The notes under the pieces: model-generated
The model's database searches: none
Told to the model about the DNA's origin: nothing
The model's input: the letters and a program-made list of their open reading frames with translations, nothing else
Shown here: piece by piece, positions 1 through 54,790 of the stretch
Layout: each line of letters opens with the position of its first letter
Numbering within the stretch: position 1 is the stretch's first letter
Source of the DNA: Patescibacteria group bacterium
GTDB lineage: Bacteria > Patescibacteriota > Patescibacteriia > Patescibacteriales > GWC2-42-12
Assembly: GCA_028703305.1 (NCBI GenBank)
Contig: JAQVNC010000001.1
Span: forward strand, 1 to 54,790
Length of the DNA: 54,790 nucleotides
Reading direction: 5' to 3'
Position numbers and translations under genes: made by a program

Positions 1-85
1 AGTAAAATAAAAGGCTAGTTTGAATTTAATCAACTAGCCTTAGTATCTATATAATAGCATTGCTTAACATAAAAGTCAACAAACC

Positions 86-358
86 CTATTCTTTGGCGGC
101 CCAATATTTTTCCGCTTCATCTTCCATTTTTTTAAGCCTGGTGTAATAATCGGCAAACTCATTTAAATGCGCCCAGGCGATTTTACCGGTCATGGCCAAA
201 TCGTCGTTGGTAACGTTAGTCTCGGCGTCCACCAAACCATGCTCCAATTCAACATGCAAACCCTGTTTAAATTCTTCGAGCTCAATTTTATCCCAATCTA
301 TCCCTATTTCATCCCCGATTTTTTTCGCTTCTTCGTTCGTAAAAAATTTTTTAGGCAT
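86..358 (-). CDS. small conserved hypothetical protein (DUF5661-like, family name recalled from memory)
   Basis: 90-aa ORF, ATG at 358; acidic helical protein with HVELEHG motif; the overlapping plus-strand ORFs look like antisense artefacts. Confidence 0.6.
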   Translation of the reverse strand: MPKKFFTNEEAKKIGDEIGIDWDKIELEEFKQGLHVELEHGLVDAETNVTNDDLAMTGKIAWAHLNEFADYYTRLKKMEDEAEKYWAAKE

Positions 359-368
359 AAATAAATTA

Positions 369-396
369 TTGACTTATTATTTAAAATATATATAAT
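369..396 (+). promoter_or_regulatory. sigma70-like promoter for ORF 462-788
   Basis: TTGACT (369-374), 16-nt spacer, TATAAT (391-396). Confidence 0.5.
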
Positions 397-461
397 ACAT
401 TAAAGCTCTTTTTTTATTTGATTACCAGCGGTCACCCCATCACCTTAATAGGAGGGAAAAC

Positions 462-788
462 ATGAAAAACGGAAGCTGGGCATTGGAATTCACTTTACGA
501 TACAAAGGTTCAACCAGTTTCGGCGAGCCGGTCGAAGGCAGCGAGGACGTCGTTATTGAAATTAGCGCCAAAGACGAACAGTCAGCCGAACAACAGGCGC
601 TTGCATTCATCAATCTTCTGAAAAACGCCGCCTCGGAAGAAAGCAGAAAGATGATAACAAACCTCTGCGGTTTACTGCCCAATTTGCTCGATGATGAAGA
701 CAGCGTTGAATTCAGCGAACCTTGCCTGGTATACTGCGCTGAAAAATCGCTGGGCATCCAGATTCCTCTAATCCCTGGCGGTGGTTGA
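462..788 (+). CDS. orphan acidic hypothetical protein
   Basis: 108-aa ORF with strong SD AGGAGGG (450-456), its own promoter and terminator; visibly GC-richer than its neighbours. Confidence 0.55.
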   Translation: MKNGSWALEFTLRYKGSTSFGEPVEGSEDVVIEISAKDEQSAEQQALAFINLLKNAASEESRKMITNLCGLLPNLLDDEDSVEFSEPCLVYCAEKSLGIQIPLIPGGG

Positions 789-810
789 TGAACATACCAG
801 CCTTCTCTCT

Positions 811-839
811 CCCGACAATCATAAACTGTCGGGTTTTTT
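811..839 (+). terminator. intrinsic terminator
   Basis: CCCGACA / TGTCGGG stem followed by a T-run. Confidence 0.6.
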
Positions 840-848
840 ATTATATAA

Positions 849-1853
849 TTATAACTTCCCCGCCAGCTGCCCGCAGGCGGCTTCAATATCCTGGCCAAAA
901 CGGTGGCGTTCGGTTGCCTCAATGCCTTGTTTATTTAAAGCCAATTTAAAATCTTTAATTCTCTTAGCCGGCGACGGCTTAAATTCGTCGGTCGGATTAT
1001 AGGCGATTAAATTAACAAAATAAAGCGGCGGGTCTATTTGTTTTAATAATTTAGCCAGTTCCAGCGCCTGCTCGCGCGAATCGTTAAAATCGTCAATCAT
1101 TAGATATTCTATCATTAACCGTCGCCCGGTTTGCTCAAGGTAACAATTAACGTCTTTAATTAAATTTTTTATGGAGTTGGCCCGATTGTAAGGAATTATT
1201 TTTGAACGTAAATCATCATTGGGCGCGTGAAGCGACAGCGCCAGGTTAAGCTGCAATTTCTCCTGGGCTAATTTTTTAATGCCGTTGATTATACCAACCG
1301 TGGAAATGGAAATATGGCGCGCGCCGATATTTAAGCCGTCTTTATCGTTTAAAACTTCAATCGCTCCCATAACATTTTCATAATTTAAAAACGGCTCGCC
1401 CATGCCCATAAAAACAATATTATTTACTTTTAAGCCCTTGCTTTTTATGTAACGGGCAAAAAATAAAACCTGGCTGACGATTTCCGTTCTGGTTAAATTT
1501 CTCTTAAAGCCCATTTTGCCGGTAGCGCAGAATACGCAGCCCAGCGAACAGCCGACCTGCGAGGAAACGCAGACGGTGTTGCGGCCGTCAAGATGATTTA
1601 ATAAAACCGTTTCAACGCTTAAGCCGTCGTCTAAATAAATTAATGCTTTTATTGAATTCTCGTCTTGGCTTTTGGTAATTTTCGTCTCAATCTCAAGCGG
1701 ACATTCCTGATTTAATCTTTGGCGAAGCTCTAGAGGGAAATTCGTGGCCTGCTCCCAATCGCTGATTAAATTTATAAACAAAGCCTGCTTAGCCTGCTTT
1801 AATCTAAATTTAGGTTCATCACGCAAAATATTTTCTAATCTTTCTAAATTCAT
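849..1853 (-). CDS. rlmN: 23S rRNA/tRNA adenine-C2 methyltransferase RlmN (radical SAM)
   Basis: 334 aa; radical-SAM CSLGCVFCATG (CxxxCxxC) motif; C-terminal IEAACGQL typical of RlmN/Cfr. Confidence 0.9.
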   Translation of the reverse strand: MNLERLENILRDEPKFRLKQAKQALFINLISDWEQATNFPLELRQRLNQECPLEIETKITKSQDENSIKALIYLDDGLSVETVLLNHLDGRNTVCVSSQVGCSLGCVFCATGKMGFKRNLTRTEIVSQVLFFARYIKSKGLKVNNIVFMGMGEPFLNYENVMGAIEVLNDKDGLNIGARHISISTVGIINGIKKLAQEKLQLNLALSLHAPNDDLRSKIIPYNRANSIKNLIKDVNCYLEQTGRRLMIEYLMIDDFNDSREQALELAKLLKQIDPPLYFVNLIAYNPTDEFKPSPAKRIKDFKLALNKQGIEATERHRFGQDIEAACGQLAGKL

Positions 1854-1873
1854 AATTTATAATTTTAATTTGC

Positions 1874-2004
1874 GTGTCGCTCTCAAATATTGTTTTTATC
1901 GCGCATATGAAATTGTAGTAATTTTTTTAAAAATCATTTTTAATGATTTTTAAAAAAATACACAAATTTCATCTAAGCGGAAAAACAATATTTGAGAGCG
2001 ACAC
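1874..2004. repeat. 131-nt near-perfect palindrome
   Basis: 24-nt arms GTGTCGCTCTCAAATATTGTTTTT (1874-1897) and its exact reverse complement (1981-2004); inner imperfect pairing and central AAAAATCATT-TTTA-ATGATTTTT. Confidence 0.85.
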
Positions 2005-2008
2005 AAGT

Positions 2009-2911
2009 CTATGGCTGAAGAATATCCTCGATTCGGCCATTAATTGAAATTACTACGTCTTTAACCGTGGAAAATTGTTTTAAAGTCTCGTTTATTTGCG
2101 CGCGAACAGCGCTGACGCGGCACGACCCGCCTACGGCGTTTTCCAACGCTTGATTAAAATCAACCTTAGCGGTTCCGTCGGCGATAGTCAATTTTTGAAC
2201 TTTTACGCCGTAATTAATATTGGTAAAGTAGCCTTGCGCTTTTTCCTGGTCAGTCGGTCCGGCTAGAAGCTGTTCCAACGCCGCTCCGGCCACGGCCGCG
2301 GTTTTTGGCGCTGGCCTTTCAACTGCAAAAACCTTATTGCAGCTTACTTCAGGATCTAAATTATTGTTGTTAAAAAAAGCTTTAACGGACATGGTCTGGC
2401 TTGGGCTTATCACCACCGGAATTTCAAACTTTTTTTCATTTTGCGACAAACCTGATGGATTGTCATTTTTAAAAACTAATTTACCGATAGTCGTGGCCGC
2501 GGCCTGATAATTTATCTCGCCCTTAAACGGTACCAAATTTTCGGTCATCCAGTCGCTTTGCGCCTGGACGTGGCTTTGGCTCAATATTTTTCCCTGACCA
2601 TCAATCAGTTCAATCGGAAAGCTGGCCTCAAAATACCAATTGCCTATGGCCAAGCCTTCTACAATTAACGGGCTGCTGATTGTTTGATTCGGTTGCGGCA
2701 TCGCCACTGAAATTTCTCCGGTCTGTTTCCGCTCGCCGCAAGCCGCGATTGGCATAGCCGCTCCGGGGTTGCCGTGCTTAACCCATTGGCCGTCTTGGCA
2801 AAGCCAAGTATCTTCCGGACCGCTTAAAAATCTTATGCCTAAAATCGCGACGGCTATAAGCAAAATAATAACTATAACTTGCCAAAATAATTTCGTTTTT
2901 AAAAATGCCAT
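2009..2911 (-). CDS. membrane-anchored Gmad2 Ig-like plus GerMN domain protein
   Basis: 300 aa; N-terminal TM helix; Gmad2-like IVEGLAIGNWYFEASFPIEL; GerMN-like C-terminus (GGSCRVSAVRAQINETLKQF). Confidence 0.7.
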   Translation of the reverse strand: MAFLKTKLFWQVIVIILLIAVAILGIRFLSGPEDTWLCQDGQWVKHGNPGAAMPIAACGERKQTGEISVAMPQPNQTISSPLIVEGLAIGNWYFEASFPIELIDGQGKILSQSHVQAQSDWMTENLVPFKGEINYQAAATTIGKLVFKNDNPSGLSQNEKKFEIPVVISPSQTMSVKAFFNNNNLDPEVSCNKVFAVERPAPKTAAVAGAALEQLLAGPTDQEKAQGYFTNINYGVKVQKLTIADGTAKVDFNQALENAVGGSCRVSAVRAQINETLKQFSTVKDVVISINGRIEDILQP

Positions 2912-3046
2912 AAATTTAATTTATGTTTTTTTAAATTTAGCTATTTTTACGGCCTGCCGATATTTAAAGCCCGAGGGCGTCCTAAAGCCCGGGTTGCCGC
3001 GCCGGCCGCCGACTTTTACGCGCGCTTGTGATTTCATAAATGTTTT

Positions 3047-3150
3047 AAAACCTTTTTTAAAAAAGGTTTTAATATTTCCAAAAAATATAAGGTATCAAGT
3101 AAAAATTTAATAGCGGGCAAAGCCCTACGGCCATTAAATTTTTACTTGAT
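3047..3150 (-). repeat. dispersed intergenic hairpin element, copy 1
   Basis: 3102-3134 is the exact reverse complement of 17183-17215 (33 nt); AT-rich arms 3094-3111 / 3133-3150; flanking blocks also similar to copy 2. Confidence 0.8.
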
Positions 3151-3152
3151 GA

Positions 3153-3434
3153 TTATTTTTTTTCTTCCTCGTCCTTGCCAAAAAGCCTGGTTAGATAAAC
3201 GGTAACAACCACTACTACCAAAGTCATGACAATGGCATAAAGAAACTTAACCCAAATTGAATCTTTATCAACCGTAAAAAAACTTTTAATCAGCGACTGG
3301 ATAGCCTCGTTCCAAGCTAAGCCGGCAACTAGGCCGAAAGCCGTAAGAATAAAGCCTAAAGTTTTTTCCTTAACCTCGCCCTTAATTTTCTTGCTTTCTT
3401 TCCTAATTTTTTCAAGCTTGTTGTTGTCTATCAT
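3153..3434 (-). CDS. small two-TM membrane protein
   Basis: ORF 3153-3470 trimmed to the internal ATG at 3434 (MIDNNKLEK...) to reduce overlap with the upstream gene. Confidence 0.5.
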   Translation of the reverse strand: MIDNNKLEKIRKESKKIKGEVKEKTLGFILTAFGLVAGLAWNEAIQSLIKSFFTVDKDSIWVKFLYAIVMTLVVVVVTVYLTRLFGKDEEEKK

Positions 3435-4689
3435 ATTTTTTATCTTTAAATAATTTAATGGCGATGGCAAAAATTAAAATCAAACAAGTAAGCCAAAATA
3501 AACCTAAAGCGAAGCCGGCCATAACGTCGCTAAACCAATGCGCCCTTAAATAAATCCTTGAAAAACCGACCGAGAGCATTAAAAATAAATTGCTGAAAAT
3601 AAATAAGCCTTTTAATAATTTATTTTTTATTTTCTCGTTGAATAAAAACATCACTAAAGAAAAAAATATTAAAGCCATAAGCGAATGCTGGCTGGGAAAA
3701 CTTAGGCCGCTTTCTAAAATTAACCCGCCCGAAGGCCTTAAACGTCCGATTAAATATTTAAAAATCGCGCCTAAAAATAAACCGCCGGCCGAACTTAAAA
3801 AAATCAAAGCGGCCTTATACCAATTCTTTTTGATTAAAAAGTAAATAGTGGCCAGCATGGCTGCGGCCAATAAAACTTCCGGGCTAAAAATATTGGTTAT
3901 TAAAACCATCAGCTTATTTAGCCAAGGCCGCCAGATTAAAATTATATTTTCATTAAACCAAAGGTCAAACCTATAAGTTGACTCTTTATCAAAATAATCT
4001 TCGGCCATTTTTGAAAAAATATAAATTGACGCGGCATTTAAGGCTAAAAACAAGCTATGTTTTTTAACAAAAACCTGCTTTCTTTTATTAAGCGCGCGGT
4101 AGCCGAAAAATATTAAAATGATTAAAATTATGGCGGCCAAAACTATCCGGCCGAAATACTTGGCCGCGCCTTGGAAACCTTCACCCACAATATAACCTAA
4201 AAGCACGGAAATAGTTGACCAGCTCACGCCGCCGATAATTGAATAAAAAATAAATTTAGTAAATTTTATCTTGTAAATGCCGGCCAGAAAAGCCACTAGC
4301 GCTCTGCTAAAGGGGCTGAAGCGCCCAATGATTAAAGCTTTACCCGTGTGCTCGGACACCATCTCTTTAGTTTTTCTATATTTTTTTTCATTTAGAAAAA
4401 AATATTTTCCGTAGCGAATAACAAAATCATAACCGAATTTACGGCCGATATAATAAGCCAATAAATCACCAATAACTACGCCAACGGCCGCCACTACCAT
4501 AACCGCTTCCAGCCTTAATATCCCGAGCTTGGCTAAAAACCCGCCTAATATAATTATGGTATGTCCGGGAATAAAAGTGCCTAAAATCGGCAAAGCTTCG
4601 GCTATGGCTGCAATGAATATAATAATATAGCCCCAATGGTCAAGCAAAGGCAAAGGCAAATTTAACAGAAAATCATTGAGATTAAACAT
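3412..4689 (-). CDS. DedA-family membrane protein fused to a PAP2 phosphatase
   Basis: N-terminal half has DedA patterns (GDLLAYYIGRKFG, IIGRFSPFSRA); C-terminal half has PAP2 motifs RLRPSGG, PSQHS, SRIYLRAHWFSDV. Confidence 0.8.
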   Translation of the reverse strand: MFNLNDFLLNLPLPLLDHWGYIIIFIAAIAEALPILGTFIPGHTIIILGGFLAKLGILRLEAVMVVAAVGVVIGDLLAYYIGRKFGYDFVIRYGKYFFLNEKKYRKTKEMVSEHTGKALIIGRFSPFSRALVAFLAGIYKIKFTKFIFYSIIGGVSWSTISVLLGYIVGEGFQGAAKYFGRIVLAAIILIILIFFGYRALNKRKQVFVKKHSLFLALNAASIYIFSKMAEDYFDKESTYRFDLWFNENIILIWRPWLNKLMVLITNIFSPEVLLAAAMLATIYFLIKKNWYKAALIFLSSAGGLFLGAIFKYLIGRLRPSGGLILESGLSFPSQHSLMALIFFSLVMFLFNEKIKNKLLKGLFIFSNLFLMLSVGFSRIYLRAHWFSDVMAGFALGLFWLTCLILIFAIAIKLFKDKKYDRQQQA

Positions 4690-4778
4690 AAATATAATAT
4701 AACATTTAAATCAACAAATGAAAAATTTAATAAAAACAACGCCGCTTTGGCGCTGTTTTATTTTTTATCCGTTTAAAT

Positions 4779-5729
4779 TTATTTTATTTGGCAAACCGCT
4801 TTTAGCGCCGCTATATCATCAGCCGTTATTTTTTCATTGCCGCTTTCATTCAATCTGTACATAATCGCTTGGGGATTATCAAGATGTTCAATGCCTAAGG
4901 CATGCCCTAACTCATGGGCTAAAACCCTAATCAATAATTCTTGGCTGTCAAATTGATAAATATTGATTCTTTCGCCGGCCGCGTCTCTTATATATTGGCC
5001 TTCTTGAAATTCACCGGAGGCGCCGGCGCCGATAGTATTGTAATCCCCCACGGTTAAATTCAATCCGCGGATCAATCTGTTTATAACGCTGGCCATAGCA
5101 TTTATATCATCAACCGTTTTATTAAGCGCCGCCTGTTTTTGCTTGATTGATTCAACCAAATTATTCAAATCTTTTCTTTCCTGCTCTAAAATAGCGTATT
5201 CTTCCGGGCTAACTCCGCCGCGCTTGTTGGCCGCTTTGGCTTCATCTTCGTAATTAGCTTTCTGTTCCTCGTAGTATTTAACTATATTATCAAGTTCGCT
5301 TTTCCGCGCATCATAGGTTTTATTAAAAATATCATATTTATTTTTTAATGTTTCGTAAGTGGCTTGGTCGTTATGGATGCTAAGGCCTAATTTTTTTAAT
5401 TTATCGGTAGCTTCCTGGCGAGAATCATAGATTAAATTAATTTTTAAAGCGCCGCTATCGGAGTAAGCAAATAATTTTTTGTTTATAGGCTCTTGCCAAA
5501 TTTCAACCGCCTGATTTACGGCTTTTAAAAAATCTTCCCGGCTTAAGCCGAATCTTTTGTCAAAATTACCGATTAAGTATTCAATCGGCTTATCGCAGGG
5601 ATTGATTATTTTAGTTAAATTTTTCTCGGCCAATCGCAAATCGCCCTCAAAATAAAACACCAAGCCGATGATTAAAGCCAGCGGAAAAACAACTTTAATT
5701 ATTTTATAAAATATTTTCATAAATGCCAC
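4779..5729 (-). CDS. membrane-anchored matrixin-like zinc metalloprotease
   Basis: HELGHALGIEH (HExxHxxGxxH) near the C-terminus; N-terminal TM anchor; coiled-coil middle. Confidence 0.75.
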   Translation of the reverse strand: MAFMKIFYKIIKVVFPLALIIGLVFYFEGDLRLAEKNLTKIINPCDKPIEYLIGNFDKRFGLSREDFLKAVNQAVEIWQEPINKKLFAYSDSGALKINLIYDSRQEATDKLKKLGLSIHNDQATYETLKNKYDIFNKTYDARKSELDNIVKYYEEQKANYEDEAKAANKRGGVSPEEYAILEQERKDLNNLVESIKQKQAALNKTVDDINAMASVINRLIRGLNLTVGDYNTIGAGASGEFQEGQYIRDAAGERINIYQFDSQELLIRVLAHELGHALGIEHLDNPQAIMYRLNESGNEKITADDIAALKAVCQIK

Positions 5730-5767
5730 TGTCGCTTTCCTTATTATAGCATATATGAAGCAGCCTC

Positions 5768-7219
5768 CTAAACTTTGCTTAAATCCAAATAATCATCAAA
5801 CTTTATTTGCTTAACGAAATCAGGCATATGGCTAACCATTATCATAGCGCCCTCGTAATTATCAATTGCCTTGGCAATTACCGGCAAATGGCGAAAATTA
5901 ATATGGTTGGTTGGTTCATCCAAGACTAAAAGCCCCGGTTGCATAATCGTTAAGCGCGCGAAAGATAATAATCCTTTTTGCCCTTCGGACAGTTCTCTTA
6001 CTTTCCTGCCCATTAAATCTCCACTGATTAAAAAACCGGCCGCGATTGAACGCATAGCCTGCGTGTCTACGCCTTCTATTAAAGCGCCGGAGAGAGAATC
6101 AAAAACCGTTTGGCTAAAATCCAAATTGGAAAAATCTTGGCTATAATAGCCAACGCGAACTTTATCTAAGATTTTCGCGTGTTCATTTTTGCTTGAGACC
6201 AGCGAGCGCAAAAACGTGCTCTTGCCCACGCCGTTCGGCCCGGTAACTAAGAGGTGCATGCGCTTACGGATTATTTTATCAGCTTCTTTTATTATTGGCT
6301 CATGATTATGAATAACCTTGACGGCGCTGATTTTAACAATCTCGCCGGCAATATCTTGAGCTTTGATATCAAATTCTCTGATAGTTTTATCTTCTTGCCT
6401 GACGTCAACCATATCTTCTTCAAGCTCGGCGGTCTCATCTTTAAGCTTCTTGGCCAGTTTGCGCATCTTGCCGCCCTTATTGGCGAAAAAATTCACTTTT
6501 TCTTTTCTGTCTATAATCTGCTTTTTAAGCTGGGCGTTTTTTCTCTGTTCGCGCTCAACCCGCTTACTAATCTCTTCAACCACGGAGAAATAATCGCCGA
6601 CGTAAGTTTCAATTTTATGGGTAAAATTATCTAAGTAAATAACGCCCTCGGTAAAACAATTTAAAAAATCCGCGTCATGCGAAATGACTATGGCGGTTTT
6701 ATTGTACATGACTAAAAATTCAATCAGATGATCAATGCCGGCCTGGTCAAGATTGTTGGTCGGCTCGTCCAGCAAAAGGATATCCGGATTTTGGATTAAG
6801 GCAAAAGCCAATAAAAGCCTGGCTTGCTGCCCGCCGGAAAGCTCGCCCACTCTACGGTCGGTCGGCACGCTTAAATTTACCACCTCTAAAACTTTGGAAA
6901 TTTTACTGGCTAAATTAGGCTGTTCCATTTCAAAAGCTTTGGCAAAATATTCTTGAACGGTTAAAGCCAAATCTTCTTGCGCCATAACTTGGCGAGCCGT
7001 CGCGATAGAGGCGCCGTTAGTTATGGAAACCCGGCCCGATTTAGGCTTTAACTCGCCCATAATCAAGGCAAACAAAGAGCTTTTGCCCGCGCCGTTTTGC
7101 CCCATTAAAGTTATTTTGGCGCTTCGGCGGACGCTAAAGCTGGCCTCATCTAAAATAGGCTTGTTATGCTCATATTCAAATGTCACTTCATCAAATCGTA
7201 AAATTACTTCTTCGGCCAT
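5768..7219 (-). CDS. ABC-F family ATPase
   Basis: Two ABC cassettes (Walker A GQNGAGKS and GPNGVGKS; signatures LSGGQ and LSEGQ) joined by a charged linker, no TM domain; start moved to ATG 7219. Confidence 0.85.
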   Translation of the reverse strand: MAEEVILRFDEVTFEYEHNKPILDEASFSVRRSAKITLMGQNGAGKSSLFALIMGELKPKSGRVSITNGASIATARQVMAQEDLALTVQEYFAKAFEMEQPNLASKISKVLEVVNLSVPTDRRVGELSGGQQARLLLAFALIQNPDILLLDEPTNNLDQAGIDHLIEFLVMYNKTAIVISHDADFLNCFTEGVIYLDNFTHKIETYVGDYFSVVEEISKRVEREQRKNAQLKKQIIDRKEKVNFFANKGGKMRKLAKKLKDETAELEEDMVDVRQEDKTIREFDIKAQDIAGEIVKISAVKVIHNHEPIIKEADKIIRKRMHLLVTGPNGVGKSTFLRSLVSSKNEHAKILDKVRVGYYSQDFSNLDFSQTVFDSLSGALIEGVDTQAMRSIAAGFLISGDLMGRKVRELSEGQKGLLSFARLTIMQPGLLVLDEPTNHINFRHLPVIAKAIDNYEGAMIMVSHMPDFVKQIKFDDYLDLSKV

Positions 7220-7285
7220 AAAAAAATAAAAAGGCGTGAATTGCGCCATTAAAGTTAATATAACATATTATTCGAAAAAGTCTAG

Positions 7286-8521
7286 CTAAAGGCCCGCGCT
7301 ATCTCCGGCCGTAAAACCCGTGCTCCAGCAAATTTGCAGATTGTAGCCGCCGGTCGGCCCGTCTAAATCAAGTATTTCTCCGGCTAAAAATAAATTCTCA
7401 TAAAGCCTTGAACGCATGGTTTTCGGGTCAACCTCTTTTATATCAACTCCACCGGCCGTAATCATGGCTTTATTAAAACCTTTAAGCTCTTTTACTTCTA
7501 AGGTAAATTCCTTGAGCGCTTTTATTAAGGCCTGGCGTTCCGGTTTAGCAATGGCATTAATTTGTTTTTTTTCATCAATGCCCGATAATTTGATAATAAC
7601 GGGCATGAGCTTGGGAGCCACCAAGCCGGCTAAATAATTTTTAAATATTTTTCTCCCGTCCTTGTGAAAATCATTTTGTAGCTTTTTTTCCAATTCAGCC
7701 GCTTCTGTTTCCGGCTTAAAATCAATTTCTATGAAAATCGGCGCCTTAAGCAATGCTCCAACCCGCTCGCTTAAATCAATTATGGCCGGCCCGCTTAAGC
7801 CGTCAGCGGTGAAAATAATATCTCCCGCGCGGCTAATGATTTTTTTATTATTTTGATAAACATTAATACCGATATTTTTTAAACTTAGGCCTTCTAAATC
7901 TTTTACAATTTTTTCTTTTAAAACTATCGGCGTTAAGGCCGGCCTAAGCGTAATAATTTTATGGCCTAAACTTTTAAGCCATTTATAGCCGTCGCCGCTT
8001 GAACCGGTTTCCGGATAAGATTTGCCGCCGGTGGTAATTATAAAATTTTTAGAAAAAATTTCTTGGCCGTTGGCCAAAATTATTTTTTCAATTTTTTTAT
8101 CTTTGGCCACGATTTTTTTGACTTCAACATTAAGCCAGACTTCAACGCCGCCTTTCTTTAAATATTTTATCAGCGACTCTCTTATATCGCCGGCCTTATC
8201 GCTTTTTGGAAAAATACGGCCCCTATCTTCTTCTTTGGCCGCGACGCCTAAGCCAACAAAAAATTCCACAGTTTTCTGGACGCCGAATTTATTAAACGCG
8301 GAAAATAAAAATTTATAATTTTTTCCATAAACGCCGACTGTTTCTTTCTTATCGGCCAGCATATTGGTAAAATTTGAGCGGCCATGGCCGGTCGCGAGCA
8401 ATTTAACTCCAAGCTGATTATTTTTTTCCACTAAAAGCACGCGCGCGCCTCGTTCGCCCGCGCGCGCGGCCGCCATCATACCGGCCGGACCGCCACCAAT
8501 TACTACAACGTCATAAACCAT
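7286..8521 (-). CDS. HI0933/BaiN-like NAD(P)/FAD-dependent oxidoreductase
   Basis: 411 aa; N-terminal VVVIGGGPAGMMAA dinucleotide fold; family-typical length and C-terminus. Confidence 0.8.
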   Translation of the reverse strand: MVYDVVVIGGGPAGMMAAARAGERGARVLLVEKNNQLGVKLLATGHGRSNFTNMLADKKETVGVYGKNYKFLFSAFNKFGVQKTVEFFVGLGVAAKEEDRGRIFPKSDKAGDIRESLIKYLKKGGVEVWLNVEVKKIVAKDKKIEKIILANGQEIFSKNFIITTGGKSYPETGSSGDGYKWLKSLGHKIITLRPALTPIVLKEKIVKDLEGLSLKNIGINVYQNNKKIISRAGDIIFTADGLSGPAIIDLSERVGALLKAPIFIEIDFKPETEAAELEKKLQNDFHKDGRKIFKNYLAGLVAPKLMPVIIKLSGIDEKKQINAIAKPERQALIKALKEFTLEVKELKGFNKAMITAGGVDIKEVDPKTMRSRLYENLFLAGEILDLDGPTGGYNLQICWSTGFTAGDSAGL

Positions 8522-8593
8522 AATTATTTTTCTGACAAATAAATTTATATAATTATCTTATCATCCCAATAGCCAAAAAACAATTTTTTCAAC

Positions 8594-8622
8594 TTGCTAA
8601 AACACAAAAAAATTTTTATACT
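8594..8622 (+). promoter_or_regulatory. sigma70-like promoter placing the TSS at or next to the greA ATG
   Basis: TTGCTA (8594-8599), 17-nt spacer, TATACT (8617-8622); only 6 nt to the ATG at 8629. Confidence 0.4.
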
Positions 8623-8628
8623 GACCAA

Positions 8629-9126
8629 ATGCAATTGCCAATCAGAAAACCAGGGAAATATACTTATCTAAAACCCGATCAGCATCTGACCGAGGCTAAA
8701 TATAATGAACTTAAAAATAAGCTCAACCGGCTTAAATTTAACCGCCCGCGGCTGGCGGAAGAAGTTAAAAAATACGCTTCAGACGGAGATTTTTCGGAAA
8801 ATGCCGCTTACCAAATCGCCAAAGGAAAACTTAGAGGCATGAACCAAAGAATCTTAGAAATAGAAGACCATCTAAAACGCGCGGTTATAATTAAGCCTAA
8901 TAAAAAAAGCGGCGTGGTCCAGCTGGGCTCAAGCGTTACCGTTGAAGCCAATGGTCGAGAAAAAACCTATTTGATATTAGGCTCATCGGAAACAAATCCG
9001 GCCAAAGGCATTATCTCCCGCAATTCGCCGATCGGCTCGGCTTTAATCGGCAGAAGACTGGGTGATCAAATAAAAATAAAATTGGCTGACAGAGAAATTG
9101 AATATAAAATTATAAAAATAGAATAA
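8629..9126 (+). CDS. greA: transcription elongation factor GreA
   Basis: 165 aa; coiled-coil N-domain with SENAAYQ motif and GreA C-domain (SPIGSALIGRRLGD). Confidence 0.9.
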   Translation: MQLPIRKPGKYTYLKPDQHLTEAKYNELKNKLNRLKFNRPRLAEEVKKYASDGDFSENAAYQIAKGKLRGMNQRILEIEDHLKRAVIIKPNKKSGVVQLGSSVTVEANGREKTYLILGSSETNPAKGIISRNSPIGSALIGRRLGDQIKIKLADREIEYKIIKIE

Positions 9127-9128
9127 TT

Positions 9129-9317
9129 TTAAAAAATAAACAATTTATCAATAGTTGTTTTTAAGGCTAAGGCTACTTCATGGGCGAGTTTAAGCGACGG
9201 ATTATATTTTCCCTGTTCAAGAAAAACAATCGTCTCGCGCCTAACTCCCGCCCTAGCGGCCAGTTCTTCCTGGGTAATATTTAATTTTGTCCGCAATTCT
9301 TTAATTTTATTTTCCAT
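9129..9317 (-). CDS. XRE/Cro-type HTH transcriptional regulator
   Basis: 62 aa; [29 protein letters not shown] helix-turn-helix. Confidence 0.85.
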
Positions 9318-9322
9318 AATTT

Positions 9323-9730
9323 TTATCGTTTAACTTTATTGTAACACTGGAAAATCATCGAGTATAGCAGCATTAAAAGACAAGTAGAATAAGCCAGCGT
9401 TAAAGCTATTGGTTCATAGGCCGGATTTAAATCACGCTTGGCATATAAAATAAACATAATAATAACCGCGATCCAGGAATAAATTTGCATGGCTAAAAGC
9501 GCCGACCGGCCGCCGGTTAGATAATCTCTTTCATCGGCGATAATTTCTTTAACCCGGCTTCTTAAATAAAACAAAATTAAAATAGAAGCGATTAAAGCGG
9601 CGATCGGAATCAGGTAATTTTTTAAAACAATCGCTTGGCTAAAAGTAGCCGCCAAAGCGATCACCACGGCCAATCTAATAATTTTAAATTGTTTTAAAGT
9701 CATAGTTTTATTGTTAGAATTAATTAACAT
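9323..9730 (-). CDS. DUF2178-like four-TM membrane protein
   Basis: 135 aa with about 4 TM helices, directly upstream of the small HTH gene (a recurrent pair); alternative start at M10. Confidence 0.55.
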
Positions 9731-9784
9731 ATTATTATGTTATATTATTCTAACATTTTTGTCAAGAACCACCGCTCTTAATAC

Positions 9785-9814
9785 AAAAAATCACCTATTT
9801 TAAGGTGATTTTTT
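9785..9814. terminator. bidirectional intrinsic terminator
   Basis: AAAAAATCACC-TATTTTAA-GGTGATTTTTT. Confidence 0.7.
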
Positions 9815-9834
9815 GTATTATTTATCAGCTGCCT

Positions 9835-10338
9835 TTAATCGCAAAAATTTACGAGCATATCGGCCGGAAAGTTGTAATTGGCTTTAATCTTCCGGCAATC
9901 AACACTACCATTGCCGTCATAAACCAACTCCCATTTGCCATTTATTTTAGCGGCCAAAAACATGCCGCCAGCTCCGCCCTTAGGCGCGAATGAAACTCCG
10001 CCCTTGGCATACTCGGTATTTTCTTTATCAATTCTGATAAACACTTGGCTAATCGGCTTTTTATATTTTAAAGCTATGGCTGATTTTATGCTTTCGGCCG
10101 ATAAACAATCTTCTTCAAAAACACGGATGCATTTTTGCTTGGCGGCGCACCATGAATAACCGGCTGAACCGATGCAGCCATGCTCGTCTCGGTCGTTGCC
10201 GACCAGTGGCTGCGCGCTATTCTCCGCCGGCTGAACCGGAATAATAGGCGCGGTTTCGTTAGCCTGCCTGGTTGTTTGCGTGCAACCTAAAATTAACAAT
10301 AACGGTAAAATTACGGTTAAAATCAATAATCTTTTCAT
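9835..10338 (-). CDS. lipoprotein of unknown function
   Basis: 167 aa; signal peptide with lipobox LILGC; Cys-containing mature domain. Confidence 0.6.
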   Translation of the reverse strand: MKRLLILTVILPLLLILGCTQTTRQANETAPIIPVQPAENSAQPLVGNDRDEHGCIGSAGYSWCAAKQKCIRVFEEDCLSAESIKSAIALKYKKPISQVFIRIDKENTEYAKGGVSFAPKGGAGGMFLAAKINGKWELVYDGNGSVDCRKIKANYNFPADMLVNFCD

Positions 10339-10377
10339 AAAATAATTATAGCATAATTGTAAGCTGAATATCTGTTT

Positions 10378-11886
10378 TTAATTATTTTTTAAATAAATAT
10401 AATTCATTAAATTGCGCTCATACCATTTTTTGTCCGCTATTATTTTTTCCTTTTTGTTAATCCAGGCGGACCAATCAGACTCTCCGGCGCCCGAGCCGGG
10501 ATAATAGACTTTATCTTTAAGCAAGCCTTCGGCTTTGTATCTTTTTATGAGCTGGAGCACGTCCGGAGACAGCATCGTTAATTCATGTAATTTTATCCGC
10601 GATCCATTCAACTCGGAAAGTTTTACGTTAGCGCGCAGTATAAACTGTTCAACTGGAAAAATTGCGATTAAACCATACATGCAGACAAATAATATAATCA
10701 CAAATTTAAATATATTTGATCGGTTTTTAACAAATAATCTTGAAATTAGCCAGATAAATAAAATGACGCAATAAATAACCGTGTATGAAGCAAATAATTT
10801 TTCATAGCTGAAGCCATAATAAGTTACATAAAGCTGCATTCTGTGGGCGGCCGAAATGAGCAATAAAAGAGAAGCGAACGTGAAGACCGTCAAAATTCTT
10901 TGCACAATTAAAATAGTTTTTCTGTAAGTAAAAAAATAAATTATTATATTTATTATTGATAAACAGAACAATTGCCAAAAGCCGCTTTTTACAAATTGTT
11001 CCGTGTCCTTGAATTCAAAAGGCAACGAACCGACCCAGAGGCGCCCGACTTGCACCCAAAGAAAAAGCAAATAAATAATTAGGATGCCGCCTAAAACAAT
11101 GCCCGAAATAATGGGGTCAATTTTGTAATTATTTTCCTCTTTCTCCCGGTAATCAAATTTTTTATTCCAAGCAAAAAGCATTGAAAACATTAAAACCGAT
11201 AAAATTATTGAGGCAATAATTTTGTAGATAAATATAAGCGAAACATGCGCATTGATCCAGCTGTAAATAAACTCCGTTTTACCGGAAAACACTTTATCGG
11301 CCGATGATAAGAGAGGGATTATAACGGTTAGAGAAATGATTAAAAATAAAAGAATGCCGGCGGCGACTTTCGCGATTATTCTTTTTTTGTTTTTACCAGC
11401 GGGGATAATTAATTCTATATATAAAATTGCCGCTAAGCCGATTTTGCTTAAAAAAGAAAAAAACCTTTTTATCATTTTAAATAAAAAATAAAAATCCCAA
11501 TGCCTAGCCTCTTTATTTTCTAAGCTTAGATAGTTGTAAAAAAACGCAAAAATTACCGGCAAAATTAATAGGCTGATAATTTTCAGAAACGGATTGTCGT
11601 AGATTAAAAAACTTAAAATTATTGAAAAAATCGGGGCTAGCCAGATTAAATCATTTATGCTGAATTTTACTTTTTTATAAATAACCCCAAAAAATAAGCC
11701 GCCAAAAAGAGACAGAAAAATAAAATAATTAATTCCCAGGGCGTAAATTCCCTTCTGCCAAAACCCCCAAATAAAAATAACCCAAAAAATGGCCAGGCCG
11801 GCGCATAAAAGCAATCGTTTGGCCGATGGCTTGGCCGGACTGATTTCTTCACTATTATTTTTTAAATTTTCGTTAAAATTATTCAT
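10378..11886 (-). CDS. large polytopic membrane protein (DUF4153/DUF4173-like)
   Basis: 502 aa with more than 10 predicted TM helices; family name uncertain. Confidence 0.5.
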   Translation of the reverse strand: MNNFNENLKNNSEEISPAKPSAKRLLLCAGLAIFWVIFIWGFWQKGIYALGINYFIFLSLFGGLFFGVIYKKVKFSINDLIWLAPIFSIILSFLIYDNPFLKIISLLILPVIFAFFYNYLSLENKEARHWDFYFLFKMIKRFFSFLSKIGLAAILYIELIIPAGKNKKRIIAKVAAGILLFLIISLTVIIPLLSSADKVFSGKTEFIYSWINAHVSLIFIYKIIASIILSVLMFSMLFAWNKKFDYREKEENNYKIDPIISGIVLGGILIIYLLFLWVQVGRLWVGSLPFEFKDTEQFVKSGFWQLFCLSIINIIIYFFTYRKTILIVQRILTVFTFASLLLLISAAHRMQLYVTYYGFSYEKLFASYTVIYCVILFIWLISRLFVKNRSNIFKFVIILFVCMYGLIAIFPVEQFILRANVKLSELNGSRIKLHELTMLSPDVLQLIKRYKAEGLLKDKVYYPGSGAGESDWSAWINKKEKIIADKKWYERNLMNYIYLKNN

Positions 11887-11977
11887 ATTTTTAAAATATT
11901 ATTTAATTAAATAATAGCAAAATAATTGGAATAAATCAATAAAAAATAACCTTGGTGAAAGGTTATTTTTATAGATG

Positions 11978-12049
11978 GGTGGCTACAGGGAATTGAACCC
12001 TGGTATCTAGGACCACAACCTAGTGTTCTACCATTGAACTATAGCCACC
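11978..12049 (-). tRNA. tRNA-His (GTG)
   Basis: Cloverleaf; anticodon loop TTGTGGT; extra 5' G(-1) opposite C73; T-arm CAGGGTTCAATTCCCTG. Confidence 0.9.
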
Positions 12050-12122
12050 ATATTTTTCATTGTTAAACAAAAGTTGCCTTGCGGCAACTTTCATAATATA
12101 ACAGAATTTGCCAAAAAGTCAA

Positions 12123-12644
12123 TTAAATTAGCTGTTTAACGGCTATTTTGCGCGTTTGCCAGAGTAAAACCGCTTCATACGCGCCAACTAACACGCCGGT
12201 ATAGAATAAATCGCCGAGCAAGCTGTTTCTGAAAAATGGAATGGCCATATAATAGCTTTGCATTAAGCCGGCTATAGTATGAGGATAAAGCGAGCCAAAC
12301 GCCCAAACCGCGGCGTTGGTAATTAGATAAAACATCATACTGCCCAAAATCGTTCCGCCTAAAACCGTACTTAATTTTTTATTTTTTCTGACCATTAAAC
12401 CAATTAAACCCATGATAATAAAACCGGCGTAGACCGACAGCATAATCGGCCAAGTGTAAAAACCGATAAACAAGTCGCTAAAAAACATAGCGGCTAAAGG
12501 CAAAACAACCGCCCATTTTTTCGGAAGATACAAGCCGGAAAAAATCGCGATGGCGCCGATGGGCGCGAAATTGGCCGGGTGCGGCAAAAATCTGGCCGCG
12601 ATGCCTAAGGTGATTAAAATAAAGACTGGCAGATACTTTTTCAT
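12123..12644 (-). CDS. DUF6580-like putative vitamin transporter (ECF S-component-like), last gene of the riboswitch operon
   Basis: 173 aa with 5-6 TM helices; N-terminus MKKYLPVFILITLGIAARFLPHPANFAPIGA typical of this family (from memory). Confidence 0.6.
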   Translation of the reverse strand: MKKYLPVFILITLGIAARFLPHPANFAPIGAIAIFSGLYLPKKWAVVLPLAAMFFSDLFIGFYTWPIMLSVYAGFIIMGLIGLMVRKNKKLSTVLGGTILGSMMFYLITNAAVWAFGSLYPHTIAGLMQSYYMAIPFFRNSLLGDLFYTGVLVGAYEAVLLWQTRKIAVKQLI

Positions 12645-12672
12645 AAAATTATATTTATAATTTAATTATAGC

Positions 12673-14733
12673 CTAAAAATCAAGTAAATTCAAAATATAT
12701 CTAAAGCCTCTATAAATTAAGTGTCCGGCCAAGGCTAATATATTCTCTTTGGGCGCGGACGGACTGGCCGACGGCGCTTGAACAACATTATTAACAGCCG
12801 AGACATTCTCCGGCCGTGCTATTTCTTGGTTTTGTTTTTTTGCTATTTTTTTACTCCCCGCATTTTTCGGCTCTAACAAAATTATTTTCTCGGCTAAAAC
12901 TTTTGGCTCTAACGGCTTAATCGGTTCAGAAAAAACATCAGCGGCTTTTTCCACTTCCGGCTCAACTTTTTCTTCGGCTTTAACTTGGAGCATATCTTCA
13001 GTACTGCTGGCCGTTAGTAAAATCTCCAGCGTTGAAGTGGCAATATCTGATATTTCCAAAGTTGAAGTGGCAATATTGCTATCGCTTATATCGGCCCGGC
13101 CAAAAGAATCAAAAACAGCTGTTTTTTCCTGTTTGGAAAAACTTTGCATAATATTAAACCATGGCTTATTCTGTGCCGCCGGAATGGCATAAGCGGTTGA
13201 CCAAATGCGGTTAGCTTCATAGGCATTGTCTTTTTCCAAGCCGCCGTCAACTCCCTGGCTTAACGCCAAATAACTTTCCGGCGTATTATTATTTTTTAGC
13301 CAGCTACCCGCGTTTTCGCCCAAAGCCGCGATTGCCTGCATAACCCAAGCGGTGGCATAAGTATTGCCATAGCCGCCATCAATGCCTTGCGCGTTAAACA
13401 AAAAATTTCTGGCTTTTAGCAAAGCCGCGGCAACGCCATCAAGCGATGGCAATGGCTCTAGCGCCTGAATTGCCGCGGCTGTTAAATCGGCGCCGCCGAA
13501 TGAACCATCGGCTTGCTGTTTTGTAATCATAAACTCAACGGTTTTTTTTATCATTTCATCATCAGCGCCATAACCGGCTTTATTTAAAACCAAGAGCGCG
13601 AAAATGTCATCATTATATAAAGAAGCGTCGCCAAATTGTCGGCCATCATATAAATCAGTAATTTTTTTTATGTAATTTGTCTTAACGCCGTCATAAGGGC
13701 TGATATTTAATGACATTAAGGCTATGGCGCGGCGCGCGTAATCAGATACTAAATTCATACCCGCAACCGCGTCCGGGTCGGTTAATAAATAATTTCTGGC
13801 TTTTTGGCCGGCAGAACCGTTCGGATTGGCCGAAGCTAAAGCTATGGTTGACCAATCGGTTTGCAAAGCCGATCCGAAAGAGCCGTCCGCGGCTTGCTTG
13901 GCAATTAAAAAATCTATGGCTTTGCCTAAATCAATTTTTGGCTTTAATAAAGGGGCGGCCATGGCGCTACCACCCCCGCCTCCGCCGGACGCGGCCGGCA
14001 AAATTACGCTGTTATTATTGCTTGGTTGATTATCGTCATTGCCATCGTCATTAACCGGAACTTCCTGTGCTGTGATAGTAACGCCGTCGCTATCAATATA
14101 ACCTGTCTTTTTGCCATAAATTAAAACCGGCACCGTGGCGGTAGCAATATACTCATAAACTCCGCTGGTATTTTCCGCGTCTAAACCGCCTATAACTAAA
14201 GTGCTGGAAGCCGCCAGGGACCAAACCGGATTCCAGCTCGCGTCCAAACCAAATTGTTCTAAAGTAATAGTAGAAGTGGCATTAACATAAGGCGCGGCAT
14301 TATCCGTGGAAATTTTTAATGGATTAATATTGTAGGTTAATAATATTTTTTCGCCATCGGAAAGCGTGTGCTTATTTAAAGCCGCCGACCCATAGTCAAG
14401 ATTGCTAAACCACGCCCAATAAACTCCGTTGCCCGCGTCATTATTTATATAACTGCCGATGGAATTTAAAAATACATCATCGCCCCACCAGCTCCAATCG
14501 CTTGCCAGCCCTGATTGCTCAACCGCGCATTTAGCATTAACCGAAGTGGTACTGGCGCTTTGGCTATCAACGCAAGCGGTGACGGCAATATCGGCGTCAT
14601 ATAAAACAGCGTCATGAGTTTTAACTTGCAGCCTAATCGTCGTAGTGGCCGTGTCGGCTTTAGCCTGGCCGGCCATTAGAAAAAAGCCAATTGAAATTAT
14701 TATAAAACTTAGCTTAAAAAGATTTTTTTTCAT
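12673..14733 (-). CDS. secreted DUF4430-like beta domain plus prenyltransferase/squalene-oxidase-repeat (alpha/alpha toroid) protein
   Basis: 686 aa; signal peptide; N-terminal domain ending DGEKILLTYNI; poly-Gly linker; repeated QxADGSFG / GIDGGYG motifs; hydrophobic C-terminus. Confidence 0.7.
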   Translation of the reverse strand: MKKNLFKLSFIIISIGFFLMAGQAKADTATTTIRLQVKTHDAVLYDADIAVTACVDSQSASTTSVNAKCAVEQSGLASDWSWWGDDVFLNSIGSYINNDAGNGVYWAWFSNLDYGSAALNKHTLSDGEKILLTYNINPLKISTDNAAPYVNATSTITLEQFGLDASWNPVWSLAASSTLVIGGLDAENTSGVYEYIATATVPVLIYGKKTGYIDSDGVTITAQEVPVNDDGNDDNQPSNNNSVILPAASGGGGGGSAMAAPLLKPKIDLGKAIDFLIAKQAADGSFGSALQTDWSTIALASANPNGSAGQKARNYLLTDPDAVAGMNLVSDYARRAIALMSLNISPYDGVKTNYIKKITDLYDGRQFGDASLYNDDIFALLVLNKAGYGADDEMIKKTVEFMITKQQADGSFGGADLTAAAIQALEPLPSLDGVAAALLKARNFLFNAQGIDGGYGNTYATAWVMQAIAALGENAGSWLKNNNTPESYLALSQGVDGGLEKDNAYEANRIWSTAYAIPAAQNKPWFNIMQSFSKQEKTAVFDSFGRADISDSNIATSTLEISDIATSTLEILLTASSTEDMLQVKAEEKVEPEVEKAADVFSEPIKPLEPKVLAEKIILLEPKNAGSKKIAKKQNQEIARPENVSAVNNVVQAPSASPSAPKENILALAGHLIYRGFRYILNLLDF
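13023..13082 (-). repeat. 2 x 30-nt in-frame tandem repeat
   Basis: GTTGAAGTGGCAATAT at 13031-13046 and 13061-13076; encodes SNIATSTLEI / SDIATSTLEI. Confidence 0.8.
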
Positions 14734-15232
14734 ATTTCCATTCTATAACGTCGCCATTTTTTAATTTATAATTTGATATTCCGACCGGCGACAACTGGCC
14801 ATTAACATAATACAACCAATTTTCTCCGGCCGGATTATTTTTTAAGCCATTAATTTCTTCCACAAAAAAGCCCAGCCCGGAATAATTTTTACCCGCAAAA
14901 TTAATTTTGTTCTCTTGTTTTAAAACTTCCATCAGCTCGTAAGCCGAACCGCCAGCTTTAATTTTAGTTTCATATTTAGTGCCGCTGATTATCATGACGG
15001 CTTTAATTTTTTCTTCAACAGGCGTTTCAGCTTTTTCACCCCCTTTATTAAAGGGAGCCGGGGGGATTTTATTTTTTTCAGGCGCGATAGCATTGGCTTC
15101 AACTGGTTCACTTTGTTTTTCAGCCACAACCGGCCGCTCGTTTTTTTCTTGAGTTAAAAAAACCGCCAAACCGCTGGCCAGGGCTATTAGCAAAAATAAA
15201 ATAAAAATAATAATTAAATTTTTTGTTTTCAT
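14714..15232 (-). CDS. membrane-anchored DUF4430 (transcobalamin-like beta domain) protein
   Basis: Start reset to ATG 15232 (MKTKNLIIIF...); C-terminal WLYYVNGQLSPVGISNYKLKNGDVIEWKY; 20-nt overlap with the next gene. Confidence 0.7.
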   Translation of the reverse strand: MKTKNLIIIFILFLLIALASGLAVFLTQEKNERPVVAEKQSEPVEANAIAPEKNKIPPAPFNKGGEKAETPVEEKIKAVMIISGTKYETKIKAGGSAYELMEVLKQENKINFAGKNYSGLGFFVEEINGLKNNPAGENWLYYVNGQLSPVGISNYKLKNGDVIEWKYEKKSF

Positions 15233-15235
15233 AAC

Positions 15236-15259
15236 AAAAAACCTGCTTCTCAAAGCAGG
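15236..15259 (-). terminator. riboswitch expression-platform terminator
   Basis: Minus strand CCUGCUU-UGAG-AAGCAGG plus U6, ending 3 nt before the AUG. Confidence 0.7.
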
Positions 15260-15305
15260 AAATATAAAAAATATTCTTTCTCTGCTCGGAGAAATATCTA
15301 AAATA

Positions 15306-15382
15306 ATCAGCATTCTGGCTTGTCCCCTAGGGGCATTACAGCTGCGGCACAGCGCCTCGAATCGCACGAGGACTTTCCTGAT
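15306..15382 (-). promoter_or_regulatory. cobalamin riboswitch aptamer (short, AdoCbl-variant/Cbl-II-like)
   Basis: P1 AUCAG/CUGAU; CCUCG-UGCGAUU-CGAGG; GCUGUGCCGCAGCUGUAA core; AAGCCAGAAUGC B12-box-like; parallels the btuB leader core. Confidence 0.8.
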
Positions 15383-15466
15383 ATATAAATTATTTACTCT
15401 GTTAAATTGAACTATTATTTAGCAAAGTAATTTTACTATAACAAATTTTGAAAATTAATCAACCTG

Positions 15467-15538
15467 TGCTCCCGGGGGGAATCGAACCCTCATCGCGGCC
15501 TTAGAAGGGCCTTGTTCTATCCATTGAACTACGGGAGC
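15467..15538 (-). tRNA. tRNA-Arg (TCT)
   Basis: Acceptor GCTCCCG/CGGGAGC; anticodon loop CTTCTAA; T-arm GAGGGTTCGATTCCCC. Confidence 0.85.
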
Positions 15539-15613
15539 TTAAAATAAAAATTGCCAACTTTGGGCAATAACCCAATCTTAACGGCAAAAACGCAAATTGT
15601 CAAAGTAAGCCCC

Positions 15614-15695
15614 CGTAACTCACAGCTCAAAACTCGTAGCTCAAAATTCAATGACCAGAGTTGTGAGTTGTGAGTTACGAGCTATGAGCTACGAG
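15614..15695. repeat. heptamer-periodic word arrays in inverted orientation
   Basis: Right array TGTGAGT TGTGAGT TACGAGC TATGAGC TACGAG; 11-mers CGTAACTCACA (15614) and CTCGTAGCTCA (15633) recur as reverse complements at 15669 and 15685 in interleaved order. Confidence 0.8.
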
Positions 15696-16614
15696 ATCTC
15701 TTCCTACCATGAAACGCCTTATGCACGTCGCGCAACTGTTGATCGGTTATATGGGTATAGACTTGCGTAGTGGTAATTGAAGCATGGCCGAGCATGGCTT
15801 GCACGCTTCTGATGTCCGCGCCATTCATAAGTAGATCGGTAGCATAACTATGGCGCATGGTGTGCGGGGTGACTTCTTTGGTAATGCCGGCCACTTTAGC
15901 GTATTTTTGTACTAAGCGCTGAACGCTCCTAGGCGTTAAGCCGGTCTGCTCATCGCGCCCGCTCGCCGCTTTATCATGGCTAATAAATAAATACGGATTT
16001 ACATCATTTCGCGATTTTAAATATTCTCCAATCGCTTGCTTGGCGTCATCGGACAAAAAAACTACGCGCAATTTAGAGCCTTTGCCCCGAACCGTGAATT
16101 CATCTTTTTTCAAATTTATATTTTCTATTTTTAATTTGCAGAGCTCGGACACCCTCAAACCGGTAGAGAAAAACAATTCTAAAATCGCCTTGTCCCGTTT
16201 TTTAATAATCTCCGGCAGTTCAACTTTAAACGGCGCCTCTAAAATCCGCGATAAATCCGCTCCCTCTAAAAAATCAACTTGCCTCTGCTCCTGCTTGGCC
16301 AGTTCCACTTTTTCCGGCTCCAGCGATTTAATATCATTTTTAACCAAATATTTTAAAAATCCTCGTAAAGCGATTAAATGATAATTTTGCGTATTCTTCT
16401 TTAAACCATCACCCTGCGCGCTGTTTAATCTATTTAGCCATAACCTATATTTATGCACTAATTCTTTGCTAATTTTAGCAGTATTAACCACACCAGCCTC
16501 TTTGGCAAATTCGGCAAAACGATGCAAATAAAAACTATAGTTTTTCACCGTAGTTAGCGATAAACCCTTCTCTACTTCTAAATACTCTAAAAAATTATTT
16601 ATTGCCTTGTCCAT
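15682..16614 (-). CDS. tyrosine site-specific recombinase, XerC/XerD-like
   Basis: 310 aa; N-terminal core-binding domain; C-terminal HTMRHSYATDLL ... LGHASITTTQVYTH catalytic motifs. Confidence 0.85.
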   Translation of the reverse strand: MDKAINNFLEYLEVEKGLSLTTVKNYSFYLHRFAEFAKEAGVVNTAKISKELVHKYRLWLNRLNSAQGDGLKKNTQNYHLIALRGFLKYLVKNDIKSLEPEKVELAKQEQRQVDFLEGADLSRILEAPFKVELPEIIKKRDKAILELFFSTGLRVSELCKLKIENINLKKDEFTVRGKGSKLRVVFLSDDAKQAIGEYLKSRNDVNPYLFISHDKAASGRDEQTGLTPRSVQRLVQKYAKVAGITKEVTPHTMRHSYATDLLMNGADIRSVQAMLGHASITTTQVYTHITDQQLRDVHKAFHGRKRSRSS

Positions 16615-16746
16615 ATATTACCATTTTACGACACCTTGCAATTTTTTACAATTTATGTTAGTCTTAGCACATAATTTATTATAAATAATCGTACCTAGTC
16701 TTGGTTAGGGATTTGTCTCCCTTACTCGGTCTGGGCCAAAGCAATT

Positions 16747-17160
16747 ATGTTAGACAAAAAAGCCAAGCAAAAAATCATCAACAAGTTTAAGGTCCATGAA
16801 ACCGATACCGGATCTTCACAAGTGCAAATCGCCATTTTAACCGAAGAAATCAAGCAATTGACCGAACACTTAAAAAAACATAAGCATGACCATTCTTCAA
16901 GGCGCGGTTTATTAAAAAAGGTCTCGGAACGCCGCCGCCTTTTAAAATATCTTCAGAAAGAAGACCAAAAAGCTTTTGACAAACTGGCCAAAGCTTTAAA
17001 ATTACGCATTGCCAAAAAAATGATTGAAGACGAAGAAGCCAGGCAAAAAATTGAGGATGAAATTTTAGCCAAGCAGGAATTAAAAGCCGAGCAGGCCGAA
17101 GAAGCGGAAAATGAACGGCAAGAAGAAGAAAATCGCAAAAATAAAGAAGACGAAAGATAA
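16747..17160 (+). CDS. rpsO: 30S ribosomal protein S15 with E/K-rich C-terminal extension
   Basis: S15 core (HSSRRGLLKKVSERRRLLKYL) followed by an acidic/basic tail of about 46 aa. Confidence 0.9.
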   Translation: MLDKKAKQKIINKFKVHETDTGSSQVQIAILTEEIKQLTEHLKKHKHDHSSRRGLLKKVSERRRLLKYLQKEDQKAFDKLAKALKLRIAKKMIEDEEARQKIEDEILAKQELKAEQAEEAENERQEEENRKNKEDER

Positions 17161-17164
17161 AATT

Positions 17165-17290
17165 ATCATTAAATAAAATTTTATGGCCGTAGGGCTTTGC
17201 CCGCTATTAAATTTTATTTAATACATTATATTTTTTGAAAATATTTATCATCCCCTTGTGGGAAAAAACTTTTTCTAAAAAAGTTGTTAA
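17165..17290 (+). repeat. dispersed intergenic hairpin element, copy 2
   Basis: 17183-17215 ATGGCCGTAGGGCTTTGCCCGCTATTAAATTTT is identical to the reverse complement of 3102-3134; downstream TTATATTTTTTG block also shared. Confidence 0.8.
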
Positions 17291-17295
17291 AGTTT

Positions 17296-17793
17296 ATGAT
17301 TAAACATAAGGAACAAAGAGTTGGCGTTCTGGTGGACGTTTCCAATATGTACCATAGCGCCAAAAATCTTTACAAAAGAAGAGTTAATTTTAAAGAAATT
17401 TTAAAAGAAGCGGTTGCCGGAAGAAAATTAATCCGCGCCACGGCTTATTGCATAAAAACCGAGAATGAAGAAGGCAATGCCTTTTTTGAGGCTTTAAGCC
17501 AGCAGGGCTTTGAAGTAAAAATGAAAGACTTGCAGATTTTTGCCGGCGGAGCCAAAAAAGCCGATTGGGACGTTGGCATTTCGGTTGACGCCATTAAATT
17601 GGCGGAAAAACTGGATGTTATAATTTTAGTAACCGGCGATGGCGATTACGTACCGTTGGTAAATTATATGCAAAATACCAAAGGCTGTTTGGTTGAAATC
17701 ATGGCTTTTAGGCAAACCGCTTCAAGCAAACTGATTGAAGAAGCTGATGATTTTACAAATTTAAGCGAAGATAAAAAGTATTTATTAAGATAA
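17296..17793 (+). CDS. NYN (LabA-like) domain protein
   Basis: VGVLVDVSNMYHS and ILVTGDGDYVPLV motifs; start set to ATG 17296 (the track uses TTG 17284). Confidence 0.75.
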   Translation: MIKHKEQRVGVLVDVSNMYHSAKNLYKRRVNFKEILKEAVAGRKLIRATAYCIKTENEEGNAFFEALSQQGFEVKMKDLQIFAGGAKKADWDVGISVDAIKLAEKLDVIILVTGDGDYVPLVNYMQNTKGCLVEIMAFRQTASSKLIEEADDFTNLSEDKKYLLR

Positions 17794-17883
17794 TAATTTA
17801 ATTAAAGCTTGACCGGCGAACAGATAGTACTGTGGCTTAACCATAGTTCTGTAGTTTGTTGGCCAAGCGCAATCAAAAAAAGT

Positions 17884-20157
17884 ATGAACGAACAAGCATT
17901 TACCGCCGAGTGGCTTGGCCGCCCTCTCACTATTAAAACTGGCAAACTGGCCAGACAGGCCGACGCCGCCGTGACCGTGCAATATGGCGATACGTCTGTT
18001 TTAGCGACCGTAGTTCAGTCTAAAGAAGAGCGCGAAGGCATTGATTTCTTCCCTCTGATGGTTGAATTTGAAGAAAAGCTTTATGCCGCCGGCATCATTA
18101 AAGGCTCGCGCTGGATTAAGCGGGAAGGCCGTCCGTCCGAAGAAGCGGTTTTAACCGGCCGCATGATTGACCGCTCCATTAGGCCGCTTTTCGCTTCCGA
18201 TTCAAAAAAAGATATTCAGATTACGATTACGGTGCTTTCGGCTGACGGCAAAAACGACTATGACATTGTTTCTTTAATCGCGGCCTCGGCCGTTTTATCC
18301 ATCGCCGGCTTAAATTGGCGCGGACCGATCGCCGGAGTTAGGGTTGGACGGATTGAAGGCAAATATATTTTTAACCCGACTTACGAGGAAAGAGAAATCA
18401 GCGACCTGGACTTAATCGTTGCCGGCACGGCTAAAAAAGTTATCATGATTGAAGCCGAGGGCAAAGAAATAATAGAAGCCGATATGCTGGACGCGATTGC
18501 TGCCGGACAAAAAAATCTGCAAGACGCGATTGATTTGATTGAAAAAATGCAAAAAAATATTGCGGTAAAAGAAAAGCCGGCTGTTAAAAAATTAGTCAGC
18601 AAAGAAGAAGCCGCGGCGGCCGAAGAAATGGGAAAAACTTTTGGCCTGGCCAAAGCCTGGCTTGATAAAAATATTCCGATAATTTTATTTGATAAGACTC
18701 ATTATACCAAAGGCGAAAGAAAATCAGCCGTGGCCGCCATCAAAGAAGGCTTAGACCAATATTTATTTGACCAAAACATAAGTAAAGACAAGCGCGCGGC
18801 CGCCATTGGCCATTTAGTTGAAGAAATGGTTGAAGCCGAAGTTACTCGCGCCATTTTAAAAGACAAAAAAAGAGTTGACGGCCGAAAGCTTGACGAGATT
18901 AGGCCGCTTTTAGCCGAAGTCAGCATGCTGCCGCGAATTCATGGTTCCGGCTTATTCAACCGCGGCGAAACTCAAGTTCTATCAATTGTTACTTTGGGCG
19001 CGCCCGGCATGGAACAATCCTTGGAAGGCTTGGAAGGCGTTGGCACTAAGCGCTACATGCATCATTATAATTTCGCGCCATTCTCGGTCGGCGAAGCCAG
19101 ACCGGTGCGATCGCTCGGACGAAGAGAAATCGGCCATGGCGCTCTGGCGGAAAAAGCCTTGGTGCCGGTCTTGCCGACTAAAGAAGAATTTCCTTATACC
19201 GTGCGCGTGGTCTCGGAAACTTTAGGCTCAAACGGTTCATCTTCAATGGCCGCGACTTGCGGTTCATCTCTAGCCTTAATGGACGCCGGCGTACCGATTA
19301 AAAAAACCGTAGCCGGCATTGCTATGGGCTTAGCCTCCAATGAAGATATGAGCGAATGGGAAATTTTAACCGATATCCAGGACCTGGAAGACGGCCAAGG
19401 CGGCATGGATTTTAAGATAACCGGTACGGCGGACGGCATAACCGCCATCCAGTTAGACACTAAAACCTACGGTTTGACTGAAGAAATAGTTAAAAAAACC
19501 ATCAACCAATCAAAAAAAGCCAGACTGCAAGTTATTGAAGCCATGAATAAAGCGATAGATAAGCCAAGGGCGGATTTATCGCCTTATGCTCCGCGCATTA
19601 CCAGCTTCCATATTGAACCTGACCGCATCAGGGAAGTTATCGGCACCGGCGGCAAAGTCATTAACGAAATTATCGCCGCTACCGGCGTTTCAATTGATAT
19701 TGATGACGACGGCTTGGTTATGGTCTGCGGCAATGACGCGGCCAAATGCCAGGAAGCCGTGGATTGGATTAAAAATATCATCCGCGACTTTGAACCGGGC
19801 GAAGTTTTTAAAGGCAAAGTTGTGCGGCTAATGGACTTCGGCGCTTTTATCCAATTAACTCCGAATAAAGACGGCATGGCGCATGTCAGCGAGCTGGCGC
19901 CTTACCGCATCGGCAAACCGGCCGACTTTCTTGATATCGGCGATGAAGTTACGGTTCAAATTATTGAAATAGACGATATGGGCAGAATTAATTTAACCTT
20001 AAAGGGCCTAAAGGAAAACGAAGATTTGTGGAAAGATGAAAAAGGCAAACAGGATATGAACGGCGGCTTTGGCAACGGACGGCCGTCATTCGGTGTCGGA
20101 CGCGGCAATGACCGTGGCGGCCGCAACGGCAACGGGCGCGGTGGCTTTAGGCGCTAA
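17884..20157 (+). CDS. pnp: polyribonucleotide nucleotidyltransferase (PNPase) with RGG-rich tail
   Basis: Two RNase PH domains, KH and S1 regions; start moved to ATG 17884 (MNEQAFTAEW...); C-terminal GRGNDRGGRNGNGRGGFRR. Confidence 0.9.
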   Translation: MNEQAFTAEWLGRPLTIKTGKLARQADAAVTVQYGDTSVLATVVQSKEEREGIDFFPLMVEFEEKLYAAGIIKGSRWIKREGRPSEEAVLTGRMIDRSIRPLFASDSKKDIQITITVLSADGKNDYDIVSLIAASAVLSIAGLNWRGPIAGVRVGRIEGKYIFNPTYEEREISDLDLIVAGTAKKVIMIEAEGKEIIEADMLDAIAAGQKNLQDAIDLIEKMQKNIAVKEKPAVKKLVSKEEAAAAEEMGKTFGLAKAWLDKNIPIILFDKTHYTKGERKSAVAAIKEGLDQYLFDQNISKDKRAAAIGHLVEEMVEAEVTRAILKDKKRVDGRKLDEIRPLLAEVSMLPRIHGSGLFNRGETQVLSIVTLGAPGMEQSLEGLEGVGTKRYMHHYNFAPFSVGEARPVRSLGRREIGHGALAEKALVPVLPTKEEFPYTVRVVSETLGSNGSSSMAATCGSSLALMDAGVPIKKTVAGIAMGLASNEDMSEWEILTDIQDLEDGQGGMDFKITGTADGITAIQLDTKTYGLTEEIVKKTINQSKKARLQVIEAMNKAIDKPRADLSPYAPRITSFHIEPDRIREVIGTGGKVINEIIAATGVSIDIDDDGLVMVCGNDAAKCQEAVDWIKNIIRDFEPGEVFKGKVVRLMDFGAFIQLTPNKDGMAHVSELAPYRIGKPADFLDIGDEVTVQIIEIDDMGRINLTLKGLKENEDLWKDEKGKQDMNGGFGNGRPSFGVGRGNDRGGRNGNGRGGFRR

Positions 20158-20170
20158 ATTACTTCACATA

Positions 20171-20201
20171 AAAACGCTCCTCCTTAGAGGGGCGTTTTTT
20201 T
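20171..20201 (+). terminator. intrinsic terminator after pnp
   Basis: ACGCTCCTC / GAGGGGCGT stem followed by T7. Confidence 0.7.
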
Positions 20202-20245
20202 ATTATTGCTATATTATGATATAATTCCATTAACCTTAATCATCT

Positions 20246-20800
20246 ATGGAAAAATACTACTTCATCAATCATATCGCTTTCGGAAAATTATATTTTTATA
20301 TTATTTTCGCGGTTTTTGTTATTGCGCTATTAACCTTTATTATCTTACTTTTGCGCCATAAAAATAATTTTCATACTGTAAAAGAAAGTTTCTTGAACTC
20401 GGTTTTAACTATCTGGCTGCTGCTTGCCTTAGTCCTTGTATCCCAAGAAATTAAATGGTTAATAACCGACTATCCGGACCTTGTTAATAAAAGCCAAATT
20501 GATAAAGCCGGATTTTTTTATAAAAAATTCGCCGATGACGATAAGCTGATTCCTTTTTTAAAATTTATAAAAGAAAACGTCAATGAAGGCAATACGGCAT
20601 TATTCATCTCGCCGTCAGGCTTTAACTATACCTTTGCCAGATATTACCTATATCCGGAAATAAAAATAATTAAAGACCGAGGCGCACCTGATTATATTTT
20701 TCTCTATAACCTGGATCCGGCTCGCCTTAATGCTAGCCGGCCTTTGGAAATTTATAAAAGCTTTGCTCCTGATAAAAATATCTTAAGGGTAAAAATATGA
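20246..20800 (+). CDS. hypothetical membrane protein
   Basis: 184 aa with 2 N-terminal TM helices; 4-nt overlap with the next gene. Confidence 0.5.
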   Translation: MEKYYFINHIAFGKLYFYIIFAVFVIALLTFIILLLRHKNNFHTVKESFLNSVLTIWLLLALVLVSQEIKWLITDYPDLVNKSQIDKAGFFYKKFADDDKLIPFLKFIKENVNEGNTALFISPSGFNYTFARYYLYPEIKIIKDRGAPDYIFLYNLDPARLNASRPLEIYKSFAPDKNILRVKI

Positions 20801-22176
20801 TTTTTATTATAAGCGTATTATTTCTTTGCCTGTTTGGCTTTGTCTCGGTGTTGGCGATTGATAGCCAAAATAAATATTCTTTTTTTGAAAAAACTATTTT
20901 GAGTTTCTCCTTGGGCGCGGCCGTTATCACCCAAATCATGCTCTTAGGCGCGTTATTACGGGTTGATTTTAATATTTTAGTTATCAATTCTATTTTTGGG
21001 ATATTACTTTTCTCAATGCTGGCTTATTCTCGCGTAAAAAAGAGGAAGTTAAATATTAAAGAGTTAAAGCACGGCCGCAAAAGCCTTGTTTCTCGGCTAA
21101 TATTTTTAATAATAATTTTTCAAATATTTTTTGTAACGAGCGAGGCGATTCTTCGGCCGGTATACGGGTTCGACGCTCTGGATAATTGGGCGATAAAAGC
21201 CAAAAGCTTTTTTTATGAAAAAAGCGTAAATCTTGATAAAACGGACCAATATTTTATGGGCGGACCCGCATCCAAAGCCAATTATCCCTTGCATATTTCC
21301 TTCCTGGCCGCCTGGTTCTATTTCAATCAGGGCGAAATTAAAGAAAATCTAATTAATTTGATTCCGGCAATTTATTATATTTCCCTCTTGGGTTTGATTT
21401 ATATTAATCTAAAAAAATATATCAGCCGGCGGAAAGCTTTAATATTTACGCTTTTTTTATCAACCGCCCCGCTGCTTATATATCATGGTTTTAATTATTA
21501 CGCCGATTTGCCGATAGCTTTTTGCTTAACCGCGGCCATAATTTATTTATATAATTATTTAAGGCGCGAGCACCCGGGCGATCTTTTGCTGGGAGCGATG
21601 ATGTGCGGGGCAATGGTGTTTATAAAAAATAACGGCCTGTTTTACGCCTTTATAATTTTAGCCATCTTTTTGTTTGAATTATGGCGATTAAAAAAAATTA
21701 AAAGCTTGCATAAAAAAAATTTAGCGATATCAATCGCCGGCTTTCTTGTTTTTTCTCTGCCTTGGATAATATATGTTTATATTAATAAGCTTGGCTATAC
21801 AACCATAAGCGAAAACCGGCTTACACCCGGCAATTTTCACCCGGAAATAATAAAATTATTTTTTATGAATTTATGGTTCACTTATGATTTTTTTATTTGG
21901 TTTGCCGTTTTACTGATTTTTATTTTTATTTTCATAAAAACCACGCCCAAAATATTAAAATCAAAAAAATTATTTATAATAATTACTTTTTTCGCCTTAT
22001 TGGCTTTTCATTTTAGCTTTCTGCTGTTTACCGATTTATATGTTTATCTTCTTGACGGAACGCTGGACGGGAGATTGTCATTAATAATTTTTCCGTTAAG
22101 CGTTTTTATGGCGGGAATATTTTACGAAAAACCGTCTTTACCGCAACAAACCAGACATACTATAATAAAGTTATAA
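20797..22176 (+). CDS. ArnT/PMT-like (GT-C fold) membrane glycosyltransferase
   Basis: 459 aa with more than 10 TM helices; family assignment by architecture only. Confidence 0.45.
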   Translation: MIFIISVLFLCLFGFVSVLAIDSQNKYSFFEKTILSFSLGAAVITQIMLLGALLRVDFNILVINSIFGILLFSMLAYSRVKKRKLNIKELKHGRKSLVSRLIFLIIIFQIFFVTSEAILRPVYGFDALDNWAIKAKSFFYEKSVNLDKTDQYFMGGPASKANYPLHISFLAAWFYFNQGEIKENLINLIPAIYYISLLGLIYINLKKYISRRKALIFTLFLSTAPLLIYHGFNYYADLPIAFCLTAAIIYLYNYLRREHPGDLLLGAMMCGAMVFIKNNGLFYAFIILAIFLFELWRLKKIKSLHKKNLAISIAGFLVFSLPWIIYVYINKLGYTTISENRLTPGNFHPEIIKLFFMNLWFTYDFFIWFAVLLIFIFIFIKTTPKILKSKKLFIIITFFALLAFHFSFLLFTDLYVYLLDGTLDGRLSLIIFPLSVFMAGIFYEKPSLPQQTRHTIIKL

Positions 22177-22192
22177 TTATAAATAAATTCAT

Positions 22193-23107
22193 ATGTTAAA
22201 ATCAGAAATTCGCAAAGATTATTTGCTTAATAAATACGTTATCATCACGCCCGGCCGGGCCAAACGTCCGCGCGATATTAAAGAGCAGACGATTATTTCC
22301 CGCCTGGCCGATTGCCCGTTTTGCCCCGAGAAAATTAATCCTAAAAATATTTTGGACCAGATTGACGCGCCCGAAGGCAAAATTTTAAGCGTAAAAAATA
22401 TTTTTCCGGCCGTAGCCTTGGACAATAAAAAAGCTTACGGCGCCCAGGAAGTAATTATTGAAACCCCGGATCACAAAAAAGAACTGCATGATTTAAGCGA
22501 AGCGCAAATTGAGCGGCTTTTAAGGATGTACGCCGGGCGCACCGAAGCATTAAGTAAAATAAAAAATATTGAATATATTTTATGCTTTAAAAATCAAGGC
22601 TCAAAAGCCGGCGCTTCCATCATCCACGCCCATTCGCAAATTTTCGCCACCGATATTACGCCGCCGGAAATTAGGGAGGAATTAAAATCATCCCGTGAAT
22701 ACCAGCTTGACCATAAAACCTGCGCCTACTGCGATATTATTAGAAAAGAAATGAAATCGCCAAGGAAAATTTTTGAAGACAAAGCCGTGGCCGCTTTCAC
22801 GCCCTACGCCAGCCGCTACCATTATGAAGCCTGGATTTTTACCAAACGGCATTTGGATAATATAACCAAATTAAACGACAGCGAGTTTAAATCATTCGCC
22901 AAGGCTCTGAAAAAAATCTTAACCAAGCTAAGCCGGCTGAACTTATCTTTTAATTATTTCTTGCACCAGTCAATTTCCGACCATGACCAACATTTTTATT
23001 TGAAAATCCAGCCGCGCGACAGCGTCTGGGCCGGCGTTGAGCTTGGCTCCGGATTGATAATAAATTCCGTATCGCCTGAAGAAGCGGCTAAATTTTTCAG
23101 AAAATAG
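22193..23107 (+). CDS. galactose-1-phosphate uridylyltransferase-like (GalT/HIT superfamily) nucleotidyltransferase
   Basis: CPFCP zinc motif and HAHSQIF (HxHxQ) active-site motif. Confidence 0.7.
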   Translation: MLKSEIRKDYLLNKYVIITPGRAKRPRDIKEQTIISRLADCPFCPEKINPKNILDQIDAPEGKILSVKNIFPAVALDNKKAYGAQEVIIETPDHKKELHDLSEAQIERLLRMYAGRTEALSKIKNIEYILCFKNQGSKAGASIIHAHSQIFATDITPPEIREELKSSREYQLDHKTCAYCDIIRKEMKSPRKIFEDKAVAAFTPYASRYHYEAWIFTKRHLDNITKLNDSEFKSFAKALKKILTKLSRLNLSFNYFLHQSISDHDQHFYLKIQPRDSVWAGVELGSGLIINSVSPEEAAKFFRK

Positions 23108-23233
23108 GCGCAAAGCTTGTTAAAAAACTGTGTATTTATCAAGCCGGCCTTTTGATTCAAATTAATTTATTCGGCTAAAATTAGCTAATAATATTTTAAA
23201 AAATAATAATATTAAACGAAAACCGAAAAACCC

Positions 23234-23262
23234 TTGACATTTATTAAATTTTTCTTTAATAT
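23234..23262 (+). promoter_or_regulatory. rRNA promoter candidate
   Basis: TTGACA (23234-23239), 17-nt spacer, TAATAT (23257-23262), about 0.4 kb upstream of the 16S. Confidence 0.5.
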
Positions 23263-23540
23263 TACTTATACAATACAATTTATTCATAAATGAAAATTAA
23301 CTGAATAAATAACAAGCACAATTTGAAAACACATGAAGAAAGAAACAGTGATAGTTGCTTGGGCAAATATCCCTGTTTTTTTCTTTCTCAAAGATTGAAA
23401 ATGCAACTTAACAACTGAATCTACTCTGTGAAACAATTCCGATAATTTAAGAGGTTCCGGAATTGCGATAAGCAGCATTAATTTTTCACAAGAGTAAGGC
23501 TCTTACGGATTCGCCTCCCCGGCGAATTTAATAGAGCAAA

Positions 23541-23562
23541 TTTCAATACTAACAGGCGCTAA
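23541..23562 (+). other. 16S processing-stem 5' arm
   Basis: TTTCAATACTAACAGGCGCTAA pairs with 25233-25254 (22 positions, one G-U). Confidence 0.75.
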
Positions 23563-23677
23563 TTCTAAATGAAGAATTAGTTTCTTCAAATATTTCAATA
23601 TCTATCTTCGCAAGAAATATATATTGAACATGGCCAAATCCATGTAAAAAACGTTATCAGGGAAGCCTGATCAAATA

Positions 23678-25166
<1,489 letters not shown>

Positions 25167-25232
25167 CTAGGGAGATTTTTCGGTGAATAATCGAAAGAGT
25201 CGACCTTTATTCGCAAGAATAAGGGAAAAGAG

Positions 25233-25254
25233 TTAGCGCCTGTTAGTACTGAAA
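25233..25254 (+). other. 16S processing-stem 3' arm
   Basis: TTAGCGCCTGTTAGTACTGAAA, complementary to 23541-23562. Confidence 0.75.
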
Positions 25255-25371
25255 TATAAAGAAAATAAACAAATAGTTTTATGGGTCTATTTGTCCCCCT
25301 CCGCTAAAGCTATGGAGGATAAATCATAAAAAGACTGGTCCTAAACTATTTGGTATCAGTCTTTTTATTTA

Positions 25372-25445
25372 GGGCATGTAGCTCAGCTGGTTAGAGCGCC
25401 ACACTGATAATGTGGAGGTCCCAGGTTCGATTCCCGGCATGCCCA
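25372..25445 (+). tRNA. tRNA-Ile (GAT)
   Basis: Acceptor GGGCATG/CATGCCC; anticodon loop CTGATAA. Confidence 0.9.
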
Positions 25446-25507
25446 CCCTCCTATGCTCTTCCACTTCGTTTCAGAGCTTCGGAGGACAAGCCATTATAGG
25501 ATTGTCT

Positions 25508-25744
25508 ATGTATTATGTTTATATTTTATTTTGCTCGGACAGAACTTATTATATAGGGTTAACTGAGAATATTAAAAAAAGAATAGTACAACATAAAAAC
25601 AGTTTAGTTGGTTATACAAAATACAGATTGCCAGTTAAGGTTGTTTGGATAGGAATATTCAAAAATAAAAAAATTGCGGCTAGTTTTGAACAATACTTAA
25701 AAACCGGATCTGGCAATGCATTCTTTAAAAAAAGATTAGTTTAA
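25508..25744 (+). CDS. small GIY-YIG nuclease-family protein
   Basis: 78 aa from ATG 25508: MYYVYILFCSDRTYYIGLTENIKKRIVQH; the track ORF start at 25412 runs through tRNA-Ile. Confidence 0.8.
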   Translation: MYYVYILFCSDRTYYIGLTENIKKRIVQHKNSLVGYTKYRLPVKVVWIGIFKNKKIAASFEQYLKTGSGNAFFKKRLV

Positions 25745-25781
25745 TTCGCTAAGCTTGCGATACGAAGCTTTAGCGTAGTAT

Positions 25782-25857
25782 CGCGGGGTAGAGCAGTTGG
25801 CAGCTCGCCAGGCCCATAACCTGGAGGTCGCCGGTTCAAATCCGGCCCCCGCAACCA
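25782..25857 (+). tRNA. tRNA-Met (CAT), initiator type
   Basis: 5' CGCGGGG with C1xA72 mismatch; anticodon loop CCCATAA; CCA encoded. Confidence 0.85.
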
Positions 25858-25950
25858 TCCTTCACTCCTCCGTTTCACTTCGGAGTTACGGATGGCAAGC
25901 CGTTATATTTTAGGGCTTGCCCTCCATAGCTCCGCAAGGAGCGACGGAGA

Positions 25951-26025
25951 GCCGGGGTAGCTCAGTGGTAGAGCAAATGACTGAAAATCATTGTGTCGTG
26001 AGTCCGATTCTCACCCCCGGCACCA
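25951..26025 (+). tRNA. tRNA-Phe (GAA)
   Basis: Acceptor GCCGGGG/CCCCGGC; anticodon loop CTGAAAA; CCA encoded; unusual T-loop TCCGATT. Confidence 0.8.
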
Positions 26026-26039
26026 TTATCAATTGAACT

Positions 26040-26110
26040 CGGGCTGTCGTATACCGGTAGTACGCATGCTTTGGGAGCATGTTGACTGGGTTCAATTCCC
26101 AGCAGCCCGA
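26040..26110 (+). tRNA. tRNA-Pro (TGG)
   Basis: Acceptor CGGGCTG/CAGCCCG; anticodon loop TTTGGGA; T-arm CTGGGTTCAATTCCCAG. Confidence 0.85.
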
Positions 26111-26202
26111 CAAAATTTCGTGAGGCCTTTATGGCCTTAGAAATTTTTGTTTGGTTGATGGGCGGCAGCGAATCCAGCGTGTCGGAGTGGGGCTTCCGCC
26201 CC

Positions 26203-26222
26203 TTCAATTCCCAGCAGCCCGA
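26203..26222 (+). repeat. exact 20-nt copy of the tRNA-Pro 3' end
   Basis: TTCAATTCCCAGCAGCCCGA is identical to 26091-26110; no matching 5' acceptor strand upstream. Confidence 0.9.
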
Positions 26223-26363
26223 CCCTACTTCGCCAAGGCTTCGTAGGACAAGCCGCCATAATTAGCGGGCTTGCCCGCCGTAGCTTTTGCGACAGCAAAA
26301 GCGTATTTCTAATTTGCGACATTTAGCGGGCTTGCCCGCCGAAGCTCGCAAAAGCGAGCGTAG

Positions 26364-26435
26364 GCGGGTATCGTATAGTGGCTTTTATGCTAGCCTTCCA
26401 AGCTGGAGAGAGGGGTTCGATTCCCCTTACCCGCT
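26364..26435 (+). tRNA. tRNA-Gly (TCC)
   Basis: Acceptor GCGGGTA/TACCCGC; anticodon loop CTTCCAA; T-arm AGGGGTTCGATTCCCCT. Confidence 0.9.
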
Positions 26436-26439
26436 CATA

Positions 26440-26468
26440 TTGACTATTTAATTAAATTAAGCTAAAAT
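26440..26468 (+). promoter_or_regulatory. promoter candidate for rpsP
   Basis: TTGACT (26440-26445), 17-nt spacer, TAAAAT (26463-26468). Confidence 0.5.
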
Positions 26469-26499
26469 AAAGCGAGTTTAAAAATTAAAAATTCTTATT

Positions 26500-26856
26500 A
26501 TGTTAACTATCAGATTATCAAGAGTGGGAAAAAAGAATAAGCCGATGTATCGCGTCATCATATCGGAAAAGCATAAAGACCCTTATGGAGACTCTTTGGA
26601 AATTTTAGGTTCCTATAACCCGCACACCAAAGATTTAAAGGTCAACGCCGAAAAAATCAATTATTGGATTTCCAAGGGCGCCGGCATGTCGGAAACGGTC
26701 AATAACTTACTGATTGAGAAAAAAATTATTCAAGGCAAAAAGGTAAAAGCTTCAAAAGCCAGGAAGCCTAAAAAGGCTCCGGCTCCGGTAAAAGCCGCGG
26801 CCGAACCGACCCCAGCTCCAATCGAAGAGATAAAAACCGAACAACCGGCCGCCTAA
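26500..26856 (+). CDS. rpsP: 30S ribosomal protein S16 with A/P/K-rich tail
   Basis: MLTIRLSRVGKKNKPMYRVI S16 N-terminus; C-terminal low-complexity extension. Confidence 0.9.
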   Translation: MLTIRLSRVGKKNKPMYRVIISEKHKDPYGDSLEILGSYNPHTKDLKVNAEKINYWISKGAGMSETVNNLLIEKKIIQGKKVKASKARKPKKAPAPVKAAAEPTPAPIEEIKTEQPAA

Positions 26857-26980
26857 ATTGACAAATGTATAAATTATGTTATAATAACATAATCCCAATA
26901 TTTTCATATAATGGGTCTAATTATTAAGAGATCTTTCAATTCTGACTGCTTAAAGTCAGCTTTGCGAGAAAAAGAAAACT

Positions 26981-27310
26981 ATGGCAGCTCAACCATCCGA
27001 TCAAGCATTCTTGGAGTTCGTCGCCAAGTCAGTTGTTTCCAACCCTGATGGAATATCAGTGGAAAGAACAGTAGACGAAATGGGAGTTTTGTTAACGCTT
27101 AAAACCGACCCGGCCGACATGGGATACATCATTGGCCGAAAAGGTCAGACAGCTCAAGCCATCCGAACTTTATTAAAGATCGTTGGCGCTAAAAACAATG
27201 CTCGCGTCAATTTAAAAATCTATGAACCTGAAGGTTCAAGACGACCGGCCAGAATGGAAAATGAAAGCGCTGGCATTGACACTTCATCTGTTGATGATTT
27301 AAAAATCTAA
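26981..27310 (+). CDS. KH-domain RNA-binding protein (UPF0109/YlqC-like)
   Basis: IGRKGQTAQAIRTLL GxxG KH motif; canonical position after rpsP. Confidence 0.8.
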   Translation: MAAQPSDQAFLEFVAKSVVSNPDGISVERTVDEMGVLLTLKTDPADMGYIIGRKGQTAQAIRTLLKIVGAKNNARVNLKIYEPEGSRRPARMENESAGIDTSSVDDLKI

Positions 27311-27331
27311 CATCAAAACAATTAGATATTC

Positions 27332-27359
27332 AAAAAACCACACACTATTGTGGTTTTTT
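27332..27359 (+). terminator. intrinsic terminator
   Basis: AAAAAACCACA-CACTAT-TGTGGTTTTTT. Confidence 0.75.
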
Positions 27360-27373
27360 GTTATAATAGTATT

Positions 27374-27408
27374 GTCATTGCGAGGAGCGCCAGCGACGAA
27401 GCAATCTC
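27374..27408. repeat. REP-like element, GTCATTGCGAGGAGC...GCAATCTC type
   Basis: GTCATTGCGAGGAGCGCCAGCGACGAAGCAATCTC; a related copy lies in reverse orientation at 48926-48968. Confidence 0.75.
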
Positions 27409-27446
27409 ACGCGTGCTTATTATAATTTAAAGATAGCCACACATAT

Positions 27447-28142
27447 ATGACTTTCCATATCATCACCATCTTCCCTAAAATTTTTGACTCTTATTTTAAC
27501 GAGAGCATTCTTAAGCGCGCGCGAACCAATAAATTAATAGACATAAAAATCCATAACCTGCGCGACTGGACAACCGATAGGCATAAAACCGTGGACGATA
27601 CCCCGTTCGGCGGCGGCGCCGGCATGGTCATGAAAATTGAGCCGCTTTATAAAGCCCTTCAAAGTATACCCCTCTTTAACAAGGGGGGTAAGGGGAATTT
27701 AAAAACAAAAACCATTCTACTTTCCGCCAAAGGCAAAACCTGGAATCAGAAATTAGCCAAATCACATTCTAAATTAAACGACATCATTTTAATCTGCGGC
27801 CGCTACGAAGGCGTGGATGAAAGAATTACAAAATTTATTGATGAAGAAATTTCCATCGGCGATTATGTTTTAACCGGCGGAGAAATCGGCGCTATGGCGA
27901 TTATTGATTCCATCACTCGCCTACTGCCAGGCGCTTTGGGCAACGCGGACAGCGCCAAAAACGAGTCTCATTCTGTCCCCGGGGTTTTGGAACACCCTCA
28001 ATATACGAGGCCAGAAATATTTACAGCTTCCGGCAAATCATATCGCGTACCCAAAGTATTAATATCCGGTAATCATAAAAAAATCGCCGATTGGCGCGCC
28101 AAAAAATCTAAACATATCCGCCCGTCGTCATCCCGGGCTTGA
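27447..28142 (+). CDS. trmD: tRNA (guanine37-N1)-methyltransferase TrmD
   Basis: 231 aa; TrmD motifs ([34 protein letters not shown]); the last codons lie inside a REP-like hairpin. Confidence 0.9.
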
Positions 28143-28200
28143 CCAGGGATCCAATTCCTTCCCCTTTGTCATTGCGGGCCACGACCCGCAATCCATTTCC
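28127..28200. repeat. two tandem REP-like hairpins, GTCAT-stem-loop-stem-ATCCA type
   Basis: GTCATCCCGGGCTTGACCAGGGATCCAATTCC (28127-28158) and GTCATTGCGGGCCACGACCCGCAATCCATTTCC (28168-28200); a third copy at 36468-36500. Confidence 0.8.
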
Positions 28201-28248
28201 TTAATTTTATTTAATTTTAGCCATAAAAAAGCCAATCAATATAAACGA

Positions 28249-28280
28249 TTGACTTTTTTTTGATTTTATGCTATTATAAT
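28249..28280 (+). promoter_or_regulatory. promoter candidate for cassette 1
   Basis: TTGACT (28249-28254), 17-nt spacer, TATTAT (28272-28277) overlapping TATAAT (28275-28280). Confidence 0.5.
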
Positions 28281-28465
28281 AAGTTAGTTCTTTTGGTATT
28301 TCTTATGCCAAATAGAATGAAAATCGAGCCTTTTTACTTCCCTCTTGACCTGTTTATTTTTAGACATGCCAAGGGTGAGGTAAAAAGGTTCGATTGTCGA
28401 ACCTTCACAACTCAAACAAATAAAATAAAAATAAATATAAAAAAAAGAAAGAGAGGGCAGAGGAA

Positions 28466-29338
28466 ATGAGTATCCAAAAGGTTCATGCGCCGAAAACTCT
28501 AAGAGTCAAATCTGGAGAAAAAAAACAAATAGGCGCAAAGGCAGTAGGAGCAACAAATAAGGAAGAAAAGGAGTTGCTCTATACAGTAATAGGAAAAGGC
28601 GAGGTAGATCCCAAAGGAGTTTTTACGGCTCCGAGCTTAACTAGCGAAGAGGAAACAATAATTATAACAGAATCAGCATTCGATGATTCTATGACAGCGG
28701 AGACCGTCATTACCATTGAGGCTATTAAACCCTTAGCAGTTAAGCCAGCTTACGGCCTAGAACTATTTGCCGGCGCGAACAAGAAGTTTGAAGCGGATTA
28801 CCCGTTTCCTGTTTCCCCGAGCTGGCATATTGGAAATTTAGCCAGGGGTATAGGCAACATTGACGTGAGCACGGGGCTTTATACTGCCCCGGAGATTATC
28901 CCGCACGAAGTCGAAATAACCATTGTTTTAATCGATAAAAATCGGCCAAACAACTTTGCTGAAGCGAAAATCAGATTGTTTCCAATTGAGATGAAAGTCG
29001 GAACGCAGAGGAAGATTCACGCAGGAGAAGAAAATGTTCAACTCCCAATCGAATCACATAACGACTCAAGCGGATTAGATAATTTCACCTGCACAATCAT
29101 TTCCTCTCCAATGGTTGGGAGAATTATAGAGGACAATAAGTACGCCCCGCCATTAATCATTGACAGCCCTGAAATGGTAAAGGTAAAAGCAACATCAAAA
29201 TTGGATAAATCAAAGTCGGTCATTTTGGAATTTGAACTTGATCTACCTCTTTGTAGAGCTTGTAAAAGCATAACCAACTCAGACGGCCGCTGCACTATCT
29301 GCGGCATGCCGAGATCTTATGGTGCAAGCATTAAATAG
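28466..29338 (+). CDS. hypothetical protein: three Ig-like repeats plus C-terminal CxxC...CxxC zinc ribbon, no signal peptide
   Basis: SD GAGGGCAGAGG; repeats of about 85 aa ending GVFTAP / GLYTAP / KYAPP; CRACKSITNSDGRCTICG. Confidence 0.7.
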   Translation: MSIQKVHAPKTLRVKSGEKKQIGAKAVGATNKEEKELLYTVIGKGEVDPKGVFTAPSLTSEEETIIITESAFDDSMTAETVITIEAIKPLAVKPAYGLELFAGANKKFEADYPFPVSPSWHIGNLARGIGNIDVSTGLYTAPEIIPHEVEITIVLIDKNRPNNFAEAKIRLFPIEMKVGTQRKIHAGEENVQLPIESHNDSSGLDNFTCTIISSPMVGRIIEDNKYAPPLIIDSPEMVKVKATSKLDKSKSVILEFELDLPLCRACKSITNSDGRCTICGMPRSYGASIK

Positions 29339-29353
29339 AAAAGGAGAAATAAA

Positions 29354-30112
29354 ATGAGCTTCGAAAAAATAGGGAAAGTAATTGGTACCATCGTGGAGGT
29401 TCTTGAAATATTGGCTACCGGAAAACTTACTGGCGCTATCATGAGGCTTTTTCACGCGAAAGATATCAACAATAAGGCGGGTTCTTCAGTGGCCACGGCA
29501 ACCGGGGATCAAGCGAATGTTAAAACCGATGACGGAAAGATTAAATCTGGTGTTATCGGTTGGGGGCCGGAAGACAATATTATCAGAGAATCGATTATAA
29601 ACCTTTTGGCTACCAAAGATCAAATCAGGGAAACTACCTATCGAAACTTTGAGACCTGGCTGGAAAAAGAACATTTTTTTGACTGGGTATCTTGGATACA
29701 TTTTTTTACTATCCAGGCCGAAAAACTTCCAGACCAAGCGGTAATAACTCTTAACAACATAATTGACGCTATTACTCTTGGCGGCGGCAACGATGCTGGC
29801 CTGAAGTACATCCAAGGCTTGACCGGAGAAATTTATCTTAAGCTGTTAAAGGCTTACGGAAAAAAATTCTTCGAGATGATGGAGGCGCTAGCAAAAAAAT
29901 ATCCATGGCTTTCAGTAAATGAGTTAACAAAACTATTAAACGAGGGTGTGGGCAAAATTGAAGAAAGCCTTGATCATGGGGAAGCTTGGGTTAACATGCA
30001 ACAGCAAGGCAATTTCTGGCAGCGTCATTTCTGCCCTTGGCGATTACTGCAAATGCCACCGGATGTATCCAGCTACAATCAAAATTACCACAACAATGGA
30101 GGTGGAATATGA
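29354..30112 (+). CDS. hypothetical protein (mostly helical by eye)
   Basis: SD AAGGAG at 29341-29346; stop overlaps the next start (ATGA at 30109-30112). Confidence 0.65.
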   Translation: MSFEKIGKVIGTIVEVLEILATGKLTGAIMRLFHAKDINNKAGSSVATATGDQANVKTDDGKIKSGVIGWGPEDNIIRESIINLLATKDQIRETTYRNFETWLEKEHFFDWVSWIHFFTIQAEKLPDQAVITLNNIIDAITLGGGNDAGLKYIQGLTGEIYLKLLKAYGKKFFEMMEALAKKYPWLSVNELTKLLNEGVGKIEESLDHGEAWVNMQQQGNFWQRHFCPWRLLQMPPDVSSYNQNYHNNGGGI

Positions 30113-31242
30113 ACAGGCTCATTAACTTGCTAAGAAGAATTTCTTCTCTCGCATACAATTCCTATGCAGTAATCCATGCCCAATTTCCTGGATTTGTTGT
30201 GTATGGAGGATTGCTACCAATCTCGTTATCAATAATTTTTGCCTGCGCCGGTTATGATCGAGCAAACCAAATTTGCGCAGTAATTTGGGTATTGGTGGGC
30301 TTCTACATCGGGACCCTCCCGGTTGTAGTCGCGACATCAGCCGCCGCCGGAGCAGTATCTGATCCTAAACACCCAGTGGCCGGGGTTGAAGATAAAGTAG
30401 TAAAAGCCTATAAAGGCATACGAACCTACTTTTTCTATCTCGCCGCCTGGTCCTTAATTATCGGGGTTACTGGGATTTACCGCAACTGGGGAAGTATAAT
30501 AACTGTTCTGGCGATAATTATCGTTACCACTATGATGAAGGTTGCGTGGGGGGTGACTGGCAAAGGACGAGCTAGAAAAATATTTATTAGCGGCTTGTCT
30601 ATAGTTCTGGTCTTCAACTTTATGACCGTAATTTCTCCAGTCTTTTACAACAAGACTCTTGGTTTTGACCCCGTTACCTATTTTCGTCCATCGGTAGTTG
30701 ACGAACAAATTGTAAAGGCTGAAAAAACTGCCAAAGATATCAGGGATGCCTATGTCGGCCAAATGTTGGCTGGAATAAGCAATACGATAGACCCCGGAAC
30801 CGGCCAGCCTGCAAACATTGAGCTGCTTACCGTCCAAAAAGTCCGAGTTGAAATCAACGCACAAAAGATACAGGCCATCAAGGAAGAACAATATCCTCTG
30901 ACAATGAGCGGTTTTAAAAAAGCTGTTCTTTATTCATTCAGAAACCCTAGGGGAGTCGAGGGGGCAGAGGACAACCCACAAATCAGAATCGTCAAACACA
31001 GCGACAAGGCATGGGAGGTTGAATTCTTAACTGACCAAATGACTACTGTACTTCGACGATGGCCAGCCGGAGCAACAATTGTCTTCGCCGGTTACGAAGA
31101 AAAAGAAGTAACCAGAAATAACCCTGCCGGCGGAAATGAACCATTCTATCTACCAGTAGGAGTGCCACTCGGCAGAACGGCTGACACTTCGCTCATTGTA
31201 AAATATAAAGTAGGAGGAAAAATAATATTAAATTTCAGCTAG
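30109..31242 (+). CDS. hypothetical polytopic membrane protein with C-terminal soluble domain
   Basis: Start set to ATG 30109 behind GGAGGTGG; about 5 TM helices, then a soluble region of about 190 aa. Confidence 0.65.
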   Translation: MNRLINLLRRISSLAYNSYAVIHAQFPGFVVYGGLLPISLSIIFACAGYDRANQICAVIWVLVGFYIGTLPVVVATSAAAGAVSDPKHPVAGVEDKVVKAYKGIRTYFFYLAAWSLIIGVTGIYRNWGSIITVLAIIIVTTMMKVAWGVTGKGRARKIFISGLSIVLVFNFMTVISPVFYNKTLGFDPVTYFRPSVVDEQIVKAEKTAKDIRDAYVGQMLAGISNTIDPGTGQPANIELLTVQKVRVEINAQKIQAIKEEQYPLTMSGFKKAVLYSFRNPRGVEGAEDNPQIRIVKHSDKAWEVEFLTDQMTTVLRRWPAGATIVFAGYEEKEVTRNNPAGGNEPFYLPVGVPLGRTADTSLIVKYKVGGKIILNFS

Positions 31243-31261
31243 AAAATAATCTAGCCATAGC

Positions 31262-31299
31262 AGAGGGACAACGCTTAGCGTGCTTCCCTCTTTTTTTTT
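31262..31299 (+). terminator. intrinsic terminator of cassette 1
   Basis: AGAGGGA ... TCCCTCT stem followed by T9. Confidence 0.7.
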
Positions 31300-31353
31300 G
31301 TTTTATGTTATGTTATAATTTATATTAGATTGATATTATTAAACTATTTGATT

Positions 31354-31830
31354 ATGAAATCAAAAATCATTTTCATCTCACTTCTTTTACTAGTATTTTT
31401 TTCAATTCCTCTATCAATGGCTAATGCTGGAACATGCAAAAAGGGTGTTGAAACTGGCGGTCCCTGCCAAACAACAGTTGATTGCACAAATACAAATTAT
31501 GCCGGATATACCTGCGACACAACTAATCCTGCCACCTCCGGCACCGTCTCCCTCCCCAACCCAATTACTATCCCTGACGCAAATAAAGCCAACCCCATAC
31601 CCTACCTCCTCGGAATAGTTATCAACTCCGTTCTCGGCATTGTCGGTTCTTTAGCTTTGGTAATGTTCATCTACGGAGGAATTACATGGATGCTGTCGGC
31701 CGGCAATCAGGAGCAGGTGACTAAAGGCAAAAACATTTTAATCTGGGCGGCTGCCGGCATTGTTATTATTTTTACGGCCTACGCTCTAGTCAAATTTGTC
31801 TTAACCACGGTAACGGGAACCGGCGGATAA
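31354..31830 (+). CDS. TrbC/VirB2-like (T4SS-type) pilin paralogue with Cys-rich ectodomain
   Basis: Signal peptide ...SMANA; four Cys in CKKGVETGGPCQTTVDCTNTNYAGYTCD; core IYGGITWMLSAGNQEQVTKGKNIL between two TM helices. Confidence 0.7.
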   Translation: MKSKIIFISLLLLVFFSIPLSMANAGTCKKGVETGGPCQTTVDCTNTNYAGYTCDTTNPATSGTVSLPNPITIPDANKANPIPYLLGIVINSVLGIVGSLALVMFIYGGITWMLSAGNQEQVTKGKNILIWAAAGIVIIFTAYALVKFVLTTVTGTGG

Positions 31831-31850
31831 TATTATTTAAAAACCTTTTT

Positions 31851-31899
31851 CTCATAACTCACAACCCATAACATAAAACACGGCAATAGCCGTGTTTTT
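31851..31899 (+). terminator. heptamer array plus intrinsic terminator
   Basis: CTCATAA CTCACAA CCCATAA CATAAAA, then AAAACACGG-CAATAG-CCGTGTTTTT. Confidence 0.65.
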
Positions 31900-31902
31900 A
31901 TA

Positions 31903-31951
31903 AAGATACAATCACCAAGAAACAATAACCAAGCAAATTAAAAATTAAAAT
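31903..31951. repeat. heptamer-periodic array (AAnnACC words)
   Basis: AAGATAC AATCACC AAGAAAC AATAACC AAGCAAA TTAAAAA TTAAAAT; reverse-complement words recur at 32320-32365. Confidence 0.75.
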
Positions 31952-31958
31952 ATCCAAA

Positions 31959-32306
31959 CTATTTTTCTACTTTTTTAATTATAGCCGATAAAATATTTCT
32001 TAACTCTTTAGCTTCGTTCAATAAATCATTCATCCTGCTTTTAAATTCGGGGTTCGCTTCAGCGATTAGTTCCAGCCAATGTATGGCCTCTTTAGATTCT
32101 TTTCTTGATATTTTTAGCCTGTGCACAAAATCCTTTTTCCCTAAAGAATCGTTGGCTTCGCGGTAATTAGCTCCTACTGAACCAGCCGACCCAACAACTT
32201 GGCCGATTAATCTATTATTCATAGAATTTTTTGGCAAAGCCTTGCATAATCTAATTACCCTTTTGGCAAATTCCGTTGTTCTATCTTCTAGATCAAATTT
32301 TTGCAT
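31959..32306 (-). CDS. four-helix-bundle protein (23S rRNA intervening-sequence protein family)
   Basis: 115 aa; typical QVVGSAGSVGANYREA and KESKEAIHWLEL motifs. Confidence 0.8.
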   Translation of the reverse strand: MQKFDLEDRTTEFAKRVIRLCKALPKNSMNNRLIGQVVGSAGSVGANYREANDSLGKKDFVHRLKISRKESKEAIHWLELIAEANPEFKSRMNDLLNEAKELRNILSAIIKKVEK

Positions 32307-32353
32307 TTGTTTGATTATTGGTGATTGAATTTTGTTTGTTTCTTGTATCTTGA

Positions 32354-33223
32354 TTATTGGTTATTTACCAGCAGCGCTGCTCCGATGGCGCCGGCGTTAG
32401 CGCCCAGTTTGCCTTTAACTATTTTTATAGTCTTCGCTTCCGGCGACTTAATATATTTACGCATGATTTTTTTTGCTTGCGGCAAAAACAGATCATCCGA
32501 TTCAACTACGCTGCCGCCGACAATAATTAATTCCGGATCAATAATATTCACCACATTGGCCAAGCTGATACCGAAATAATGGCCGAGTTCGTTATAAGAT
32601 TTTTGCGCCAGGACATCGCCACGGTAAGCTTCCTCGGCTAAATTCGCCGGGTTGCTTTGCGTTAATTTACGGTAGGCTTCTTCCAACCTGATACCTTCTT
32701 TAAAATCAACGGTCAACCAGCTAAATTCAGTCGCCCCGCCATGCGCTCCGTTATAAATTTCTCCCCTATACCACCAGCCGCCGCCAAACCCCGTGCCTAT
32801 GGTTACGCTAAAAACATTGCCATATCTTTTGCCCGCGCCAAATTTCATTTCCGCGCGCAAAAAACAATGGCCGTCATTGTCAATTTTAATTTGCTCTATC
32901 CCCAGCTTAGCCGATAAACTATCCGGCAATTTAAGGCCGTTTAGAAGAGGAACGTTGGGCGCTTCCACAATTTTATTTTCCTTATAATTTAACATGCCCG
33001 GCACGCCTACGCCCATACCTTTAATAATACCGCCGTTAGCTTTGGCTTTATCCTGTAAAGGCTCAATTAAAGCCTTAAGCATGATCATAAAATGCTCAAG
33101 ATTATCTTTGGGCGTGGCTAAAGTATAATCGGCTATTACAACCTGACCGTCAAATAAAACCGCGCTCATTTTTGTGCCGCCGATATCAACGCCGATGGTA
33201 TAATTTTTATTTGGTTTATTCAT
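32354..33223 (-). CDS. ROK-family sugar kinase (glucokinase-like)
   Basis: 289 aa; N-terminal GVDIGGTK ATP-binding motif; ROK-typical glycine-rich segments. Confidence 0.8.
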   Translation of the reverse strand: MNKPNKNYTIGVDIGGTKMSAVLFDGQVVIADYTLATPKDNLEHFMIMLKALIEPLQDKAKANGGIIKGMGVGVPGMLNYKENKIVEAPNVPLLNGLKLPDSLSAKLGIEQIKIDNDGHCFLRAEMKFGAGKRYGNVFSVTIGTGFGGGWWYRGEIYNGAHGGATEFSWLTVDFKEGIRLEEAYRKLTQSNPANLAEEAYRGDVLAQKSYNELGHYFGISLANVVNIIDPELIIVGGSVVESDDLFLPQAKKIMRKYIKSPEAKTIKIVKGKLGANAGAIGAALLVNNQ

Positions 33224-33234
33224 AAAATATTTAT

Positions 33235-33380
33235 AAATTCTAAATCCGAAATCCTAAATTCTAAACAAACTCAAAATTCAAATATCAAATGCTCCAAACA
33301 AAATACCTTTCATTTGTTTTGAATTTATAATTTTGGTCATTAGGATTTGTTTAGGATTTAGATATTAGAATTTAGAATTT
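33235..33380. repeat. inverted heptamer-word arrays / long imperfect hairpin
   Basis: AAATTCT AAATCCG AAATCCT AAATTCT AAACAAA ... faces AGGATTT AGATATT AGAATTT AGAATTT (33353-33380). Confidence 0.8.
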
Positions 33381-34395
33381 AATTATTAAACAATGTCCTG
33401 GCATATTCCCAAACTTCCGGCCGGCCTTGTTTTAGCTCCCAATACCACCATTCCGCTCCCCAGAGATAAAACTCGCGGAAGCCGGTTTGGCGGCCGAACT
33501 CAACCATCTCTTTAAATTTTTCTAAATCCATGGTGCGGTCCCGATCAATTTGGGATAATTCCTGATAAGCTTTCGGTCCCCAAGGCTCGGCCTGCATTTC
33601 TATGACTATCCAATTTTTAGGCTTAGCGAAAAGAAAAGCTAAATTCTTTTTAAATTTAAAAAATGCCGGCCCGATCGGGTAATGAACATAGCGTTTAAAA
33701 AAATTGGAATAAGTATTTAAATACATGGTGGTGCCGAAAATATCAGCGCGCTTGGCCGCCCCCACCCAAAAAGATAATTCGCCCGAATCCGTAATCACAA
33801 TCGGCCTGGCGTCAAGGCTTTTAACCAGCATAATTTCTTGGTCCAAAAATTTAGCGTCAAATTTCGGACAGTCGCCGAAATGAGATAAAAACGGCTCATT
33901 CTCAATCTGCCAGGCAACAATGCTATTATTGCTTTTATAGCGCTCAATCACTTTGGCCAAATAAGCTAAGGTGCTATTTTCCACTTGAGCCTTTAATCTG
34001 CCTTCGGTCCAATCAGGAAAATGGCATTCAGGCCAGCGCGGCAGGCGCGCGCCAACCGCTAAAATAATTTCGCTTTGCCGCTCACCGGCTCGGTTTATCT
34101 GCCAATCAAGATCTTCCCATGAGTAAACGCCTTCTTGATTTTCAATTTCATCCCAATAGGCCGGCAACCTTATTTTTTTTACGCCCAAGTCGTCCAATAT
34201 GGATAAATAAATTCTCTGCCAATCAAGGCCTAAGCTCTCGGCCTGCTTCTTGGAAAAAGTTACGCCATATTCCAATTCGGCCGGCTCATAAACCCGGCCT
34301 TGGCTGAAAATAAAAACAAAAAATAAAGCCAAAATTAAAACTATTAAAAATATTTTAAAAAACCTGAAAGTTTTAAACATAAGAAATATAAACAA
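33379..34395 (-). CDS. membrane-anchored clan GH-A-like TIM-barrel glycoside hydrolase
   Basis: 338 aa; N-terminal TM; WQIENEPF (NEP acid/base-like) and IEMQAEPW (nucleophile-like) motifs. Confidence 0.5.
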   Translation of the reverse strand: MFIFLMFKTFRFFKIFLIVLILALFFVFIFSQGRVYEPAELEYGVTFSKKQAESLGLDWQRIYLSILDDLGVKKIRLPAYWDEIENQEGVYSWEDLDWQINRAGERQSEIILAVGARLPRWPECHFPDWTEGRLKAQVENSTLAYLAKVIERYKSNNSIVAWQIENEPFLSHFGDCPKFDAKFLDQEIMLVKSLDARPIVITDSGELSFWVGAAKRADIFGTTMYLNTYSNFFKRYVHYPIGPAFFKFKKNLAFLFAKPKNWIVIEMQAEPWGPKAYQELSQIDRDRTMDLEKFKEMVEFGRQTGFREFYLWGAEWWYWELKQGRPEVWEYARTLFNN

Positions 34396-34410
34396 TTCTA
34401 TAACTTCTTA

Positions 34411-34508
34411 TGGGGGTTAAATTTAGGAAATTTTTGTGCGAGGACTGTTTGAGGCCGAGTAATCTCGGCCGAGTTCCGCAGTAGAAAATTTACTAAATTT
34501 AACCCCCA
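34411..34508. repeat. long hairpin: AT-rich arms with GC-rich centre
   Basis: TGGGGGTTAAATTTAGGAAATTTTT (34411-34435) versus AAAATTTACTAAATTTAACCCCCA (34485-34508); central GGCCGAG-TAAT-CTCGGCC. Confidence 0.8.
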
Positions 34509-34547
34509 TTAACTGAAGTAATTTGCCTAACTGCTATAACCAGCGAA

Positions 34548-35015
34548 TTACCATGACCAGGAGACTGGCATAACTCCGGTAGTCATGTATATGAGCCGAT
34601 TTAAGACAAAAGTAGCGATGGAAAAAGCTACTAAAATTATTACCAAACCGATGATGCCGTTAATTAACTGTTTTTTAGCCGATTCAACATTCTCTTCATT
34701 GCCGCCGGCCGTCATCCATCTAAACCCGGCATAAATAATAATCACTAAAGAAATTATACCCAATAGTTCCAAAATAATTCTAATTACTCTGGCTACCATA
34801 ATCCTGATATCATTATTCTCGTCCGCGGGATTAGTCTGGCCGTAAGCCGTGCCGCCAATTTCCTTAAGCCCGCCATTATTAACCGTATTCCACCAGCCCT
34901 CGGCTTTAACCTGATTAGAACCATTTAAATCAACTCCAACCGGCATTAAGCTCAAGCAGATGGACAAAAAGATAGCGCTTAGGCTATACTTTAAGATTCT
35001 TTTAGTCATAAACAT
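34548..35015 (-). CDS. TrbC/VirB2-like pilin paralogue
   Basis: Signal peptide; core IIIYAGFRWMTAGGNEENVESAKKQLINGIIGLVII between two TM helices. Confidence 0.7.
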   Translation of the reverse strand: MFMTKRILKYSLSAIFLSICLSLMPVGVDLNGSNQVKAEGWWNTVNNGGLKEIGGTAYGQTNPADENNDIRIMVARVIRIILELLGIISLVIIIYAGFRWMTAGGNEENVESAKKQLINGIIGLVIILVAFSIATFVLNRLIYMTTGVMPVSWSW

Positions 35016-35078
35016 ATTATTTTGCTATAATTTAATTATATATTTATTATACCTAAATTAGCTAAATTAGGCAAAGTT

Positions 35079-36509
35079 ATGACCCTATCATCCAAAGTTG
35101 CTTACAATACTATTGTCCAAATAATCGGCAAAGCCGTTTCTACTATTTTAGGGCTGGCGGTTATCGCCATTATGGCCAGATATTTGCGCGAAGTCGGTTT
35201 TGGCCAATATACTACCATTATTACTTTCCTGTCCTTTTTCGGCATAATCGCGGATTTCGGCTTAACTTTAGTCACTTCACAAATGATTAGCCGGCCGAAT
35301 AATAATCAAACGGCTTTATTAAACAATCTTTTTAGCCTGCGCTTAATTTCCGCCATCTTCTTTTTGGGCCTGGCGCCGCTCATCGTTTTATTTTTCCCTT
35401 ATGATCCGATTATTAAATTAGGCGTTGCCATTACCGTCTTATCGTCTTTATTCGTTGCCTTAAACCAAATTTTAGTCGGCTTTTTCCAAAAAAATTTAAC
35501 CATGACCGTGGTAGCGGCGGCCGAGGTCGTTAGCCGGGCGGTTCTGCTCGGCGGCATAATTATAACCGCTTATTTGAATTTAGGGCTATTAAGCATTATG
35601 GTGGCCACGGTTATTTCCAGCCTAATTAGCTTTGTTATGCATTATTGGTTTTCCCGCCGCTATGTTAGAATCGGCTGGCAAGTTGATCTAACCGTCTGGC
35701 GCGAAATCATTAAAAAATCATGGCCGCTCGGGCTTACTATTTTTTTTAATTTAATTTATTTGCGCGCGGACATTTTTATTTTATCGCTTTTAAAAAGCCA
35801 GGCTGAAGTCGGCCTTTACGGCGCGACTTATCGGGTAATTGATGTTTTAACCACTTTGCCTTTTATGTTTGCCGGCTTAATTCTGCCCATCTTAACCGCT
35901 GAATGGGCCAATAAAAATTTTCTAAAATTTAATCAAGTCCTGCAAAAATCATTTGACGCCATGATTATATTGGCTATCCCCTTAATTGTCGGCGCCCAGC
36001 TTACGGCCGGACCGCTAATGCTGCTCATAGCCGGCGAAAATTTCAGCCAATCGGGCAATATATTAAAAATATTAATTTTAGCCATCGGTTTTATTTTTGT
36101 CGGCTGTTTGTTCGCTCACGCGGTTATTGCTTTAGACAAGCAAAAAAATATTATCGGCGCTTATATTTTTACCGCCTTAACCTCGCTTATAGGCTACCTG
36201 ATTTTTATCCCCCGCTTTTCCTATTACGGCGCCGCCTGGGTAACCGTTTATAGCGAGCTGGCGATTGCTTTATTTTCTTTTTACATTTTAATGAAGCACA
36301 GCCAATTTAGGCTAAATTTAGCTATTTTTCTCAAATCATTGGCCGCTTCTTTTATAATGGCTATAAGCATTTATTTATTCATTGATAAGCTAAATCTCGT
36401 CTTAACGATTTTAACCGCCGCAATAATTTATTTGTTTTGCCTATATTTATTTAAAGGCTTTAATTTTGTCATTCCGGCCTCCGAGTCGGAATCCATGGTT
36501 CGGCGCTAA
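35079..36509 (+). CDS. MOP/Wzx-type oligosaccharide flippase
   Basis: 476 aa with about 14 TM helices; the last codons (VIPASESESMVRR) are encoded by a REP-like hairpin. Confidence 0.75.
   Translation: MTLSSKVAYNTIVQIIGKAVSTILGLAVIAIMARYLREVGFGQYTTIITFLSFFGIIADFGLTLVTSQMISRPNNNQTALLNNLFSLRLISAIFFLGLAPLIVLFFPYDPIIKLGVAITVLSSLFVALNQILVGFFQKNLTMTVVAAAEVVSRAVLLGGIIITAYLNLGLLSIMVATVISSLISFVMHYWFSRRYVRIGWQVDLTVWREIIKKSWPLGLTIFFNLIYLRADIFILSLLKSQAEVGLYGATYRVIDVLTTLPFMFAGLILPILTAEWANKNFLKFNQVLQKSFDAMIILAIPLIVGAQLTAGPLMLLIAGENFSQSGNILKILILAIGFIFVGCLFAHAVIALDKQKNIIGAYIFTALTSLIGYLIFIPRFSYYGAAWVTVYSELAIALFSFYILMKHSQFRLNLAIFLKSLAASFIMAISIYLFIDKLNLVLTILTAAIIYLFCLYLFKGFNFVIPASESESMVRR
36468..36500. repeat. 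REP-like hairpin, GTCAT-stem-loop-stem-ATCCA type
   Basis: GTCATTCCGGCCTCCGAGTCGGAATCCATGGTT. Confidence 0.75.
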
Positions 36510-36522
36510 TAAAAAAATATTT

Positions 36523-37554
36523 ATGATAAAAGTTCTGCTGATTGATTCATCAAACCAAAAAAATTCATTGCTGGCCAATGCATTTAAAGAATTGGAACAA
36601 AAAAAATTTTCCTTTGATTTTCTATCTTCAAAAAATTCTTGGTTTAGCCAATTTAAATTTATATTTACGCTAATCAGCCTTAGGCTTAAGAAAAAAGTTG
36701 ATTTGGCGGTCTGCCTGGGCTTTAAGGAAAAAATTATTATTACTCCGCTGGCCCGCCTTTTAGGCTTAAGGGTTGTATGGCTTGAAGGCCCGGAACTGAA
36801 CTACCGGCAGTTTAATAAATTTTTATTAACGCTCTATAAATTAAATTTCCGCCTGGCTAAAATCGTTGTTTTTAACAGCTACGGCAAATTAAAATTAAAA
36901 AATATCGGCTGTAATGAAAATAAAATAAGCCTGATAGCTCCGGGCACAAAATTCATGGCTTATCAGGAAAATATTTTTAACAAATTGGCCAGCGCCGGCC
37001 GGGCGAATTTTCACCGCAAATATTTTACGGTCGGCGTTATCACCGCCTTAAACCAAAAACAAAAAATTGAAACTATTTTCCAGGCCATAAAAATCAGCCT
37101 GCCAGTCATACCGAATATCCAACTCATCATTATCGGCGAAGGCGAAGAAAGGAAAAACCTTAGCTGGCTGGCTAAAAAAATGGAAATTGATAATTTAATT
37201 TGGCTGGTCGGCGAACAAGGGCAATTAAAAAAATGGCTTGGTAGTTTTGATGTTTATTTAGCTTCAGGAGAAAATTTGTCGCTTGATGATTATGAAAATA
37301 TTTTAGAAGCCATGGCCGCCGGCCTGCCGGTTTTGGCGCAGAGAAATATCGGCCTGGAAGACTTAGTCATAGAAAATAATACCGGCTCATTAATTGAAGC
37401 TGATAATAGTGAAATGCTGGCGCGGCAAATCATTAAACTGCATCAAGACAGGCGCCTGCGCCTCTATTTGGGCAAAAACGGCCATGAGCGCGTCAGCCGG
37501 GCGTTCACTATGGAAATAATGGTTCAAAAATTAGCTGAAATATTAAAAAATTAA
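36523..37554 (+). CDS. GT-B fold (family 4-like) glycosyltransferase
   Basis: Start set to ATG 36523; C-terminal EGEERKNL ... LEAMAAGLPVLA motif region. Confidence 0.7.
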   Translation: MIKVLLIDSSNQKNSLLANAFKELEQKKFSFDFLSSKNSWFSQFKFIFTLISLRLKKKVDLAVCLGFKEKIIITPLARLLGLRVVWLEGPELNYRQFNKFLLTLYKLNFRLAKIVVFNSYGKLKLKNIGCNENKISLIAPGTKFMAYQENIFNKLASAGRANFHRKYFTVGVITALNQKQKIETIFQAIKISLPVIPNIQLIIIGEGEERKNLSWLAKKMEIDNLIWLVGEQGQLKKWLGSFDVYLASGENLSLDDYENILEAMAAGLPVLAQRNIGLEDLVIENNTGSLIEADNSEMLARQIIKLHQDRRLRLYLGKNGHERVSRAFTMEIMVQKLAEILKN

Positions 37555-37565
37555 CACATCATCAT

Positions 37566-38516
37566 ATGACCATAAAAATAACCGAAGAAAATTCCGGCCG
37601 GCGGCTGGACAAATTTTTAACCGATTCCGGCCTCTTAAAAATTTCGCGAAGCCAAATTCAAAAACTGATTAAACAAGGCTTAATTACGATAAATAAGGTG
37701 CTTGTTTCATCGCATTATCCGCTTAAACCTGGCGATGCCATCAATATCGCCAAAAATCTTGCCTCGGATAAAAAATCAATTGATAAAAAAAAGTTCGCGG
37801 CCGCGCCGAACCATAAAATAAAAATTATTTATGAAACCGATGAATTTTTAATCATTAATAAGCCGGCCGGATTGGCTGTACATGGGCAGACTAATTATAC
37901 TTTGGCCGATTGGCTCTTAGAAAAATATCCTAACATTAAAAAGATAGGCGACGATCCGGAACGGCCGGGCATCGTGCACCGCCTTGATAAAGATGTCAGC
38001 GGCCTTATGGTTATAGCTAAAACCCAAGCTACTTTTAATAATCTGAAAAGGCAATTTCAAGACCGGACAATTAAAAAAGAATATACCGCCTTGGTTTATG
38101 GAAAAATTATGAAAGACAGCGCCATTATAAATTTCCCGATTAAACGCGCGCGCGAAGGCTATAAAATGGCGGCTATGCCGGCGACAATAAAAGGCGAGCC
38201 GGCCGAGGCCGGGCGAACGGCGGAAACCGAATTTAAAGTTATAAAAAGGCTGATAAATTACACTTTATTAAAAATAAAAATTAAAACCGGACGAACCCAT
38301 CAAATCAGAGTGCACCTTAATGCCTACGACCACCCGATCATGGGCGATAATATCTACAGTACGGCTAAAACCAGAATTCAAAATAAAAAACTAAATCTAG
38401 GCCGGATTTTTTTAATCGCCGACCGGCTGTCATTTATTGACTTGACCGGCGTTAAACAAGATTATAAGATAGGCTTAACCGATGAATTAAAAAATATTCT
38501 AAAAATAGTCAAATAA
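37566..38516 (+). CDS. rluD: RluA-family pseudouridine synthase (RluD-like) with S4 domain
   Basis: N-terminal S4-like RLDKFL...; catalytic HRLDKDVSGL; GRTHQIRVH. Confidence 0.85.
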   Translation: MTIKITEENSGRRLDKFLTDSGLLKISRSQIQKLIKQGLITINKVLVSSHYPLKPGDAINIAKNLASDKKSIDKKKFAAAPNHKIKIIYETDEFLIINKPAGLAVHGQTNYTLADWLLEKYPNIKKIGDDPERPGIVHRLDKDVSGLMVIAKTQATFNNLKRQFQDRTIKKEYTALVYGKIMKDSAIINFPIKRAREGYKMAAMPATIKGEPAEAGRTAETEFKVIKRLINYTLLKIKIKTGRTHQIRVHLNAYDHPIMGDNIYSTAKTRIQNKKLNLGRIFLIADRLSFIDLTGVKQDYKIGLTDELKNILKIVK

Positions 38517-38517
38517 T

Positions 38518-39099
38518 ATGAAAAGTAACATATTCATAATTTCTGGGCCGTCCGGCGCCGGCGAAGACAGCATAATTGACGGCTTAAAAAAAACCATGCC
38601 AATCGAACGGATTGTTACCACAACTACGAGAAAAATGCGCCCGAGAGAAAAATCTGGCCGGGAATACTATTTTATAAGCCACGATGAATTCAACAAATTA
38701 ATCAAAGAAAAAAAACTTTTTGAATATGCCAAAGAATATAATGATAACTATTACGGGGTCACTTATGATGAGATCGGCCGAGTAAAAAATAGCGGCAAAA
38801 TCGGCATCTGGAAAATAGAATACAAGGGCGTTATTACGGCAAAAAAAATAATCCCCGGAATTATCGCCATTTTTATAAATGCGCCGTTAGAAATATTAGA
38901 AAAAAGAATCAGGGGAAGAGGCAATGTAACCGAAGAGTTCATAAAAAACAGGCTTGAATACACTAAAGAATGGCTGAAACATCTTGATATTTATGATTAT
39001 TTGGTTGAAAATGAAGAGGGTAGATTAAACCAAACTATTAGTCGGGTGTCTGAAATTATTAAAAAAAACGCCAAACTGGCCATTGACAAAACCAGTTAA
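38518..39099 (+). CDS. gmk: guanylate kinase
   Basis: ISGPSGAGED P-loop variant; TTTRKMRPREKSGREYYF. Confidence 0.85.
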   Translation: MKSNIFIISGPSGAGEDSIIDGLKKTMPIERIVTTTTRKMRPREKSGREYYFISHDEFNKLIKEKKLFEYAKEYNDNYYGVTYDEIGRVKNSGKIGIWKIEYKGVITAKKIIPGIIAIFINAPLEILEKRIRGRGNVTEEFIKNRLEYTKEWLKHLDIYDYLVENEEGRLNQTISRVSEIIKKNAKLAIDKTS

Positions 39100-39181
39100 T
39101 TATTATAATATAGTGAAATCATTAAATATTAAGCATATTTAAAATAGAACATTAAGGGTTCTATTTTTAAATATAAAAAAT

Positions 39182-39538
39182 ATGGCCAAGGCAAAAGCAA
39201 AAGAAATAACCATGACGAAAATCAACCCGGAAGATTTAAAGCCCGGCATGACCGTCAGGGTCTACCAAAAAATTAAAGAGCTTAATTCCAAAGGTGAGGA
39301 AAAAGAAAGAGTGCAGTACTATGAAGGCATCATTATCGCTAAAAAGCACGGCCAAGAAGCCGGCGGCACCATTACGGTTAGAAAAGTATCCGACGGCATT
39401 GGTGTGGAAAAAATCTTCCCATTAAAGCTGCCTACAATCACTAAAATTGAAATTAAAAAGCAAGCTAAAGTTAAGCGCGCTAAACTCTATTTTTTGCGCA
39501 ATTACAATAAAAAGCTAAAGGAAGTTTCCATTGCCTAA
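39182..39538 (+). CDS. rplS: 50S ribosomal protein L19
   Basis: 118 aa; L19 pattern (RVQYYEGIIIAKKHGQEAGGTITVRK). Confidence 0.9.
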   Translation: MAKAKAKEITMTKINPEDLKPGMTVRVYQKIKELNSKGEEKERVQYYEGIIIAKKHGQEAGGTITVRKVSDGIGVEKIFPLKLPTITKIEIKKQAKVKRAKLYFLRNYNKKLKEVSIA

Positions 39539-39546
39539 AGGAACCG

Positions 39547-39630
39547 GCCGAGGTGGCGGAACTGGTATACGCGCCAGCTTGAGGTGCTGGTGGGGGCAAC
39601 CCCTTGCAGGTTCAAATCCTGTCTTCGGCA
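39547..39630 (+). tRNA. tRNA-Leu (GAG)
   Basis: Anticodon loop TTGAGGT; long variable arm TGGGGGCAACCCCTT; T-arm CAGGTTCAAATCCTG. Confidence 0.85.
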
Positions 39631-39638
39631 CTAGGCGC

Positions 39639-39712
39639 GGACGATTAGCTCAGATGGTTAGAGCGCCTCGTTTACACCGAGGAGGCCGTGGGTTCAATTC
39701 CTACATCGTCCA
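39639..39712 (+). tRNA. tRNA-Val (TAC)
   Basis: Acceptor GGACGAT/ATCGTCC; anticodon loop TTTACAC. Confidence 0.85.
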
Positions 39713-39808
39713 CATAATAATTACAAGTAACATCGCAGGGGTTGTCGCTGTTTTGAATATTCGGCTCCGAGGTAAGCACCGAGGAGCTTCGAGTCCTGCA
39801 CTGTCCAC

Positions 39809-40225
39809 ATGAAATTCTTCTCTACTTCAGAAAAACAAACTTCTAACTTCGCTAAAAAATTTTCTAAAAAATTAACCGGCGGGCAAATCATTGGTCTGAC
39901 CGGTAATCTGGGTGCCGGTAAAACCGTTTTTACCAAAGGCTTGACCCTGGGCTTAGGCATTAAAAAAAATATTGCCAGCCCGACCTTTGTGCTGATGAAG
40001 GTCTACCCGGTTAATAAACATCAAATTAAATTTCTAGTTCACATTGACGCCTACCGGATTAAATCAACAGATGATTTAATCGCTATCGGCGCGGAAGAAT
40101 ATTTTAATCGTTCTGATTCGTTGGTTGTTATAGAATGGGCCGATAAAATAAAAACCATCTTGCCCAAGAAGGCAAAATTTGTTAATATTACAATAGATAA
40201 AGCCTCAAGAATTATTAATTATTAA
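39809..40225 (+). CDS. tsaE: tRNA t6A37 biosynthesis ATPase TsaE
   Basis: 138 aa; GNLGAGKT P-loop; HIDAYR and VIEWAD motifs. Confidence 0.85.
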   Translation: MKFFSTSEKQTSNFAKKFSKKLTGGQIIGLTGNLGAGKTVFTKGLTLGLGIKKNIASPTFVLMKVYPVNKHQIKFLVHIDAYRIKSTDDLIAIGAEEYFNRSDSLVVIEWADKIKTILPKKAKFVNITIDKASRIINY

Positions 40226-40234
40226 TTTAAATGT

Positions 40235-40534
40235 ATGGCTCCAATTAGAAATGTATTTAAGGCAATGGAATATGTTGAGGACCAAGCCACGCCTGAAGAT
40301 AATGCCGATTTTGAAGAACGTATAAATAGAGCGTACGAACACCCAAACACAATGGAATTTACCAGGGCCGTAGACAAGGCTAATGAACTGCTTTCCGCAG
40401 GACTTACTGTTGGTAAAATAATAAGTAGGGGTGAAATAGCGGCTAAAAAATTATGCGGAGATTTAGAGCCTGATGTTGTGGCCGGAATTATGAAAAAAAT
40501 ACAAGAAATAAAAAAAATAAAAACAATGGAATAA
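40235..40534 (+). CDS. hypothetical protein
   Basis: 99-aa ORF; AGA/GGA codon flavour unlike its neighbours. Confidence 0.45.
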   Translation: MAPIRNVFKAMEYVEDQATPEDNADFEERINRAYEHPNTMEFTRAVDKANELLSAGLTVGKIISRGEIAAKKLCGDLEPDVVAGIMKKIQEIKKIKTME

Positions 40535-40564
40535 ATTTAGGCCAAAATCTACCAAACAAACCGC

Positions 40565-41020
40565 TTAAGCGGTTTGTTTTTTATTAATATTTAGCAACAA
40601 CAGAATTACGCCAACCGTTATCGCGACATCAGCCAAGTTAAACACCGTAAAATACTTTAAATCCAAATAATCAATCACATAGCCATATCGCAGCCTGTCA
40701 AACAGATTGCTGGATGCTCCTAAAATTACGGCCAATAAACCGCTCGCCTGCGCCCTTTCTCCATAACGCCATTTCTTAACCATAAAAAATATTAAGCAGG
40801 CGATAATTAACGCGATAGTTAGATTCAACCAATAGCCGTAAAAGGGCAGAGAAAAAGCGATATAATAGTTGGCTTTATAACTAAATTTTAAAATCTCGCC
40901 CAACAAATTAACTTCGTTAACTTGGTTCGTAAAGGCAAAAACTTTTAAAAACCGATCCAGGCCAATAAAAAAAATGGCAGCCGAATAAATTGCTGTCATT
41001 TTTTTTATATATAAAGACAT
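40565..41020 (-). CDS. lspA: lipoprotein signal peptidase II
   Basis: NLFDRLRYGYVIDYLD and FNLADVAI motifs; start set to ATG 41020 to avoid overlap with the upstream gene (40999 also possible). Confidence 0.8.
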   Translation of the reverse strand: MSLYIKKMTAIYSAAIFFIGLDRFLKVFAFTNQVNEVNLLGEILKFSYKANYYIAFSLPFYGYWLNLTIALIIACLIFFMVKKWRYGERAQASGLLAVILGASSNLFDRLRYGYVIDYLDLKYFTVFNLADVAITVGVILLLLNINKKQTA

Positions 41021-41024
41021 ATTG

Positions 41025-41396
41025 TTAAGCCATCTTTTGCAGCTTGGTTTTGCAGGCAATGCAAGTATTGGCTACCGGCCTGGCCATCAGCCTTTTTTCG
41101 CCGATTTCCTTTTTGCAATATTTGCAAATGCCATAAGTTCCTTTGGTAATGCGCGCCAAAGCATTATCAATATCGCGCAAAGCGCTCTCCAAGACTTTTT
41201 CCGTGGCCAGATTAGTGGTATACTCATCAATCTCCTGCACACTCTCGTCGCTTTTGTCGCCATAGTCGGGAAATTTAGTGTGGTGCTCGTCTTTGGTATG
41301 TTCGTCTTTTTTAGTAAAACTTTTTAGATCTTCGCTTAATTGCTTTTTACTGGCCAATAGATCTTTTTTAATTTTTTCTATGACTTTTTTATCCAT
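41025..41396 (-). CDS. DksA/TraR-family C4 zinc-finger protein
   Basis: CKYCKKEIGEKRLMARPVANTCIACK four-Cys finger at the C-terminus. Confidence 0.8.
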   Translation of the reverse strand: MDKKVIEKIKKDLLASKKQLSEDLKSFTKKDEHTKDEHHTKFPDYGDKSDESVQEIDEYTTNLATEKVLESALRDIDNALARITKGTYGICKYCKKEIGEKRLMARPVANTCIACKTKLQKMA

Positions 41397-41535
41397 ATTG
41401 TTATTATTATCGTAAAGCTAAAACTCAATAATCAGCTTTAAACTAAAATTTATTCCCATACAGGAATAAATTTCATTTATACTATAATAATACGCCATAA
41501 AAGGCTTTTTTGCAAGCCTTAATTCCCTTTGTATT

Positions 41536-41565
41536 AAAAAAGGGCCCAGAACGGGCCCCTTTTTT
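41536..41565. terminator. bidirectional terminator-like hairpin
   Basis: A6-GGGCCC-AGAAC-GGGCCCC-T6. Confidence 0.6.
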
Positions 41566-41864
41566 ATATAAAATTATTATATAGGCCGTAACTGAGCCCC
41601 ATCCCTAAAGACTTATTCCTTGTCCATCCAGTGGATAGATAAGAAAATCCCTAATCTTCAAGGTTTGAAGCTTTAATCGTTCACTTTAAAAAAGCAAATT
41701 TTTGCTGGCTTTTGGTAAATCTCCATTATATTTTTTTATTTATGAAAATCTACCTTTATTTTGTTTTTGTTTATAATGCCATGTGAACTCTGGCAAAATA
41801 AGCTAGCAAAAAAGAAAAATTCCCCCAAAACTTATTTTCGGAAAACTTTTCTACAGATATTATC

Positions 41865-42080
41865 AATGTTCTAATATAAATATACCACTAAAAAGAAAAT
41901 AAGTCAATGATCTAGCTATAACAACATAATGTTCTAATTTTAGCCAATTTTAATTTTTAATTTATACAAATCTAGACTTAAGTCTACATTCTTGTAGACT
42001 TAAGTCTAGTATTTATCCACACACCCCACTCGTTATCCACAATTTAATAATAACTTAAGTCCACATTTCTGTGGACTTAA
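41865..42080. other. DnaA-box / palindrome / iteron-like cluster
   Basis: AATGTTCTAAT at 41865 and 41928; CTAGACTTAAGTCTACA-TTCT-TGTAGACTTAAGTCTAG (41972-42009); TTATCCACA at 42013 and 42033; TTAAGTCCACA-TTTC-TGTGGACTTAA (42055-42080). Confidence 0.7.
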
Positions 42081-42087
42081 ATAAATG

Positions 42088-42160
42088 AGGTCTGGGAGGG
42101 AATCGAACCCTCGATAAGAGTTTTGTCTCGCTGCGCGAGATCTGGCGTAGCCAGACAGAC
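42088..42160 (-). pseudogene. tRNA-like element sharing the 3' half of tRNA-Cys
   Basis: T-arm and acceptor 3' strand are near-identical to tRNA-Cys, but there is no 7-nt anticodon loop; the 5' part folds as TCTGGC-TAC-GCCAGA and TCTCGC-GCA-GCGAGA. Confidence 0.6.
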
Positions 42161-42183
42161 TTAACTTATTCTCTAATAAAATG

Positions 42184-42254
42184 AGGTCATGGAGGGAATC
42201 GAACCCTCGATAACAGTTTTGCAGACTGTCGCCTTACCACTTGGCTACATGACC
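42184..42254 (-). tRNA. tRNA-Cys (GCA)
   Basis: Acceptor GGTCATG/CATGACC; anticodon loop CTGCAAA; T-arm GAGGGTTCGATTCCCTC. Confidence 0.9.
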
Positions 42255-42493
42255 TTATACTTTCTTTTAATTATCTCTTTTTGTTGATGTGATTTTAAAA
42301 ATCTTTCTTGCTTTACAGCTTCGCCTCTAGTATTAAACTGCTTAGATTCCAACAAATCCCATGGTTTATAGCCCTTAGTAGATTTAACCTTACCAGTATT
42401 ATGTCGATTTAATCTTATCAAAACATTTTCACAGCTGCCAATATAAATATCATTATTTTTTTGACTTTTTAAAATATATGTAAAATAAGGCAT
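42245..42493 (-). CDS. small GIY-YIG nuclease-family protein
   Basis: 82 aa: MPYFTYILKSQKNNDIYIGSCENVLIRLNRHN; the last two codons and the TAG stop lie in the first 10 nt of tRNA-Cys. Confidence 0.8.
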   Translation of the reverse strand: MPYFTYILKSQKNNDIYIGSCENVLIRLNRHNTGKVKSTKGYKPWDLLESKQFNTRGEAVKQERFLKSHQQKEIIKRKYKVM

Positions 42494-42601
42494 AAAAAAA
42501 CAAAATACTATTTAAATATACCAAATATAATGCCTTAAAACAAGTATAATAAAACACCCTTTTTGGGGTGCGCTTAATAAAAATCTGTTATGGACAATAT
42601 T

Positions 42602-43162
42602 TTATTCTAAAACCTCTATTTTAGCCGTTTTTACGCCAAATTTAATTGCGTCAGGCCTTTCCAGCATCCAAACATCAACCCGATTAGAAAATCGCTTATT
42701 CATTCTGTCTCTAACAACAAATACTCTGTCGCCGAATAACCCCGGTATTTTAACTTTAGAGCCAAAAGGCAAAAAATTGGCCGCGATTGTATCTTCCACC
42801 CCATTTTCGCAAACATTAAAGCCATTAGCGGTAATACATGGGGAATTATCAGTTTGACCAGCCTCTGAATTATAAGCGGTGATAAGCACATGCTTGGAAA
42901 AATCCACATCAGCGCCTTCGCTTTCCGGTAATTTACCATTAAATTCCATAATATTAGCAACCACATCTTGGTTAACTTCATCTTGGCTGGAAATGATGCC
43001 TTGATCTTGGCTAAAATCAGTATTTTCTTCCATTTGGCTAGCCATTACCGGCGCTGGAAACAATAAAAACTCAAAAAAGAAAATAAATACCAAAAAAATT
43101 ACCACTTTTTTGGCTTGTTTTAGCGTAATTATTTTATTATGGTTCTTTTTTAACGCATCCAT
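42602..43162 (-). CDS. 3D (RlpA/MltA-like) domain protein, membrane-anchored
   Basis: 186 aa; TM anchor; C-terminal ITAYNSEAGQTDNSPCITANG ... VRDRMNKRFSNRVDVWM. Confidence 0.7.
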   Translation of the reverse strand: MDALKKNHNKIITLKQAKKVVIFLVFIFFFEFLLFPAPVMASQMEENTDFSQDQGIISSQDEVNQDVVANIMEFNGKLPESEGADVDFSKHVLITAYNSEAGQTDNSPCITANGFNVCENGVEDTIAANFLPFGSKVKIPGLFGDRVFVVRDRMNKRFSNRVDVWMLERPDAIKFGVKTAKIEVLE

Positions 43163-43407
43163 GTAAATTTTTTAGCTAATTTTATATACAAAAATCCCTA
43201 TCCTTTCCTCCGAGGAAAATTTAGATAGGGATTTTCTTGTCTTGTACTATAATGGTATCACAGATAACATCTTAAGTCAACCTAATTAACGCCAATCAAA
43301 CCTTGACTTTTAATAAATTTACTGGCATGATAAAATATTCTGAATGGACCTTAAAAAACTAAATTAAACAATAAACTTTAAACTTTAGAGAGAAAGAGGA
43401 GGATAAT

Positions 43408-43602
43408 ATGATAGACAGATATATCGGAATCGCTGTTGTGGCTGTATTAACTGGAGTGGTGTGTTATTTAATCGCTAAAAAAAGCGGCAGGAACGCTACA
43501 TTATGGTTTATGGCCGGAATTGTCTTTAATTTCCTTGCCATCGGCTTACTTCTACTGCTTAAAAACTTTAAACTGACAAAAAAAGCGCGAGGTGACTTAT
43601 GA
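43408..43602 (+). CDS. small two-TM membrane protein
   Basis: 64 aa; SD AGGAGG at 43397-43402; stop overlaps the next start (ATGA at 43599-43602). Confidence 0.6.
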   Translation: MIDRYIGIAVVAVLTGVVCYLIAKKSGRNATLWFMAGIVFNFLAIGLLLLLKNFKLTKKARGDL

Positions 43603-45278
43603 AGCTCAAATTATTGGTGAAAGGGTTGGTAATTCTGTTGGCCTGTGCTGCCTTATCTGTGTTACTTTGGGTATTTTCCCAACTACTCGGAATTTACTGG
43701 GTTTACGGGGTATTTCTCGGCGTGGCTATCTCGGCTTTTGGTCTGGACATTGTTTTTTCCAGAATGATAGCGGCCTTGCTTACCATCTTAACTTTGCTGA
43801 GCCTACCTTGGATTATTTCCTTTTTGTTATTAGGGAAAAGGAAGGCTTTGGTGCTGACCGTAGGCGTGATGTTGATTATTGGTGGAACCTTCGCCGTCTA
43901 CTACGGTTCTGCTGATGTATTCTTTGACCGCGAAACCGGTAAATCAGTTAAGTACTACATTAAAACCATGGACGGTTTTAGATTTTCCAACTCAGCTGAT
44001 TATGACCCAAGATTTGGCATAAAATACAAGGCCATCACGCCCGAGGTGGTCAAAGAATTCTACTTCTGGGAGAAAACCGGCAAAATGCAAAATATGCCGA
44101 ACGTAACCAGAGGAAAATATTTTGATCAAGTCACGGGCGAACCGATTGTCTGGTACGCGGAGAGACCAGATGGAACGCGGGAATTATTTCCTTTACCCGG
44201 CCACGATCCTTTAACCGGCAAAAACTTAAAATCTATGACCGCCGAAATAGCGGAAGCTATGGTCAAGGCCGAAAAAGAGCAAGAAGCAAAACGGGAAGAA
44301 GAAAAAAAAGCACAAATAGAGGCGCAACTTAAAGAAAAGGAAAGAGAACAGGCTCTGTCGGAAAAACAGAAAATTGAAGAAGAAAAAAAGTTAAGAAAAG
44401 AAAAAATACGAGAAGAAAAAGTATTGAGGGAAGAGCAAAAACCAAAAGAAAATCCTGCAGAAGCTCAAAGGAAAGAACAAAAACACTTGGCAGAAATTAA
44501 AGCCTTGAAGCAAAAAATTGAGGAAAAAGAAGCCGAGGCCAATGCCCTAAAAGTAGAAAAATTAAGAAGAGAACAAAAAAACAGAGACGCAGAGGCCAAA
44601 GCACACTCTCTACCAAAAAGGCAGATAATCAAATTTGATATGGACAGCTACTCTAAAGCGAACTTTTTTAGTGAACCGCTTTATGTCCATATTACTGTCT
44701 CTATGGGCACATCTGCAAAAAATTCACGGAAGACAAAACAAACAAACTATGGGCCAGTAGGAGGGTCCACTAATAGCGGCGGAGGATATAATGAGACCTT
44801 AAAAAATAGCAACTTTCGAACCGTCTTGACTTTTTATGTGAGAAAACTTTACACAGTTTCTAACCTTACTATAGCTGTTATAGGGGCCGAAAACTATGCA
44901 GGCTTATCTCAAACAATCAAATTTCATTCAGTCAAACTGGCGGATGAGTTAGGACGAGAGCATGAAGCCGTTTGTATATATAACATATCAACCGGCGAAT
45001 ACAACGATAATACACTGTCTTTTGGTATGGGGGAGGAAAAAATGATTGCTTTGATATTCCCTCAATCCAAACTAAGAAAATTGTTTTTCAAAATTAACTG
45101 GTGCGACAATTCTATCTTGAACTGCCAGGATGTTTACGGAACGTCGATGCCAGCCTTAACGCCAGGATCTTTCTATTCACCCCAGGAGTTGACACCTGCT
45201 GAATCTAGACCTTCTTTCCTGATTAGGAAGTCGACCATACCAGGAGTCCATAAATCACCGGTTATTAACCTTCCATAA
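43599..45278 (+). CDS. hypothetical membrane protein: 4-5 TM helices, soluble domain, K/E coiled coil, C-terminal domain
   Basis: 559 aa; motifs FFDRETGKSVKYY and YFDQVTGEPIVWY; K/E-rich stretch of about 110 aa. Confidence 0.65.
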   Translation: MKLKLLVKGLVILLACAALSVLLWVFSQLLGIYWVYGVFLGVAISAFGLDIVFSRMIAALLTILTLLSLPWIISFLLLGKRKALVLTVGVMLIIGGTFAVYYGSADVFFDRETGKSVKYYIKTMDGFRFSNSADYDPRFGIKYKAITPEVVKEFYFWEKTGKMQNMPNVTRGKYFDQVTGEPIVWYAERPDGTRELFPLPGHDPLTGKNLKSMTAEIAEAMVKAEKEQEAKREEEKKAQIEAQLKEKEREQALSEKQKIEEEKKLRKEKIREEKVLREEQKPKENPAEAQRKEQKHLAEIKALKQKIEEKEAEANALKVEKLRREQKNRDAEAKAHSLPKRQIIKFDMDSYSKANFFSEPLYVHITVSMGTSAKNSRKTKQTNYGPVGGSTNSGGGYNETLKNSNFRTVLTFYVRKLYTVSNLTIAVIGAENYAGLSQTIKFHSVKLADELGREHEAVCIYNISTGEYNDNTLSFGMGEEKMIALIFPQSKLRKLFFKINWCDNSILNCQDVYGTSMPALTPGSFYSPQELTPAESRPSFLIRKSTIPGVHKSPVINLP

Positions 45279-45353
45279 AAAAACAATTACATTTTCTGAC
45301 TATTAATCAACTTCGTTTTGTGAAGAAACCATCGTTCCTTAGATTAAATTGCG

Positions 45354-45382
45354 GAGCTGCTCAAAAAAGAGCAGCTTTTTTA
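45354..45382 (+). terminator. intrinsic terminator
   Basis: GAGCTGCTC-AAAAAA-GAGCAGCTT followed by a T-run. Confidence 0.65.
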
Positions 45383-45443
45383 TAAATAATTAATCAATTT
45401 TAGCCATAAAAAACTAATTTATATAACATTATTTCCAATTATC

Positions 45444-45472
45444 TTGACAATTAATAAATTTAATGGTATTAT
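45444..45472 (+). promoter_or_regulatory. promoter candidate for the lipoprotein gene
   Basis: TTGACA (45444-45449), 17-nt spacer, TATTAT (45467-45472). Confidence 0.5.
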
Positions 45473-45494
45473 ACAAAATCAGCTCCTTAAAAAA

Positions 45495-45559
45495 TTTTTC
45501 AAAATTATCCTAAATAGCGGGTTATAATATAGTCCTTTGCTTAGGATAATTTTGAAAAA
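45495..45559 (+). promoter_or_regulatory. 19-bp perfect-stem hairpin in the 5' leader
   Basis: TTTTTCAAAATTATCCTAA (45495-45513) pairs with TTAGGATAATTTTGAAAAA (45541-45559). Confidence 0.6.
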
Positions 45560-45594
45560 AACAAAAAATAAACCTTTTGAGGGGGTAAAGAACA

Positions 45595-46203
45595 ATGAAA
45601 ATAAGAACTTTCGCAGTTAGTATAATGGTGTTGGCTTTAGCGCTCGCGACCACCGGTTGCGTACGCGCAATCGTAAAGGACGTCAACCCGCGAGTTATAG
45701 GCAGCGATATCGATGCCACCGTTGAAAGGAATAAAGCTAACAAAGAAAAATATACAACTGCAATCAACGCGGAAAGTTTAAAAAGATCCCGAGCCGCAGA
45801 AAGACACCTAGTCGCTTTGGCAGAAATTAAAGGTTTATCAACCAGCGAAACCGGAAAAGGAGGAAAAGTACTTACTGCCGATGGTATTTTGGGCGGATTT
45901 CCAGCAATAATTATCAACGATTCCGCCTGTGCTGTCTCTGGAAAAATAACCCAAATAGGTGGCGATTATGGAGGTACTACCTGGTCTTTTGACGTTAAGG
46001 CCAATGGCGGAATAAAAGAAATGAAACTTGAATCGCGAAATTATGCCATAAAGTGGTCATATCCACCTTCGGCCATAAACCACCCTCTGCCCGGTGAAGG
46101 CGATTCTGTCTTAACTGTCCATGATATCGTTAAATACATTGACGATCGGACAAAAGCACAATATCATGGCGGATACAAAATCAAGGGCAGATCATGCTAT
46201 TAA
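45595..46203 (+). CDS. lipoprotein of unknown function
   Basis: 202 aa; SD GAGGGGG; lipobox LATTGC. Confidence 0.65.
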   Translation: MKIRTFAVSIMVLALALATTGCVRAIVKDVNPRVIGSDIDATVERNKANKEKYTTAINAESLKRSRAAERHLVALAEIKGLSTSETGKGGKVLTADGILGGFPAIIINDSACAVSGKITQIGGDYGGTTWSFDVKANGGIKEMKLESRNYAIKWSYPPSAINHPLPGEGDSVLTVHDIVKYIDDRTKAQYHGGYKIKGRSCY

Positions 46204-46208
46204 CAACA

Positions 46209-46239
46209 TGGGAGAAGATATAATCTTCTCCCATTTTTT
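46209..46239 (+). terminator. intrinsic terminator
   Basis: GGGAGAAGA-TATAA-TCTTCTCCC followed by a T-run. Confidence 0.7.
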
Positions 46240-46308
46240 ATTAAAATTATTGAGGTTAGTTCATAACTAAATTTTCACCGCTAGCTCCAGTATTGCCCTC
46301 ACCTACCA

Positions 46309-46776
46309 TCAATTTGGTTTTAGTGGGGTTAGATTTTCACCGCTAGTCCCAGTAGCGCCCGTTCCTGCGCCTGCGCTTCCCGGCAGATTGCTAAACACAA
46401 AATAAGTTATGGAATAAGCAAGAATAATAATAACCAGACCGATAACCGCGCGGGTAATTGTATCTTTAGCTTTAGTCACTTTTTCCTCATCCCCTTGCGC
46501 CGTCATCCAAAGAAAACCCGCGTAAATAATTAGCACTAAAAAGATAATACCTAGAAGGCCTAAAAAAGCTTTAATACCTGTAGCCATAATACCTGACAAA
46601 CTATTAGCGCCAGTAGTTACGTCTCCGCTGCCCCATGATGGCCGGCCGGCATTATTCAGTTGAGTTCTTAGGTCAGCATTAACTCCGGCGCTAGCATTTT
46701 GAGCTAAACAAAAATTTATTGCCAATGAAAATAATAATACCGCCAATATAATTTTTTTAAAATATTTCTTTAACAT
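46309..46776 (-). CDS. TrbC/VirB2-like pilin paralogue 1 (last in the array)
   Basis: Signal peptide; core IIYAGFLWMTAQGDEEKVTKAKDTITRAVIGLVII; G/A/T-rich C-tail. Confidence 0.7.
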   Translation of the reverse strand: MLKKYFKKIILAVLLFSLAINFCLAQNASAGVNADLRTQLNNAGRPSWGSGDVTTGANSLSGIMATGIKAFLGLLGIIFLVLIIYAGFLWMTAQGDEEKVTKAKDTITRAVIGLVIIILAYSITYFVFSNLPGSAGAGTGATGTSGENLTPLKPN

Positions 46777-46778
46777 AT

Positions 46779-47183
46779 TTATTTTAAAATTCCGCTGGTT
46801 TTAGTTAAACCATCAATTATCCAATAACTAATGGCATAAGCGCCGATAGTTATAATAAGGCCGATAACCGCCCGGGTTAGCGTATCTTTAGCTTTAGTAA
46901 CTTTTTCCTCTTCGCCTCTTGCCATCATCCAGCCATAGCCGGCATATATAATTAAAATTAAAAAGATAACGCCTAGGATACTTAAAAACGCTTGGATGCC
47001 AATGCCGACAATACCGGCTAAATCGTTTGTTCCGATACTTACCGGCTGATATGGGCTACTCGGGTCTTTACCCATTTTTTCTAAATTTCCATAAGCGTCG
47101 CTCGCGGCTGAAACAATATAAGGCAAGGCTAAAATTGCTATTAAACTAATTAAAATTACAAATTTTTTAAAAAAATTTTTCAT
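46779..47183 (-). CDS. TrbC/VirB2-like pilin paralogue 2
   Basis: Core IIYAGYGWMMARGEEEKVTKAKDTLTRAVIGLII. Confidence 0.7.
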   Translation of the reverse strand: MKNFFKKFVILISLIAILALPYIVSAASDAYGNLEKMGKDPSSPYQPVSIGTNDLAGIVGIGIQAFLSILGVIFLILIIYAGYGWMMARGEEEKVTKAKDTLTRAVIGLIITIGAYAISYWIIDGLTKTSGILK

Positions 47184-47245
47184 TATTTTAAAATAATTTT
47201 TATATTTATAATTATCTGTTTGTGCTAAATTAACAATATTCTTAA

Positions 47246-47716
47246 TTACTCGCCTTCGCCGCCGCCATCCGGGTACTGTGTCGCTGCCGGCGTTGTCCCA
47301 GCGCCCGTTGTATTTGCGCTACCACCGCCATTTAAAGTTCCGGCCGCTAACTTATCCATAACAAAAATACTAATGGCATAGGCCGCTACCACGATTATTA
47401 TACCGACAATCGCTCGTGTTATTGTTTCTTTAGCTTTAGTAACTTTTTCTTCTTCGCCCCTGGCCATCATCCAGTTATAACCCGCGTAGACCATTAAGAT
47501 TAAAAAAACCACGCCTAATATAGATAGGGCTCCGCTTATTACTGTGTTTATAATTGTAAAAAGTTTATCTCCAGAAGCATCTTGATATCCACCCTCTGTC
47601 ATGCTTACGTCTTGCAACTTGCCTAAAGCCGCGTTGTCAGCAGACACTAAATGCGGCAGCATAATAAAAGCAACCAGCCAAACTAACAAAATAATTTTAA
47701 AATATTTTTTAAACAT
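47246..47716 (-). CDS. TrbC/VirB2-like pilin paralogue 3
   Basis: Core MVYAGYNWMMARGEEEKVTKAKETITRAIVGIII; G/T/A-rich C-tail. Confidence 0.7.
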   Translation of the reverse strand: MFKKYFKIILLVWLVAFIMLPHLVSADNAALGKLQDVSMTEGGYQDASGDKLFTIINTVISGALSILGVVFLILMVYAGYNWMMARGEEEKVTKAKETITRAIVGIIIVVAAYAISIFVMDKLAAGTLNGGGSANTTGAGTTPAATQYPDGGGEGE

Positions 47717-47743
47717 CTTTCACTTATTTAAATAATTTAACTT

Positions 47744-48157
47744 TTATTTTAAAGTCGCGTCACCCAAAACCTTAACTACATACCAGCTAATTCCATAAGC
47801 GGCCAGAACCAAAATTAAACCAATAATCGCGTTAGTTAAAGTATTTTTGGCTTTGGTTACCAACTCTTCATTGCCGCGCGCCGTCATCCAAGTATAGCCG
47901 CCATAAATCGCCAGAGCTAAAAATACTACTCCAATAAAGCTTAAAATCGTATTAATAACTAAAGAAATCATCTCGTCCGGCTCGGTAATGCCCGTGTCAT
48001 ACCCGGCCCCCTTGTCTCCGGCCACTTTATCAAGCGGTCCCTCGCCTTTAAAAGCGTCTTCCAAATTAGCGGCCTGGCAAAAATTTAAACTTAAAACTAA
48101 CAGAACAAAAACTATAGCTATCTTTTTTATAATTTTAAAATTTAAGATTTTAACCAT
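47744..48157 (-). CDS. TrbC/VirB2-like pilin paralogue 4
   Basis: Core AIYGGYTWMTARGNEELVTKAKNTLTNAIIGLIL. Confidence 0.7.
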   Translation of the reverse strand: MVKILNFKIIKKIAIVFVLLVLSLNFCQAANLEDAFKGEGPLDKVAGDKGAGYDTGITEPDEMISLVINTILSFIGVVFLALAIYGGYTWMTARGNEELVTKAKNTLTNAIIGLILVLAAYGISWYVVKVLGDATLK

Positions 48158-48525
48158 AAAGTTGCCGCTAACTGCGTTATGGCATAAGCGCCTAAAACCA
48201 CCGCCAAGCCTATAATCGCGTAAATTATAATATTTTTAGCTCTTTCCACTTCCTGCTCATTGCCTCGCGCCATCATCCAAATAAATCCGGCGTATATTAT
48301 TAAACCTAAAAAAACAACCCCGATAAACATAGTGGAAATACTTATAATTGCTCCTATTTTAGAATACAGCATTGTTGCCGAATTGTCTGTTGGGCTATAA
48401 CCCATTCCTGTGGCCGAGCTCTTGAGGCCGCTAAAAAAATCAGCCGAGGCCGGAGTCGTATTAACGTTAAGCAACAAAATACTTAACGCCACCAAGCCAA
48501 TTATTGAAAATGAAAAATTTTTCAT
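48142..48525 (-). CDS. TrbC/VirB2-like pilin paralogue 5
   Basis: Core IIYAGFIWMMARGNEQEVERAKNIIIYAIIGLAV. Confidence 0.7.
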   Translation of the reverse strand: MKNFSFSIIGLVALSILLLNVNTTPASADFFSGLKSSATGMGYSPTDNSATMLYSKIGAIISISTMFIGVVFLGLIIYAGFIWMMARGNEQEVERAKNIIIYAIIGLAVVLGAYAITQLAATLWLKS

Positions 48526-48527
48526 AA

Positions 48528-48923
48528 TTACTGCCCCTTAAGAGTGTTGCCCAAAAAAGAAGTTATGGCATAAGCCATTAAAACTATTGCCAAGCCGATA
48601 ACCGCGGCGATTATAATATCTTTAGCTTTGCCGGCTGTCTGCTCATTGCCCATGGAGAACATCCATATATAACCGCCGTAAATCATTAAAATAAAAAAGA
48701 CTACGCCTAAAAACGATAAGCCCACACCCACGATTTTTCCAATGGTTATTTCTAGATTATCTTTTGTTACGCCGCCATAGACTTTTGCGGTATCATCTAG
48801 ACCAGTCGTTCCGACTGGATTTTTTGGATCATAAGCCGACAACCCCACCTGCGCCATTACTAAAAATGACAAAACGATCATTAGGCTGGAAAGAATAATT
48901 TTATGATATTTTGTTATAGCCAT
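48528..48923 (-). CDS. TrbC/VirB2-like pilin paralogue 6
   Basis: Core MIYGGYIWMFSMGNEQTAGKAKDIIIAAVIGLAI. Confidence 0.7.
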   Translation of the reverse strand: MAITKYHKIILSSLMIVLSFLVMAQVGLSAYDPKNPVGTTGLDDTAKVYGGVTKDNLEITIGKIVGVGLSFLGVVFFILMIYGGYIWMFSMGNEQTAGKAKDIIIAAVIGLAIVLMAYAITSFLGNTLKGQ

Positions 48924-48925
48924 AA

Positions 48926-48968
48926 GAGATTGCCGCGTCGCCCCGAGTACGGGGCTCCTCGCAATGAC
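48926..48968. repeat. REP-like element, GTCATTGCGAGGAGC...GCAATCTC type, reverse orientation
   Basis: Reverse complement reads GTCATTGCGAGGAGCCCCGTACTCGGGGCGACGCGGCAATCTC. Confidence 0.75.
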
Positions 48969-49074
48969 AATAAAGTATTTCCACTGCTCTATTCACTATC
49001 GTTAAATAGCGCGCAGGGCAGTGGCTCCCGCCAAAGCGGGAAACCACCTATTCTTAATACCGGTATTAAGAAAA

Positions 49075-49488
49075 TTAACTTTCCGTAGTAGCCGTAATCA
49101 GCGAATTTAAAACAAAAGTCGCGATGGCAAAAGCCGCTACGATAATTACCAAGCCGATGATGCCGGCGATGATTAATTTTTTAGCTTCGCCAACCTTGTC
49201 TTCATTGCCTCCGGCAGTCATCCATTTAAAGCCGCCCAGCAAAATTATAACCACGGCAATAATGCCCAAGAAACCCAAAATAACGCGGATAACCGAAGCC
49301 GCGATATCGCGCGGATCGCGTTCACCCAAACCGGTGGTAGTCTTAATGTTGTCTTTTAGCGTATCGCTGCCCCAAGGATTTAAAGTATCGCTGGCCGCTA
49401 AAGCCGGCAAAGAAAAAGACAAAACCGGAGTTAAAACAAATAGCGCCATGGCCAGTATCACCGCTTTTTTGAATAATGTTTTTTTCAT
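49075..49488 (-). CDS. TrbC/VirB2-like pilin paralogue 7 (first in the array)
   Basis: SD GGGAGGTG; core ILLGGFKWMTAGGNEDKVGEAKKLIIAGIIGLVI. Confidence 0.7.
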   Translation of the reverse strand: MKKTLFKKAVILAMALFVLTPVLSFSLPALAASDTLNPWGSDTLKDNIKTTTGLGERDPRDIAASVIRVILGFLGIIAVVIILLGGFKWMTAGGNEDKVGEAKKLIIAGIIGLVIIVAAFAIATFVLNSLITATTES

Positions 49489-49615
49489 TTTTCACCTCCC
49501 TTCAGGAAAACACGAATACGCGCGAATTCAATTCGCCGTATTTGTGCCGTTTAGATAATTTAAGTTATTAACATTAATTATATTTTACCATAGAACTTTA
49601 GTTTCAGCCAATAGC

Positions 49616-49698
49616 CTCGCAACCAGCAACCCATAGCTCGCAATTCGGAACCAAAGTTACAGGTTATGAGTTATGAGATGCGAGATGCGAGTTGCGAT
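49616..49698. repeat. inverted heptamer-word arrays
   Basis: CTCGCAA CCAGCAA CCCATAG CTCGCAA TTCGGAA ... TTATGAG TTATGAG ATGCGAG ATGCGAG TTGCGAT (49664-49698). Confidence 0.75.
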
Positions 49699-49730
49699 TT
49701 ATAAGAAAAACTGTTATAATTTTTTGTATT

Positions 49731-52679
49731 ATGGTTGTTTCATATTCTTCAAATCACATAAAATCACCGCAAAATTGGCGCCAGGCCAAGAAAAAATATT
49801 TTTTAAATAAAGCCAAGAAAAACACCTCGGGTTTCGGTTCCAGGGGCGGCGTTAAAAAATATTCCGGCGGCAACAATAAAAATCCATTAAAAATAAAATG
49901 GCCTAAGCCTAAAACCATTTTTATCGGCCTCTTGGCTTTGTTTATTTTTGGTTATGGCGGCTTTCTCTGGCTGACCCATGATCTGCCTGATCCCAACCGC
50001 TTAATTGAGCGCCAAGTGCCGGAGAGCACAAAAATTTATGACCGTACCGGCCAAACTATCCTTTATGAAATTCATGGCGACCAAAAGCGCACTATGATTA
50101 GCTTAAAAGATGTGCCGGAAAATTTAAAAAACGCCACTATTTCCATAGAGGATAAGGATTTTTATAAGCATGGCGGCTTTAGCTTGTGGGCAATTTTCAG
50201 AACCATAATAACAGACATATTTTTCGGCAAAACAGCCGGCGGCTCAACCCTGACCCAGCAGTTTGTTAAAAACGCGGTTTTAACCAATGAAAAAACTTTT
50301 ACCAGAAAAATTAAAGAAATTATTTTAGCCTACCGCTTGGAAAAGAAATTTTCCAAAGATGAAATTTTGCAGATGTACTTTAATGAAATCCCTTATGGTT
50401 CAACCGCTTACGGCGTTGAAGCGGCCAGCCAAAAATATTTCGGTAAATCGGCCCGCGATTTGAATTTGGCCGAATCGGCTATTTTGGCCGCCATTCCCCA
50501 GGCCCCCAGCCGCTATTCGCCTTATGGACCCAATAAAGACACTTTATTGGCGCGGCAAAAATATATTTTGGACTTAATGGCCAAATACGGCTATATCACC
50601 AAAGATCAGGCCGCGGAAGCTAAAAACACGCCCTTAACCTTTAAAGCCCCGTCTGACAATATGATGGCGCCGCATTTTGTTATGTATATTAAAGAGCTTT
50701 TAGCGGATAAATACGGCGAAAAAACCATAGAGCAGGGCGGCCTGAAAATTTATACCACGCTTGACTTATATAAACAAAAAATCGCTGAAGAAGTAATCAG
50801 CGAGAAAGCGCCAGGTAATGAAAAAAAATACGGGGCCACTAACGCCGCCCTGATTTCCATTGATCCCAAGAATGGCCAAGTTCTGGCCATGGTGGGTTCG
50901 CGCGATTATTTTAACGACGATATTGACGGCCAAGTTAATGTCGCCTTGCAGTCTCGGCAGCCGGGCTCATCTTTTAAGCCGATTGTCTATACTGCTTCAT
51001 TTATAAAAGGCTATACTCCCCAAACCGTGCTTTATGACGTTGTCACGAATTTTTCTACCGACCCGGCCAAACCCTACGAACCGCATAACTATGATTCAAA
51101 AGAGCATGGCCCGGTTACTATTAAACAGGCTCTGGCCGGCTCATTAAACATTCCGGCGGTTAAAGCTATTTATCTTACCGGCATTGATAATGTCATCAGC
51201 TTGGCGCAAAACTTAGGCTATACCACGCTTAATGATAAAAATCGTTTTGGCTTATCTTTGGTTTTAGGCGGCGGCGAAGTAAAACTGCTTGAGCATACCA
51301 ACGCTTTCAGCGCTTTTGCCCGTGAAGGCGTTAAGCATCCAGTGGCTGTTATTTTAAAAGTTGAAGATAAGGATGGTAAAGTCCTGGAAGAGTTTAAAAA
51401 TCTAGATGAAAAAGTTTTAGAGCCGGATATCGCCCGCCAGACCAACAGCATCTTATCGGACAATTCTGCCCGTGCTTACATCTTTGGGGCGAATAACTCT
51501 CTTACTCTGGGTTCACGCCCGGTCGCGGCTAAGACAGGCACTACCAACGACTACCGCGATGCCTGGACCATCGGCTACACCCCTTCGCTCGTAACCGGCG
51601 TCTGGGTGGGCAATAACGATAACACGGAGATGAAGCGCGGCGCCGACGGTTCAATTGTAGCCGCGCCGATTTGGCATGATTATATGAACAAGGTTTTAGG
51701 CAATACGCCAATTGAATATTTTAATGCTCCGGAAAATAAGCCGGCCGGCAAACCGATTTTAGACGGAGTGACTGATCCAGAGACCACGGTTAAAATTGAT
51801 AAATTTTCCGGCCTATTGGCTAACGAGTTTACGCCGGCTAGCGCCATCATAGAAAAACAATTCAAGCAGGCGCACTGCATCTTATATTACATCAATAAAG
51901 ACGATCCGCGCGGACCGGCGCCGGCCAACCCTAAAAGCGACCCGCAATTTAATTTATGGGAAAACGCCGTTTTAGCATGGGCGAAAAAACAAGGCATTAT
52001 TAACTCACCGGCGCCGACCGAATATGATAATATTCACCGTCCGGAATTAAATCCGGTTATTTCAATTGACTCGCCAAAAAACAATCAAACCATAACCAGC
52101 CAATTATTAAACGCGCAAATCAGCGCCTCGGCTTCTCGGGGTATTAGCAGAGCCGAATATTATATTGACGGTTATTTATTCGGCGCCGCGGCCTCTTACC
52201 CTTTTAGCCTTAATAAATCCATTAGCGCCCTAATCAATGGCTCCCATGAATTAACCGCGCGCGTCTGCGATGATATAGATAATTGCGCTGAACAAAAAAT
52301 AAGGTTTAATTTAGTGAATAATAGCCGGCCAAGAACTTCTAAGATTAACGTGACCCTAATTCAGCCGGCTGAAGGAGCCAATATTATTAAATACGATTTC
52401 CCACTGTCTTTAAAAGCCGAGGTTACAAACCAAGACCAAGTTGCCGGCGTTATTTTTTACTTAAAAGATGCAAGCGGCAACGCGCAAAAAATTATTCAAA
52501 GCCAAGTTATAAATGAAATTGCCGAAGCCCAGATAACCAACGCTTTAACTCCCGGTTCATATAAGCTTTACGCCGAGGCGCACGGCTGGCAGGGTCAAAC
52601 CGCCTTAAGCGAAGAAGTGTCTATCACTATTAATAATATGTCTCAAACGGCCACTACCACGCCGGCCGCCGCCCAATAA
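49731..52679 (+). CDS. class A penicillin-binding protein (PBP1A-like) with C-terminal Ig-like extension
   Basis: Start set to ATG 49731; glycosyltransferase motifs EDKDFYKHGG, GGSTLTQQ; transpeptidase SSFKP and KTGTT. Confidence 0.9.
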   Translation: MVVSYSSNHIKSPQNWRQAKKKYFLNKAKKNTSGFGSRGGVKKYSGGNNKNPLKIKWPKPKTIFIGLLALFIFGYGGFLWLTHDLPDPNRLIERQVPESTKIYDRTGQTILYEIHGDQKRTMISLKDVPENLKNATISIEDKDFYKHGGFSLWAIFRTIITDIFFGKTAGGSTLTQQFVKNAVLTNEKTFTRKIKEIILAYRLEKKFSKDEILQMYFNEIPYGSTAYGVEAASQKYFGKSARDLNLAESAILAAIPQAPSRYSPYGPNKDTLLARQKYILDLMAKYGYITKDQAAEAKNTPLTFKAPSDNMMAPHFVMYIKELLADKYGEKTIEQGGLKIYTTLDLYKQKIAEEVISEKAPGNEKKYGATNAALISIDPKNGQVLAMVGSRDYFNDDIDGQVNVALQSRQPGSSFKPIVYTASFIKGYTPQTVLYDVVTNFSTDPAKPYEPHNYDSKEHGPVTIKQALAGSLNIPAVKAIYLTGIDNVISLAQNLGYTTLNDKNRFGLSLVLGGGEVKLLEHTNAFSAFAREGVKHPVAVILKVEDKDGKVLEEFKNLDEKVLEPDIARQTNSILSDNSARAYIFGANNSLTLGSRPVAAKTGTTNDYRDAWTIGYTPSLVTGVWVGNNDNTEMKRGADGSIVAAPIWHDYMNKVLGNTPIEYFNAPENKPAGKPILDGVTDPETTVKIDKFSGLLANEFTPASAIIEKQFKQAHCILYYINKDDPRGPAPANPKSDPQFNLWENAVLAWAKKQGIINSPAPTEYDNIHRPELNPVISIDSPKNNQTITSQLLNAQISASASRGISRAEYYIDGYLFGAAASYPFSLNKSISALINGSHELTARVCDDIDNCAEQKIRFNLVNNSRPRTSKINVTLIQPAEGANIIKYDFPLSLKAEVTNQDQVAGVIFYLKDASGNAQKIIQSQVINEIAEAQITNALTPGSYKLYAEAHGWQGQTALSEEVSITINNMSQTATTTPAAAQ

Positions 52680-52692
52680 ATATTTTTTACAC

Positions 52693-52730
52693 AAAAAAAC
52701 GCCCCGCCAAATTTTGGCGGGGCGTTTTTT
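52693..52730. terminator. bidirectional intrinsic terminator
   Basis: A7-CGCCCCGCC-AAATTTT-GGCGGGGCG-T6 between the convergent PBP and dnaN genes. Confidence 0.8.
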
Positions 52731-52733
52731 ATT

Positions 52734-53903
52734 TTACTGCTTTATCGGCATAATAATATACAAATAACTATCATCTTGTCCTGCCTGCGCAGTTAGGTCC
52801 GGCTTAATAATACAAGGCGTATTGGAATCTATAACTTCAATTTTAATCGTTTCTTTTTCAATATTGTTTAAACCCTCCAAGAGATAGCGGTAATTAACTA
52901 CTATACTATTATCATCTCCCGACACTTTAGCCTCTAAATTGGTTATATTTTCTCCGGTTTGCCCGGAAACAGAAGAAATCACCACTTGATTTTTACCGGC
53001 CGGAAAATCCAAATTAACATCATTAATGCCGGCCTTAGAAAACAAAGAAGCCATTTTTACGGCGCGAATTAATTCTTGCCGGTCAATAGAAATTTTAGTT
53101 TTACTGTTGCTGGGAATAATTTGCTGATAATCCGGATATTGCCCCTCAATTAAGCGCGACACCAATTCGGTTGAGCCGTAAGTAAATAAAATTTGGTTTT
53201 CTGAAATATAAAATCTTATTTCGGAATTTTTTTCTTCCACCTCATCATCCAAATTAACCGATAAAATTCTTAAAAGCTCCTGTAAGGTTTTAGCCGGCAC
53301 AATAATTTTTTTTTCTTCCTCGCTGTTTGATTTAATTTTAATTTTTTTCTCGGCCAAGCGATAACTGTCGGTCGCGGCAATAGTTAAAATGCCGCCCGAA
53401 AAAGAAAACAGCACGCCGGATAATTCCAACCTGGTTTCACTTACGGCTGTGGCAAAAATTACCTGCGAAATCGCCCTTTTTACTTCTTCAGCCTCGGCAT
53501 AAAAATAATTTTTCCGGTCCACCTCCGGTATTAAAGGAAATTCTTCAGCTGATTGGCCTTTGACTTTAGCTTGATAGTTTTCACAATCAACCAATAAATC
53601 ATTTTCTGTTTGCTCTAAGCCGATTTTTTTATTTGGCAAAAGATTTATACAGTCGGAAATTATTTTTGAACTAACCGTATAAAAACCCTCTCTCTCAATT
53701 TTCCCCCTAACCGTGCTAATTACGCCTATTTCCAGGTTAGTGGCGATCAATCTTATTTTTCCCTCTTCAGCCCTTATTAAAACATTATTTAATATAGGTA
53801 GGTTTACGTTTTTACCGGAAACATGGCCAACCAACGCCAGGCCTTGTTTTAGATTTTCTTGCAAACTGAATATTTTTAACCCGCCGGGAGTTTGATTTGT
53901 CAT
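52734..53903 (-). CDS. dnaN: DNA polymerase III beta sliding clamp
   Basis: 389 aa; three-domain clamp pattern; position directly downstream of dnaA. Confidence 0.85.
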   Translation of the reverse strand: MTNQTPGGLKIFSLQENLKQGLALVGHVSGKNVNLPILNNVLIRAEEGKIRLIATNLEIGVISTVRGKIEREGFYTVSSKIISDCINLLPNKKIGLEQTENDLLVDCENYQAKVKGQSAEEFPLIPEVDRKNYFYAEAEEVKRAISQVIFATAVSETRLELSGVLFSFSGGILTIAATDSYRLAEKKIKIKSNSEEEKKIIVPAKTLQELLRILSVNLDDEVEEKNSEIRFYISENQILFTYGSTELVSRLIEGQYPDYQQIIPSNSKTKISIDRQELIRAVKMASLFSKAGINDVNLDFPAGKNQVVISSVSGQTGENITNLEAKVSGDDNSIVVNYRYLLEGLNNIEKETIKIEVIDSNTPCIIKPDLTAQAGQDDSYLYIIMPIKQ

Positions 53904-54154
53904 AAGAGGTTTTGGTTAAAGGCTTATTAATTAATAAGTATTTATAATATAATAACTAATAATAACAATAAGCAGGTTGATAAGTTGGATTTAAGTTAAT
54001 TTTTGGCTAATATTTAATATTTTATTAACTAAGAAAGGGTGGGTTGAGTGTTGATGGAGGTGTTTAAAAAACAGGCCGGCTGGGGACAATAAAATCTCTT
54101 AACAAATTTATAAACAAACTATTAACAAGCAAGCCATAGCTTTTCACCAAACCA

Positions 54155-54790
54155 TTAACTGCTGTAAATCACCTGTTTAATAGAGTCTACGTGTTGTTTT
54201 ATTTTTTCATCTTCTTGGCACTCCCGTTCTATTTTGTTATACGCGTGCATGGCTGTGGTGTGGTCGCGGCCGCCCAGTTCTTGGCCGATGGATGGGTAGG
54301 AGGCGTTAATTTCTTTGCGCATTAAATACATGGCGATTTGTCTGGGCACGACCAATTCTTTTTTACGGCTTTGCCCGACCAGATCTTTGATGTTTATGTC
54401 AAAAAATTTGGCGGCCGCCTCAATAATAGTTTTAGCCGTGGTTGATTTTGATTGAAAATTGGAAATTATGCCGGCTAAAATGCTTTTGGTTGAATCTATG
54501 GAAGGCAAGGAGTTATTAAACTCATAATAAGCGATTAAACGGTTTAAAGCGCCCTCTAATTCGCGGATGTTGTTGGTGATGTTGTTGGCAATATAGGCTA
54601 AAATTTCCCTATCAAGCTTATAATTTTTTTCCCGGCACTTGGTTTCAAGGATAGCGATTCTGGTTTCTAGATCCGGCGAGCTAACGTCAGCGATCATCCC
54701 CCACTCAAAGCGCGATAATAGCCTTTTTTCCAGAGCCGGTATGGCTTTGGGCGGCCGGTCGGAGGAAATTACTATTTGTTTGTTGGTTTG
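54155..54790 (-). CDS. dnaA: chromosomal replication initiator DnaA, C-terminal part (5' end outside the window)
   Basis: The frame stays open to the window edge (…QIVISSDRPPKAIPALEKRLLSRFEWG…); domain IV VVPRQIAMYLMRKEINASYPSIGQELGGRDHTTAMHAYNKIE. Confidence 0.9.
   Translation of the reverse strand, partial: QTNKQIVISSDRPPKAIPALEKRLLSRFEWGMIADVSSPDLETRIAILETKCREKNYKLDREILAYIANNITNNIRELEGALNRLIAYYEFNNSLPSIDSTKSILAGIISNFQSKSTTAKTIIEAAAKFFDINIKDLVGQSRKKELVVPRQIAMYLMRKEINASYPSIGQELGGRDHTTAMHAYNKIERECQEDEKIKQHVDSIKQVIYSS

Follow-up and report, generated by a model that had tools for sequence, protein, structure and literature searches.

A riboswitch-preceded operon of transcobalamin-like surface proteins and an S-component-like membrane protein in Patescibacteria: a putative vitamin B12 scavenging system

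Secreted or surface proteins combining a transcobalamin-type beta-grasp (SLBB) domain with a toroid were described by Burroughs, Balaji, Iyer and Aravind in 2007 (Biol Direct 2:4; PMC1796856), who predicted, in a purely computational study, that they scavenge vitamin B12. The two domains occur in either order, with SLBB first in Bacillus, and the operons often encode a second, paralogous SLBB protein, in hosts that usually lack B12 synthesis (PMC1796856). Among B12 importers, ECF-CbrT is the vitamin B12 and cobinamide ECF transporter of Lactobacillus delbrueckii, where a gene cluster nrdJ-cbrS-cbrT-pduO is found (PMC5997447), and BtuM is a solitary S-component-like B12 transporter that works without an ECF module and whose invariant Cys80 ligates cobalt and is essential (PMC6072759). 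Alpha-, beta- and gamma-proteobacteria account for most occurrences of BtuM, whose identification drew in part on co-localization with btuB (PMC6072759). The ECF-like system Lsa1836-1840 of Latilactobacillus sakei has been tied experimentally to the uptake of heme and not of B12 (bioRxiv 10.1101/864751).

The locus studied here lies in a 54,790-nucleotide stretch of DNA from a Patescibacteria group bacterium (the window). It holds three genes, A, B and C, which we interpret, with a probability of about three in four, as an operon for cobamide (vitamin B12) scavenging that is switched off by its own product, an interpretation supported by the earlier prediction of the same function (PMC1796856). 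For a tiny-genome bacterium of the Patescibacteria/CPR type, this most likely means that environmental B12 is scavenged via transcobalamin-type surface domains and a transporter. New relative to earlier work are only the distribution across CPR bacteria, control by a riboswitch and the lack of an ECF module in the operon. The first-pass annotation of the window had proposed a transcobalamin-like architecture with permuted domain order; the domains are indeed present in reversed order, but this arrangement has been known since 2007 from Bacillus and other bacteria (PMC1796856). Its reading as a whole is supported, and every computational check that it had proposed came out as predicted.

The operon, its membrane protein and its relatives

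The operon is encoded on the minus strand, with the 5' to 3' order gene A, gene B, gene C behind the riboswitch:

15435..15462, minus strand: promoter-like site (TTGATT, 16-nt spacer, TG-TATAGT), by consensus scan only
15266..15394, minus strand: cobalamin (AdoCbl-type) riboswitch aptamer (RF01482, 38.3 bits, E 8e-6)
15236..15259, minus strand: intrinsic terminator of the expression platform (CCTGCTTTGAGAAGCAGG followed by a T-run), by terminator scan
14714..15232, minus strand: gene A, 172 aa, DUF4430 protein (PF14478)
12673..14733, minus strand: gene B, 686 aa (AlphaFold model, pLDDT 80)
12123..12644, minus strand: gene C, 173 aa, six-helix DUF6580 membrane protein (PF20221, E 5e-50)

Translation recovered the three open reading frames, with the peptides quoted from them, exactly where the first-pass annotation had placed them. 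The A and B frames share 20 nt and 28 nt separate B from C, so the three genes are probably transcribed together. An upstream GTG at 15367 was rejected as the gene A start, 15242-15394 being taken up by the aptamer and the terminator; gene A starts at the originally proposed ATG 15232. The promoter-like site, whose function is presumed, lies ~40 nt upstream of the aptamer, between it and a tRNA gene (15467-15538).

Gene C, annotated at first as a DUF6580 protein with five to six transmembrane segments and S-component affinity, was modeled with six helices (pLDDT 85). Among PDB folds, hydroxycobalamin-bound BtuM ranks first (8ovv, TM 0.62/0.61), and the next nine are ECF S-component chains (PanT, the S chain of 4huq, ThiT, RibU and FolT). 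A broad DUF6580 family profile retrieved only 6fnp_A from the PDB (E 1.8e-4 over 141 positions), a chain that is probably CbrT, judging from its 182-aa length and its label 'membrane protein'. Gene C contains no cysteine, and the wider family has no conserved one (best column, 27 of 57 sequences). From its sequence and model, we consider gene C a putative cobamide transporter of the ECF S-component-like type.

The A-B-C order recurs in 60 of 80 species-level Patescibacteria loci with differing neighborhoods, and A-C pairs without B in 11 of 80. Gene C always closes the riboswitch-controlled unit and, at ~80% identity, is far better conserved than A or B (~60%). In two Paceibacteria-type loci (L005 and L006), the module adjoins an S-component gene and nrdJ, encoding the class II, B12-dependent ribonucleotide reductase, which provides a functional tie to B12. 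Several observations count against B12 scavenging, among them that the window encodes no B12-dependent enzyme, that no energising module was found and that the riboswitch is missing from most of the A-C-only relatives. As the first-pass annotation had noted for the window, no ECF module or BtuCDF was detected there by Pfam among the scanned ORFs of at least 150 aa; the 5 kb around the operon in each of 86 related loci yielded none either. The single double ABC ATPase of the window (5768-7249) is an ABC-F protein, and four ORFs outside the Pfam scan (GreA, integrase, NYN and PNPase) were named only by synteny with the related locus L001.

The L. sakei operon encodes the same three protein types and its deletion lowered heme uptake (bioRxiv 10.1101/864751), and the homologous L. 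curvatus operon lacks the cobalamin riboswitch that the CPR operon has. As has been proposed for the L. sakei system, A and B might accordingly capture heme, another porphyrin or a corrinoid precursor for import by C. We find this improbable, as a cobalamin-class riboswitch precedes the operon in the window and its core was detected by nhmmer in 54 of 56 assessable A-B-C relatives, nrdJ adjoins the operon in L005 and L006, the nearest characterized relative of C transports B12 and cobinamide, and DUF4430 surface proteins of L. brevis lie behind a canonical RF00174 riboswitch; moreover, the heme case for L. sakei derives partly from docking.

The loci with A and C only, most of them without riboswitch, would also suit a role of A and B that does not feed C, either cobamide sequestration for competition or storage, or adhesion to host cells, with an unrelated substrate for C. 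CPR bacteria live attached to hosts, and the architecture of B varies widely among homologues through additional Ig-like, HYR and Big domains, which are typical of adhesins. The invariable last position of C in the riboswitch-controlled unit, its higher conservation and its relationship to CbrT and BtuM argue against such a separation, as does the link of the same trio to an ECF importer in lactobacilli, and we hold it to be quite unlikely.

The riboswitch and its terminator

The riboswitch control proposed by the first-pass annotation was supported by an aptamer and a terminator, although both fall just beyond the range assigned to the operon (12123-15232) and the aptamer scores below threshold. 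The RF01482 AdoCbl match reaches 38.3 bits against the Rfam cut-off of 50, with E 8e-6 for a 271-nt scan only, and was missed both at the Rfam gathering score and in a 4-kb E-value scan. Its outer P1 stem is left unaligned, and folding of the whole leader gives no stability beyond that of shuffled sequences (z = -1.4).

AdoCbl or AdoCbl-II matches lie directly 5' of the gene A orthologue in L002-L006, above cut-off in four of the five, and a riboswitch was found at gathering score in 9 of 14 further loci, in line with the expectation that orthologous operons carry cobalamin riboswitches. The window aptamer is homologous to the above-cut-off AdoCbl matches (L004, L005, L016, L020, L021, L023, L025, L031, L057, L065 and L073). 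Nine of 14 predicted pairs show double-sided changes, with compensatory pairs in three helices, including CUG..CAG in the window for CGG..CCG in most relatives. Since the same element precedes the orthologous gene in relatives, mostly above cut-off, and shows covariation, the window match is not due to chance.

The low score, the unaligned stem and the unremarkable fold stability might indicate a decayed, non-functional remnant in front of a constitutive operon. This is very unlikely in view of the 90-nt aptamer core, which L001 shares at 100% identity despite diverged flanks, of the compensatory nature of the stem changes, of the CUG..CAG variant of one helix being shared with L016, whose element scores above cut-off (52.4 bits), and of the intact terminator, which ends 4 nt before the gene A ATG. 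The terminator stem of L001 carries compensatory changes (CCCGC..GCGGG), and by a permissive criterion, 47 of 56 related loci have a hairpin and a T-run downstream of the aptamer core.

We infer that the switch acts by transcription termination. A promoter downstream of the tRNA gene would yield a leader of ~195 nt with the AdoCbl-type aptamer and the terminator. When intracellular cobamide is plentiful, its binding to the aptamer would favor the terminator hairpin before the gene A start codon and transcription would stop, and under cobamide shortage all three genes would be co-transcribed.

Two predicted surface proteins with B12-carrier-type domains

The domains of A and B are arranged as follows:

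15152-15220, minus strand: N-terminal membrane anchor of A (aa 5-27)
14726-14935, minus strand: C-terminal DUF4430/transcobalamin-like beta (SLBB) domain of A (aa 100-169)
14656-14733, minus strand: signal peptide of B
14326-14649, minus strand: DUF4430-like domain N1 of B, with two invariant Cys (aa 29-136)
14062-14325, minus strand: Ig-like beta domain N2 of B (aa 137-224)
between N2 and the toroid, minus strand: Gly-rich linker of B
13129-13944, minus strand: alpha/alpha toroid of B (aa 264-535)
12742-13113, minus strand: disordered stalk of B with IATSTLEI repeat (aa 541-664)
12676-12741, minus strand: C-terminal hydrophobic helix of B

The DUF4430 domain proposed for A is a strong match in Pfam (PF14478, E 5.9e-19; 68.7 bits, cut-off 23.8) and is connected to the anchor, which is replaced by a lipobox in some orthologues, by a low-complexity linker. 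Searched against PDB sequences, the A family profile matched best the B12-binding beta domains of haptocorrin (4kki, 3.5e-4) and intrinsic factor (8e-4), with transcobalamin at 0.67.

The translation of B shows the QxADGSFG/GIDGGYG repeats as well as the poly-Gly linker and, in the tail, the IATSTLEI repeat. In the AlphaFold model, residues 30-135 and 137-220 form two beta domains and residues 269-530 a confidently modeled toroid, with disorder over 541-664 and a helix at the end (665-683). In most homologues, the C-terminus is a transmembrane helix with basic residues after it. Pfam matches of B itself are all sub-threshold (SQHop_cyclase_C 1.1e-4, DUF4430 2.4e-3, TED_complement and Cobalamin_bind 0.01), the toroid scoring 15.3 bits against the PF01122 cut-off of 25. 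Across 50 homologues, SQHop_cyclase_C matched 45, Cobalamin_bind (PF01122) 41 and DUF4430 (PF14478) 21, the latter with a best E of 1.7e-16, and the N1 family profile retrieved the intrinsic factor beta domain (E 0.012); the DUF4430 assignment of the first domain thus holds at the family level. The predicted toroid core was recovered by AlphaFold and Foldseek, with matches to terpene cyclases, complement TED and transcobalamin/intrinsic factor (E 5e-7 to 1e-4) and a TM of up to 0.61 on the intrinsic factor alpha domain. The Foldseek comparison does not separate transcobalamin from class II terpene cyclases, and by sequence squalene-hopene cyclase (2.4e-10) ranks ahead of transcobalamin (0.85). 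Since neither sequence nor fold brings the toroid nearer to transcobalamin than to these cyclases, it is the beta domains, the riboswitch and the gene context, and not the toroid, that carry the B12 assignment. The B toroid has no His, leaving the His-Co ligation of transcobalamin without counterpart. Intrinsic factor and haptocorrin are likewise not known to have it.

That B is instead an enzyme acting on an isoprenoid or cell-envelope substrate next to unrelated genes, as its best toroid sequence and profile matches (squalene-hopene cyclase and drimenyl diphosphate synthase) and the NCBI names of its homologues ('terpene cyclase/mutase', 'prenyltransferase/squalene oxidase repeat') could suggest, is extremely unlikely, given that a motif search found no DxDD anywhere in B and no DDxxD in its toroid, that B has one toroid of ~270 aa where cyclases have two domains, that its signal peptide, together with a surface tether and a pair of disulfide-forming cysteines, places it outside the cytoplasm, that it is fused to, and in an operon with, B12-carrier-type beta domains under a B12 riboswitch, and that all matches reflect QW-type helix repeat motifs common to the fold class, including transcobalamin and complement TED.

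For B12 scavenging, A and B would both leave the cytoplasm and stay attached to the cell surface through flexible linkers, A presenting its membrane-anchored beta (SLBB/DUF4430) domain and B a second beta domain, an Ig-like domain and the toroid on a long disordered stalk. By analogy with transcobalamin, intrinsic factor and haptocorrin, B12 would be clamped between the toroid and a beta domain, which either B (in permuted order) or A (as a split partner) may supply. The captured corrinoid would be passed to the S-component-type, CbrT-related C and across the membrane, C perhaps working alone, like BtuM, or else together with an ECF module whose genes lie in another part of the genome.

Comparison with known systems

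The window A and B pair fits the description of the 2007 systems exactly. In those operons, the partners are CbiO-like ATPase and CbiQ-like membrane genes, whereas the window has a lone DUF6580 protein; riboswitch control and the CPR lineage lie outside the coverage of that study (PMC1796856).

The L. sakei Lsa1836-1840 operon and its L. curvatus counterpart (L087) likewise combine a toroid protein, a DUF4430 protein and an ECF S-component. Their toroid protein aligns with B (hhalign 96%, E 1.5e-9) and their S-component with the C family (77%, E 2.2e-5). However, they include EcfT and a fused EcfA-A' (EcfAA'), neither of which occurs in the CPR operon, and their toroid protein is separate, LPXTG-anchored and without the DUF4430 domain that B carries.

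ECF-CbrT of L. delbrueckii (6FNP; PMC5997447) shares the six-helix S-component fold and is the only solved sequence match of the DUF6580 profile, although the homology is distant, and its nrdJ-cbrS-cbrT-pduO cluster resembles the order nrdJ, S-component, A, B in L005 and L006. CbrT requires a shared ECF module and mediates no uptake alone, whereas the searches described above detected no such module at the CPR operons. BtuM of Thiobacillus denitrificans (6FFV/8OVV; PMC6072759) matches the C model better than any other structure and has the same small S-component fold, but no significant sequence similarity to C was found and Cys80 has no counterpart in the cysteine-free C. C would need the solitary mode of BtuM if the genome lacks an ECF module.

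Transcobalamin, intrinsic factor and haptocorrin (PF01122 + PF14478) are made of the same two building blocks, a toroid and a beta-grasp domain: the A domain is detectably homologous to their beta domains and the B model overlaps their alpha domains. Relative to these soluble eukaryotic carriers, B has the reversed domain order with an Ig-like domain and a long linker inserted, a second beta domain resides on a separate protein, A, and both A and B are predicted to be membrane-tethered.

Operon layout, leader and conservation

Three minus-strand genes, A, B and C, are tightly packed between two tRNA genes (15467-15538 and 11978-12048) and follow a leader in which an AdoCbl-type aptamer ends 34 nt from the ATG of A.

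Features of the operon and its leader
15435-15462, minus strand: promoter-like site, from a scan of the leader region
15266-15394, minus strand: AdoCbl-type aptamer (RF01482; 271-nt scan, 38.3 bits against a cut-off of 50, E 8e-6)
15236-15259, minus strand: GC-rich hairpin and T-run (terminator), ending 4 nt before the ATG of A
14714-15232, minus strand: gene A, ORF of 172 aa
12673-14733, minus strand: gene B, ORF of 686 aa, overlapping A by 20 nt
12123-12644, minus strand: gene C, ORF of 173 aa, starting 28 nt after B

The peptides quoted in the first-pass annotation were all recovered from the translated ORFs of the window. We also retain its start for A, the ATG at 15232, and reject the GTG at 15367 offered by a mechanical ORF list because the extended stretch holds the RNA element and the terminator. 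The operon had further been described as riboswitch-controlled: the element is present, but the interval assigned to the operon (12123-15232) leaves out the leader that contains it.

Neither Rfam at the gathering score nor a 4-kb E-value scan detected the window riboswitch, which was recovered by a 271-nt Rfam scan only and falls short of the gathering score of RF01482 (clan CL00101). Folding of the whole leader was uninformative (stability not significant, z = -1.4). As the window match alone is weak, our assignment draws on related loci (numbered from L001, mostly from Patescibacteria). An AdoCbl or AdoCbl-II match lies directly upstream of the A orthologue in L002 to L006, above the cut-off in four of the five (L004, 52.3 bits; L005, 51.7 bits; L002 and L003 pass RF01689), and nine of 14 further sampled loci exceeded the cut-off at the position upstream of A. 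The nine are L025 (58.9 bits), L065 (57.4), L020 (54.5), L021 (54.3), L057 (52.8), L016 (52.4), L031 (52.4), L023 (50.9) and L073 (50.6). Using a sequence HMM, the core was detected upstream of A in 54 of the 56 A-B-C loci having enough upstream sequence.

The 90-nt core is identical between the window and the syntenic locus L001, and the flanks differ, with compensatory changes in the stems. An alignment of 15 elements has invariant CUGUGCCGCA.C.GUAA and AAGYC.G blocks and double-sided compensatory changes in nine of 14 predicted pairs; L016, which scores 52.4 bits all the same, shares CUG..CAG with the window and L001, against CGG..CCG in the remaining aligned elements. The position, core identity and compensatory changes seen across related loci argue that the window element is a genuine, slightly divergent cobalamin riboswitch, and its conservation and covariation speak against a dead one. 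The expression platform looks like a transcription terminator, an anatomy suggestive of OFF-switch logic. The Rfam cut-off overlooks a subset of riboswitches in Patescibacteria operons of this type.

Homologues of B all belong to Patescibacteria (Falkowbacteria, Magasanikbacteria, Parcubacteria, Paceibacteria and others), and, at one genome per species, a relative of C was detected in at least 519 genomes. Of the 80 best loci, 60 show the A-B-C order, 11 have A and C only, and nine are cut by contig ends. The surroundings of the trio differ from locus to locus, so the three genes form a unit. Where B is missing (for example L015, L018, L038, L046, L069, L076 and L080), A is directly followed by C; most of these loci have no visible cobalamin riboswitch, the exceptions being L025, L051 and L063, and in L015, L018 and L038 a tRNA gene lies directly upstream of A. 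About 11 loci have a small fourth lipoprotein gene between B and C (L004, 6644-7009, and alike in L019, L023, L028, L032, L039, L043, L047, L052, L056 and L081); its product, of about 120 aa with a lipobox match, weakly matches the A-family profile in several loci and may be a third beta-domain protein. Many loci, including L012, L016, L019, L020 and L022, are GTDB representative records titled 'uncultured Gammaproteobacteria bacterium' that bear a Patescibacteria-type operon (60-85% identity), and the MAG taxonomy given in these titles looks mislabelled.

Just downstream of the operon, past the tRNA gene, the window encodes a 502-aa multi-pass DUF4153 membrane protein (10378-11886, minus strand) with no counterpart downstream of C in L001. 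A full-length 16S rRNA gene (23678-25166, plus strand) is followed by several tRNA genes (25372-26435); no 23S or 5S match was found anywhere in the window, and the rRNA genes appear to be unlinked. The window probably borders the replication origin, since dnaN (52734-53903, minus strand) and the C-terminal part of dnaA (54155-54697, minus strand) lie at its end. Four small paralogous ORFs spread over 16 kb match a type IV secretion system pilin family (PF18895 / TrbC-VirB2).

Pilin-family ORFs
31330-31830, plus strand
34548-35015, minus strand
46309-46776, minus strand
47246-47716, minus strand

Domain architecture of A, B and C

Protein A starts with a hydrophobic anchor, replaced by a lipobox in some orthologues, followed by a variable low-complexity linker. 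Its residues 100-169 match DUF4430 (PF14478; E 5.9e-19, 68.7 bits against a cut-off of 23.8), the domain that the first-pass annotation had proposed. A single-sequence PDB search with A gave no match, and a family profile, built from 25 orthologues, was needed: its top matches are haptocorrin (4kki, 324-429, E 3.5e-4) and intrinsic factor (306-385, E 8e-4), with transcobalamin next (E 0.67). These profile matches indicate that the A domain is homologous to the B12-binding beta domains of haptocorrin and intrinsic factor.

Protein B was modeled with AlphaFold (pLDDT 80) and comprises the following parts, in order.

Parts of protein B
N-terminus: signal peptide
Residues 30-135: first beta domain, DUF4430-like (N1)
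Residues 137-220: second beta domain, Ig-like (N2)
Thereafter: Gly-rich linker
Residues 269-530: 12-helix alpha/alpha toroid
Thereafter: about 120 disordered residues
C-terminus: terminal helix

N1 itself scores 18.7 bits against PF14478, under the cut-off; 21 of 50 B homologues match this family (best 1.7e-16) and the B-family profile aligns with the beta domain of intrinsic factor (E 0.012), by which we classify N1 as DUF4430-like. It contains an invariant cysteine pair. The twelve toroid helices span residues 269-528, most of them with pLDDT above 90. At the sequence level, PF01122 (Cobalamin_bind) is not reached in the window's B (15.3 bits against a cut-off of 25) and is matched by 41 of 50 homologues at E <= 0.01 (best 7.3e-8), SQHop_cyclase_C being matched by 45 of 50; the B-family toroid profile finds squalene-hopene cyclase best (2.4e-10) and transcobalamin-2 weakly (E 0.85), and a single-sequence PDB search with B returned weak squalene-hopene cyclase matches only. 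Foldseek placed terpene cyclases and complement TED in the same range as transcobalamin/intrinsic factor (E 5e-7 to 1e-4), with a probability of 1.00 for transcobalamin, intrinsic factor and haptocorrin-type chains and a TMt of 0.61 for intrinsic factor 2pmv_B. Terpene cyclases and complement TED match the toroid as well as transcobalamin-type chains do, and a search with full-length B did not separate transcobalamin from either. The membership of B in the alpha6/alpha6 toroid fold, as first proposed from the sequence, is thus certain, and the fold is the closest assignment that can be made.

The permutation relative to transcobalamin noted in the first-pass annotation also held: B runs from the beta domain through the Ig-like domain and linker to the toroid, in place of the toroid-before-beta order of PF01122 proteins. 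The number of N1-N2 modules in B ranges from zero to two, and some copies have further Ig-type domains, the toroid always being kept. B is predicted to be a surface-tethered protein on a long stalk, because most homologues end in a transmembrane helix followed by basic residues.

Protein C belongs to DUF6580 (PF20221; E 5e-50, 170 bits against a cut-off of 27), and its model has six helices (pLDDT 85). The best fold match is BtuM, the solitary B12 transporter, bound to hydroxycobalamin (8ovv, TM 0.62), and the next nine are all ECF S-component chains (PanT, the 4huq S chain, ThiT, RibU and FolT); the family match and the six-helix S-component fold agree with the earlier suggestion of a DUF6580, ECF-S-like protein. 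A single-sequence PDB search with C gave no match, so that a family profile was needed. A profile of close relatives yielded one weak match, to 6fnp chain A (E 1.4), and a broad 57-sequence profile, built once an exhaustive search had returned 5,745 clusters at E <= 1e-3, found the same chain as its sole PDB match (E 1.8e-4, 24.5 bits, 141 positions). 6FNP is the ECF-CbrT vitamin B12 transporter (PMC5997447), and from its size we infer that the 182-aa 'membrane protein' chain is CbrT, the B12-specific S-component of L. delbrueckii. The profile evidence points to remote homology between C and CbrT, not to orthology.

BtuM requires an invariant cobalt-ligating cysteine, Cys80 (PMC6072759). C has no cysteine, and no cysteine column in its family is occupied in more than 27 of the 57 sequences. 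Lacking this invariant ligand, C is not a member of the BtuM family; it may nonetheless work in a BtuM-like manner. A distant C homologue in L005 passes PF07155 (30.0 against 26.7 bits). Its link to C is better supported by PF07155 and the common fold than by hhalign, in which the narrow C profile reached 3.8% probability with a full-length collinear alignment at 27% identity.

Proposed cobamide capture, transport partners and rival readings

In two Paceibacteria-type loci, L005 (414-6704) and L006 (389-7830), the gene order is nrdJ (for the class II, B12-dependent reductase), an S-component gene (PF07155), the AdoCbl riboswitch, A, B, a thioredoxin-like gene and the DsbB gene. The RNR-II insertion domain of the nrdJ product scores above its cut-off in loci of this type. 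This order is a direct link to a B12-consuming enzyme and resembles the nrdJ-cbrS-cbrT-pduO cluster of L. delbrueckii (the cbrS product is not specified in PMC5997447). A thioredoxin-like protein and DsbB are in keeping with the invariant disulfide pair of N1. The riboswitch is placed after nrdJ and the S-component gene, so these two would escape its control. NrdJ is encoded near the operon only in L005 and L006, and an NrdJ search and Pfam scans found no B12-dependent enzyme encoded in the window. In L004, which also has the B12 operon, a thiamine pyrophosphokinase gene is preceded by a TPP riboswitch (556-648, minus strand; 68 bits, over the cut-off), so at least two vitamin-sensing riboswitches are used in such reduced CPR genomes.

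A search for EcfT homologues that covered the window and the 5 kb around the trio in 86 related loci (858 kb altogether) found none; for group II ECF modules, a separate location in the genome is the norm. A double ABC ATPase (5768-7249, minus strand; 493 aa) was considered as an ECF ATPase and rejected, being an ABC-F protein (NF000355, E 1.5e-92) of the ribosome-associated type and not a transporter.

We favour, with a probability of roughly three in four, the reading that A and B capture cobamide and C imports it, under riboswitch control. When cobamide is scarce, the leader would be read through and A, B and C made. A and B would be held on the cell surface by flexible tethers, and the corrinoid would be gripped, as in haptocorrin, transcobalamin and intrinsic factor, by the B toroid on one side and a beta domain (N1 or the one in A) on the other. 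A clamp made of two chains is plausible, since the alpha and beta pieces left by proteolysis of intrinsic factor come together again around B12. The ligand would then be handed to C and moved across the membrane by C alone, BtuM-like, or with an ECF module encoded elsewhere; solitary transport by C is much less certain than the reading as a whole. A more far-reaching version, which we consider doubtful, is that DUF6580 proteins are solitary cobamide importers, that A and B are a surface-tethered split transcobalamin which loads them and in which the A beta domain would close onto the B toroid around the corrinoid, and that the riboswitch-controlled trio is the main B12 route in hundreds of Patescibacteria species. 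If true, the trio would supply class II ribonucleotide reductase, among other users, making episymbiont DNA synthesis dependent on the B12 of neighbours, and would represent a bacterial form, still extant, of the ancestor that gave rise to transcobalamin and intrinsic factor in animals.

Surface sequestration or adhesion by A and B, with no transport, is a possible alternative, although it leaves the strongly conserved C unexplained. Heme has been proposed as the cargo of the homologous L. sakei system (the Lsa1836-1840 ECF-like operon; bioRxiv 10.1101/864751), and the L. curvatus version (L087) has no cobalamin riboswitch; the riboswitch class and the nrdJ linkage speak against heme in place of B12, and in L. 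brevis DUF4430 surface proteins lie behind a canonical RF00174 element. We reject a terpene cyclase, and an enzymatic role for B is unlikely, because a regular-expression search found no D.DD anywhere in B and hence no DxDD catalytic motif (the conserved N-D-D-I-F-A at residues 374-379 belongs to the fold itself, as a motif at the start of a helix), because only one toroid, of about 270 aa, is present rather than two fused toroid domains, and because it is exported, with a cleavable signal peptide, surface tethers and an invariant N1 cysteine pair, whereas the cyclases are cytoplasmic or monotopic membrane enzymes. Proteins labelled 'terpene cyclase/mutase family' and 'DUF6580 putative transport protein' in these genomes should be read as parts of a putative cobamide scavenging system. 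In summary, the first-pass observation was confirmed, and its interpretation was backed by all computational tests available.

Comparison with known systems

CPR/Patescibacteria have minimal biosynthetic capacity. The operon bears on how they obtain cofactors, as a concrete, putative B12 uptake route recurring in at least 519 species-level genomes, and also on whether, beyond BtuM and BioY, an S-component-type protein can dispense with an ECF module. In the searchable literature, we found no mention of the CPR-wide distribution, of near-universal riboswitch control, of DUF6580 as a CbrT-related S-component or of an operon lacking an ECF module; searches on DUF6580, on a Patescibacteria cobalamin riboswitch and on CPR, cobalamin and ribonucleotide reductase returned nothing relevant.

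A tblastn search of plasmids with B gave no match, and the DUF4430 domain of A did recover lactobacillus operons. On a Levilactobacillus brevis plasmid (L088; NZ_CP145112.1, 3662-8149), an RF00174 riboswitch (59.1 bits) precedes three genes, encoding a 740-aa DUF5776 and DUF4430 surface protein, a 348-aa 'fucose-binding lectin II' and a second DUF4430 protein, which adjoin cobS and a gene for an ECF S-component. As a toroid homologue of B, the 348-aa protein is unconvincing (hhalign 3%).

The L. sakei/L. curvatus operon encodes the same three protein types but adds EcfT and EcfAA'; by hhalign, homology links the toroid protein with B (96%, E 1.5e-9) and the S-component with the C family (77%, E 2.2e-5). 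Bacterial transcobalamin-like SLBB domains joined on either side to alpha/alpha toroids were described by Burroughs et al. (2007; PMC1796856), who noted a second, paralogous SLBB protein encoded in the operon, hosts without B12 synthesis and linked CbiO- and CbiQ-like genes; the authors predicted a role in B12 scavenging and suggested that animals obtained transcobalamin from Gram-positive bacteria. The architecture, including the reversed domain order, is therefore not new in bacteria, and the present system is a case of a known, predicted kind, of modest novelty and no surprise to a specialist, whose small, riboswitch-flagged protein set offers a handle on the B12 binding predicted in 2007 for transcobalamin-like proteins of bacteria.

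Follow-up and report, generated by a model that had tools for sequence, protein, structure and literature searches.

A J1/3-less class-II cobalamin riboswitch predicted to switch off a transcobalamin-like B12 capture and uptake operon in a Patescibacteria group bacterium

The definition of class-II cobalamin riboswitches used here, together with the standard helix nomenclature, is that of an earlier treatment of the family (PMC7367189). In the Cbl-IIa type the J1/3 internal loop forms a second T-loop that is a key determinant of selectivity, and a class-II form with no J1/3 has been described by Polaski et al. for Enterococcus faecalis (PMC6158498). Class-II members differ greatly in the ligand they prefer, and this preference cannot be predicted from sequence (PMC6158498). 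Among corrinoid riboswitches generally, a repressing type represented by metE has been distinguished from an activating type represented by cobT (PMC10327014), with the P. megaterium metE riboswitch repressing at the level of transcription by a logic that was shown by mutagenesis (PMC10327014). The core of the E. coli btuB leader, quoted in a first-pass annotation of the DNA studied here, has a match in each of 5,426 complete E. coli genomes, with 100% identity in the records listed, and falls inside the annotated cobalamin riboswitch upstream of btuB. A literature search combining Patescibacteria with cobalamin riboswitch found no paper.

The DNA analysed, referred to below as the window, is a stretch of 54,790 nucleotides from a Patescibacteria group bacterium (GCA_028703305.1 JAQVNC010000001.1:1-54790). 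It carries on its minus strand an element that we take, with a probability of roughly 80%, to be a class-II J1/3-less cobalamin riboswitch acting as an OFF switch on a three-gene, transcobalamin-like operon for B12 capture and uptake (Table 1). The 77-nt RNA from 15382 to 15306 singled out in the first-pass annotation agrees letter for letter with the minus strand, and each of the RNA elements listed there was found in its place when checked against the sequence. The promoter-like site lies between an upstream tRNA-Arg gene and the aptamer.

Table 1. Coordinates of the riboswitch, its expression platform and the genes downstream, numbered from the first letter of the window.
Feature	Position	Strand	Detail
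Promoter-like TTGATT-16 nt-TATAGT	15435..15462	-	TG before -10 box; consensus scan only
Cobalamin aptamer core	15306..15382	-	sequence, RF01482 alignment, covariation, leave-one-out model
P1/P3 AUCAG/CUGAU	15382-15378:15310-15306	-	closing helix, 5 bp
J3/4 GAAAGU	15377-15372	-	
P4 CCUCG/CGAGG	15371-15367:15359-15355	-	hairpin CCUCG-UGCGAUU-CGAGG 15371-15355
L4 UGCGAUU	15366-15360	-	T-loop-like
P5 CUG/CAG	15352-15350:15344-15342	-	
L5 UGCCG	15349-15345	-	
P6 proximal CUG/CAG	15341-15339:15317-15315	-	
P6 distal hairpin CCCC-UA-GGGG	15333-15330:15327-15324	-	
J6/3 AAUG	15314-15311	-	
Core segment GCUGUGCCGCAGC	within aptamer 15306..15382	-	as named in the first-pass annotation
B12-box-like segment AAGCCAGAAUGC	within aptamer	-	first-pass label; present
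P13 hairpin UUUCUC-CGAGCA-GAGAAA	15277..15294	-	arms 15294-15289 with 15282-15277
L13 loop CGAGCA	15288-15283	-	complementary to L5, A15286 bulged
L5-L13 kissing pairs	U15349-A15283, G15348-C15284, C15347-G15285, C15346-G15287, G15345-C15288		
Predicted antiterminator	15246..15294	-	ligand-free fold; 15294-15289:15251-15246, 15287-15282:15258-15253, 15280-15277:15262-15259
Intrinsic terminator CCUGCUU-UGAG-AAGCAGG + U6	15236..15259	-	hairpin 15259-15242, U6 15241-15236
Gene 1	14714..15232	-	172 aa; N-terminal membrane anchor, disordered linker, DUF4430 (Pfam E=5.9e-19)
Gene 2	12673..14733	-	686 aa; overlaps gene 1 by 20 nt
Gene 3	12123..12644	-	173-aa DUF6580 membrane protein (Pfam E=5e-50)

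The element contains a four-way junction P3-P6 with the conserved core (a GGAA-like J3/4, a T-loop in L4 and the B12 box AAGYCNG with J6/3), an L5-L13 kissing loop that joins aptamer and expression platform, and an association with genes of B12 metabolism or transport, the last seen both in the fold of the first gene product and in the placing of the element upstream of DUF4430 in 78 of 92 sources. In keeping with class II, the P2 loop-stem-loop is absent between P1 and P3, the P6 hairpin is short and the aptamer measures 77 nt, and the earlier view of a Cbl-II type with no large peripheral extension was upheld in that there is neither a P2 arm nor a P7-P11 region and the best Rfam match is RF01482. 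The J1/3 T-loop of the Cbl-IIa type (env8 type, RF01689) is lacking in both the window and the family consensus, P1 and P3 being continuous and abutting J3/4, while the architecture of the Cbl-IIb or E. faecalis type (RF01482), a class-II core in which J1/3 is absent or is a short paired or mismatched stretch and P6 carries a short hairpin, is present. Judged by its sequence, the element is a J1/3-less class-II cobalamin riboswitch, and this architecture fits RF01482 as the best match.

A scan of the whole window at the Rfam gathering thresholds gave no riboswitch match, and a permissive local scan found RF01482 (AdoCbl, clan CL00101) at 38.3 bits (E=9.5e-6) against a gathering score of 50, which is an operational threshold and not a biological feature. 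The match above threshold that the first-pass annotation had proposed as a test was thus not obtained for the window. The match covers 15394..15266 and therefore spans the aptamer and the next hairpin, with most of the score lost through the deletion of P1 in the alignment, a helix of 12 bp in the model and of 5 bp in the window. RF01482 was the top match within the clan for the window and for six related genome loci. Cobalamin-clan matches lay just upstream of the gene in seven of 11 Patescibacteria genome loci, and four of these seven reached the curated cut-offs, three with RF01482 (L001 at 52.4 bits, L007 and L008 at 54.7; cut-off 50) and one with RF01689 (L004 at 41.5 bits; cut-off 36.5). 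None of the 20 closest metagenomic relatives reached an Rfam cut-off, nine of them being listed at 33-44 bits and the others not at all. The window element is too divergent for the standard database cut-off.

Homologous leaders were collected through the DUF4430 protein with no use of the RNA, and this protein-anchored search gave 91 homologous DUF4430 loci, 11 from Patescibacteria genomes and 80 metagenomic, making 92 sources with the window. A covariance model (R1), made from seven leaders whose structure was written by hand, found one match per source in 78 of the 92, always upstream of the gene and on its strand, with exactly one in the window. Among the 14 sources with no R1 match, about ten have contigs that end too near the gene (a count from the locus tables), and L010, L011, L077 and L088 have ample upstream sequence in which R1 found no match. 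With a second model (R2) built from 59 leaders and excluding the window, the window element scored 103 bits (E=4.9e-23 over the whole 54.8 kb), which is near the top of the score range of the family; the next-best match in the window reached 8.1 bits, so the element is unique within the 54.8 kb. All core positions that are invariant in the family are intact in the window. The P1/P3 helix has 5 bp only, its AU-rich continuation being weak (three non-pairs are marked in the model alignment), and close relatives likewise have short P1 helices. Conservation in orthologous leaders, the alternative criterion named in the first-pass annotation, was found both in the 78 of 92 sources and in the covariation of the helices. 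These comparisons argue for a genuine cobalamin-clan riboswitch, homologous to known cobalamin riboswitches, and for its membership of a Patescibacteria subclade that has a short P1, L5 UGCCG and L13 CGAGCA and is missed by curated cut-offs. Extra hairpins occur between P1 and P13 in L009 (2519-2676) and L002 (2375-2592) and an insertion inside L4 in L091 (1146-1303), the aptamer core in these loci tolerating peripheral insertions.

Across 68 distinct leaders, 91.2% of cells at paired positions held standard pairs, compared with 66.8% after shuffling and at most 50% with slid partners, and changes on both sides were seen at 23 of 26 pairs. These included all nine pairs of P1, three of four in P4 and all three in distal P6, while both pairs of P5 alternate (U-A 44 and A-U 24; G-C 63 and C-G 5), the middle pair of proximal P6 is G-C in 42 leaders and U-A in 24, and all five pairs of P13 are compensatory. 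Because the 68-leader alignment had been fitted to the model, covariation was retested on 22 diverse cores aligned by MAFFT with no structural information. From these RNAalifold recovered P1, P4, P5 and P6 in its proximal and distal parts, and compensatory changes were seen at 13 of 16 pairs.

The UUUCUC/GAGAAA pairing reported earlier is present and is no spare hairpin, as it forms P13 with the loop CGAGCA that kisses L5 UGCCG. This exact combination of L5 and L13 occurs in 66 of the 78 matches. Leaders with L5 CCCCG have CGAGGG or CGCGGG in L13 (L003, L055, L078); therefore two positions change together, U-A to C-G and G-C to C-G. When the kissing loop was scored as a pseudoknot its five pairs held in 98.8% of cells, and since the variant class is small, few evolutionary events lie behind this covariation. 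In three further leaders (L041:195-380, L059:1035-1260 and L079:1240-1450) L5 reads UCAGG and the CGAGCA loop is absent, the downstream hairpin having the loop CCAAAGA or CCAACGA, with which GG:CC and UC:GA kissing pairs are possible; the loop and 3' arm of that hairpin are complementary to the loop of the next terminator (AUCCUGC...GCAGGAU plus U7). These three leaders may constitute a third co-varying variant of the kissing loop.

The expression platform is conserved along with the aptamer. In 61 of 64 distinct leaders a hairpin with a U-tract behind it comes 11-68 nt after P13. In the window the terminator named at first pass, 15259..15242 plus T-run, was reported independently by a simple terminator scan. 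The window hairpin has a predicted energy of -8.5 kcal/mol and its U-tract ends 3 nt before the AUG at 15232. The 5' half of the terminator contains the complement of L13, typically GCUCG or CUGCU, and L13 with its flanks shares a complementary run of at least 6 nt with this half in 50 of 61 leaders, and with the 3' half in four of 61; the longest run with the 5' half averages 6.5 nt, compared with 4.1 nt for shuffled 5' halves. In folds from P13 to the terminator, with energy predictions that ignore tertiary structure and co-transcriptional folding, the terminator was missing from the free minimum free energy (MFE) structure in 32 of 61 leaders and formed in 55 of 61 when pairing of L13 was forbidden to mimic the kissing loop. 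A clean in-silico switch was given by 28 leaders including the window, where the terminator went from 0 to 100%. The free MFE of the window segment 15301..15236 (-17.3 kcal/mol) corresponds to the antiterminator, and with L13 blocked P13 forms together with the terminator 15259-15242 (-14.9 kcal/mol). In the closest relatives, with L13 flanked by UUCUU/AAGAA, the free MFE already includes the terminator, so that an antiterminator there would have to act kinetically or co-transcriptionally.

The first long open reading frame begins a median of 9 nt past the terminator hairpin, within 15 nt in 41 of 58 leaders, and the 3' arms of the terminators are purine-rich (AAGCAGG, GGAAAGA, AGGCGGG and similar). 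In the window AGCAGG in this arm, 9 nt before the AUG, is the only Shine-Dalgarno (SD)-like element, as had been pointed out at first pass, and the 16S rRNA of the window ends in GGAUCACCUCCUUUCU, a canonical anti-SD. The median 9-nt spacing to the start codon makes this overlap a conserved family feature, and because of it the terminator 3' arm would double as the Shine-Dalgarno sequence.

The steps of the mechanism can be proposed from that of the family. Binding of a corrinoid in the four-way junction P3-P6 would allow L5 UGCCG to kiss L13 CGAGCA, with the A bulged, and the kissing loop would lock the weak P13 hairpin. The freed CCUGCUU would then pair with AAGCAGG to form the terminator, with U6 ending just ahead of the AUG, and transcription would stop; in any mRNA that was read through, the only SD-like element would be buried in the terminator stem. 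In the ligand-free RNA, L13 and both P13 strands would pair with the terminator region as an antiterminator, permitting read-through and leaving CAGG (15245-15242) of the purine-rich 3' arm unpaired for the ribosome. In this scheme L5 and the terminator would compete for L13 and for the strands of P13, an aspect absent from the first-pass annotation. By this analysis abundant B12 most likely silences the operon through early termination of transcription, and repression by B12 is the expected physiology for an operon of B12 capture and uptake. As the same logic has been shown for P. megaterium metE, the riboswitch mechanism is one that is already known.

Control by the same aptamer might be essentially translational, with the hairpin hiding the SD-like AGCAGG and termination playing a minor part. 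The start a median of 9 nt after the hairpin and the 3' arm exactly at the SD position would suit such control, for which env8 and btuB, acting on the ribosome binding site (RBS), are examples (PMC10327014), but the U-tract found after the hairpin in 61 of 64 distinct leaders is needless for SD masking alone and the hairpin satisfies the criteria of a simple intrinsic-terminator scan, making a purely translational switch unlikely. The two modes can coexist, and the earlier suggestion of B12-dependent termination and/or RBS masking agrees, as a prediction, with the terminator in 61 of 64 leaders and the 9-nt start spacing; it is plausible that termination and SD masking both contribute to control. 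Other arrangements were considered and set aside. P13 with the U6 at 15271-15266 was rejected as the regulated terminator, the U-run being unconserved in relatives and P13 alone reaching only -4.6 kcal/mol, and P1 was rejected as the switching helix, the conserved alternative pairing being that of L13/P13 with the terminator. An ON switch was likewise discarded, as P13 and the terminator are compatible with no mutual exclusion, which fits the repressing metE type and is unlike the activating cobT type.

The sub-threshold Rfam score and the P1 of 5 bp could also mark a decaying or non-functional riboswitch relic, whose terminator would be a constitutive attenuator or belong to the tRNA-Arg gene. 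This is very improbable given the intact invariant core positions, the 103 bits against the model of its relatives and the short P1 that close relatives also have; moreover, the complementarities of the kissing loop and of the antiterminator are both intact in the window, and a terminator that was always active 3 nt ahead of the AUG would keep a conserved operon silent.

The predicted 217-aa open reading frame at 14714-15367 runs through the riboswitch RNA, and its GUG start is made of the last base of the P4 5' strand and the first two bases of L4. Were this frame a real gene starting at GTG 15367, the RNA-like features would be coincidental, and it is true that in the window the frame stays open over the 186 nt that precede the ATG and that several database homologs have been called longer than about 190 aa. 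Of 55 leaders, however, 35 have an upstream frame that closes short of L13, the median open stretch being 45 nt, and variation in the region tracks base-pair covariation and not codons. Homologs align from MKTKNL at ATG 15232, and the membrane anchor (a helix at residues 3-27 with which the AF2 model opens) is the first structural element, so that a coding origin of the region has a probability close to nil. The 217-aa gene was rejected on the unconserved frame and the homolog starts, and the true start of the first gene is ATG 15232; that the frame reads straight through the RNA, as remarked at first pass, reflects an over-extension that is unconserved as coding sequence. The DUF4430 homologs P0005, P0014, P0029, P0035, P0040 and P0070 are called at 217-257 aa as against about 172-190 aa, which suggests that other assemblies, too, contain frames over-extended into the riboswitch.

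TCN proteins end in a DUF4430 domain (PMC4350170). The DUF4430 domain of gene 1 was modelled by AF2 with pLDDT above 90 and matched the beta-domain of human transcobalamin (5no0) with a target TM-score of 0.84 and an rmsd of 1.9 A, the next fold matches being bovine and rat transcobalamin, haptocorrin and intrinsic factor. On this model the gene 1 product folds like the transcobalamin beta-domain. A DUF4430 profile search of the PDB gave no match. Gene 2 encodes a signal or anchor helix, a beta-rich N-terminal region with a weak DUF4430 match, a confidently modelled alpha/alpha-toroid at about residues 265-530, a disordered tail and a C-terminal helix, with weak Pfam matches to SQHop_cyclase_C, DUF4430 and Cobalamin_bind, and many of its homologs carry PF01122 (Cobalamin_bind) and PF14478 (DUF4430). 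Its AF2 toroid matched terpene cyclases, complement TED and transcobalamin about equally (E~1e-5 to 1e-7), and a sequence search of the PDB returned only marginal squalene-hopene cyclase matches. The fold search, meant to reveal a specific kinship with the transcobalamin alpha-domain, gave only a generic alpha/alpha-toroid, and since the three fold groups score alike the result is compatible with a link of gene 2 to transcobalamin but not diagnostic of one. The NCBI label 'terpene cyclase/prenyltransferase repeat' for such toroid proteins is probably misleading in this context. From its context only, the DUF6580 protein is a candidate transporter component.

Of 91 loci, 70 have a relative of gene 2 after the DUF4430 gene, and DUF6580 lies downstream in nine of 11 loci having 3-kb flanks; in L010 and L011 DUF6580 comes directly after the DUF4430 gene, with the toroid protein missing between them. 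An NCBIfam search of the operon gene products gave nothing useful, a literature search gave nothing informative on DUF6580 or DUF4153 and the window ORFs that were scanned included no B12-dependent enzyme. The operon (12123-15232, minus strand) resembles a transcobalamin taken apart into an anchored beta-domain, a protein combining a DUF4430-like region with a toroid, and a DUF6580 protein. It is conceivable, at slightly under even odds, that these genes form a previously uncharacterised B12-scavenging system (a 'split transcobalamin' with a DUF6580 permease), widespread in Patescibacteria and controlled by a divergent class-II subclade that lies below the Rfam cut-offs at least in the 20 closest relatives, in which case gene 2 would encode a large surface protein whose toroid might be the counterpart of the transcobalamin alpha-domain.

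Several other features of the window were recorded. About 70 nt separate the aptamer from a tRNA-Arg(TCT) gene on its upstream side (15466-15538, minus strand), and nine related loci (L001, L012, L013, L015, L016, L018, L019, L027 and L029) likewise have a tRNA ahead of the riboswitch. Sub-threshold matches to RF04354 (Plastid-ycf2 5' UTR) of ~39-41 bits, antisense to the upstream tRNA in L001, L012, L013, L015, L016, L018 and L019, are almost certainly a tRNA-like artefact of that model. A tRNA-His gene (11977-12048, minus strand) interrupts the gene string, with DUF6580 on one side and DUF4153 on the other, the latter encoding a 502-aa membrane protein (10378-11886) downstream of the tRNA-His on the operon strand, and no DUF4153 relative was seen in the flanks of the related loci. 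The region 23678-26435 contains a 16S rRNA gene (1,489 nt), which shows several deletions when compared with the bacterial model, and behind it a cluster of five tRNAs. Since the entire window gave no match to 23S or 5S rRNA, the rRNA genes seem to be unlinked.

For annotation, these results move the start of the first gene to ATG 15232 and add an RNA element that pipelines working at Rfam thresholds overlook, both in the window and in each of the 20 closest relatives. The predicted riboswitch provides regulatory evidence that these reduced-genome, largely uncultured bacteria sense and import corrinoids, and it points to a probable B12 role for the DUF4430, 'terpene cyclase/prenyltransferase repeat protein' and DUF6580 families. 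The architecture and mechanism of the RNA are already known, and no new question of riboswitch biology is opened.

Set beside the described systems, the window element shares with the E. coli btuB riboswitch (RF00174, Cbl-I) a parallel core (GGGAA / UCCAG-UGCGAAU-CUGGA / GCUGACGCGCAGC / GGUAAGG in btuB, with the B12 box) and a connection to B12 uptake, but btuB has a P2 arm and a large P7-P11 extension of P6 and acts mainly on translation. With the env8 HyCbl riboswitch (RF01689, Cbl-IIa) it has in common a short class-II aptamer, a bulged kissing loop and, as a prediction for the window, regulation of a downstream RBS, whereas Cbl-IIa has the J1/3 internal loop that the window lacks. As in P. 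megaterium metE, an L5-L13 kissing loop is predicted to stabilise P13 so that the terminator forms; metE, however, has a large class-I-type aptamer and a contiguous 5-bp kissing loop where the window has a minimal aptamer and a bulged A, and in the window the loop bases of L13 and the P13 5' arm also join the predicted antiterminator and the terminator abuts the start codon. The closest likeness in architecture is to RF01482, the type of the Enterococcus faecalis eut locus, classed as Cbl-IIb. Both have a continuous P1/P3 with no J1/3 T-loop, a P4 closed by a T-loop-like L4, a short P5 whose L5 has 5 nt, a P6 capped by a short hairpin and a P13 hairpin that kisses L5 through an L13 containing CGAG. 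The window differs in its P1 of 5 bp against the 12 of the model, in L5 UGCCG against the UCCCG consensus with L13 changed to match, in J6/3 AAUG and in its genetic setting, lying in cis to genes for B12 binders whereas the RF01482 type is found at the ethanolamine-utilisation locus.

Follow-up and report, generated by a model that had tools for sequence, protein, structure and literature searches.

A fast-diverging gene module beside a VirB2-like pilin gene in Patescibacteria: a probable part of the cell-surface or host-contact apparatus

Introduction

Arrays of VirB2-like pilin genes occur widely across the Patescibacteria, and in Southlakia they are essential (PMC12102498; PMC12857230). These arrays hold between 2 and 11 divergent pilins (Quinonero-Coronel et al. 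2025, PMC12102498; Wang et al. 2023 as cited there), and the components of type IV secretion systems (T4SS) have been surveyed around virB4 (PMC12102498). In such systems VirB6 forms the base where VirB2 is polymerised (PMC12857230; PMC9259494).

The first 54,790 nt of contig JAQVNC010000001.1 of a Patescibacteria group bacterium, a member of the ultrasmall CPR bacteria, are called the window below and encode nine pilins. They form a seven-gene array and two solitary copies, matching the arrays reported in PMC12102498. One pilin is the fourth gene of a cassette downstream of trmD. Unlike the loci of the published survey, this cassette has no virB4 nearby, and the accessible text of PMC12102498 describes no conserved gene pair of the ORF2/ORF3 type beside a particular pilin subfamily. 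Our analysis indicates that the cassette is probably an undescribed part of the CPR cell-surface or host-contact apparatus and not a recent foreign insertion.

Results

The 3' flank of trmD contains, in order, two hairpins, a near-consensus promoter, a structured leader of about 185 nt, ORF1 to ORF3, a strong terminator and a separately promoted pilin gene (Table 1). This is the layout given in a preliminary description of the sequence, and each feature was recovered at the same place or a few bases off. The start sites of ORF1-3 are consistent with those of their homologues. ORF1 and ORF2 have dN/dS ratios of about 0.13-0.14 (ORF1 0.13) relative to the homologous locus L009 and are therefore genuine genes. 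As had been suspected, the three proteins match no family in Pfam, NCBIfam, PHROG, PADLOC or PDB, and in sequence and fold searches they resemble no characterised protein.

Table 1. Features of the cassette and its borders in window coordinates
Feature	Coordinates	Strand	Remarks
Two hairpins	28130-28192 (28130-28150; 28171-28192)	+	directly after trmD stop
Sigma-70-type promoter, extended -10	28249-28280	+	TTGACT (28249-28254), 17-nt spacer, TGcTATTATAAT
Structured 5' leader, ~185 nt	28281-28465	+	folding z, RNAalifold, motif, profile model
Leader P1	28292-28312	+	
Leader P2	28338-28348 with 28370-28380	+	C-rich arm paired with G-rich arm
Leader P3 hairpin	28387-28403	+	then UUCACAAC at 28404-28411
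ORF1	28466-29338	+	290 aa; SD-led
ORF2	29354-30112	+	252 aa; SD-led; ATGA overlap with ORF3
ORF3	30109-31242	+	377 aa; SD-led
Intrinsic terminator, ORF1-3 operon	31262-31300	+	hairpin 31262-31291, then nine U; -16.7 kcal/mol, z = -3.0
Extended -10 of pilin promoter	31311-31319	+	TGtTATAAT; gives short SD-less leader
Pilin	31354-31830	+	VirB2/TrbC-like; PF18895; own promoter
Terminator hairpin 3' of pilin	31875-31898	+	z = -5.6

Both hairpins directly after trmD are present and probably end the rpsP-KH-trmD transcript. Their earlier label as REP-like is weak, because the window contains just three copies of the GCGGG..CCCGC motif, where 0.8 would be expected, and the motif is not clearly repeated; the second stem has eight perfect pairs, and the fold is unexceptional (z = -1.4). 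The operon promoter matches the consensus at 10 of 12 positions, and its -10 region (TGcTATTAT, with the TG present) ends at 28277. It is near-identical in L009, L011 and L001, and between the window and L011 it is 92-93% identical, as against 65-78% for the coding regions.

The 3' part of the leader folds well beyond shuffled sequence (z = -4.1; 0 of 200 shuffles), and RNAalifold yields 39 pairs, 8 of which show compensatory change. Beyond P3 and UUCACAAC lie an A-rich tract and then the Shine-Dalgarno (SD) site at about 28452-28462. An alternative pairing of 28321-28333 with 28384-28395 would compete with P3. Nine of 12 leaders contain a hairpin plus the motif TT[ACG]A[AC]AA at a distance of 37-62 nt upstream of the ATG, against a background of 0.13 per kb. 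A leader model trained on four leaders recovers that of L010 (E = 7e-4) and that of L011 (E = 0.4); no Rfam family was found for it. Conservation is higher in the promoter and leader than in the module's coding regions.

The organism's 16S rRNA bears a CCUCCU tail, and the anti-SD duplex energies of ORF1, ORF2 and ORF3 are -8.6, -8.9 and -10.6 kcal/mol. Values of -6 kcal/mol or lower are found for only 8 of the 52 genes in the window (MWU p = 0.004), which agrees with the earlier remark that strong SD sites are rare among the neighbours. Among cassette homologues, strong sites precede 24 of 25, versus 8 of 53 neighbouring genes (p = 3e-12). The codon preference is likewise as first described: GGA (0.37 vs 0.15 elsewhere) and GCA (0.28 vs 0.07) are favoured and CGC (0.06 vs 0.29) is avoided, and ORF1-3 rank at the top for codon bias among sizeable genes. 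SD-led translation, unlike that of most genes of this organism, suggests separate expression control.

These traits separate ORF1-3 from nearly all window genes, and they led to the original proposal of horizontal acquisition, in which a foreign four-gene block recently entered as a genomic island between trmD and the downstream core genes. The codon deviation is real, but the GC content of the cassette (0.40-0.45) is no different from that of the rest of the window. In addition, the combined signature of SD sites and A-ending codons is shared by the ORF2/ORF3 homologues of 7 of 7 other lineages, where a transfer scar would have ameliorated, and A-ending codons are enriched in the cassettes of 7 of 7 loci. 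Since every lineage examined shows them in its ORF2/ORF3 homologues, these traits are properties of the module and not scars of recent transfer.

Position bears on the same proposal. Although deeply diverged, L001, L011 and L022/L023 carry ORF2, ORF3 and the pilin gene at the rpsP-KH-trmD...ROK-GH locus that these genes occupy in the window, with TrmD identities to the window of 85%, 77% and 57% and ORF3 identities of 42%, 44% and 25%, respectively. The locus is thus filled in all of these relatives, and no empty site was seen. The spot directly after trmD is a variable insertion point, holding an IS in L001, an AbiEii pair in L011 and a type IV pilin-like gene in L022, and the cassette itself is mosaic, with similarities incongruent with those of the flanking genes. 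These two observations would suit an island. However, no integrase, flanking direct repeats or tRNA-adjacent att site was found at the cassette, and no plasmid, phage or IMG/VR relatives of the module were found. Because of the synteny, a recent island is largely refuted, and we regard it as very improbable. Judging from the mosaic structure and the incongruent similarities, horizontal transfer may be confined to the exchange of alleles at a fixed locus. The rate of evolution of the cassette is about four times that of its flanks (dN 0.49-0.52 for ORF3 vs 0.12-0.14 for trmD).

The pilin matches PF18895 T4SS_pilin (E = 2.8e-11; 43.8 bits vs a cut-off of 26.6) and has a signal peptide, a variable N-region with four Cys and a conserved two-TM core, so that the fourth gene is a bona fide Patescibacteria VirB2-like pilin (PF18895/PF04956). 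A PF18895 pilin gene lies one or two genes downstream of ORF2/ORF3 in all eight loci with visible downstream DNA, although the neighbourhoods examined represent only about five evolutionarily independent cases and come from a small minority of the at least 130 ORF3-family clusters. The L017 contig ends inside a secreted TPR-like gene of the kind that precedes the pilin gene in L015 and L022. The cassette pilin and its orthologues form a separate subfamily, to which the eight other paralogues of the window do not belong. It best matches the cassette-adjacent pilins of L001, L011, L005, L022 and L015, and its subfamily accompanies the ORF2/ORF3 pair in seven loci.

The suggestion that the module works with the adjacent pilin is supported by this dedicated subfamily and by the eight loci. 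ORF2/ORF3 could instead be an envelope or signalling module unrelated to the pilin, placed next to it by inherited gene order in pilin-rich genomes. Some adjacency is indeed expected by chance because pilin genes are so frequent (nine in the 55-kb window), and several of the loci come from one clade and are not independent. Nor is co-regulation of ORF1-3 and the pilin evident: the pilin gene has an independent promoter and a separate terminator and is translated differently, with no SD (anti-SD energy +0.6 kcal/mol), and its orthologues at other loci are likewise SD-less. Yet the adjacency is kept where the flanks differ wholly (NusA/PPase in L020, PPase/IMPDH in L021 and UvrA in L004), and it involves a specific pilin subfamily. 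We therefore consider a module unrelated to the pilin unlikely, although it deserves serious weight.

An ORF2-family gene lies directly upstream of every ORF3-family gene examined. This was confirmed by profile in the window, L001, L004, L005, L009, L011, L015, L017 and L021, and the profile recovers the upstream genes of L015 (5e-21) and L017 (2e-17), both outside the training set, and that of L021 (2e-20). The L022 partner has the family sequence motif and weak BLASTP matches only (L001 0.003; L011 0.055), and the L020 assignment is by position only. ORF2 is predicted to be soluble and all-helical (its structural model, at pLDDT 35, is unreliable). Its N-domain is swappable, and its basic/aromatic C-terminal tail (W..MQ..GNFWQRHFCPWRL) is conserved. 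The tail tracks the ORF3 membrane domain and is missing from L010, in which the next gene encodes another kind of polytopic protein. The type of N-domain tracks the presence of ORF1.

ORF1 is a clade-specific accessory gene. Its homologues form two clusters only, and it is absent from L001, L005, L004, L015, L017 and L020-L022. The idea of a four-gene module accordingly has to be revised: ORF2 and ORF3 travel with a pilin in eight of eight loci, and ORF1 is confined to the window's subclade. ORF2, ORF3 and the pilin make up the conserved core, to which some loci add a secreted TPR protein.

The ORF1 protein lacks a signal peptide. It contains three Ig-like repeats and, near its C-terminus, a CxxC-x9-CxxC motif whose four Cys are invariant. 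The L011 homologue has two additional repeats (internal repeat alignments at 1e-13) and matches a PHROG 'Ig domain' family (E = 3e-6). Such repeats in fast-evolving, mosaic genes with distinct codon usage could point to a degenerate prophage or to the remnant of another mobile element, such as genes for receptor binding or superinfection exclusion; a phage remnant was the alternative raised in the preliminary description. ORF1-3 have no further PHROG match and no BFVD fold match, however, and none of the three has relatives in IMG/VR, nor ORF3 in GenBank phages. There are also no structural, integrase or lysis genes, and the genes are under purifying selection at a conserved chromosomal position. 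The chance of a phage origin appears minute.

ORF3 consists of an N-terminal amphipathic helix, five TM helices (residues ~26-176) and a helical coiled-coil stalk (~196-277), followed by a small beta domain that resembles a cupin (292-376). This agrees with the architecture of about five TM helices and a soluble C-domain proposed before, and the model is confident, with a pLDDT of 84.5 for the whole chain and 88-96 for its membrane portion. Mean K+R counts over 60 family members (3.6, 4.0 and 2.0 for inside segments; 0.7 and 0.8 for outside loops) predict an N-in, C-out topology, which makes a surface location plausible. The membrane domain has at least 130 matching clusters (E <= 1e-3), nearly all over residues 1-240 only, whereas the head domain is shuffled and also occurs on other membrane anchors; its fold gives weak cupin matches only. 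N53, P71 and G185 are the only near-invariant residues across the 60 members, and no conserved catalytic-type residues were found among them.

ORF3 could be a highly diverged true homologue of VirB6/PrgH, a T4SS channel or pilus-base subunit, that is encoded away from virB4. The five TM helices and C-proximal hydrophilic domain are the architecture of 'extended VirB6' (PMC12857230), the gene adjoins a VirB2-like pilin, and VirB6 homologues are reported to be scarce or undetectable in some Patescibacteria classes, which suggests extreme divergence (PMC12102498). On the other hand, 0 of 60 ORF3 family members match a T4SS family, Pfam TrbL/VirB6 included, a search of PDB sequences by profile was empty, and the matches that Foldseek gave for the confident ORF3 model include no T4SS chain. 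In T4SS operons nothing corresponds to the constant partner ORF2. There is no VirB3 or VirB8 gene nearby, and no VirB4, VirD4 or other T4SS gene in the window or the fetched loci. True homology is thus improbable, and the VirB6-like role that had been offered as speculation finds no similarity in sequence or fold to build on.

Discussion

The reading that we favour, with about as much confidence as doubt, is that the cassette encodes a cell-envelope module which is specific to Patescibacteria, diversifies fast and cooperates with a dedicated VirB2-like pilin. Because the proteins are similar to no characterised protein, function is judged from gene neighbourhood and predicted topology only. 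The operon would be driven by its highly conserved promoter through the structured leader and translated through SD sites. ORF3 would have a cytoplasmic N-terminus, five TM helices and, outside the cell, a coiled-coil stalk with a small exchangeable beta-barrel head. ORF2 would be a cytoplasmic helical protein whose conserved tail putatively docks on the cytoplasmic face of the ORF3 membrane domain. In the window's subclade, ORF1, with its Ig-like repeats and Cys4 motif, may be an extra cytoplasmic protein that binds the subclade-specific N-domain of ORF2. If these contacts and the surface exposure of ORF3 are correct, then ORF3 would most likely provide the pilin with a platform, anchor or receptor in the membrane during host-cell contact, and the module may contribute to pilin assembly. 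The locus is old and syntenic, with alleles that evolve quickly and may be partly exchanged, as is typical for surface or host-specificity loci.

The role of ORF3 may be analogous to that of a VirB6-type base. ORF3 and VirB6/TrbL/PrgH, including 'extended VirB6' (PMC12857230; PMC9259494), are polytopic with about five TM helices. ORF3 shares the C-proximal hydrophilic domain of the extended forms, and both are encoded near a VirB2 pilin. In ORF3, unlike VirB6, this domain is predicted to lie outside the cell on a coiled-coil stalk, the gene is not embedded in a T4SS cluster, and the protein comes in every case with a cytoplasmic partner for which T4SS operons have no equivalent. With no similarity in sequence or fold detected, the two would not be homologous, and a functional analogy is plausible.

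Another possible parallel is offered by proteins of conjugative plasmids, TraQ and TraX of F and TraF of RP4, which are dedicated membrane proteins for pilin maturation or insertion that serve one specific VirB2-type pilin and are encoded apart from ATPase genes. TraQ is a small chaperone that crosses the membrane once, whereas TraX is a polytopic acetyltransferase and TraF a cyclase of peptidase-like type. ORF3 is not known to be homologous to these proteins, and it has no conserved catalytic-type residues.

Hypervariable surface-antigen and host-specificity loci, such as pilin and capsule loci, sit at fixed chromosomal positions. Unlike such loci, the cassette was found to have no silent cassettes, invertases or DGR repeats. 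Like them, it combines conserved flanks with fast-diverging inner genes, mosaic domain swaps and similarities that are incongruent with those of its flanks.

Organization of the cassette

As judged from sequence, the cassette downstream of trmD is best supported as a CPR-specific envelope module comprising a putative cytoplasmic adaptor (ORF2), a stalked surface protein with five predicted transmembrane (TM) helices (ORF3) and a dedicated VirB2-like pilin. The window around it, part of a Patescibacteria (CPR) chromosome, is rich in housekeeping genes, with one 16S rRNA gene, ten tRNA genes and genes such as rpsP, a KH-domain gene, trmD, rplS, dnaN and those for PNPase and PBP1. Every element that the preliminary description had located here was found in place. 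ORF1-3 are closely packed, with an ATGA common to ORF2 and ORF3. The promoter matches at 10/12 positions and has an extended -10; the 3' 136 nt of the leader of about 185 nt fold much better than shuffled sequences (z = -4.1), and a terminator follows ORF3 (z = -3.0). The pilin gene is separately promoted from an extended -10 box; its leader is short and lacks a Shine-Dalgarno (SD) site, and it has a terminator of its own. Both hairpins at the trmD stop are present, but their membership of a REP repeat family is not demonstrable (motif found 3 times vs 0.8 expected).

Positions of features in the window and, where a locus is named, in related loci
Feature	Position	Remark
Gene without SD	3412-4689	TATAAT-like box upstream
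Gene without SD	4779-5729	TATAAT-like box upstream
Gene without SD	5768-7249	TATAAT-like box upstream
Gene without SD	9835-10338	TATAAT-like box upstream
Inverted repeat, 41 nt	3102-3142 and 17175-17215	AAAATTTAATAGCGGGCAAAGCCCTACGGCCATTAAATTTT; 98% complementary, 14 kb apart
Hairpins at trmD stop	28130-28150, 28171-28192
Interval 3' of trmD	28143-28248	two hairpins only
Interval 3' of trmD, L001	1135-2052	rve-family IS
Interval 3' of trmD, L011	2634-3501	87-aa gene and AbiEii toxin gene (AbiEii pair)
Interval 3' of trmD, L022	7032-7598	type IV pilin-like gene, N-terminal methylation motif
Operon promoter	28249-28280	TTGACT, 17-nt spacer, TGcTATTATAAT
Leader-peptide candidate	28260-28469	ATGA overlap with ORF1
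Long-range leader helix	28321-28333 with 28384-28395	RNAalifold prediction
P3 hairpin	28387-28403
ORF1	28466-29338	pairing with anti-SD <= -6 kcal/mol
ORF2	29354-30112	pairing <= -6 kcal/mol
ORF3	30109-31242	pairing <= -6 kcal/mol
Terminator	31262-31300	nine U
Cassette pilin gene	31354-31830	PF18895
PF05635 gene	31959-32306	minus strand
Pilin gene	34548-35015	PF18895
Direct repeat, 48 nt	42078-42125 and 42174-42221	90% identical, 96 nt apart
tRNA-Cys	42183-42254	minus strand
64-aa ORF	43408-43602	two TM; ATGA-coupled to next ORF
559-aa protein	43599-45278	4 TM helices, K/E-rich coiled coil, C-terminal beta-rich domain; pairing <= -6 kcal/mol
202-aa lipoprotein-like ORF	45595-46203	after 559-aa gene; pairing <= -6 kcal/mol
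Array of seven pilin genes	46309-49488	PF18895
Array pilin gene	48142-48525	pairing <= -6 kcal/mol
Array pilin gene	49075-49488	pairing <= -6 kcal/mol
SD-led gene	54155-54697	pairing <= -6 kcal/mol
Inserted TPR protein, L015	2174-3208
Inserted TPR protein, L022	11251-12309
Inserted TPR protein, L017	4033-4284	contig ends inside gene

The ORF1-3 proteins

The earlier impression that ORF1-3 belong to no recognised family is borne out. They and their homologues found nothing in Pfam, NCBIfam, PHROGs or PADLOC, apart from the ORF1 homologue of one related locus (L011), and profiles of all three families found nothing significant among PDB sequences. Matches to the PADLOC defence models did not exceed the chance level near E = 0.005.

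Only four close relatives of ORF3 were found, three clusters in 5.8 billion sequences and the L011 copy from a representative search; a search for related loci with a four-sequence alignment added only duplicates. The family profile recovers 130 representative clusters (50% identity) at E <= 1e-3, of which 78 reach E <= 1e-10. In almost every case the match is confined to residues 1-240, the membrane domain, and the C-terminal 100 residues are found again on unrelated membrane anchors. The five TM helices and soluble C-domain read from the sequence earlier reappear in the AlphaFold model (pLDDT 84.5 overall, 88-96 in the membrane part), in which an amphipathic helix at the N-terminus precedes the TM helices and a long stalk of helix leads to a small beta domain. 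Foldseek searches of PDB and BFVD gave weak cupin-like matches to the beta domain (residues 290-377) and none to the membrane domain. Across 60 family members, K+R residues average 3.6 in the N-terminus, 4.0 in the 69-105 loop and 2.0 in the 147-155 loop, vs 0.7 and 0.8 in the two short loops. From this distribution ORF3 is predicted to be N-in and C-out, so that its stalk and head would be extracellular. A conserved K/R-H-P..G..D motif (residues 87-95) falls in the loops predicted to face the cytoplasm.

ORF2 is predicted to be helical and soluble, and its AlphaFold model (from four sequences) is unreliable (pLDDT 35). ORF1 has three Ig-like repeats with evident internal repetition, an invariant CxxC-x9-CxxC motif and no signal peptide. 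Its 462-aa homologue in L011 has five repeats and matches PHROG 13745, 'Ig domain containing protein' (E = 3.3e-6); no Pfam model matches the ORF1 Ig-like domain at threshold, and the Cys4 motif has a faint PDB profile match to the RecR zinc-finger region (E about 2). Purifying selection acts on ORF1 and ORF2, whose dN/dS against the related locus L009 is about 0.13-0.14.

The pilin and the company it keeps

The gene that follows the terminator is a member of T4SS_pilin PF18895 (E = 2.8e-11; 43.8 bits vs a cut-off of 26.6). PF04956 scores 24.4 bits, under its cut-off of 27.9, and NF045849 (pilin-like conjugal transfer protein) matches weakly. The translation has a signal peptide, MKSKIIFISLLLLVFFSIPLSMANA, an N-region with four Cys and two hydrophobic helices, LLGIVINSVLGIVGSLALVMFIYGG...ILIWAAAGIVIIFTAYALVKF, the latter at the end. 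PF18895 matches nine window genes in all, and neither VirB4, VirD4 nor other T4SS machinery genes were found within the 55-kb window. The best matches of the cassette pilin are not its eight window paralogues but the cassette-adjacent pilins of five related loci (L001, L011, L005, L022 and L015), and the L021 pilin behaves alike. A specific pilin subfamily, marked by 'GSLALVMFIYGG', is thus co-inherited with the ORF2-ORF3 pair.

In this cassette-linked subfamily, the mature protein has a variable N-region with exactly four Cys in five loci (window, L001, L005, L011 and L021) and with none in L015 and L022, implying that some lineages have surface knobs stabilised by disulfides.

An ORF2-family gene lies directly upstream of every ORF3-family gene inspected. 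Partners in L015, L017 and L021 are picked up by an ORF2 profile built without them; the putative L022 partner has the family sequence motif, but its BLASTP matches are weak (L001 0.003, L011 0.055), and the ORF2 identity of the L020 partner is positional only. The PF18895 pilin lies one or two genes downstream in 8/8 loci in which the downstream DNA is visible (window, L001, L005, L011, L015, L020, L021 and L022). The four-gene association proposed earlier therefore holds for the pair and the pilin, but ORF1 is variably present. In L015 and L022 a gene for a secreted TPR protein separates the ORF3-family gene from that of the pilin, and the truncated L017 contig breaks off within a gene of this kind. 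This inserted protein belongs to a sister branch; it has about 350 aa, is of secreted or lipoprotein type with a beta-rich C-terminus, and is SD-led like the pair.

The main rival explanation is that pilin adjacency is inherited gene order with no functional link. The sample comprises about a dozen loci from some five independent lineages, and part of it shares the trmD-to-ROK order of the window. Outside the window's clade the flanks are wholly different (NusA and a pyrophosphatase in L020, IMPDH in L021, UvrA in L004), and in L020 and L021 the pilin is found near the pair too.

Within the cassette, the ORF2 C-terminal tail (W..MQ..GNFWQRHFCPWRL) goes with the ORF3 membrane domain; in L010 this tail is replaced and an unrelated polytopic protein follows. 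The window's type of ORF2 N-domain is found only where ORF1 is present (window, L009, L010 and L011). We infer that the ORF2 tail may contact ORF3 and the ORF2 N-domain may contact ORF1.

Two translation regimes

The signals that had made the cassette look foreign, its SD sites and codon preference, are both real. Duplex energies with the anti-SD upstream of ORF1-3 range from -8.6 to -10.6 kcal/mol, and only 8/52 window genes reach -6 kcal/mol or lower. Most other window genes lack an SD and have a TGnTATAAT-like box about 10-25 nt ahead of the start codon, which suggests that leaderless or very short-leader mRNAs predominate. The CCUCCU tail is kept in the window's 16S rRNA. ORF1-3 prefer GGA, GCA, AGA and CGA codons, and the rest of the window GGC, GCC and CGC. 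Synonymous codon choice deviates, equally so in all homologous loci; GC content does not and is unremarkable.

At ten other loci, strong SD sites precede 24/25 ORF1/2/3 homologues vs 8/53 neighbouring genes (Fisher p = 3e-12), and the cassette is richer in A-ending codons than its flanking genes in 7/7 loci. Because this signature persists across divergent lineages, it is a property of the module rather than a scar of recent transfer; selection on expression, or continual exchange within a shared gene pool, could maintain it. The module illustrates cleanly, in a natural setting, that one genome can contain two regimes of translation initiation, with SD-led genes that have long structured leaders set among SD-less, probably leaderless, neighbours. 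This arrangement could reveal how reduced organisms separate host-interaction from housekeeping gene expression.

Age and variability of the locus

The order rpsP, KH, trmD, cassette, ROK, GH is the same in the window, L011/L012 and L022/L023, and L001, on a shorter contig, has the trmD ... ROK part of it. The search for an empty site found none: ORF2, ORF3 and the pilin lie between trmD and ROK in all of these relatives, and ORF1 alone is variably present there. ORF2 and ORF3 diverge more than TrmD and ROK (see the identities below), and the dN of ORF3 is about four times that of trmD. The window's flanking genes are closer to those of L001, yet its ORF1/ORF2 type is that of L011, and L001 lacks ORF1. 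Together, the shared order, the identity gaps and this incongruence indicate an ancient, hypervariable locus, one probably subject to allelic exchange. A DGR or cassette-repeat mechanism was rejected, as neither template/variable repeats nor flanking ones turned up.

Amino acid identity of window proteins to their counterparts in three related loci
Protein	L001	L011	L022
TrmD	85%	77%	57%
ROK	87%	77%	52%
Pilin	58%	51%	53%
ORF3	42%	44%	25%
ORF2	tail only	57%	no significant similarity

Recent horizontal acquisition, the origin first proposed on the strength of the foreign-looking signature, is poorly supported, since GC is ordinary and the cassette is syntenic in relatives. No integrase domain was found in the cassette neighbourhood and no repeats flank 28.1-31.9 kb; the nearest tRNA is 1.7 kb upstream, beyond rpsP, KH and trmD. 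The alternative that the cassette is a prophage remnant is likewise poorly supported. Apart from the PHROG match of the L011 ORF1 homologue, ORF1-3 have no relatives in PHROGs, BFVD or IMG/VR, and ORF3, the only one searched against GenBank phages and plasmids, has none there.

In relatives, the interval directly 3' of trmD is an insertion hot spot, with different contents in L001, L011 and L022; the window has only the two hairpins there. Between the pilin and ROK, the window also carries a gene of the PF05635 (23S rRNA intervening-sequence protein) family. In L001 and L011 ROK comes straight after the pilin, so the gene was inserted locally; in L022 a PF05635 copy is present elsewhere near the same locus.

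The structured 5' leader

The promoter of the ORF1-3 operon is 92-93% identical to that of L011 vs 65-78% for coding regions, and promoter plus leader are 94.5% identical to L009 vs 78-83% for coding regions. RNAalifold predicts 39 pairs from four leaders, eight of them with compensatory changes, and a predicted long-range helix competes with the P3 hairpin. In 9/12 cassette leaders TT[ACG]A[AC]AA comes immediately after a hairpin of 6 bp or more, a pattern defined after the sequences had been seen. It always lies 37-62 nt before the start codon, its stem sequences differ between leaders, and its background is 0.13 per kb. A covariance model built from four leaders retrieves the L010 leader (E = 7e-4) and, marginally, that of L011 (E = 0.4). 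A short P3-hairpin covariance model from six leaders missed the more divergent ones, whose stems MAFFT could not align, so support for the element in L011, L017 and L022 comes from the post hoc pattern scan. Rfam gave no match at the gathering threshold, and by E-value only chance-level hairpin matches to miRNA models. Conservation, covariation and pattern together point to a conserved cis-regulatory leader.

Two other candidates in this region were rejected. The start codon and reading frame of a potential leader peptide are not conserved in L009 or L011, and no locus has an acceptable -10 after the conserved TTGACA that might mark a second promoter 3' of P3.

Other features of the window

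A cluster at 43408-46203, directly adjoining the seven-gene pilin array, shares the cassette's unusual signature of strong SD sites and A-ending codons. It has no match in Pfam or NCBIfam, nor does the ORF3 profile find it, and its architecture of membrane anchor, stalk and head parallels that of ORF3. Elsewhere, one copy of a 48-nt direct repeat overlaps the end of tRNA-Cys; the repeat is a partial tRNA duplication of the type that integrative elements leave behind. Gene orientation and GC skew change sign near 16.5-17 kb, and one arm of a 41-nt inverted repeat begins at 17175.

Possible function and comparison with VirB6

Patescibacteria live attached to host cells. The envelope module is probably used in host contact, with its expression under separate control. 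Two articles (PMC12102498, PMC12857230) place the T4SS and VirB2-like pilin arrays of Patescibacteria among the few systems with a demonstrated essential role in this host-attached lifestyle. ORF2 and ORF3, conserved yet fast-diversifying and accompanied by one pilin subfamily across distant lineages, are concrete, testable candidates for pilin handling in a monoderm cell and for host specificity, and ORF3 is predicted to expose a swappable domain on a stalk.

A more far-reaching reading, which we think unlikely, is that ORF2, ORF3 and the pilin form a previously unrecognised, self-contained Patescibacteria pilin-display system with a new leader RNA gate and an SD-dependent channel. Such a system would work apart from the canonical VirB4 gene cluster. 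ORF3, with a novel fold, would provide both its membrane base and a stalk on the cell surface, topped by an exchangeable head for host recognition. The gate on expression would be a new RNA structure in the 5' leader (hairpin, then UUGACAAU, plus an alternative long-range helix), and translation would use an SD-dependent channel hardly used by the rest of the genome.

The VirB6-like role once suggested for ORF3 found no backing in homology. In the comparison with TrbL (PF04610) and related families, ORF3 had no Pfam match at E <= 1, and 60 family members had none at E <= 0.01. Foldseek against PDB, which is not very sensitive with helical membrane bundles, returned no match at E <= 0.001, to VirB6 structures (e.g., TrwI of the R388 T4SS) or otherwise, and no T4SS chain in the top 50, and a PDB sequence profile search gave no match to VirB6 or any other protein. 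No virB3, virB4 or virB8 lies near ORF3; apart from pilin genes, the window and the two loci L020 and L022, each of about 21 kb, hold only housekeeping genes. In some classes of Patescibacteria VirB6 is difficult to detect (PMC12102498). With every homology test run negative, the likeness of ORF3 to VirB6 is one of architecture: ORF3 is a predicted polytopic inner-membrane protein with at least five TM helices, and the 'extended VirB6' proteins described in reviews have five or more TM helices and a C-proximal hydrophilic domain (PMC12857230).

Follow-up and report, generated by a model that had tools for sequence, protein, structure and literature searches.

A putative pilin-associated surface membrane complex encoded by an apparently relocated gene pair in a Patescibacteria genome

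The overlapping genes of a 64-aa protein (s64) and a 559-aa protein, called the pair below, may encode a pilin-associated membrane complex at the cell surface of a Patescibacteria group bacterium. The probability of this reading, in which no biochemical activity is assigned, is estimated at about one half. In Patescibacteria, the gene encoding the N-terminal domain (N-domain) of the 559-aa protein, usually accompanied by s64, is conserved just ahead of VirB2-like pilin genes, and often shares one operon with one pilin orthogroup. Therefore, the most likely function of unit 1, the transcription unit of the pair, would be to cooperate with these pilins at the surface of the cell, as a partner in anchoring, docking or assembly that shows a variable head. 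According to the proposed model, unit 1 would produce a two-subunit membrane complex, and the ATGA overlap would tie the synthesis of s64 to that of the 559-aa protein. The large subunit would consist of an anchor of about three TM helices, a membrane-proximal tandem repeat domain outside the cell, a helical stalk of about 120 aa and a lineage-specific beta-rich head. The complex may be part of the cell-contact apparatus of small host-dependent bacteria.

Organization of the locus

The window, which is the whole 54,790-nt stretch of DNA analysed, belongs to a landfill Patescibacteria genome (Falkowbacteria-like). The locus lies about 7–9 kb from dnaN/dnaA, and a wall-hydrolase-like protein, LspA and a class A PBP are among the neighbours in the window. 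The left edge of the variable slot is the divergent gene p186 (42602–43162, minus strand), whose orthologues border the same slot in four other loci (L005, L011, L017 and L042). p186 is a secreted or membrane-anchored protein, and its C-terminal part is weakly similar to cell-wall-binding or cell-wall-hydrolase domains (NCBIfam EntA/EntB C-terminal part, E = 4e-5, below the cut-off; PHROG 'L-alanyl-D-glutamate peptidase', E = 1.6e-9). A previous sequence-only reading had proposed two transcription units in this region, and the sequence signals support this division.

Unit 1 is located on the plus strand. A promoter-like site was detected at 43303–43331 by the consensus scan (TTGACT-17-CATGAT, 9/12, with TG), within the first copy (43302–43338) of a 37-nt direct repeat. 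The leader (43339–43407) shows no significant fold (z = 0.02), and according to the alignment of s64 upstream regions, its part '...ACCTTAAAA-CTAAAyAAACAATAAA' accompanies the pair in other genomes. The SD sequence AGGAGG at 43397–43402 precedes the two-TM protein s64 (43408–43602), which is coupled through ATGA to the 559-aa gene (43599–45278). The SD sequence, the ATGA coupling and a promoter region at about 43300–43340 had been noticed before, and the first two can be read directly in the sequence. The terminator earlier placed at 45354–45382 was confirmed by folding: a 10-bp stem at 45353–45378 (-15.6 kcal/mol, z = -4.2) is followed by a U-run, so that the feature spans 45353–45384. It is absent from the list of the consensus scan, and we think that the scan missed it through a G-U extension of the stem that uses up part of the T-run. 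Homologous hairpins come after the N-domain gene in L001 and L008.

The s64 protein is 75–80% identical in L001, L005 and L008 and 43% identical in L006, and is further present in L015, L019 (two copies), L021, L022, L031, L033 and L040. The 4-nt overlap between s64 and the next gene is retained in six loci (L001, L002, L005, L006, L008 and L022).

Unit 2 is a separate lipoprotein gene with a near-consensus promoter and a structured leader predicted to hide the ribosome-binding site. Its promoter at 45444–45472 (TTGACA-17-TATTAT, 11/12, with TG) is the best match in the 5-kb scan and lies in the second copy of the 37-nt repeat (45443–45479); L011 and L017 have kept both the -10 hexamer and the leader that follows it. 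In the leader (45483–45585), 19 consecutive pairs are formed between 45495–45513 and 45541–45559. An outer helix surrounds this hairpin, in which CUCCUUAAAA (45483–45492) pairs with UUUUGAGGGG (45575–45584), the latter including part of the SD sequence GAGGGGG (45579–45585). The whole leader fold has z values of -4.5 to -5.2. L009–L014 and L018 conserve its arms, where CCTAA/TTAGG is once replaced by CCCAA/TTGGG as a compensatory change, and their loops carry GC-rich insertions of 60–130 nt; L017 lacks the hairpin. The leader may have a regulatory role. The 202-aa lipoprotein gene (45595–46203, plus strand) ends at a bidirectional terminator (46208–46234, consensus scan) common to unit 2 and the pilin array. 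The sequence and the folds confirmed the earlier description of the promoter, the perfect 19-bp hairpin, the SD, the lipoprotein and the terminator.

The lipoprotein is restricted to this lineage, with four homologous clusters. The G21–C22 pair of the lipobox is invariant in all homologues, which have the canonical L-x-G-C, versus T-T-G-C in the window; Cys112 is also conserved. LspA (PF01252, 40565–41059) provides signal peptidase II in this genome. The AF2 model of the lipoprotein is not usable (pLDDT 38). The gene is convergent with the seven tandem VirB2-like pilin genes (46309–49488, minus strand), as the earlier reading had stated, and all seven pass the gathering score of Pfam T4SS_pilin (PF18895). 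The lipoprotein gene is likewise convergent with a 7–8-gene pilin array in L009 and L010. It does not accompany the pair in other genomes. The lipoprotein is a resident, stable neighbour of the pilin array, and units 1 and 2 have different histories; the earlier idea of one module was therefore abandoned. The proposed envelope location is supported for all three products, and as stated earlier, no curated family was found for them.

Insertion of the pair

In L011 and L017, the order is p186, lipoprotein and pilins, with no pair between them, and L005 and L042 carry the pair at the same site. The two copies of the 37-nt repeat flanking the pair are 81% identical and are the only two matches in the window (0 expected). 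Because relatives lack the pair and the promoter repeat flanks it, we interpret the pair as a relocated insert. A further block, 'TTTTAGCCATAAAAAA', follows the unit 1 terminator at 45398–45413. It has two exact copies in the window, the other preceding cassette 1 at 28215–28230, and two copies flank the pair in L008. The terminator and the 'TTTTAGCCATAAAAAA' block after the 559-aa gene are homologous to the block upstream of cassette 1, and the 'TTTTAGCCATAAAAAA' block at 45398–45413 came with the pair.

Codon usage is atypical, as had been noticed. GGA accounts for 22 of 62 Gly codons, compared with 93 of 746 (35% vs. 12%, p = 9e-6), and AGR for 25 of 38 Arg codons, compared with 193 of 474 (p = 0.003); the per-gene codon z values are -2.5 to -3.5 against 39 core genes. 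The GC content is unremarkable (0.414 vs. 0.405), and GC3 is also typical. The skew is common to cassette 1 and the present region (cassette 2 of the earlier reading) and is partly found in the pilins, and may mark a gene class, not a foreign origin. No integrase or transposase adjoins the pair, and none is present among the Pfam-annotated neighbours at 40.5–43.2 and 46.3–54.7 kb; IS elements lie beside the pair only in L007 and L019. The earlier claim of an acquired module stands as to the presence or absence of the pair at a fixed site with flanking direct repeats, but not as to foreign import. The normal GC, together with the codon skew and the terminator/'TTTTAGCCATAAAAAA' block common with cassette 1, points to relocation within this genome group. 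The pair would have been cut from its usual spot at the head of cassette 1 and inserted just downstream of the resident lipoprotein promoter beside the array, and this promoter would have been duplicated during the insertion. Deletion of the pair in relatives is the alternative polarity.

Domain structure of the 559-aa protein

AF2 helices are located at residues 3–47, 51–77 and 82–104. The earlier reading counted 4–5 TM helices. According to the AF2 model and the family hydropathy, residues 1–104 (43599–43910) are better read as a membrane anchor with three TM helices (about 9–31, 56–78 and 84–104) and an amphipathic, partly charged (interfacial) helix at 32–55. K/R clusters are present at the N-terminus and the loop 79–83, and these parts are placed inside according to the family hydropathy and K/R distribution.

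Residues 105–215 (43911–44243) form the tandem repeat domain (pLDDT 80–92), which contains the motifs FFDRETGK...YY and YFDQVTGEPIVWY. The two halves align with 30% identity over 53 aa (E = 7e-7), and the duplication noticed earlier is thus borne out. By profile search, this repeat (FFDxxTGxP..WY / G.DP.TG..L.P.T.E) defines a family of 1,678 clusters at E <= 1e-3, many with 3–7 stretches. No counterpart was found in Pfam, NCBIfam, PHROG, PDB or Foldseek, and no Pfam model covers the repeat domain in 93 family members. Since homologues have cleavable signal peptides directly before the repeats, the domain is placed outside the cytoplasm; within this unnamed family, it is the core that is both conserved and exported. 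Sel1, TPR, SH3_3, YARHG and PDZ domains occur sporadically in this family; such domains are often located outside the cytoplasm. The 559-aa protein cannot be called an orphan, as its N-terminal half belongs to this large family.

Residues 216–337 (44244–44609) form the K/E-rich stalk. The coiled coil of the earlier reading corresponds to AF2 helices at 215–278 and 286–337, which cover the K/E-rich stretch. The stalk is present in orthologue P0174 and is missing from most family members. An N-terminal anchor, a long K/E helix and a C-terminal globular domain resemble TolA/TonB-style stalk proteins; the NCBIfam TolA match over residues 220–337 is weak, with 14 bits where the cut-off is 213, and reflects composition. 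The 559-aa protein differs from TolA/TonB in its three-TM anchor and extra repeat domain, and the scanned neighbouring ORFs gave no TolQ/TolR-like family match.

Residues 338–559 (44610–45278) form the lineage-specific C-domain with a disordered tail. The AF2 model shows a beta-rich region at 342–502, with pLDDT of 55–77 for residues 420–500 and below 50 for 505–559. Only one homologous cluster was found among 5.8 billion sequences. The C-domain has no fold match, and a search of a PDB library with the 559-aa model retrieved no solved structure.

Gene-order link with pilins

Among the 11 Patescibacteria lineages whose flanks are long enough, 10 have a pilin gene downstream of the pair, and no pilin lies upstream in any locus with 3.4–10 kb of flank; these loci are related and are not fully independent observations. 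Downstream PF18895 genes were found in the window, L001/23, L008, L019/29/30, L022, L024–27, L037, L016, L006/28 and L040. In L022, L024–27 and L037, the pilin gene follows on the same strand after 56–68 nt; in the other loci, the spacing reaches about 3 kb. The Patescibacteria locus L021 has CAP, sortase and 504-aa genes downstream, and its nearest 8 kb contain no pilin. Different housekeeping genes adjoin the various loci (trmD, EamA, VanW, MazE and DnaJ), so the link with the pilin has survived rearrangements. The window contains three pilin clusters, and the frequency of pilin genes in these genomes raises the chance background.

Of the partner pilins, six belong to a single orthogroup: they score 96–155 bits against each other and 41–69 bits against the array pilins. 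In the window, this orthogroup is represented by the p166-type pilin (31330–31830) of cassette 1 (28215–31830, plus strand), which consists of the upstream block, a promoter, a long structured leader, three uncharacterized genes (290, 252 and 401 aa) and this pilin. The pair heads cassette 1 in L001/L023 and L008. L001/L023 are syntenic, with the order rpsP-KH-trmD-[s64-Ndom]-3 genes-pilin-ROK-GH42-pilins-Polysacc_synt, and L008_366 matches the 401-aa protein of the window (E = 1e-14), with pilins 57–62% identical. A link with pilins, as suggested earlier, is supported, but the conserved partner is the cassette 1 orthogroup and not the facing seven-gene array.

It is fairly unlikely that the products serve the general maintenance of the envelope or cell wall. 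In this case, the exported repeat domain would bind a wall or membrane component, and the pilin proximity would come from envelope genes collecting in variable regions of small genomes. The family reaches beyond pilin-bearing genomes, and joins Sel1, TPR, SH3_3, PDZ and YARHG, and the neighbours here include the wall-hydrolase-like protein, LspA and the class A PBP; pilin genes are dense in the window, and L003 and L021 have no nearby pilin. L003, the one non-CPR homologue locus looked at, has neither s64 nor pilins, and therefore the repeat domain itself has a more general role. However, the pattern is strongly directional and orthogroup-specific, with close same-strand spacing in several lineages, and holds across otherwise unrelated neighbourhoods.

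The pilin-partner reading also has a bolder form, to which we give a small probability. The trio of s64 (not always present), the N-domain protein and the p166-type pilin would be a self-contained surface device of Patescibacteria, not recognized before. In it, the polytopic N-domain protein would be a membrane platform inserting, anchoring or polymerizing a VirB2-like pilin in place of a classical VirB4-centred machine, and its swappable C-terminal head would set the partner or host specificity.

Comparison with known systems

VirB2-like arrays of 2–11 genes are described as common in Patescibacteria, often near dnaA (PMC12102498), and Ca. Southlakia epibionticum is reported to require a pilin series for growth as an epibiont (PMC10633639). 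The present locus resembles the clusters described in these two papers in the tandem PF18895 genes near dnaA, immediately adjacent here, in the non-pilin genes of no known function beside or between pilins, and in the monoderm-type envelope with a presumed cell-contact role. The pair and the lipoprotein are not described as components in the passages of the two papers retrieved by term search. The locus differs from such clusters in that the pair tracks one orthogroup, not arrays generally, and VirB4, VirB6 and TrsD are absent from the window.

Still less probable is that unit 1 is a genuine part of the Patescibacteria T4SS, with s64 as a divergent subunit of the VirB3/PrgI type and the 559-aa protein as a divergent structural component. 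PrgI/VirB3 and VirB2-like genes are described as widespread in Patescibacteria (PMC12102498), and the locus is close to dnaN/dnaA. s64 is a small protein with two hydrophobic segments in a pilin context, and PrgI (PF12666) is the only Pfam family matched by all five s64 homologues (best E = 0.0036). However, the PrgI scores (about 17 bits, 17.5 for s64) fall below the gathering score of 27 and sit among other weak two-TM matches, the 64 aa of s64 compare with a 91-position profile, and no VirB4 is adjacent. Pfam scans of 48 ORFs in the 54.8-kb window, with sequence beyond dnaA lying outside, detected none of VirB4, VirB6, VirD4, PrgI/VirB3 and TrsD. The s64 profile matched no PDB chain sequence, the 559-aa model has no match in the PDB library searched, and no sequence or structure similarity of the pair to a T4SS component reaches significance.

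A polymorphic effector or toxin is highly improbable. In such a system, export or anchoring would be the task of the conserved N-terminal part with its membrane and repeat regions, and the variable C-terminal domain would act as payload; the gene downstream, which also varies and is the lipoprotein here, would encode an immunity or partner protein. Across the family, the N-terminal half is conserved and the C-terminal regions are unrelated, and different genes follow downstream (lipoprotein 202 here, lipoprotein 177 in L005/L042, other genes in other loci), as in polymorphic surface/toxin proteins. However, no C-terminal region matches a toxin or defence family, and the N-terminus is a polytopic anchor, not a secretion-signal domain. 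No immunity gene covaries: the window and L042 have the same C-domain, with about 60% identity, but non-homologous lipoproteins after it, the lipoprotein is present without the pair in L011 and L017, and unit 2 carries a promoter and a terminator of its own.

It is hardly credible that the pair is a decaying passenger without a present function in the cell. One could cite for this the in-frame TAA stop at codon 164 of the L005 MAG orthologue, the presence/absence polymorphism and the IS elements beside the pair in L007 and L019; against it stand the long intact ORFs across many lineages (s64 75–80% and N-domain 66–88% identical), the 4-nt overlap kept in six loci and the intact orthologues of the 559-aa protein in L042 and L043.

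Significance

Few features of Patescibacteria are as conspicuous, or as poorly understood, as the VirB2-like pilin arrays that the membrane complex proposed here concerns; in the one species open to genetic work, the pilin series is reported to be essential for growth on the host (PMC10633639). T4SS of the Gram-positive type normally lack a pilus, and Patescibacteria cells are monoderm. The sequence comparisons define a sizeable protein family with no curated model. The movement of a cassette is also documented, with insertion downstream of a promoter and duplication of that promoter, and this helps to explain mosaic loci. The conserved, directional association of one pilin orthogroup with a polytopic protein that carries an exported repeat gives a concrete candidate for a pilin co-factor.

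Gene organization of the two units

The window is a segment of a Patescibacteria chromosome with a 16S rRNA gene, ten tRNA genes and ribosomal protein genes, and dnaN/dnaA are located at 52.7–54.7 kb. Downstream of the 16S rRNA gene come tRNA-Ile, Met, Phe, Pro and Gly (23678–26436); a 23S rRNA gene was found nowhere in the window. Next to tRNA-Arg(tct) is a gene for a tyrosine recombinase (Phage_integrase, 15466–16614). Among named relatives, the one closest to the 559-aa protein comes from a Candidatus Falkowbacteria MAG, and all of the public runs listed as containing the region (4/4) are landfill metagenomes.

Unit 1 consists of the s64 ORF (64 aa, 43408–43602) and the 559-aa ORF (43599–45278), and both the ATGA overlap between the two genes and the Shine–Dalgarno (SD) sequence AGGAGG are read from the sequence. 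The promoter-like site is located at 43303–43331, and the terminator at 45353–45384 (folding energy -15.6 kcal/mol, z -4.2). This terminator is missing from the list of the consensus scanner; we think that a G-U stem extension, which consumes part of the T-run, is the reason. Unit 2 has a near-consensus promoter with an extended -10 (45444–45472, 11/12), a leader hairpin of 19 consecutive pairs, the ORF of a 202-aa lipoprotein (45595–46203) whose lipobox Gly-Cys is invariant, and a bidirectional terminator (46208–46234). The seven genes convergent with unit 2 (46309–49488, minus strand) are all above the Pfam T4SS_pilin threshold (7/7). In the genes of the two units, GGA makes up 35% of the Gly codons and AGR 66% of the Arg codons; the values in 39 core genes are 12% (p = 9e-6) and 41% (p = 0.003), respectively. 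The codon-usage z-scores per gene are -2.5 to -3.5, and the GC content is normal. As the region is present in no RNA-seq run, the transcription units are predictions. The sequence-only reading had listed these ORFs, signals, terminators, pilins and the codon skew, and all of them were found; its interpretation, a second acquired envelope module possibly linked to the pilins, is only partly right, as described below.

The 559-aa protein and its repeat family

According to the AF2 model, the 559-aa protein is modular. The helices 3–47, 51–77 and 82–104 precede a confidently modelled domain (residues 105–215, pLDDT 80–92) and two long helices (residues 215–337); residues 342–502 are beta-rich with moderate confidence, and the tail beyond is disordered. 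Four to five transmembrane (TM) helices had been proposed from the sequence, but three TM helices and one amphipathic helix are most likely. Conservation among the homologues is limited to residues 1–230, and 5.8 billion sequences yielded just one cluster homologous to the C-domain. The conserved domain consists of an internally duplicated unit (E = 7e-7). In a profile search of 1.84 billion representatives, the repeat family comprises 1,678 clusters at E ≤ 1e-3 and 924 at E ≤ 1e-10, and many clusters have 3–7 repeat stretches. No Pfam model covers the repeat core in 93 scanned members, in which scattered Sel1, TPR, SH3_3, YARHG and PDZ additions are the only Pfam domains. The 559-aa protein is a member of a large unnamed exported-repeat family. 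In several members a cleavable signal peptide is directly followed by the repeats, and the K/R clusters of the 559-aa protein, at the N-terminus and in the loop 79–83, fit an N-in topology with three TM helices. Therefore, the repeat domain is located outside the cytoplasm, together with the stalk and the head.

No significant match to s64, the 559-aa protein or the lipoprotein was obtained from Pfam, NCBIfam, PHROGs or PADLOC, and the only hits in these curated libraries were sub-threshold TM or K/E-rich compositional ones. Sequence and profile searches against the PDB were negative for the N-domain family (the 559-aa protein and its relatives), s64, the lipoprotein and the 401-aa protein of cassette 1 (28215–31830, plus strand). 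Foldseek of the 559-aa model against the PDB and BFVD gave no usable match (best E 0.16). None of the three proteins has a curated, solved-structure, defence or phage match. Homology of the 559-aa protein to TolA was rejected, because the similarity is purely compositional. A polymorphic effector would be another reading of the unit, but the defining features of polymorphic toxins were not found.

A conserved pair linked to one pilin orthogroup

The s64 protein has two TM helices and is strongly conserved. Its gene is located 5' of the N-domain gene in the window and in the numbered loci L001/2/23, L005, L042, L006/28, L008, L015, L019 (twice), L021, L022, L031/32 and L040 of other genomes, with an overlap of 4 nt in six loci, and a few lineages have the N-domain gene without s64. 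Unit 1 is thus a conserved pair. Only two loci were found in a scan of GTDB species representatives. The only recurrent Pfam signal of s64 is a sub-threshold one to PrgI (VirB3-like), and the pair could accordingly be read as true but diverged T4SS subunits. However, s64 is below the Pfam score threshold for PrgI/VirB3 membership, and the window contains no core T4SS gene.

In L019/L029/L030, two tandem pairs (4474–8299) have large subunits of 44% identity, with a transglutaminase-core protein gene between them, and the second pair is followed by IS1595 fragments, a 365-aa gene and a pilin of the p166 type. In L007, an rve-family transposase gene (9448–10338) lies immediately 3' of the N-domain gene, and the otherwise identical contig L006 lacks it. 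Insertions thus seem to favour the boundary of the pair as a hot spot.

A PF18895 pilin gene is located downstream in 10 of the 11 Patescibacteria lineages with enough downstream sequence, and none is located upstream in any locus within 3.4–10 kb. In L022, L024–27 and L037, the distance from the N-domain gene to the start of the pilin is 56–68 nt, and both are on the same strand; one to several genes intervene in L001/23, L008 and L019, and the pilins are convergent in the window, L016, L006/28 and L040. Six partner pilins form one orthogroup (96–155 bits mutually versus 41–69 bits to the array pilins). The pair is therefore linked directionally to one specific pilin orthogroup, and this linkage is conserved. 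A rival explanation is a general envelope role of the pair, with the linkage to pilins being coincidental.

In the window, the partner orthogroup is represented by the pilin at 31330–31830, the last gene of cassette 1. At this place, synteny exists between the window and L001/L023, in which rpsP, KH, trmD, s64 and the N-domain gene are followed by three genes, a pilin, ROK, GH42, pilins and Polysacc_synt. Therefore, the normal place of the pair is the head of cassette 1, from which it is separated in this genome, and the two cassettes of the sequence-only reading are halves of one conserved cluster.

The cassette-1 leader (28285–28470) contains a long, very stable hairpin (core 28320–28397, z -6.0), which is conserved at the sequence level 5' of the equivalent genes in L001 (6500–6600) and L008 (9410–9500) and has only sub-threshold generic hairpin matches in Rfam. 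A gene for a 23S-rRNA-intervening-sequence protein (31959–32306) is located between cassette 1 and ROK.

Probable relocation of the pair

The frame from p186 (42602–43162, minus strand) to the pilin array (minus strand) is constant across the relatives. Between them, L017 and L011 have the lipoprotein gene alone, and the window has the pair and the lipoprotein gene. Where the pair is present in L005, L042 and L043, a non-homologous 177-aa lipoprotein gene starts 4 nt beyond the stop codon of the N-domain gene and precedes the orthologous first array pilin; in this sister lineage (L042 3452–3985; L005 8989–9522), it occupies the lipoprotein position. The slot is thus the site of an insertion polymorphism, and its part between pair and array seems to require a lipoprotein, but no particular one.

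In the window, the pair is bracketed by a 37-nt promoter direct repeat of only two copies, 81% identical, and the single promoter of L017 runs directly into the sequence that follows copy 2. A homologue of the terminator and 'TTTTAGCCATAAAAAA' block 3' of the 559-aa gene follows the N-domain genes in L001 and L008, and another lies ahead of cassette 1 in the window. As judged from these sequences, the pair is probably an insert that was relocated, and the arrangement is the footprint of a segment of ~2.1 kb that moved from the cassette-1 head into the leader of the lipoprotein gene, with duplication of the promoter. The alternative, with the polarity reversed, is that L011 and L017 lost the segment by deletion between the repeats. 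Foreign origin was rejected on GC, and reshuffling within the lineage is favoured over foreign import because the GC content is normal and the codon skew is common with cassette 1.

The exact 16-nt block 'TTTTAGCCATAAAAAA' is found at 28215–28230 and 45398–45413 of the window and at 7687–7700 and 9247–9260 of L008, where it flanks the pair on both sides. It sits 20–45 nt 5' of the -35 hexamer of the cassette promoters, and may serve as a common site for a regulator or as a substrate for recombination. Just left of p186, an ORF for an 82-aa stand-alone GIY-YIG nuclease (42245–42493, minus strand, GC 0.28) overlaps the 5' end of tRNA-Cys (42183–42254, minus strand) by ~10 nt. The 5' region of p186 has a hairpin at 43190–43236 (AAAATCCCTATCC...GGATAGGGATTTT), kept in L005, L011, L017 and L042.

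A further rival explanation is that the pair is a decaying passenger. In L005 (MAG GCA_043817035.1), the 559-aa orthologue has a single in-frame TAA at codon 164 (7854–7856), at which the window and L042 read CAA (Gln164), and the NCBI annotation gives two proteins. Its cause is a recent nonsense mutation or else an error in the consensus. In L042 and L043 the orthologue is intact (539 aa), with 71% identity along its entire length.

The lipoprotein and its leader

The 202-aa lipoprotein has four homologous clusters, and its AF2 model is unusable (pLDDT 38). Its gene occurs with a convergent pilin array also in L009 and L010, both with 7–8 pilins, and in L011, L013, L014 and L017. As it is absent from every other pair-carrying locus, the lipoprotein was rejected as a partner of the pair.

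The arms of the leader hairpin are conserved in L009–L014 and L018, with one compensatory double change and some G-U changes, and the apical loop of the relatives has GC-rich palindromic insertions of 60–130 nt. This tolerance of loop length favours a role at the RNA level over a DNA operator. The hairpin can be dispensed with, as L017 has none. In the minimum-energy folds of the window, L011 and L018, there is in addition an outer helix in which the SD is paired with a CUCYUU-type segment on its 5' side, in the window CUCCUU at 45483–45488; this suggests that translation of unit 2 may be occluded. No Rfam family matches this leader; gathering-level matches were rRNA and tRNAs only, and neither leader had a credible one. 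The reading of the hairpin as a multicopy MITE was rejected, because the arms are single-copy in the window.

GC-rich palindromes of the 'GTCATTGCGAG...CGAAGCAATC' and 'GTCATTCCGGC...GCCGGAATC' type occur at scattered intergenic sites (window 28140–28200; L001 4670–4770) and, in relatives, have repeatedly been inserted into the apex of the lipoprotein leader hairpin (L011 430–550, L012–L014, L018 45–100). They look like miniature mobile repeats.

Proposed role of the pair

The setting matches the VirB2-like arrays that passages of PMC12102498 describe for Patescibacteria, including the proximity to dnaA, and the pilin series that is essential in Ca. Southlakia according to passages of PMC10633639; these passages mention neither the pair nor the lipoprotein. 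The reading with the best support from the genomic context is a membrane complex of s64 and the N-domain protein, which would act at the cell surface together with VirB2-like pilins. In this complex, the repeat domain, which is conserved, would lie at the membrane face, and the lineage-variable head, carried here on a helical stalk, would project outward.
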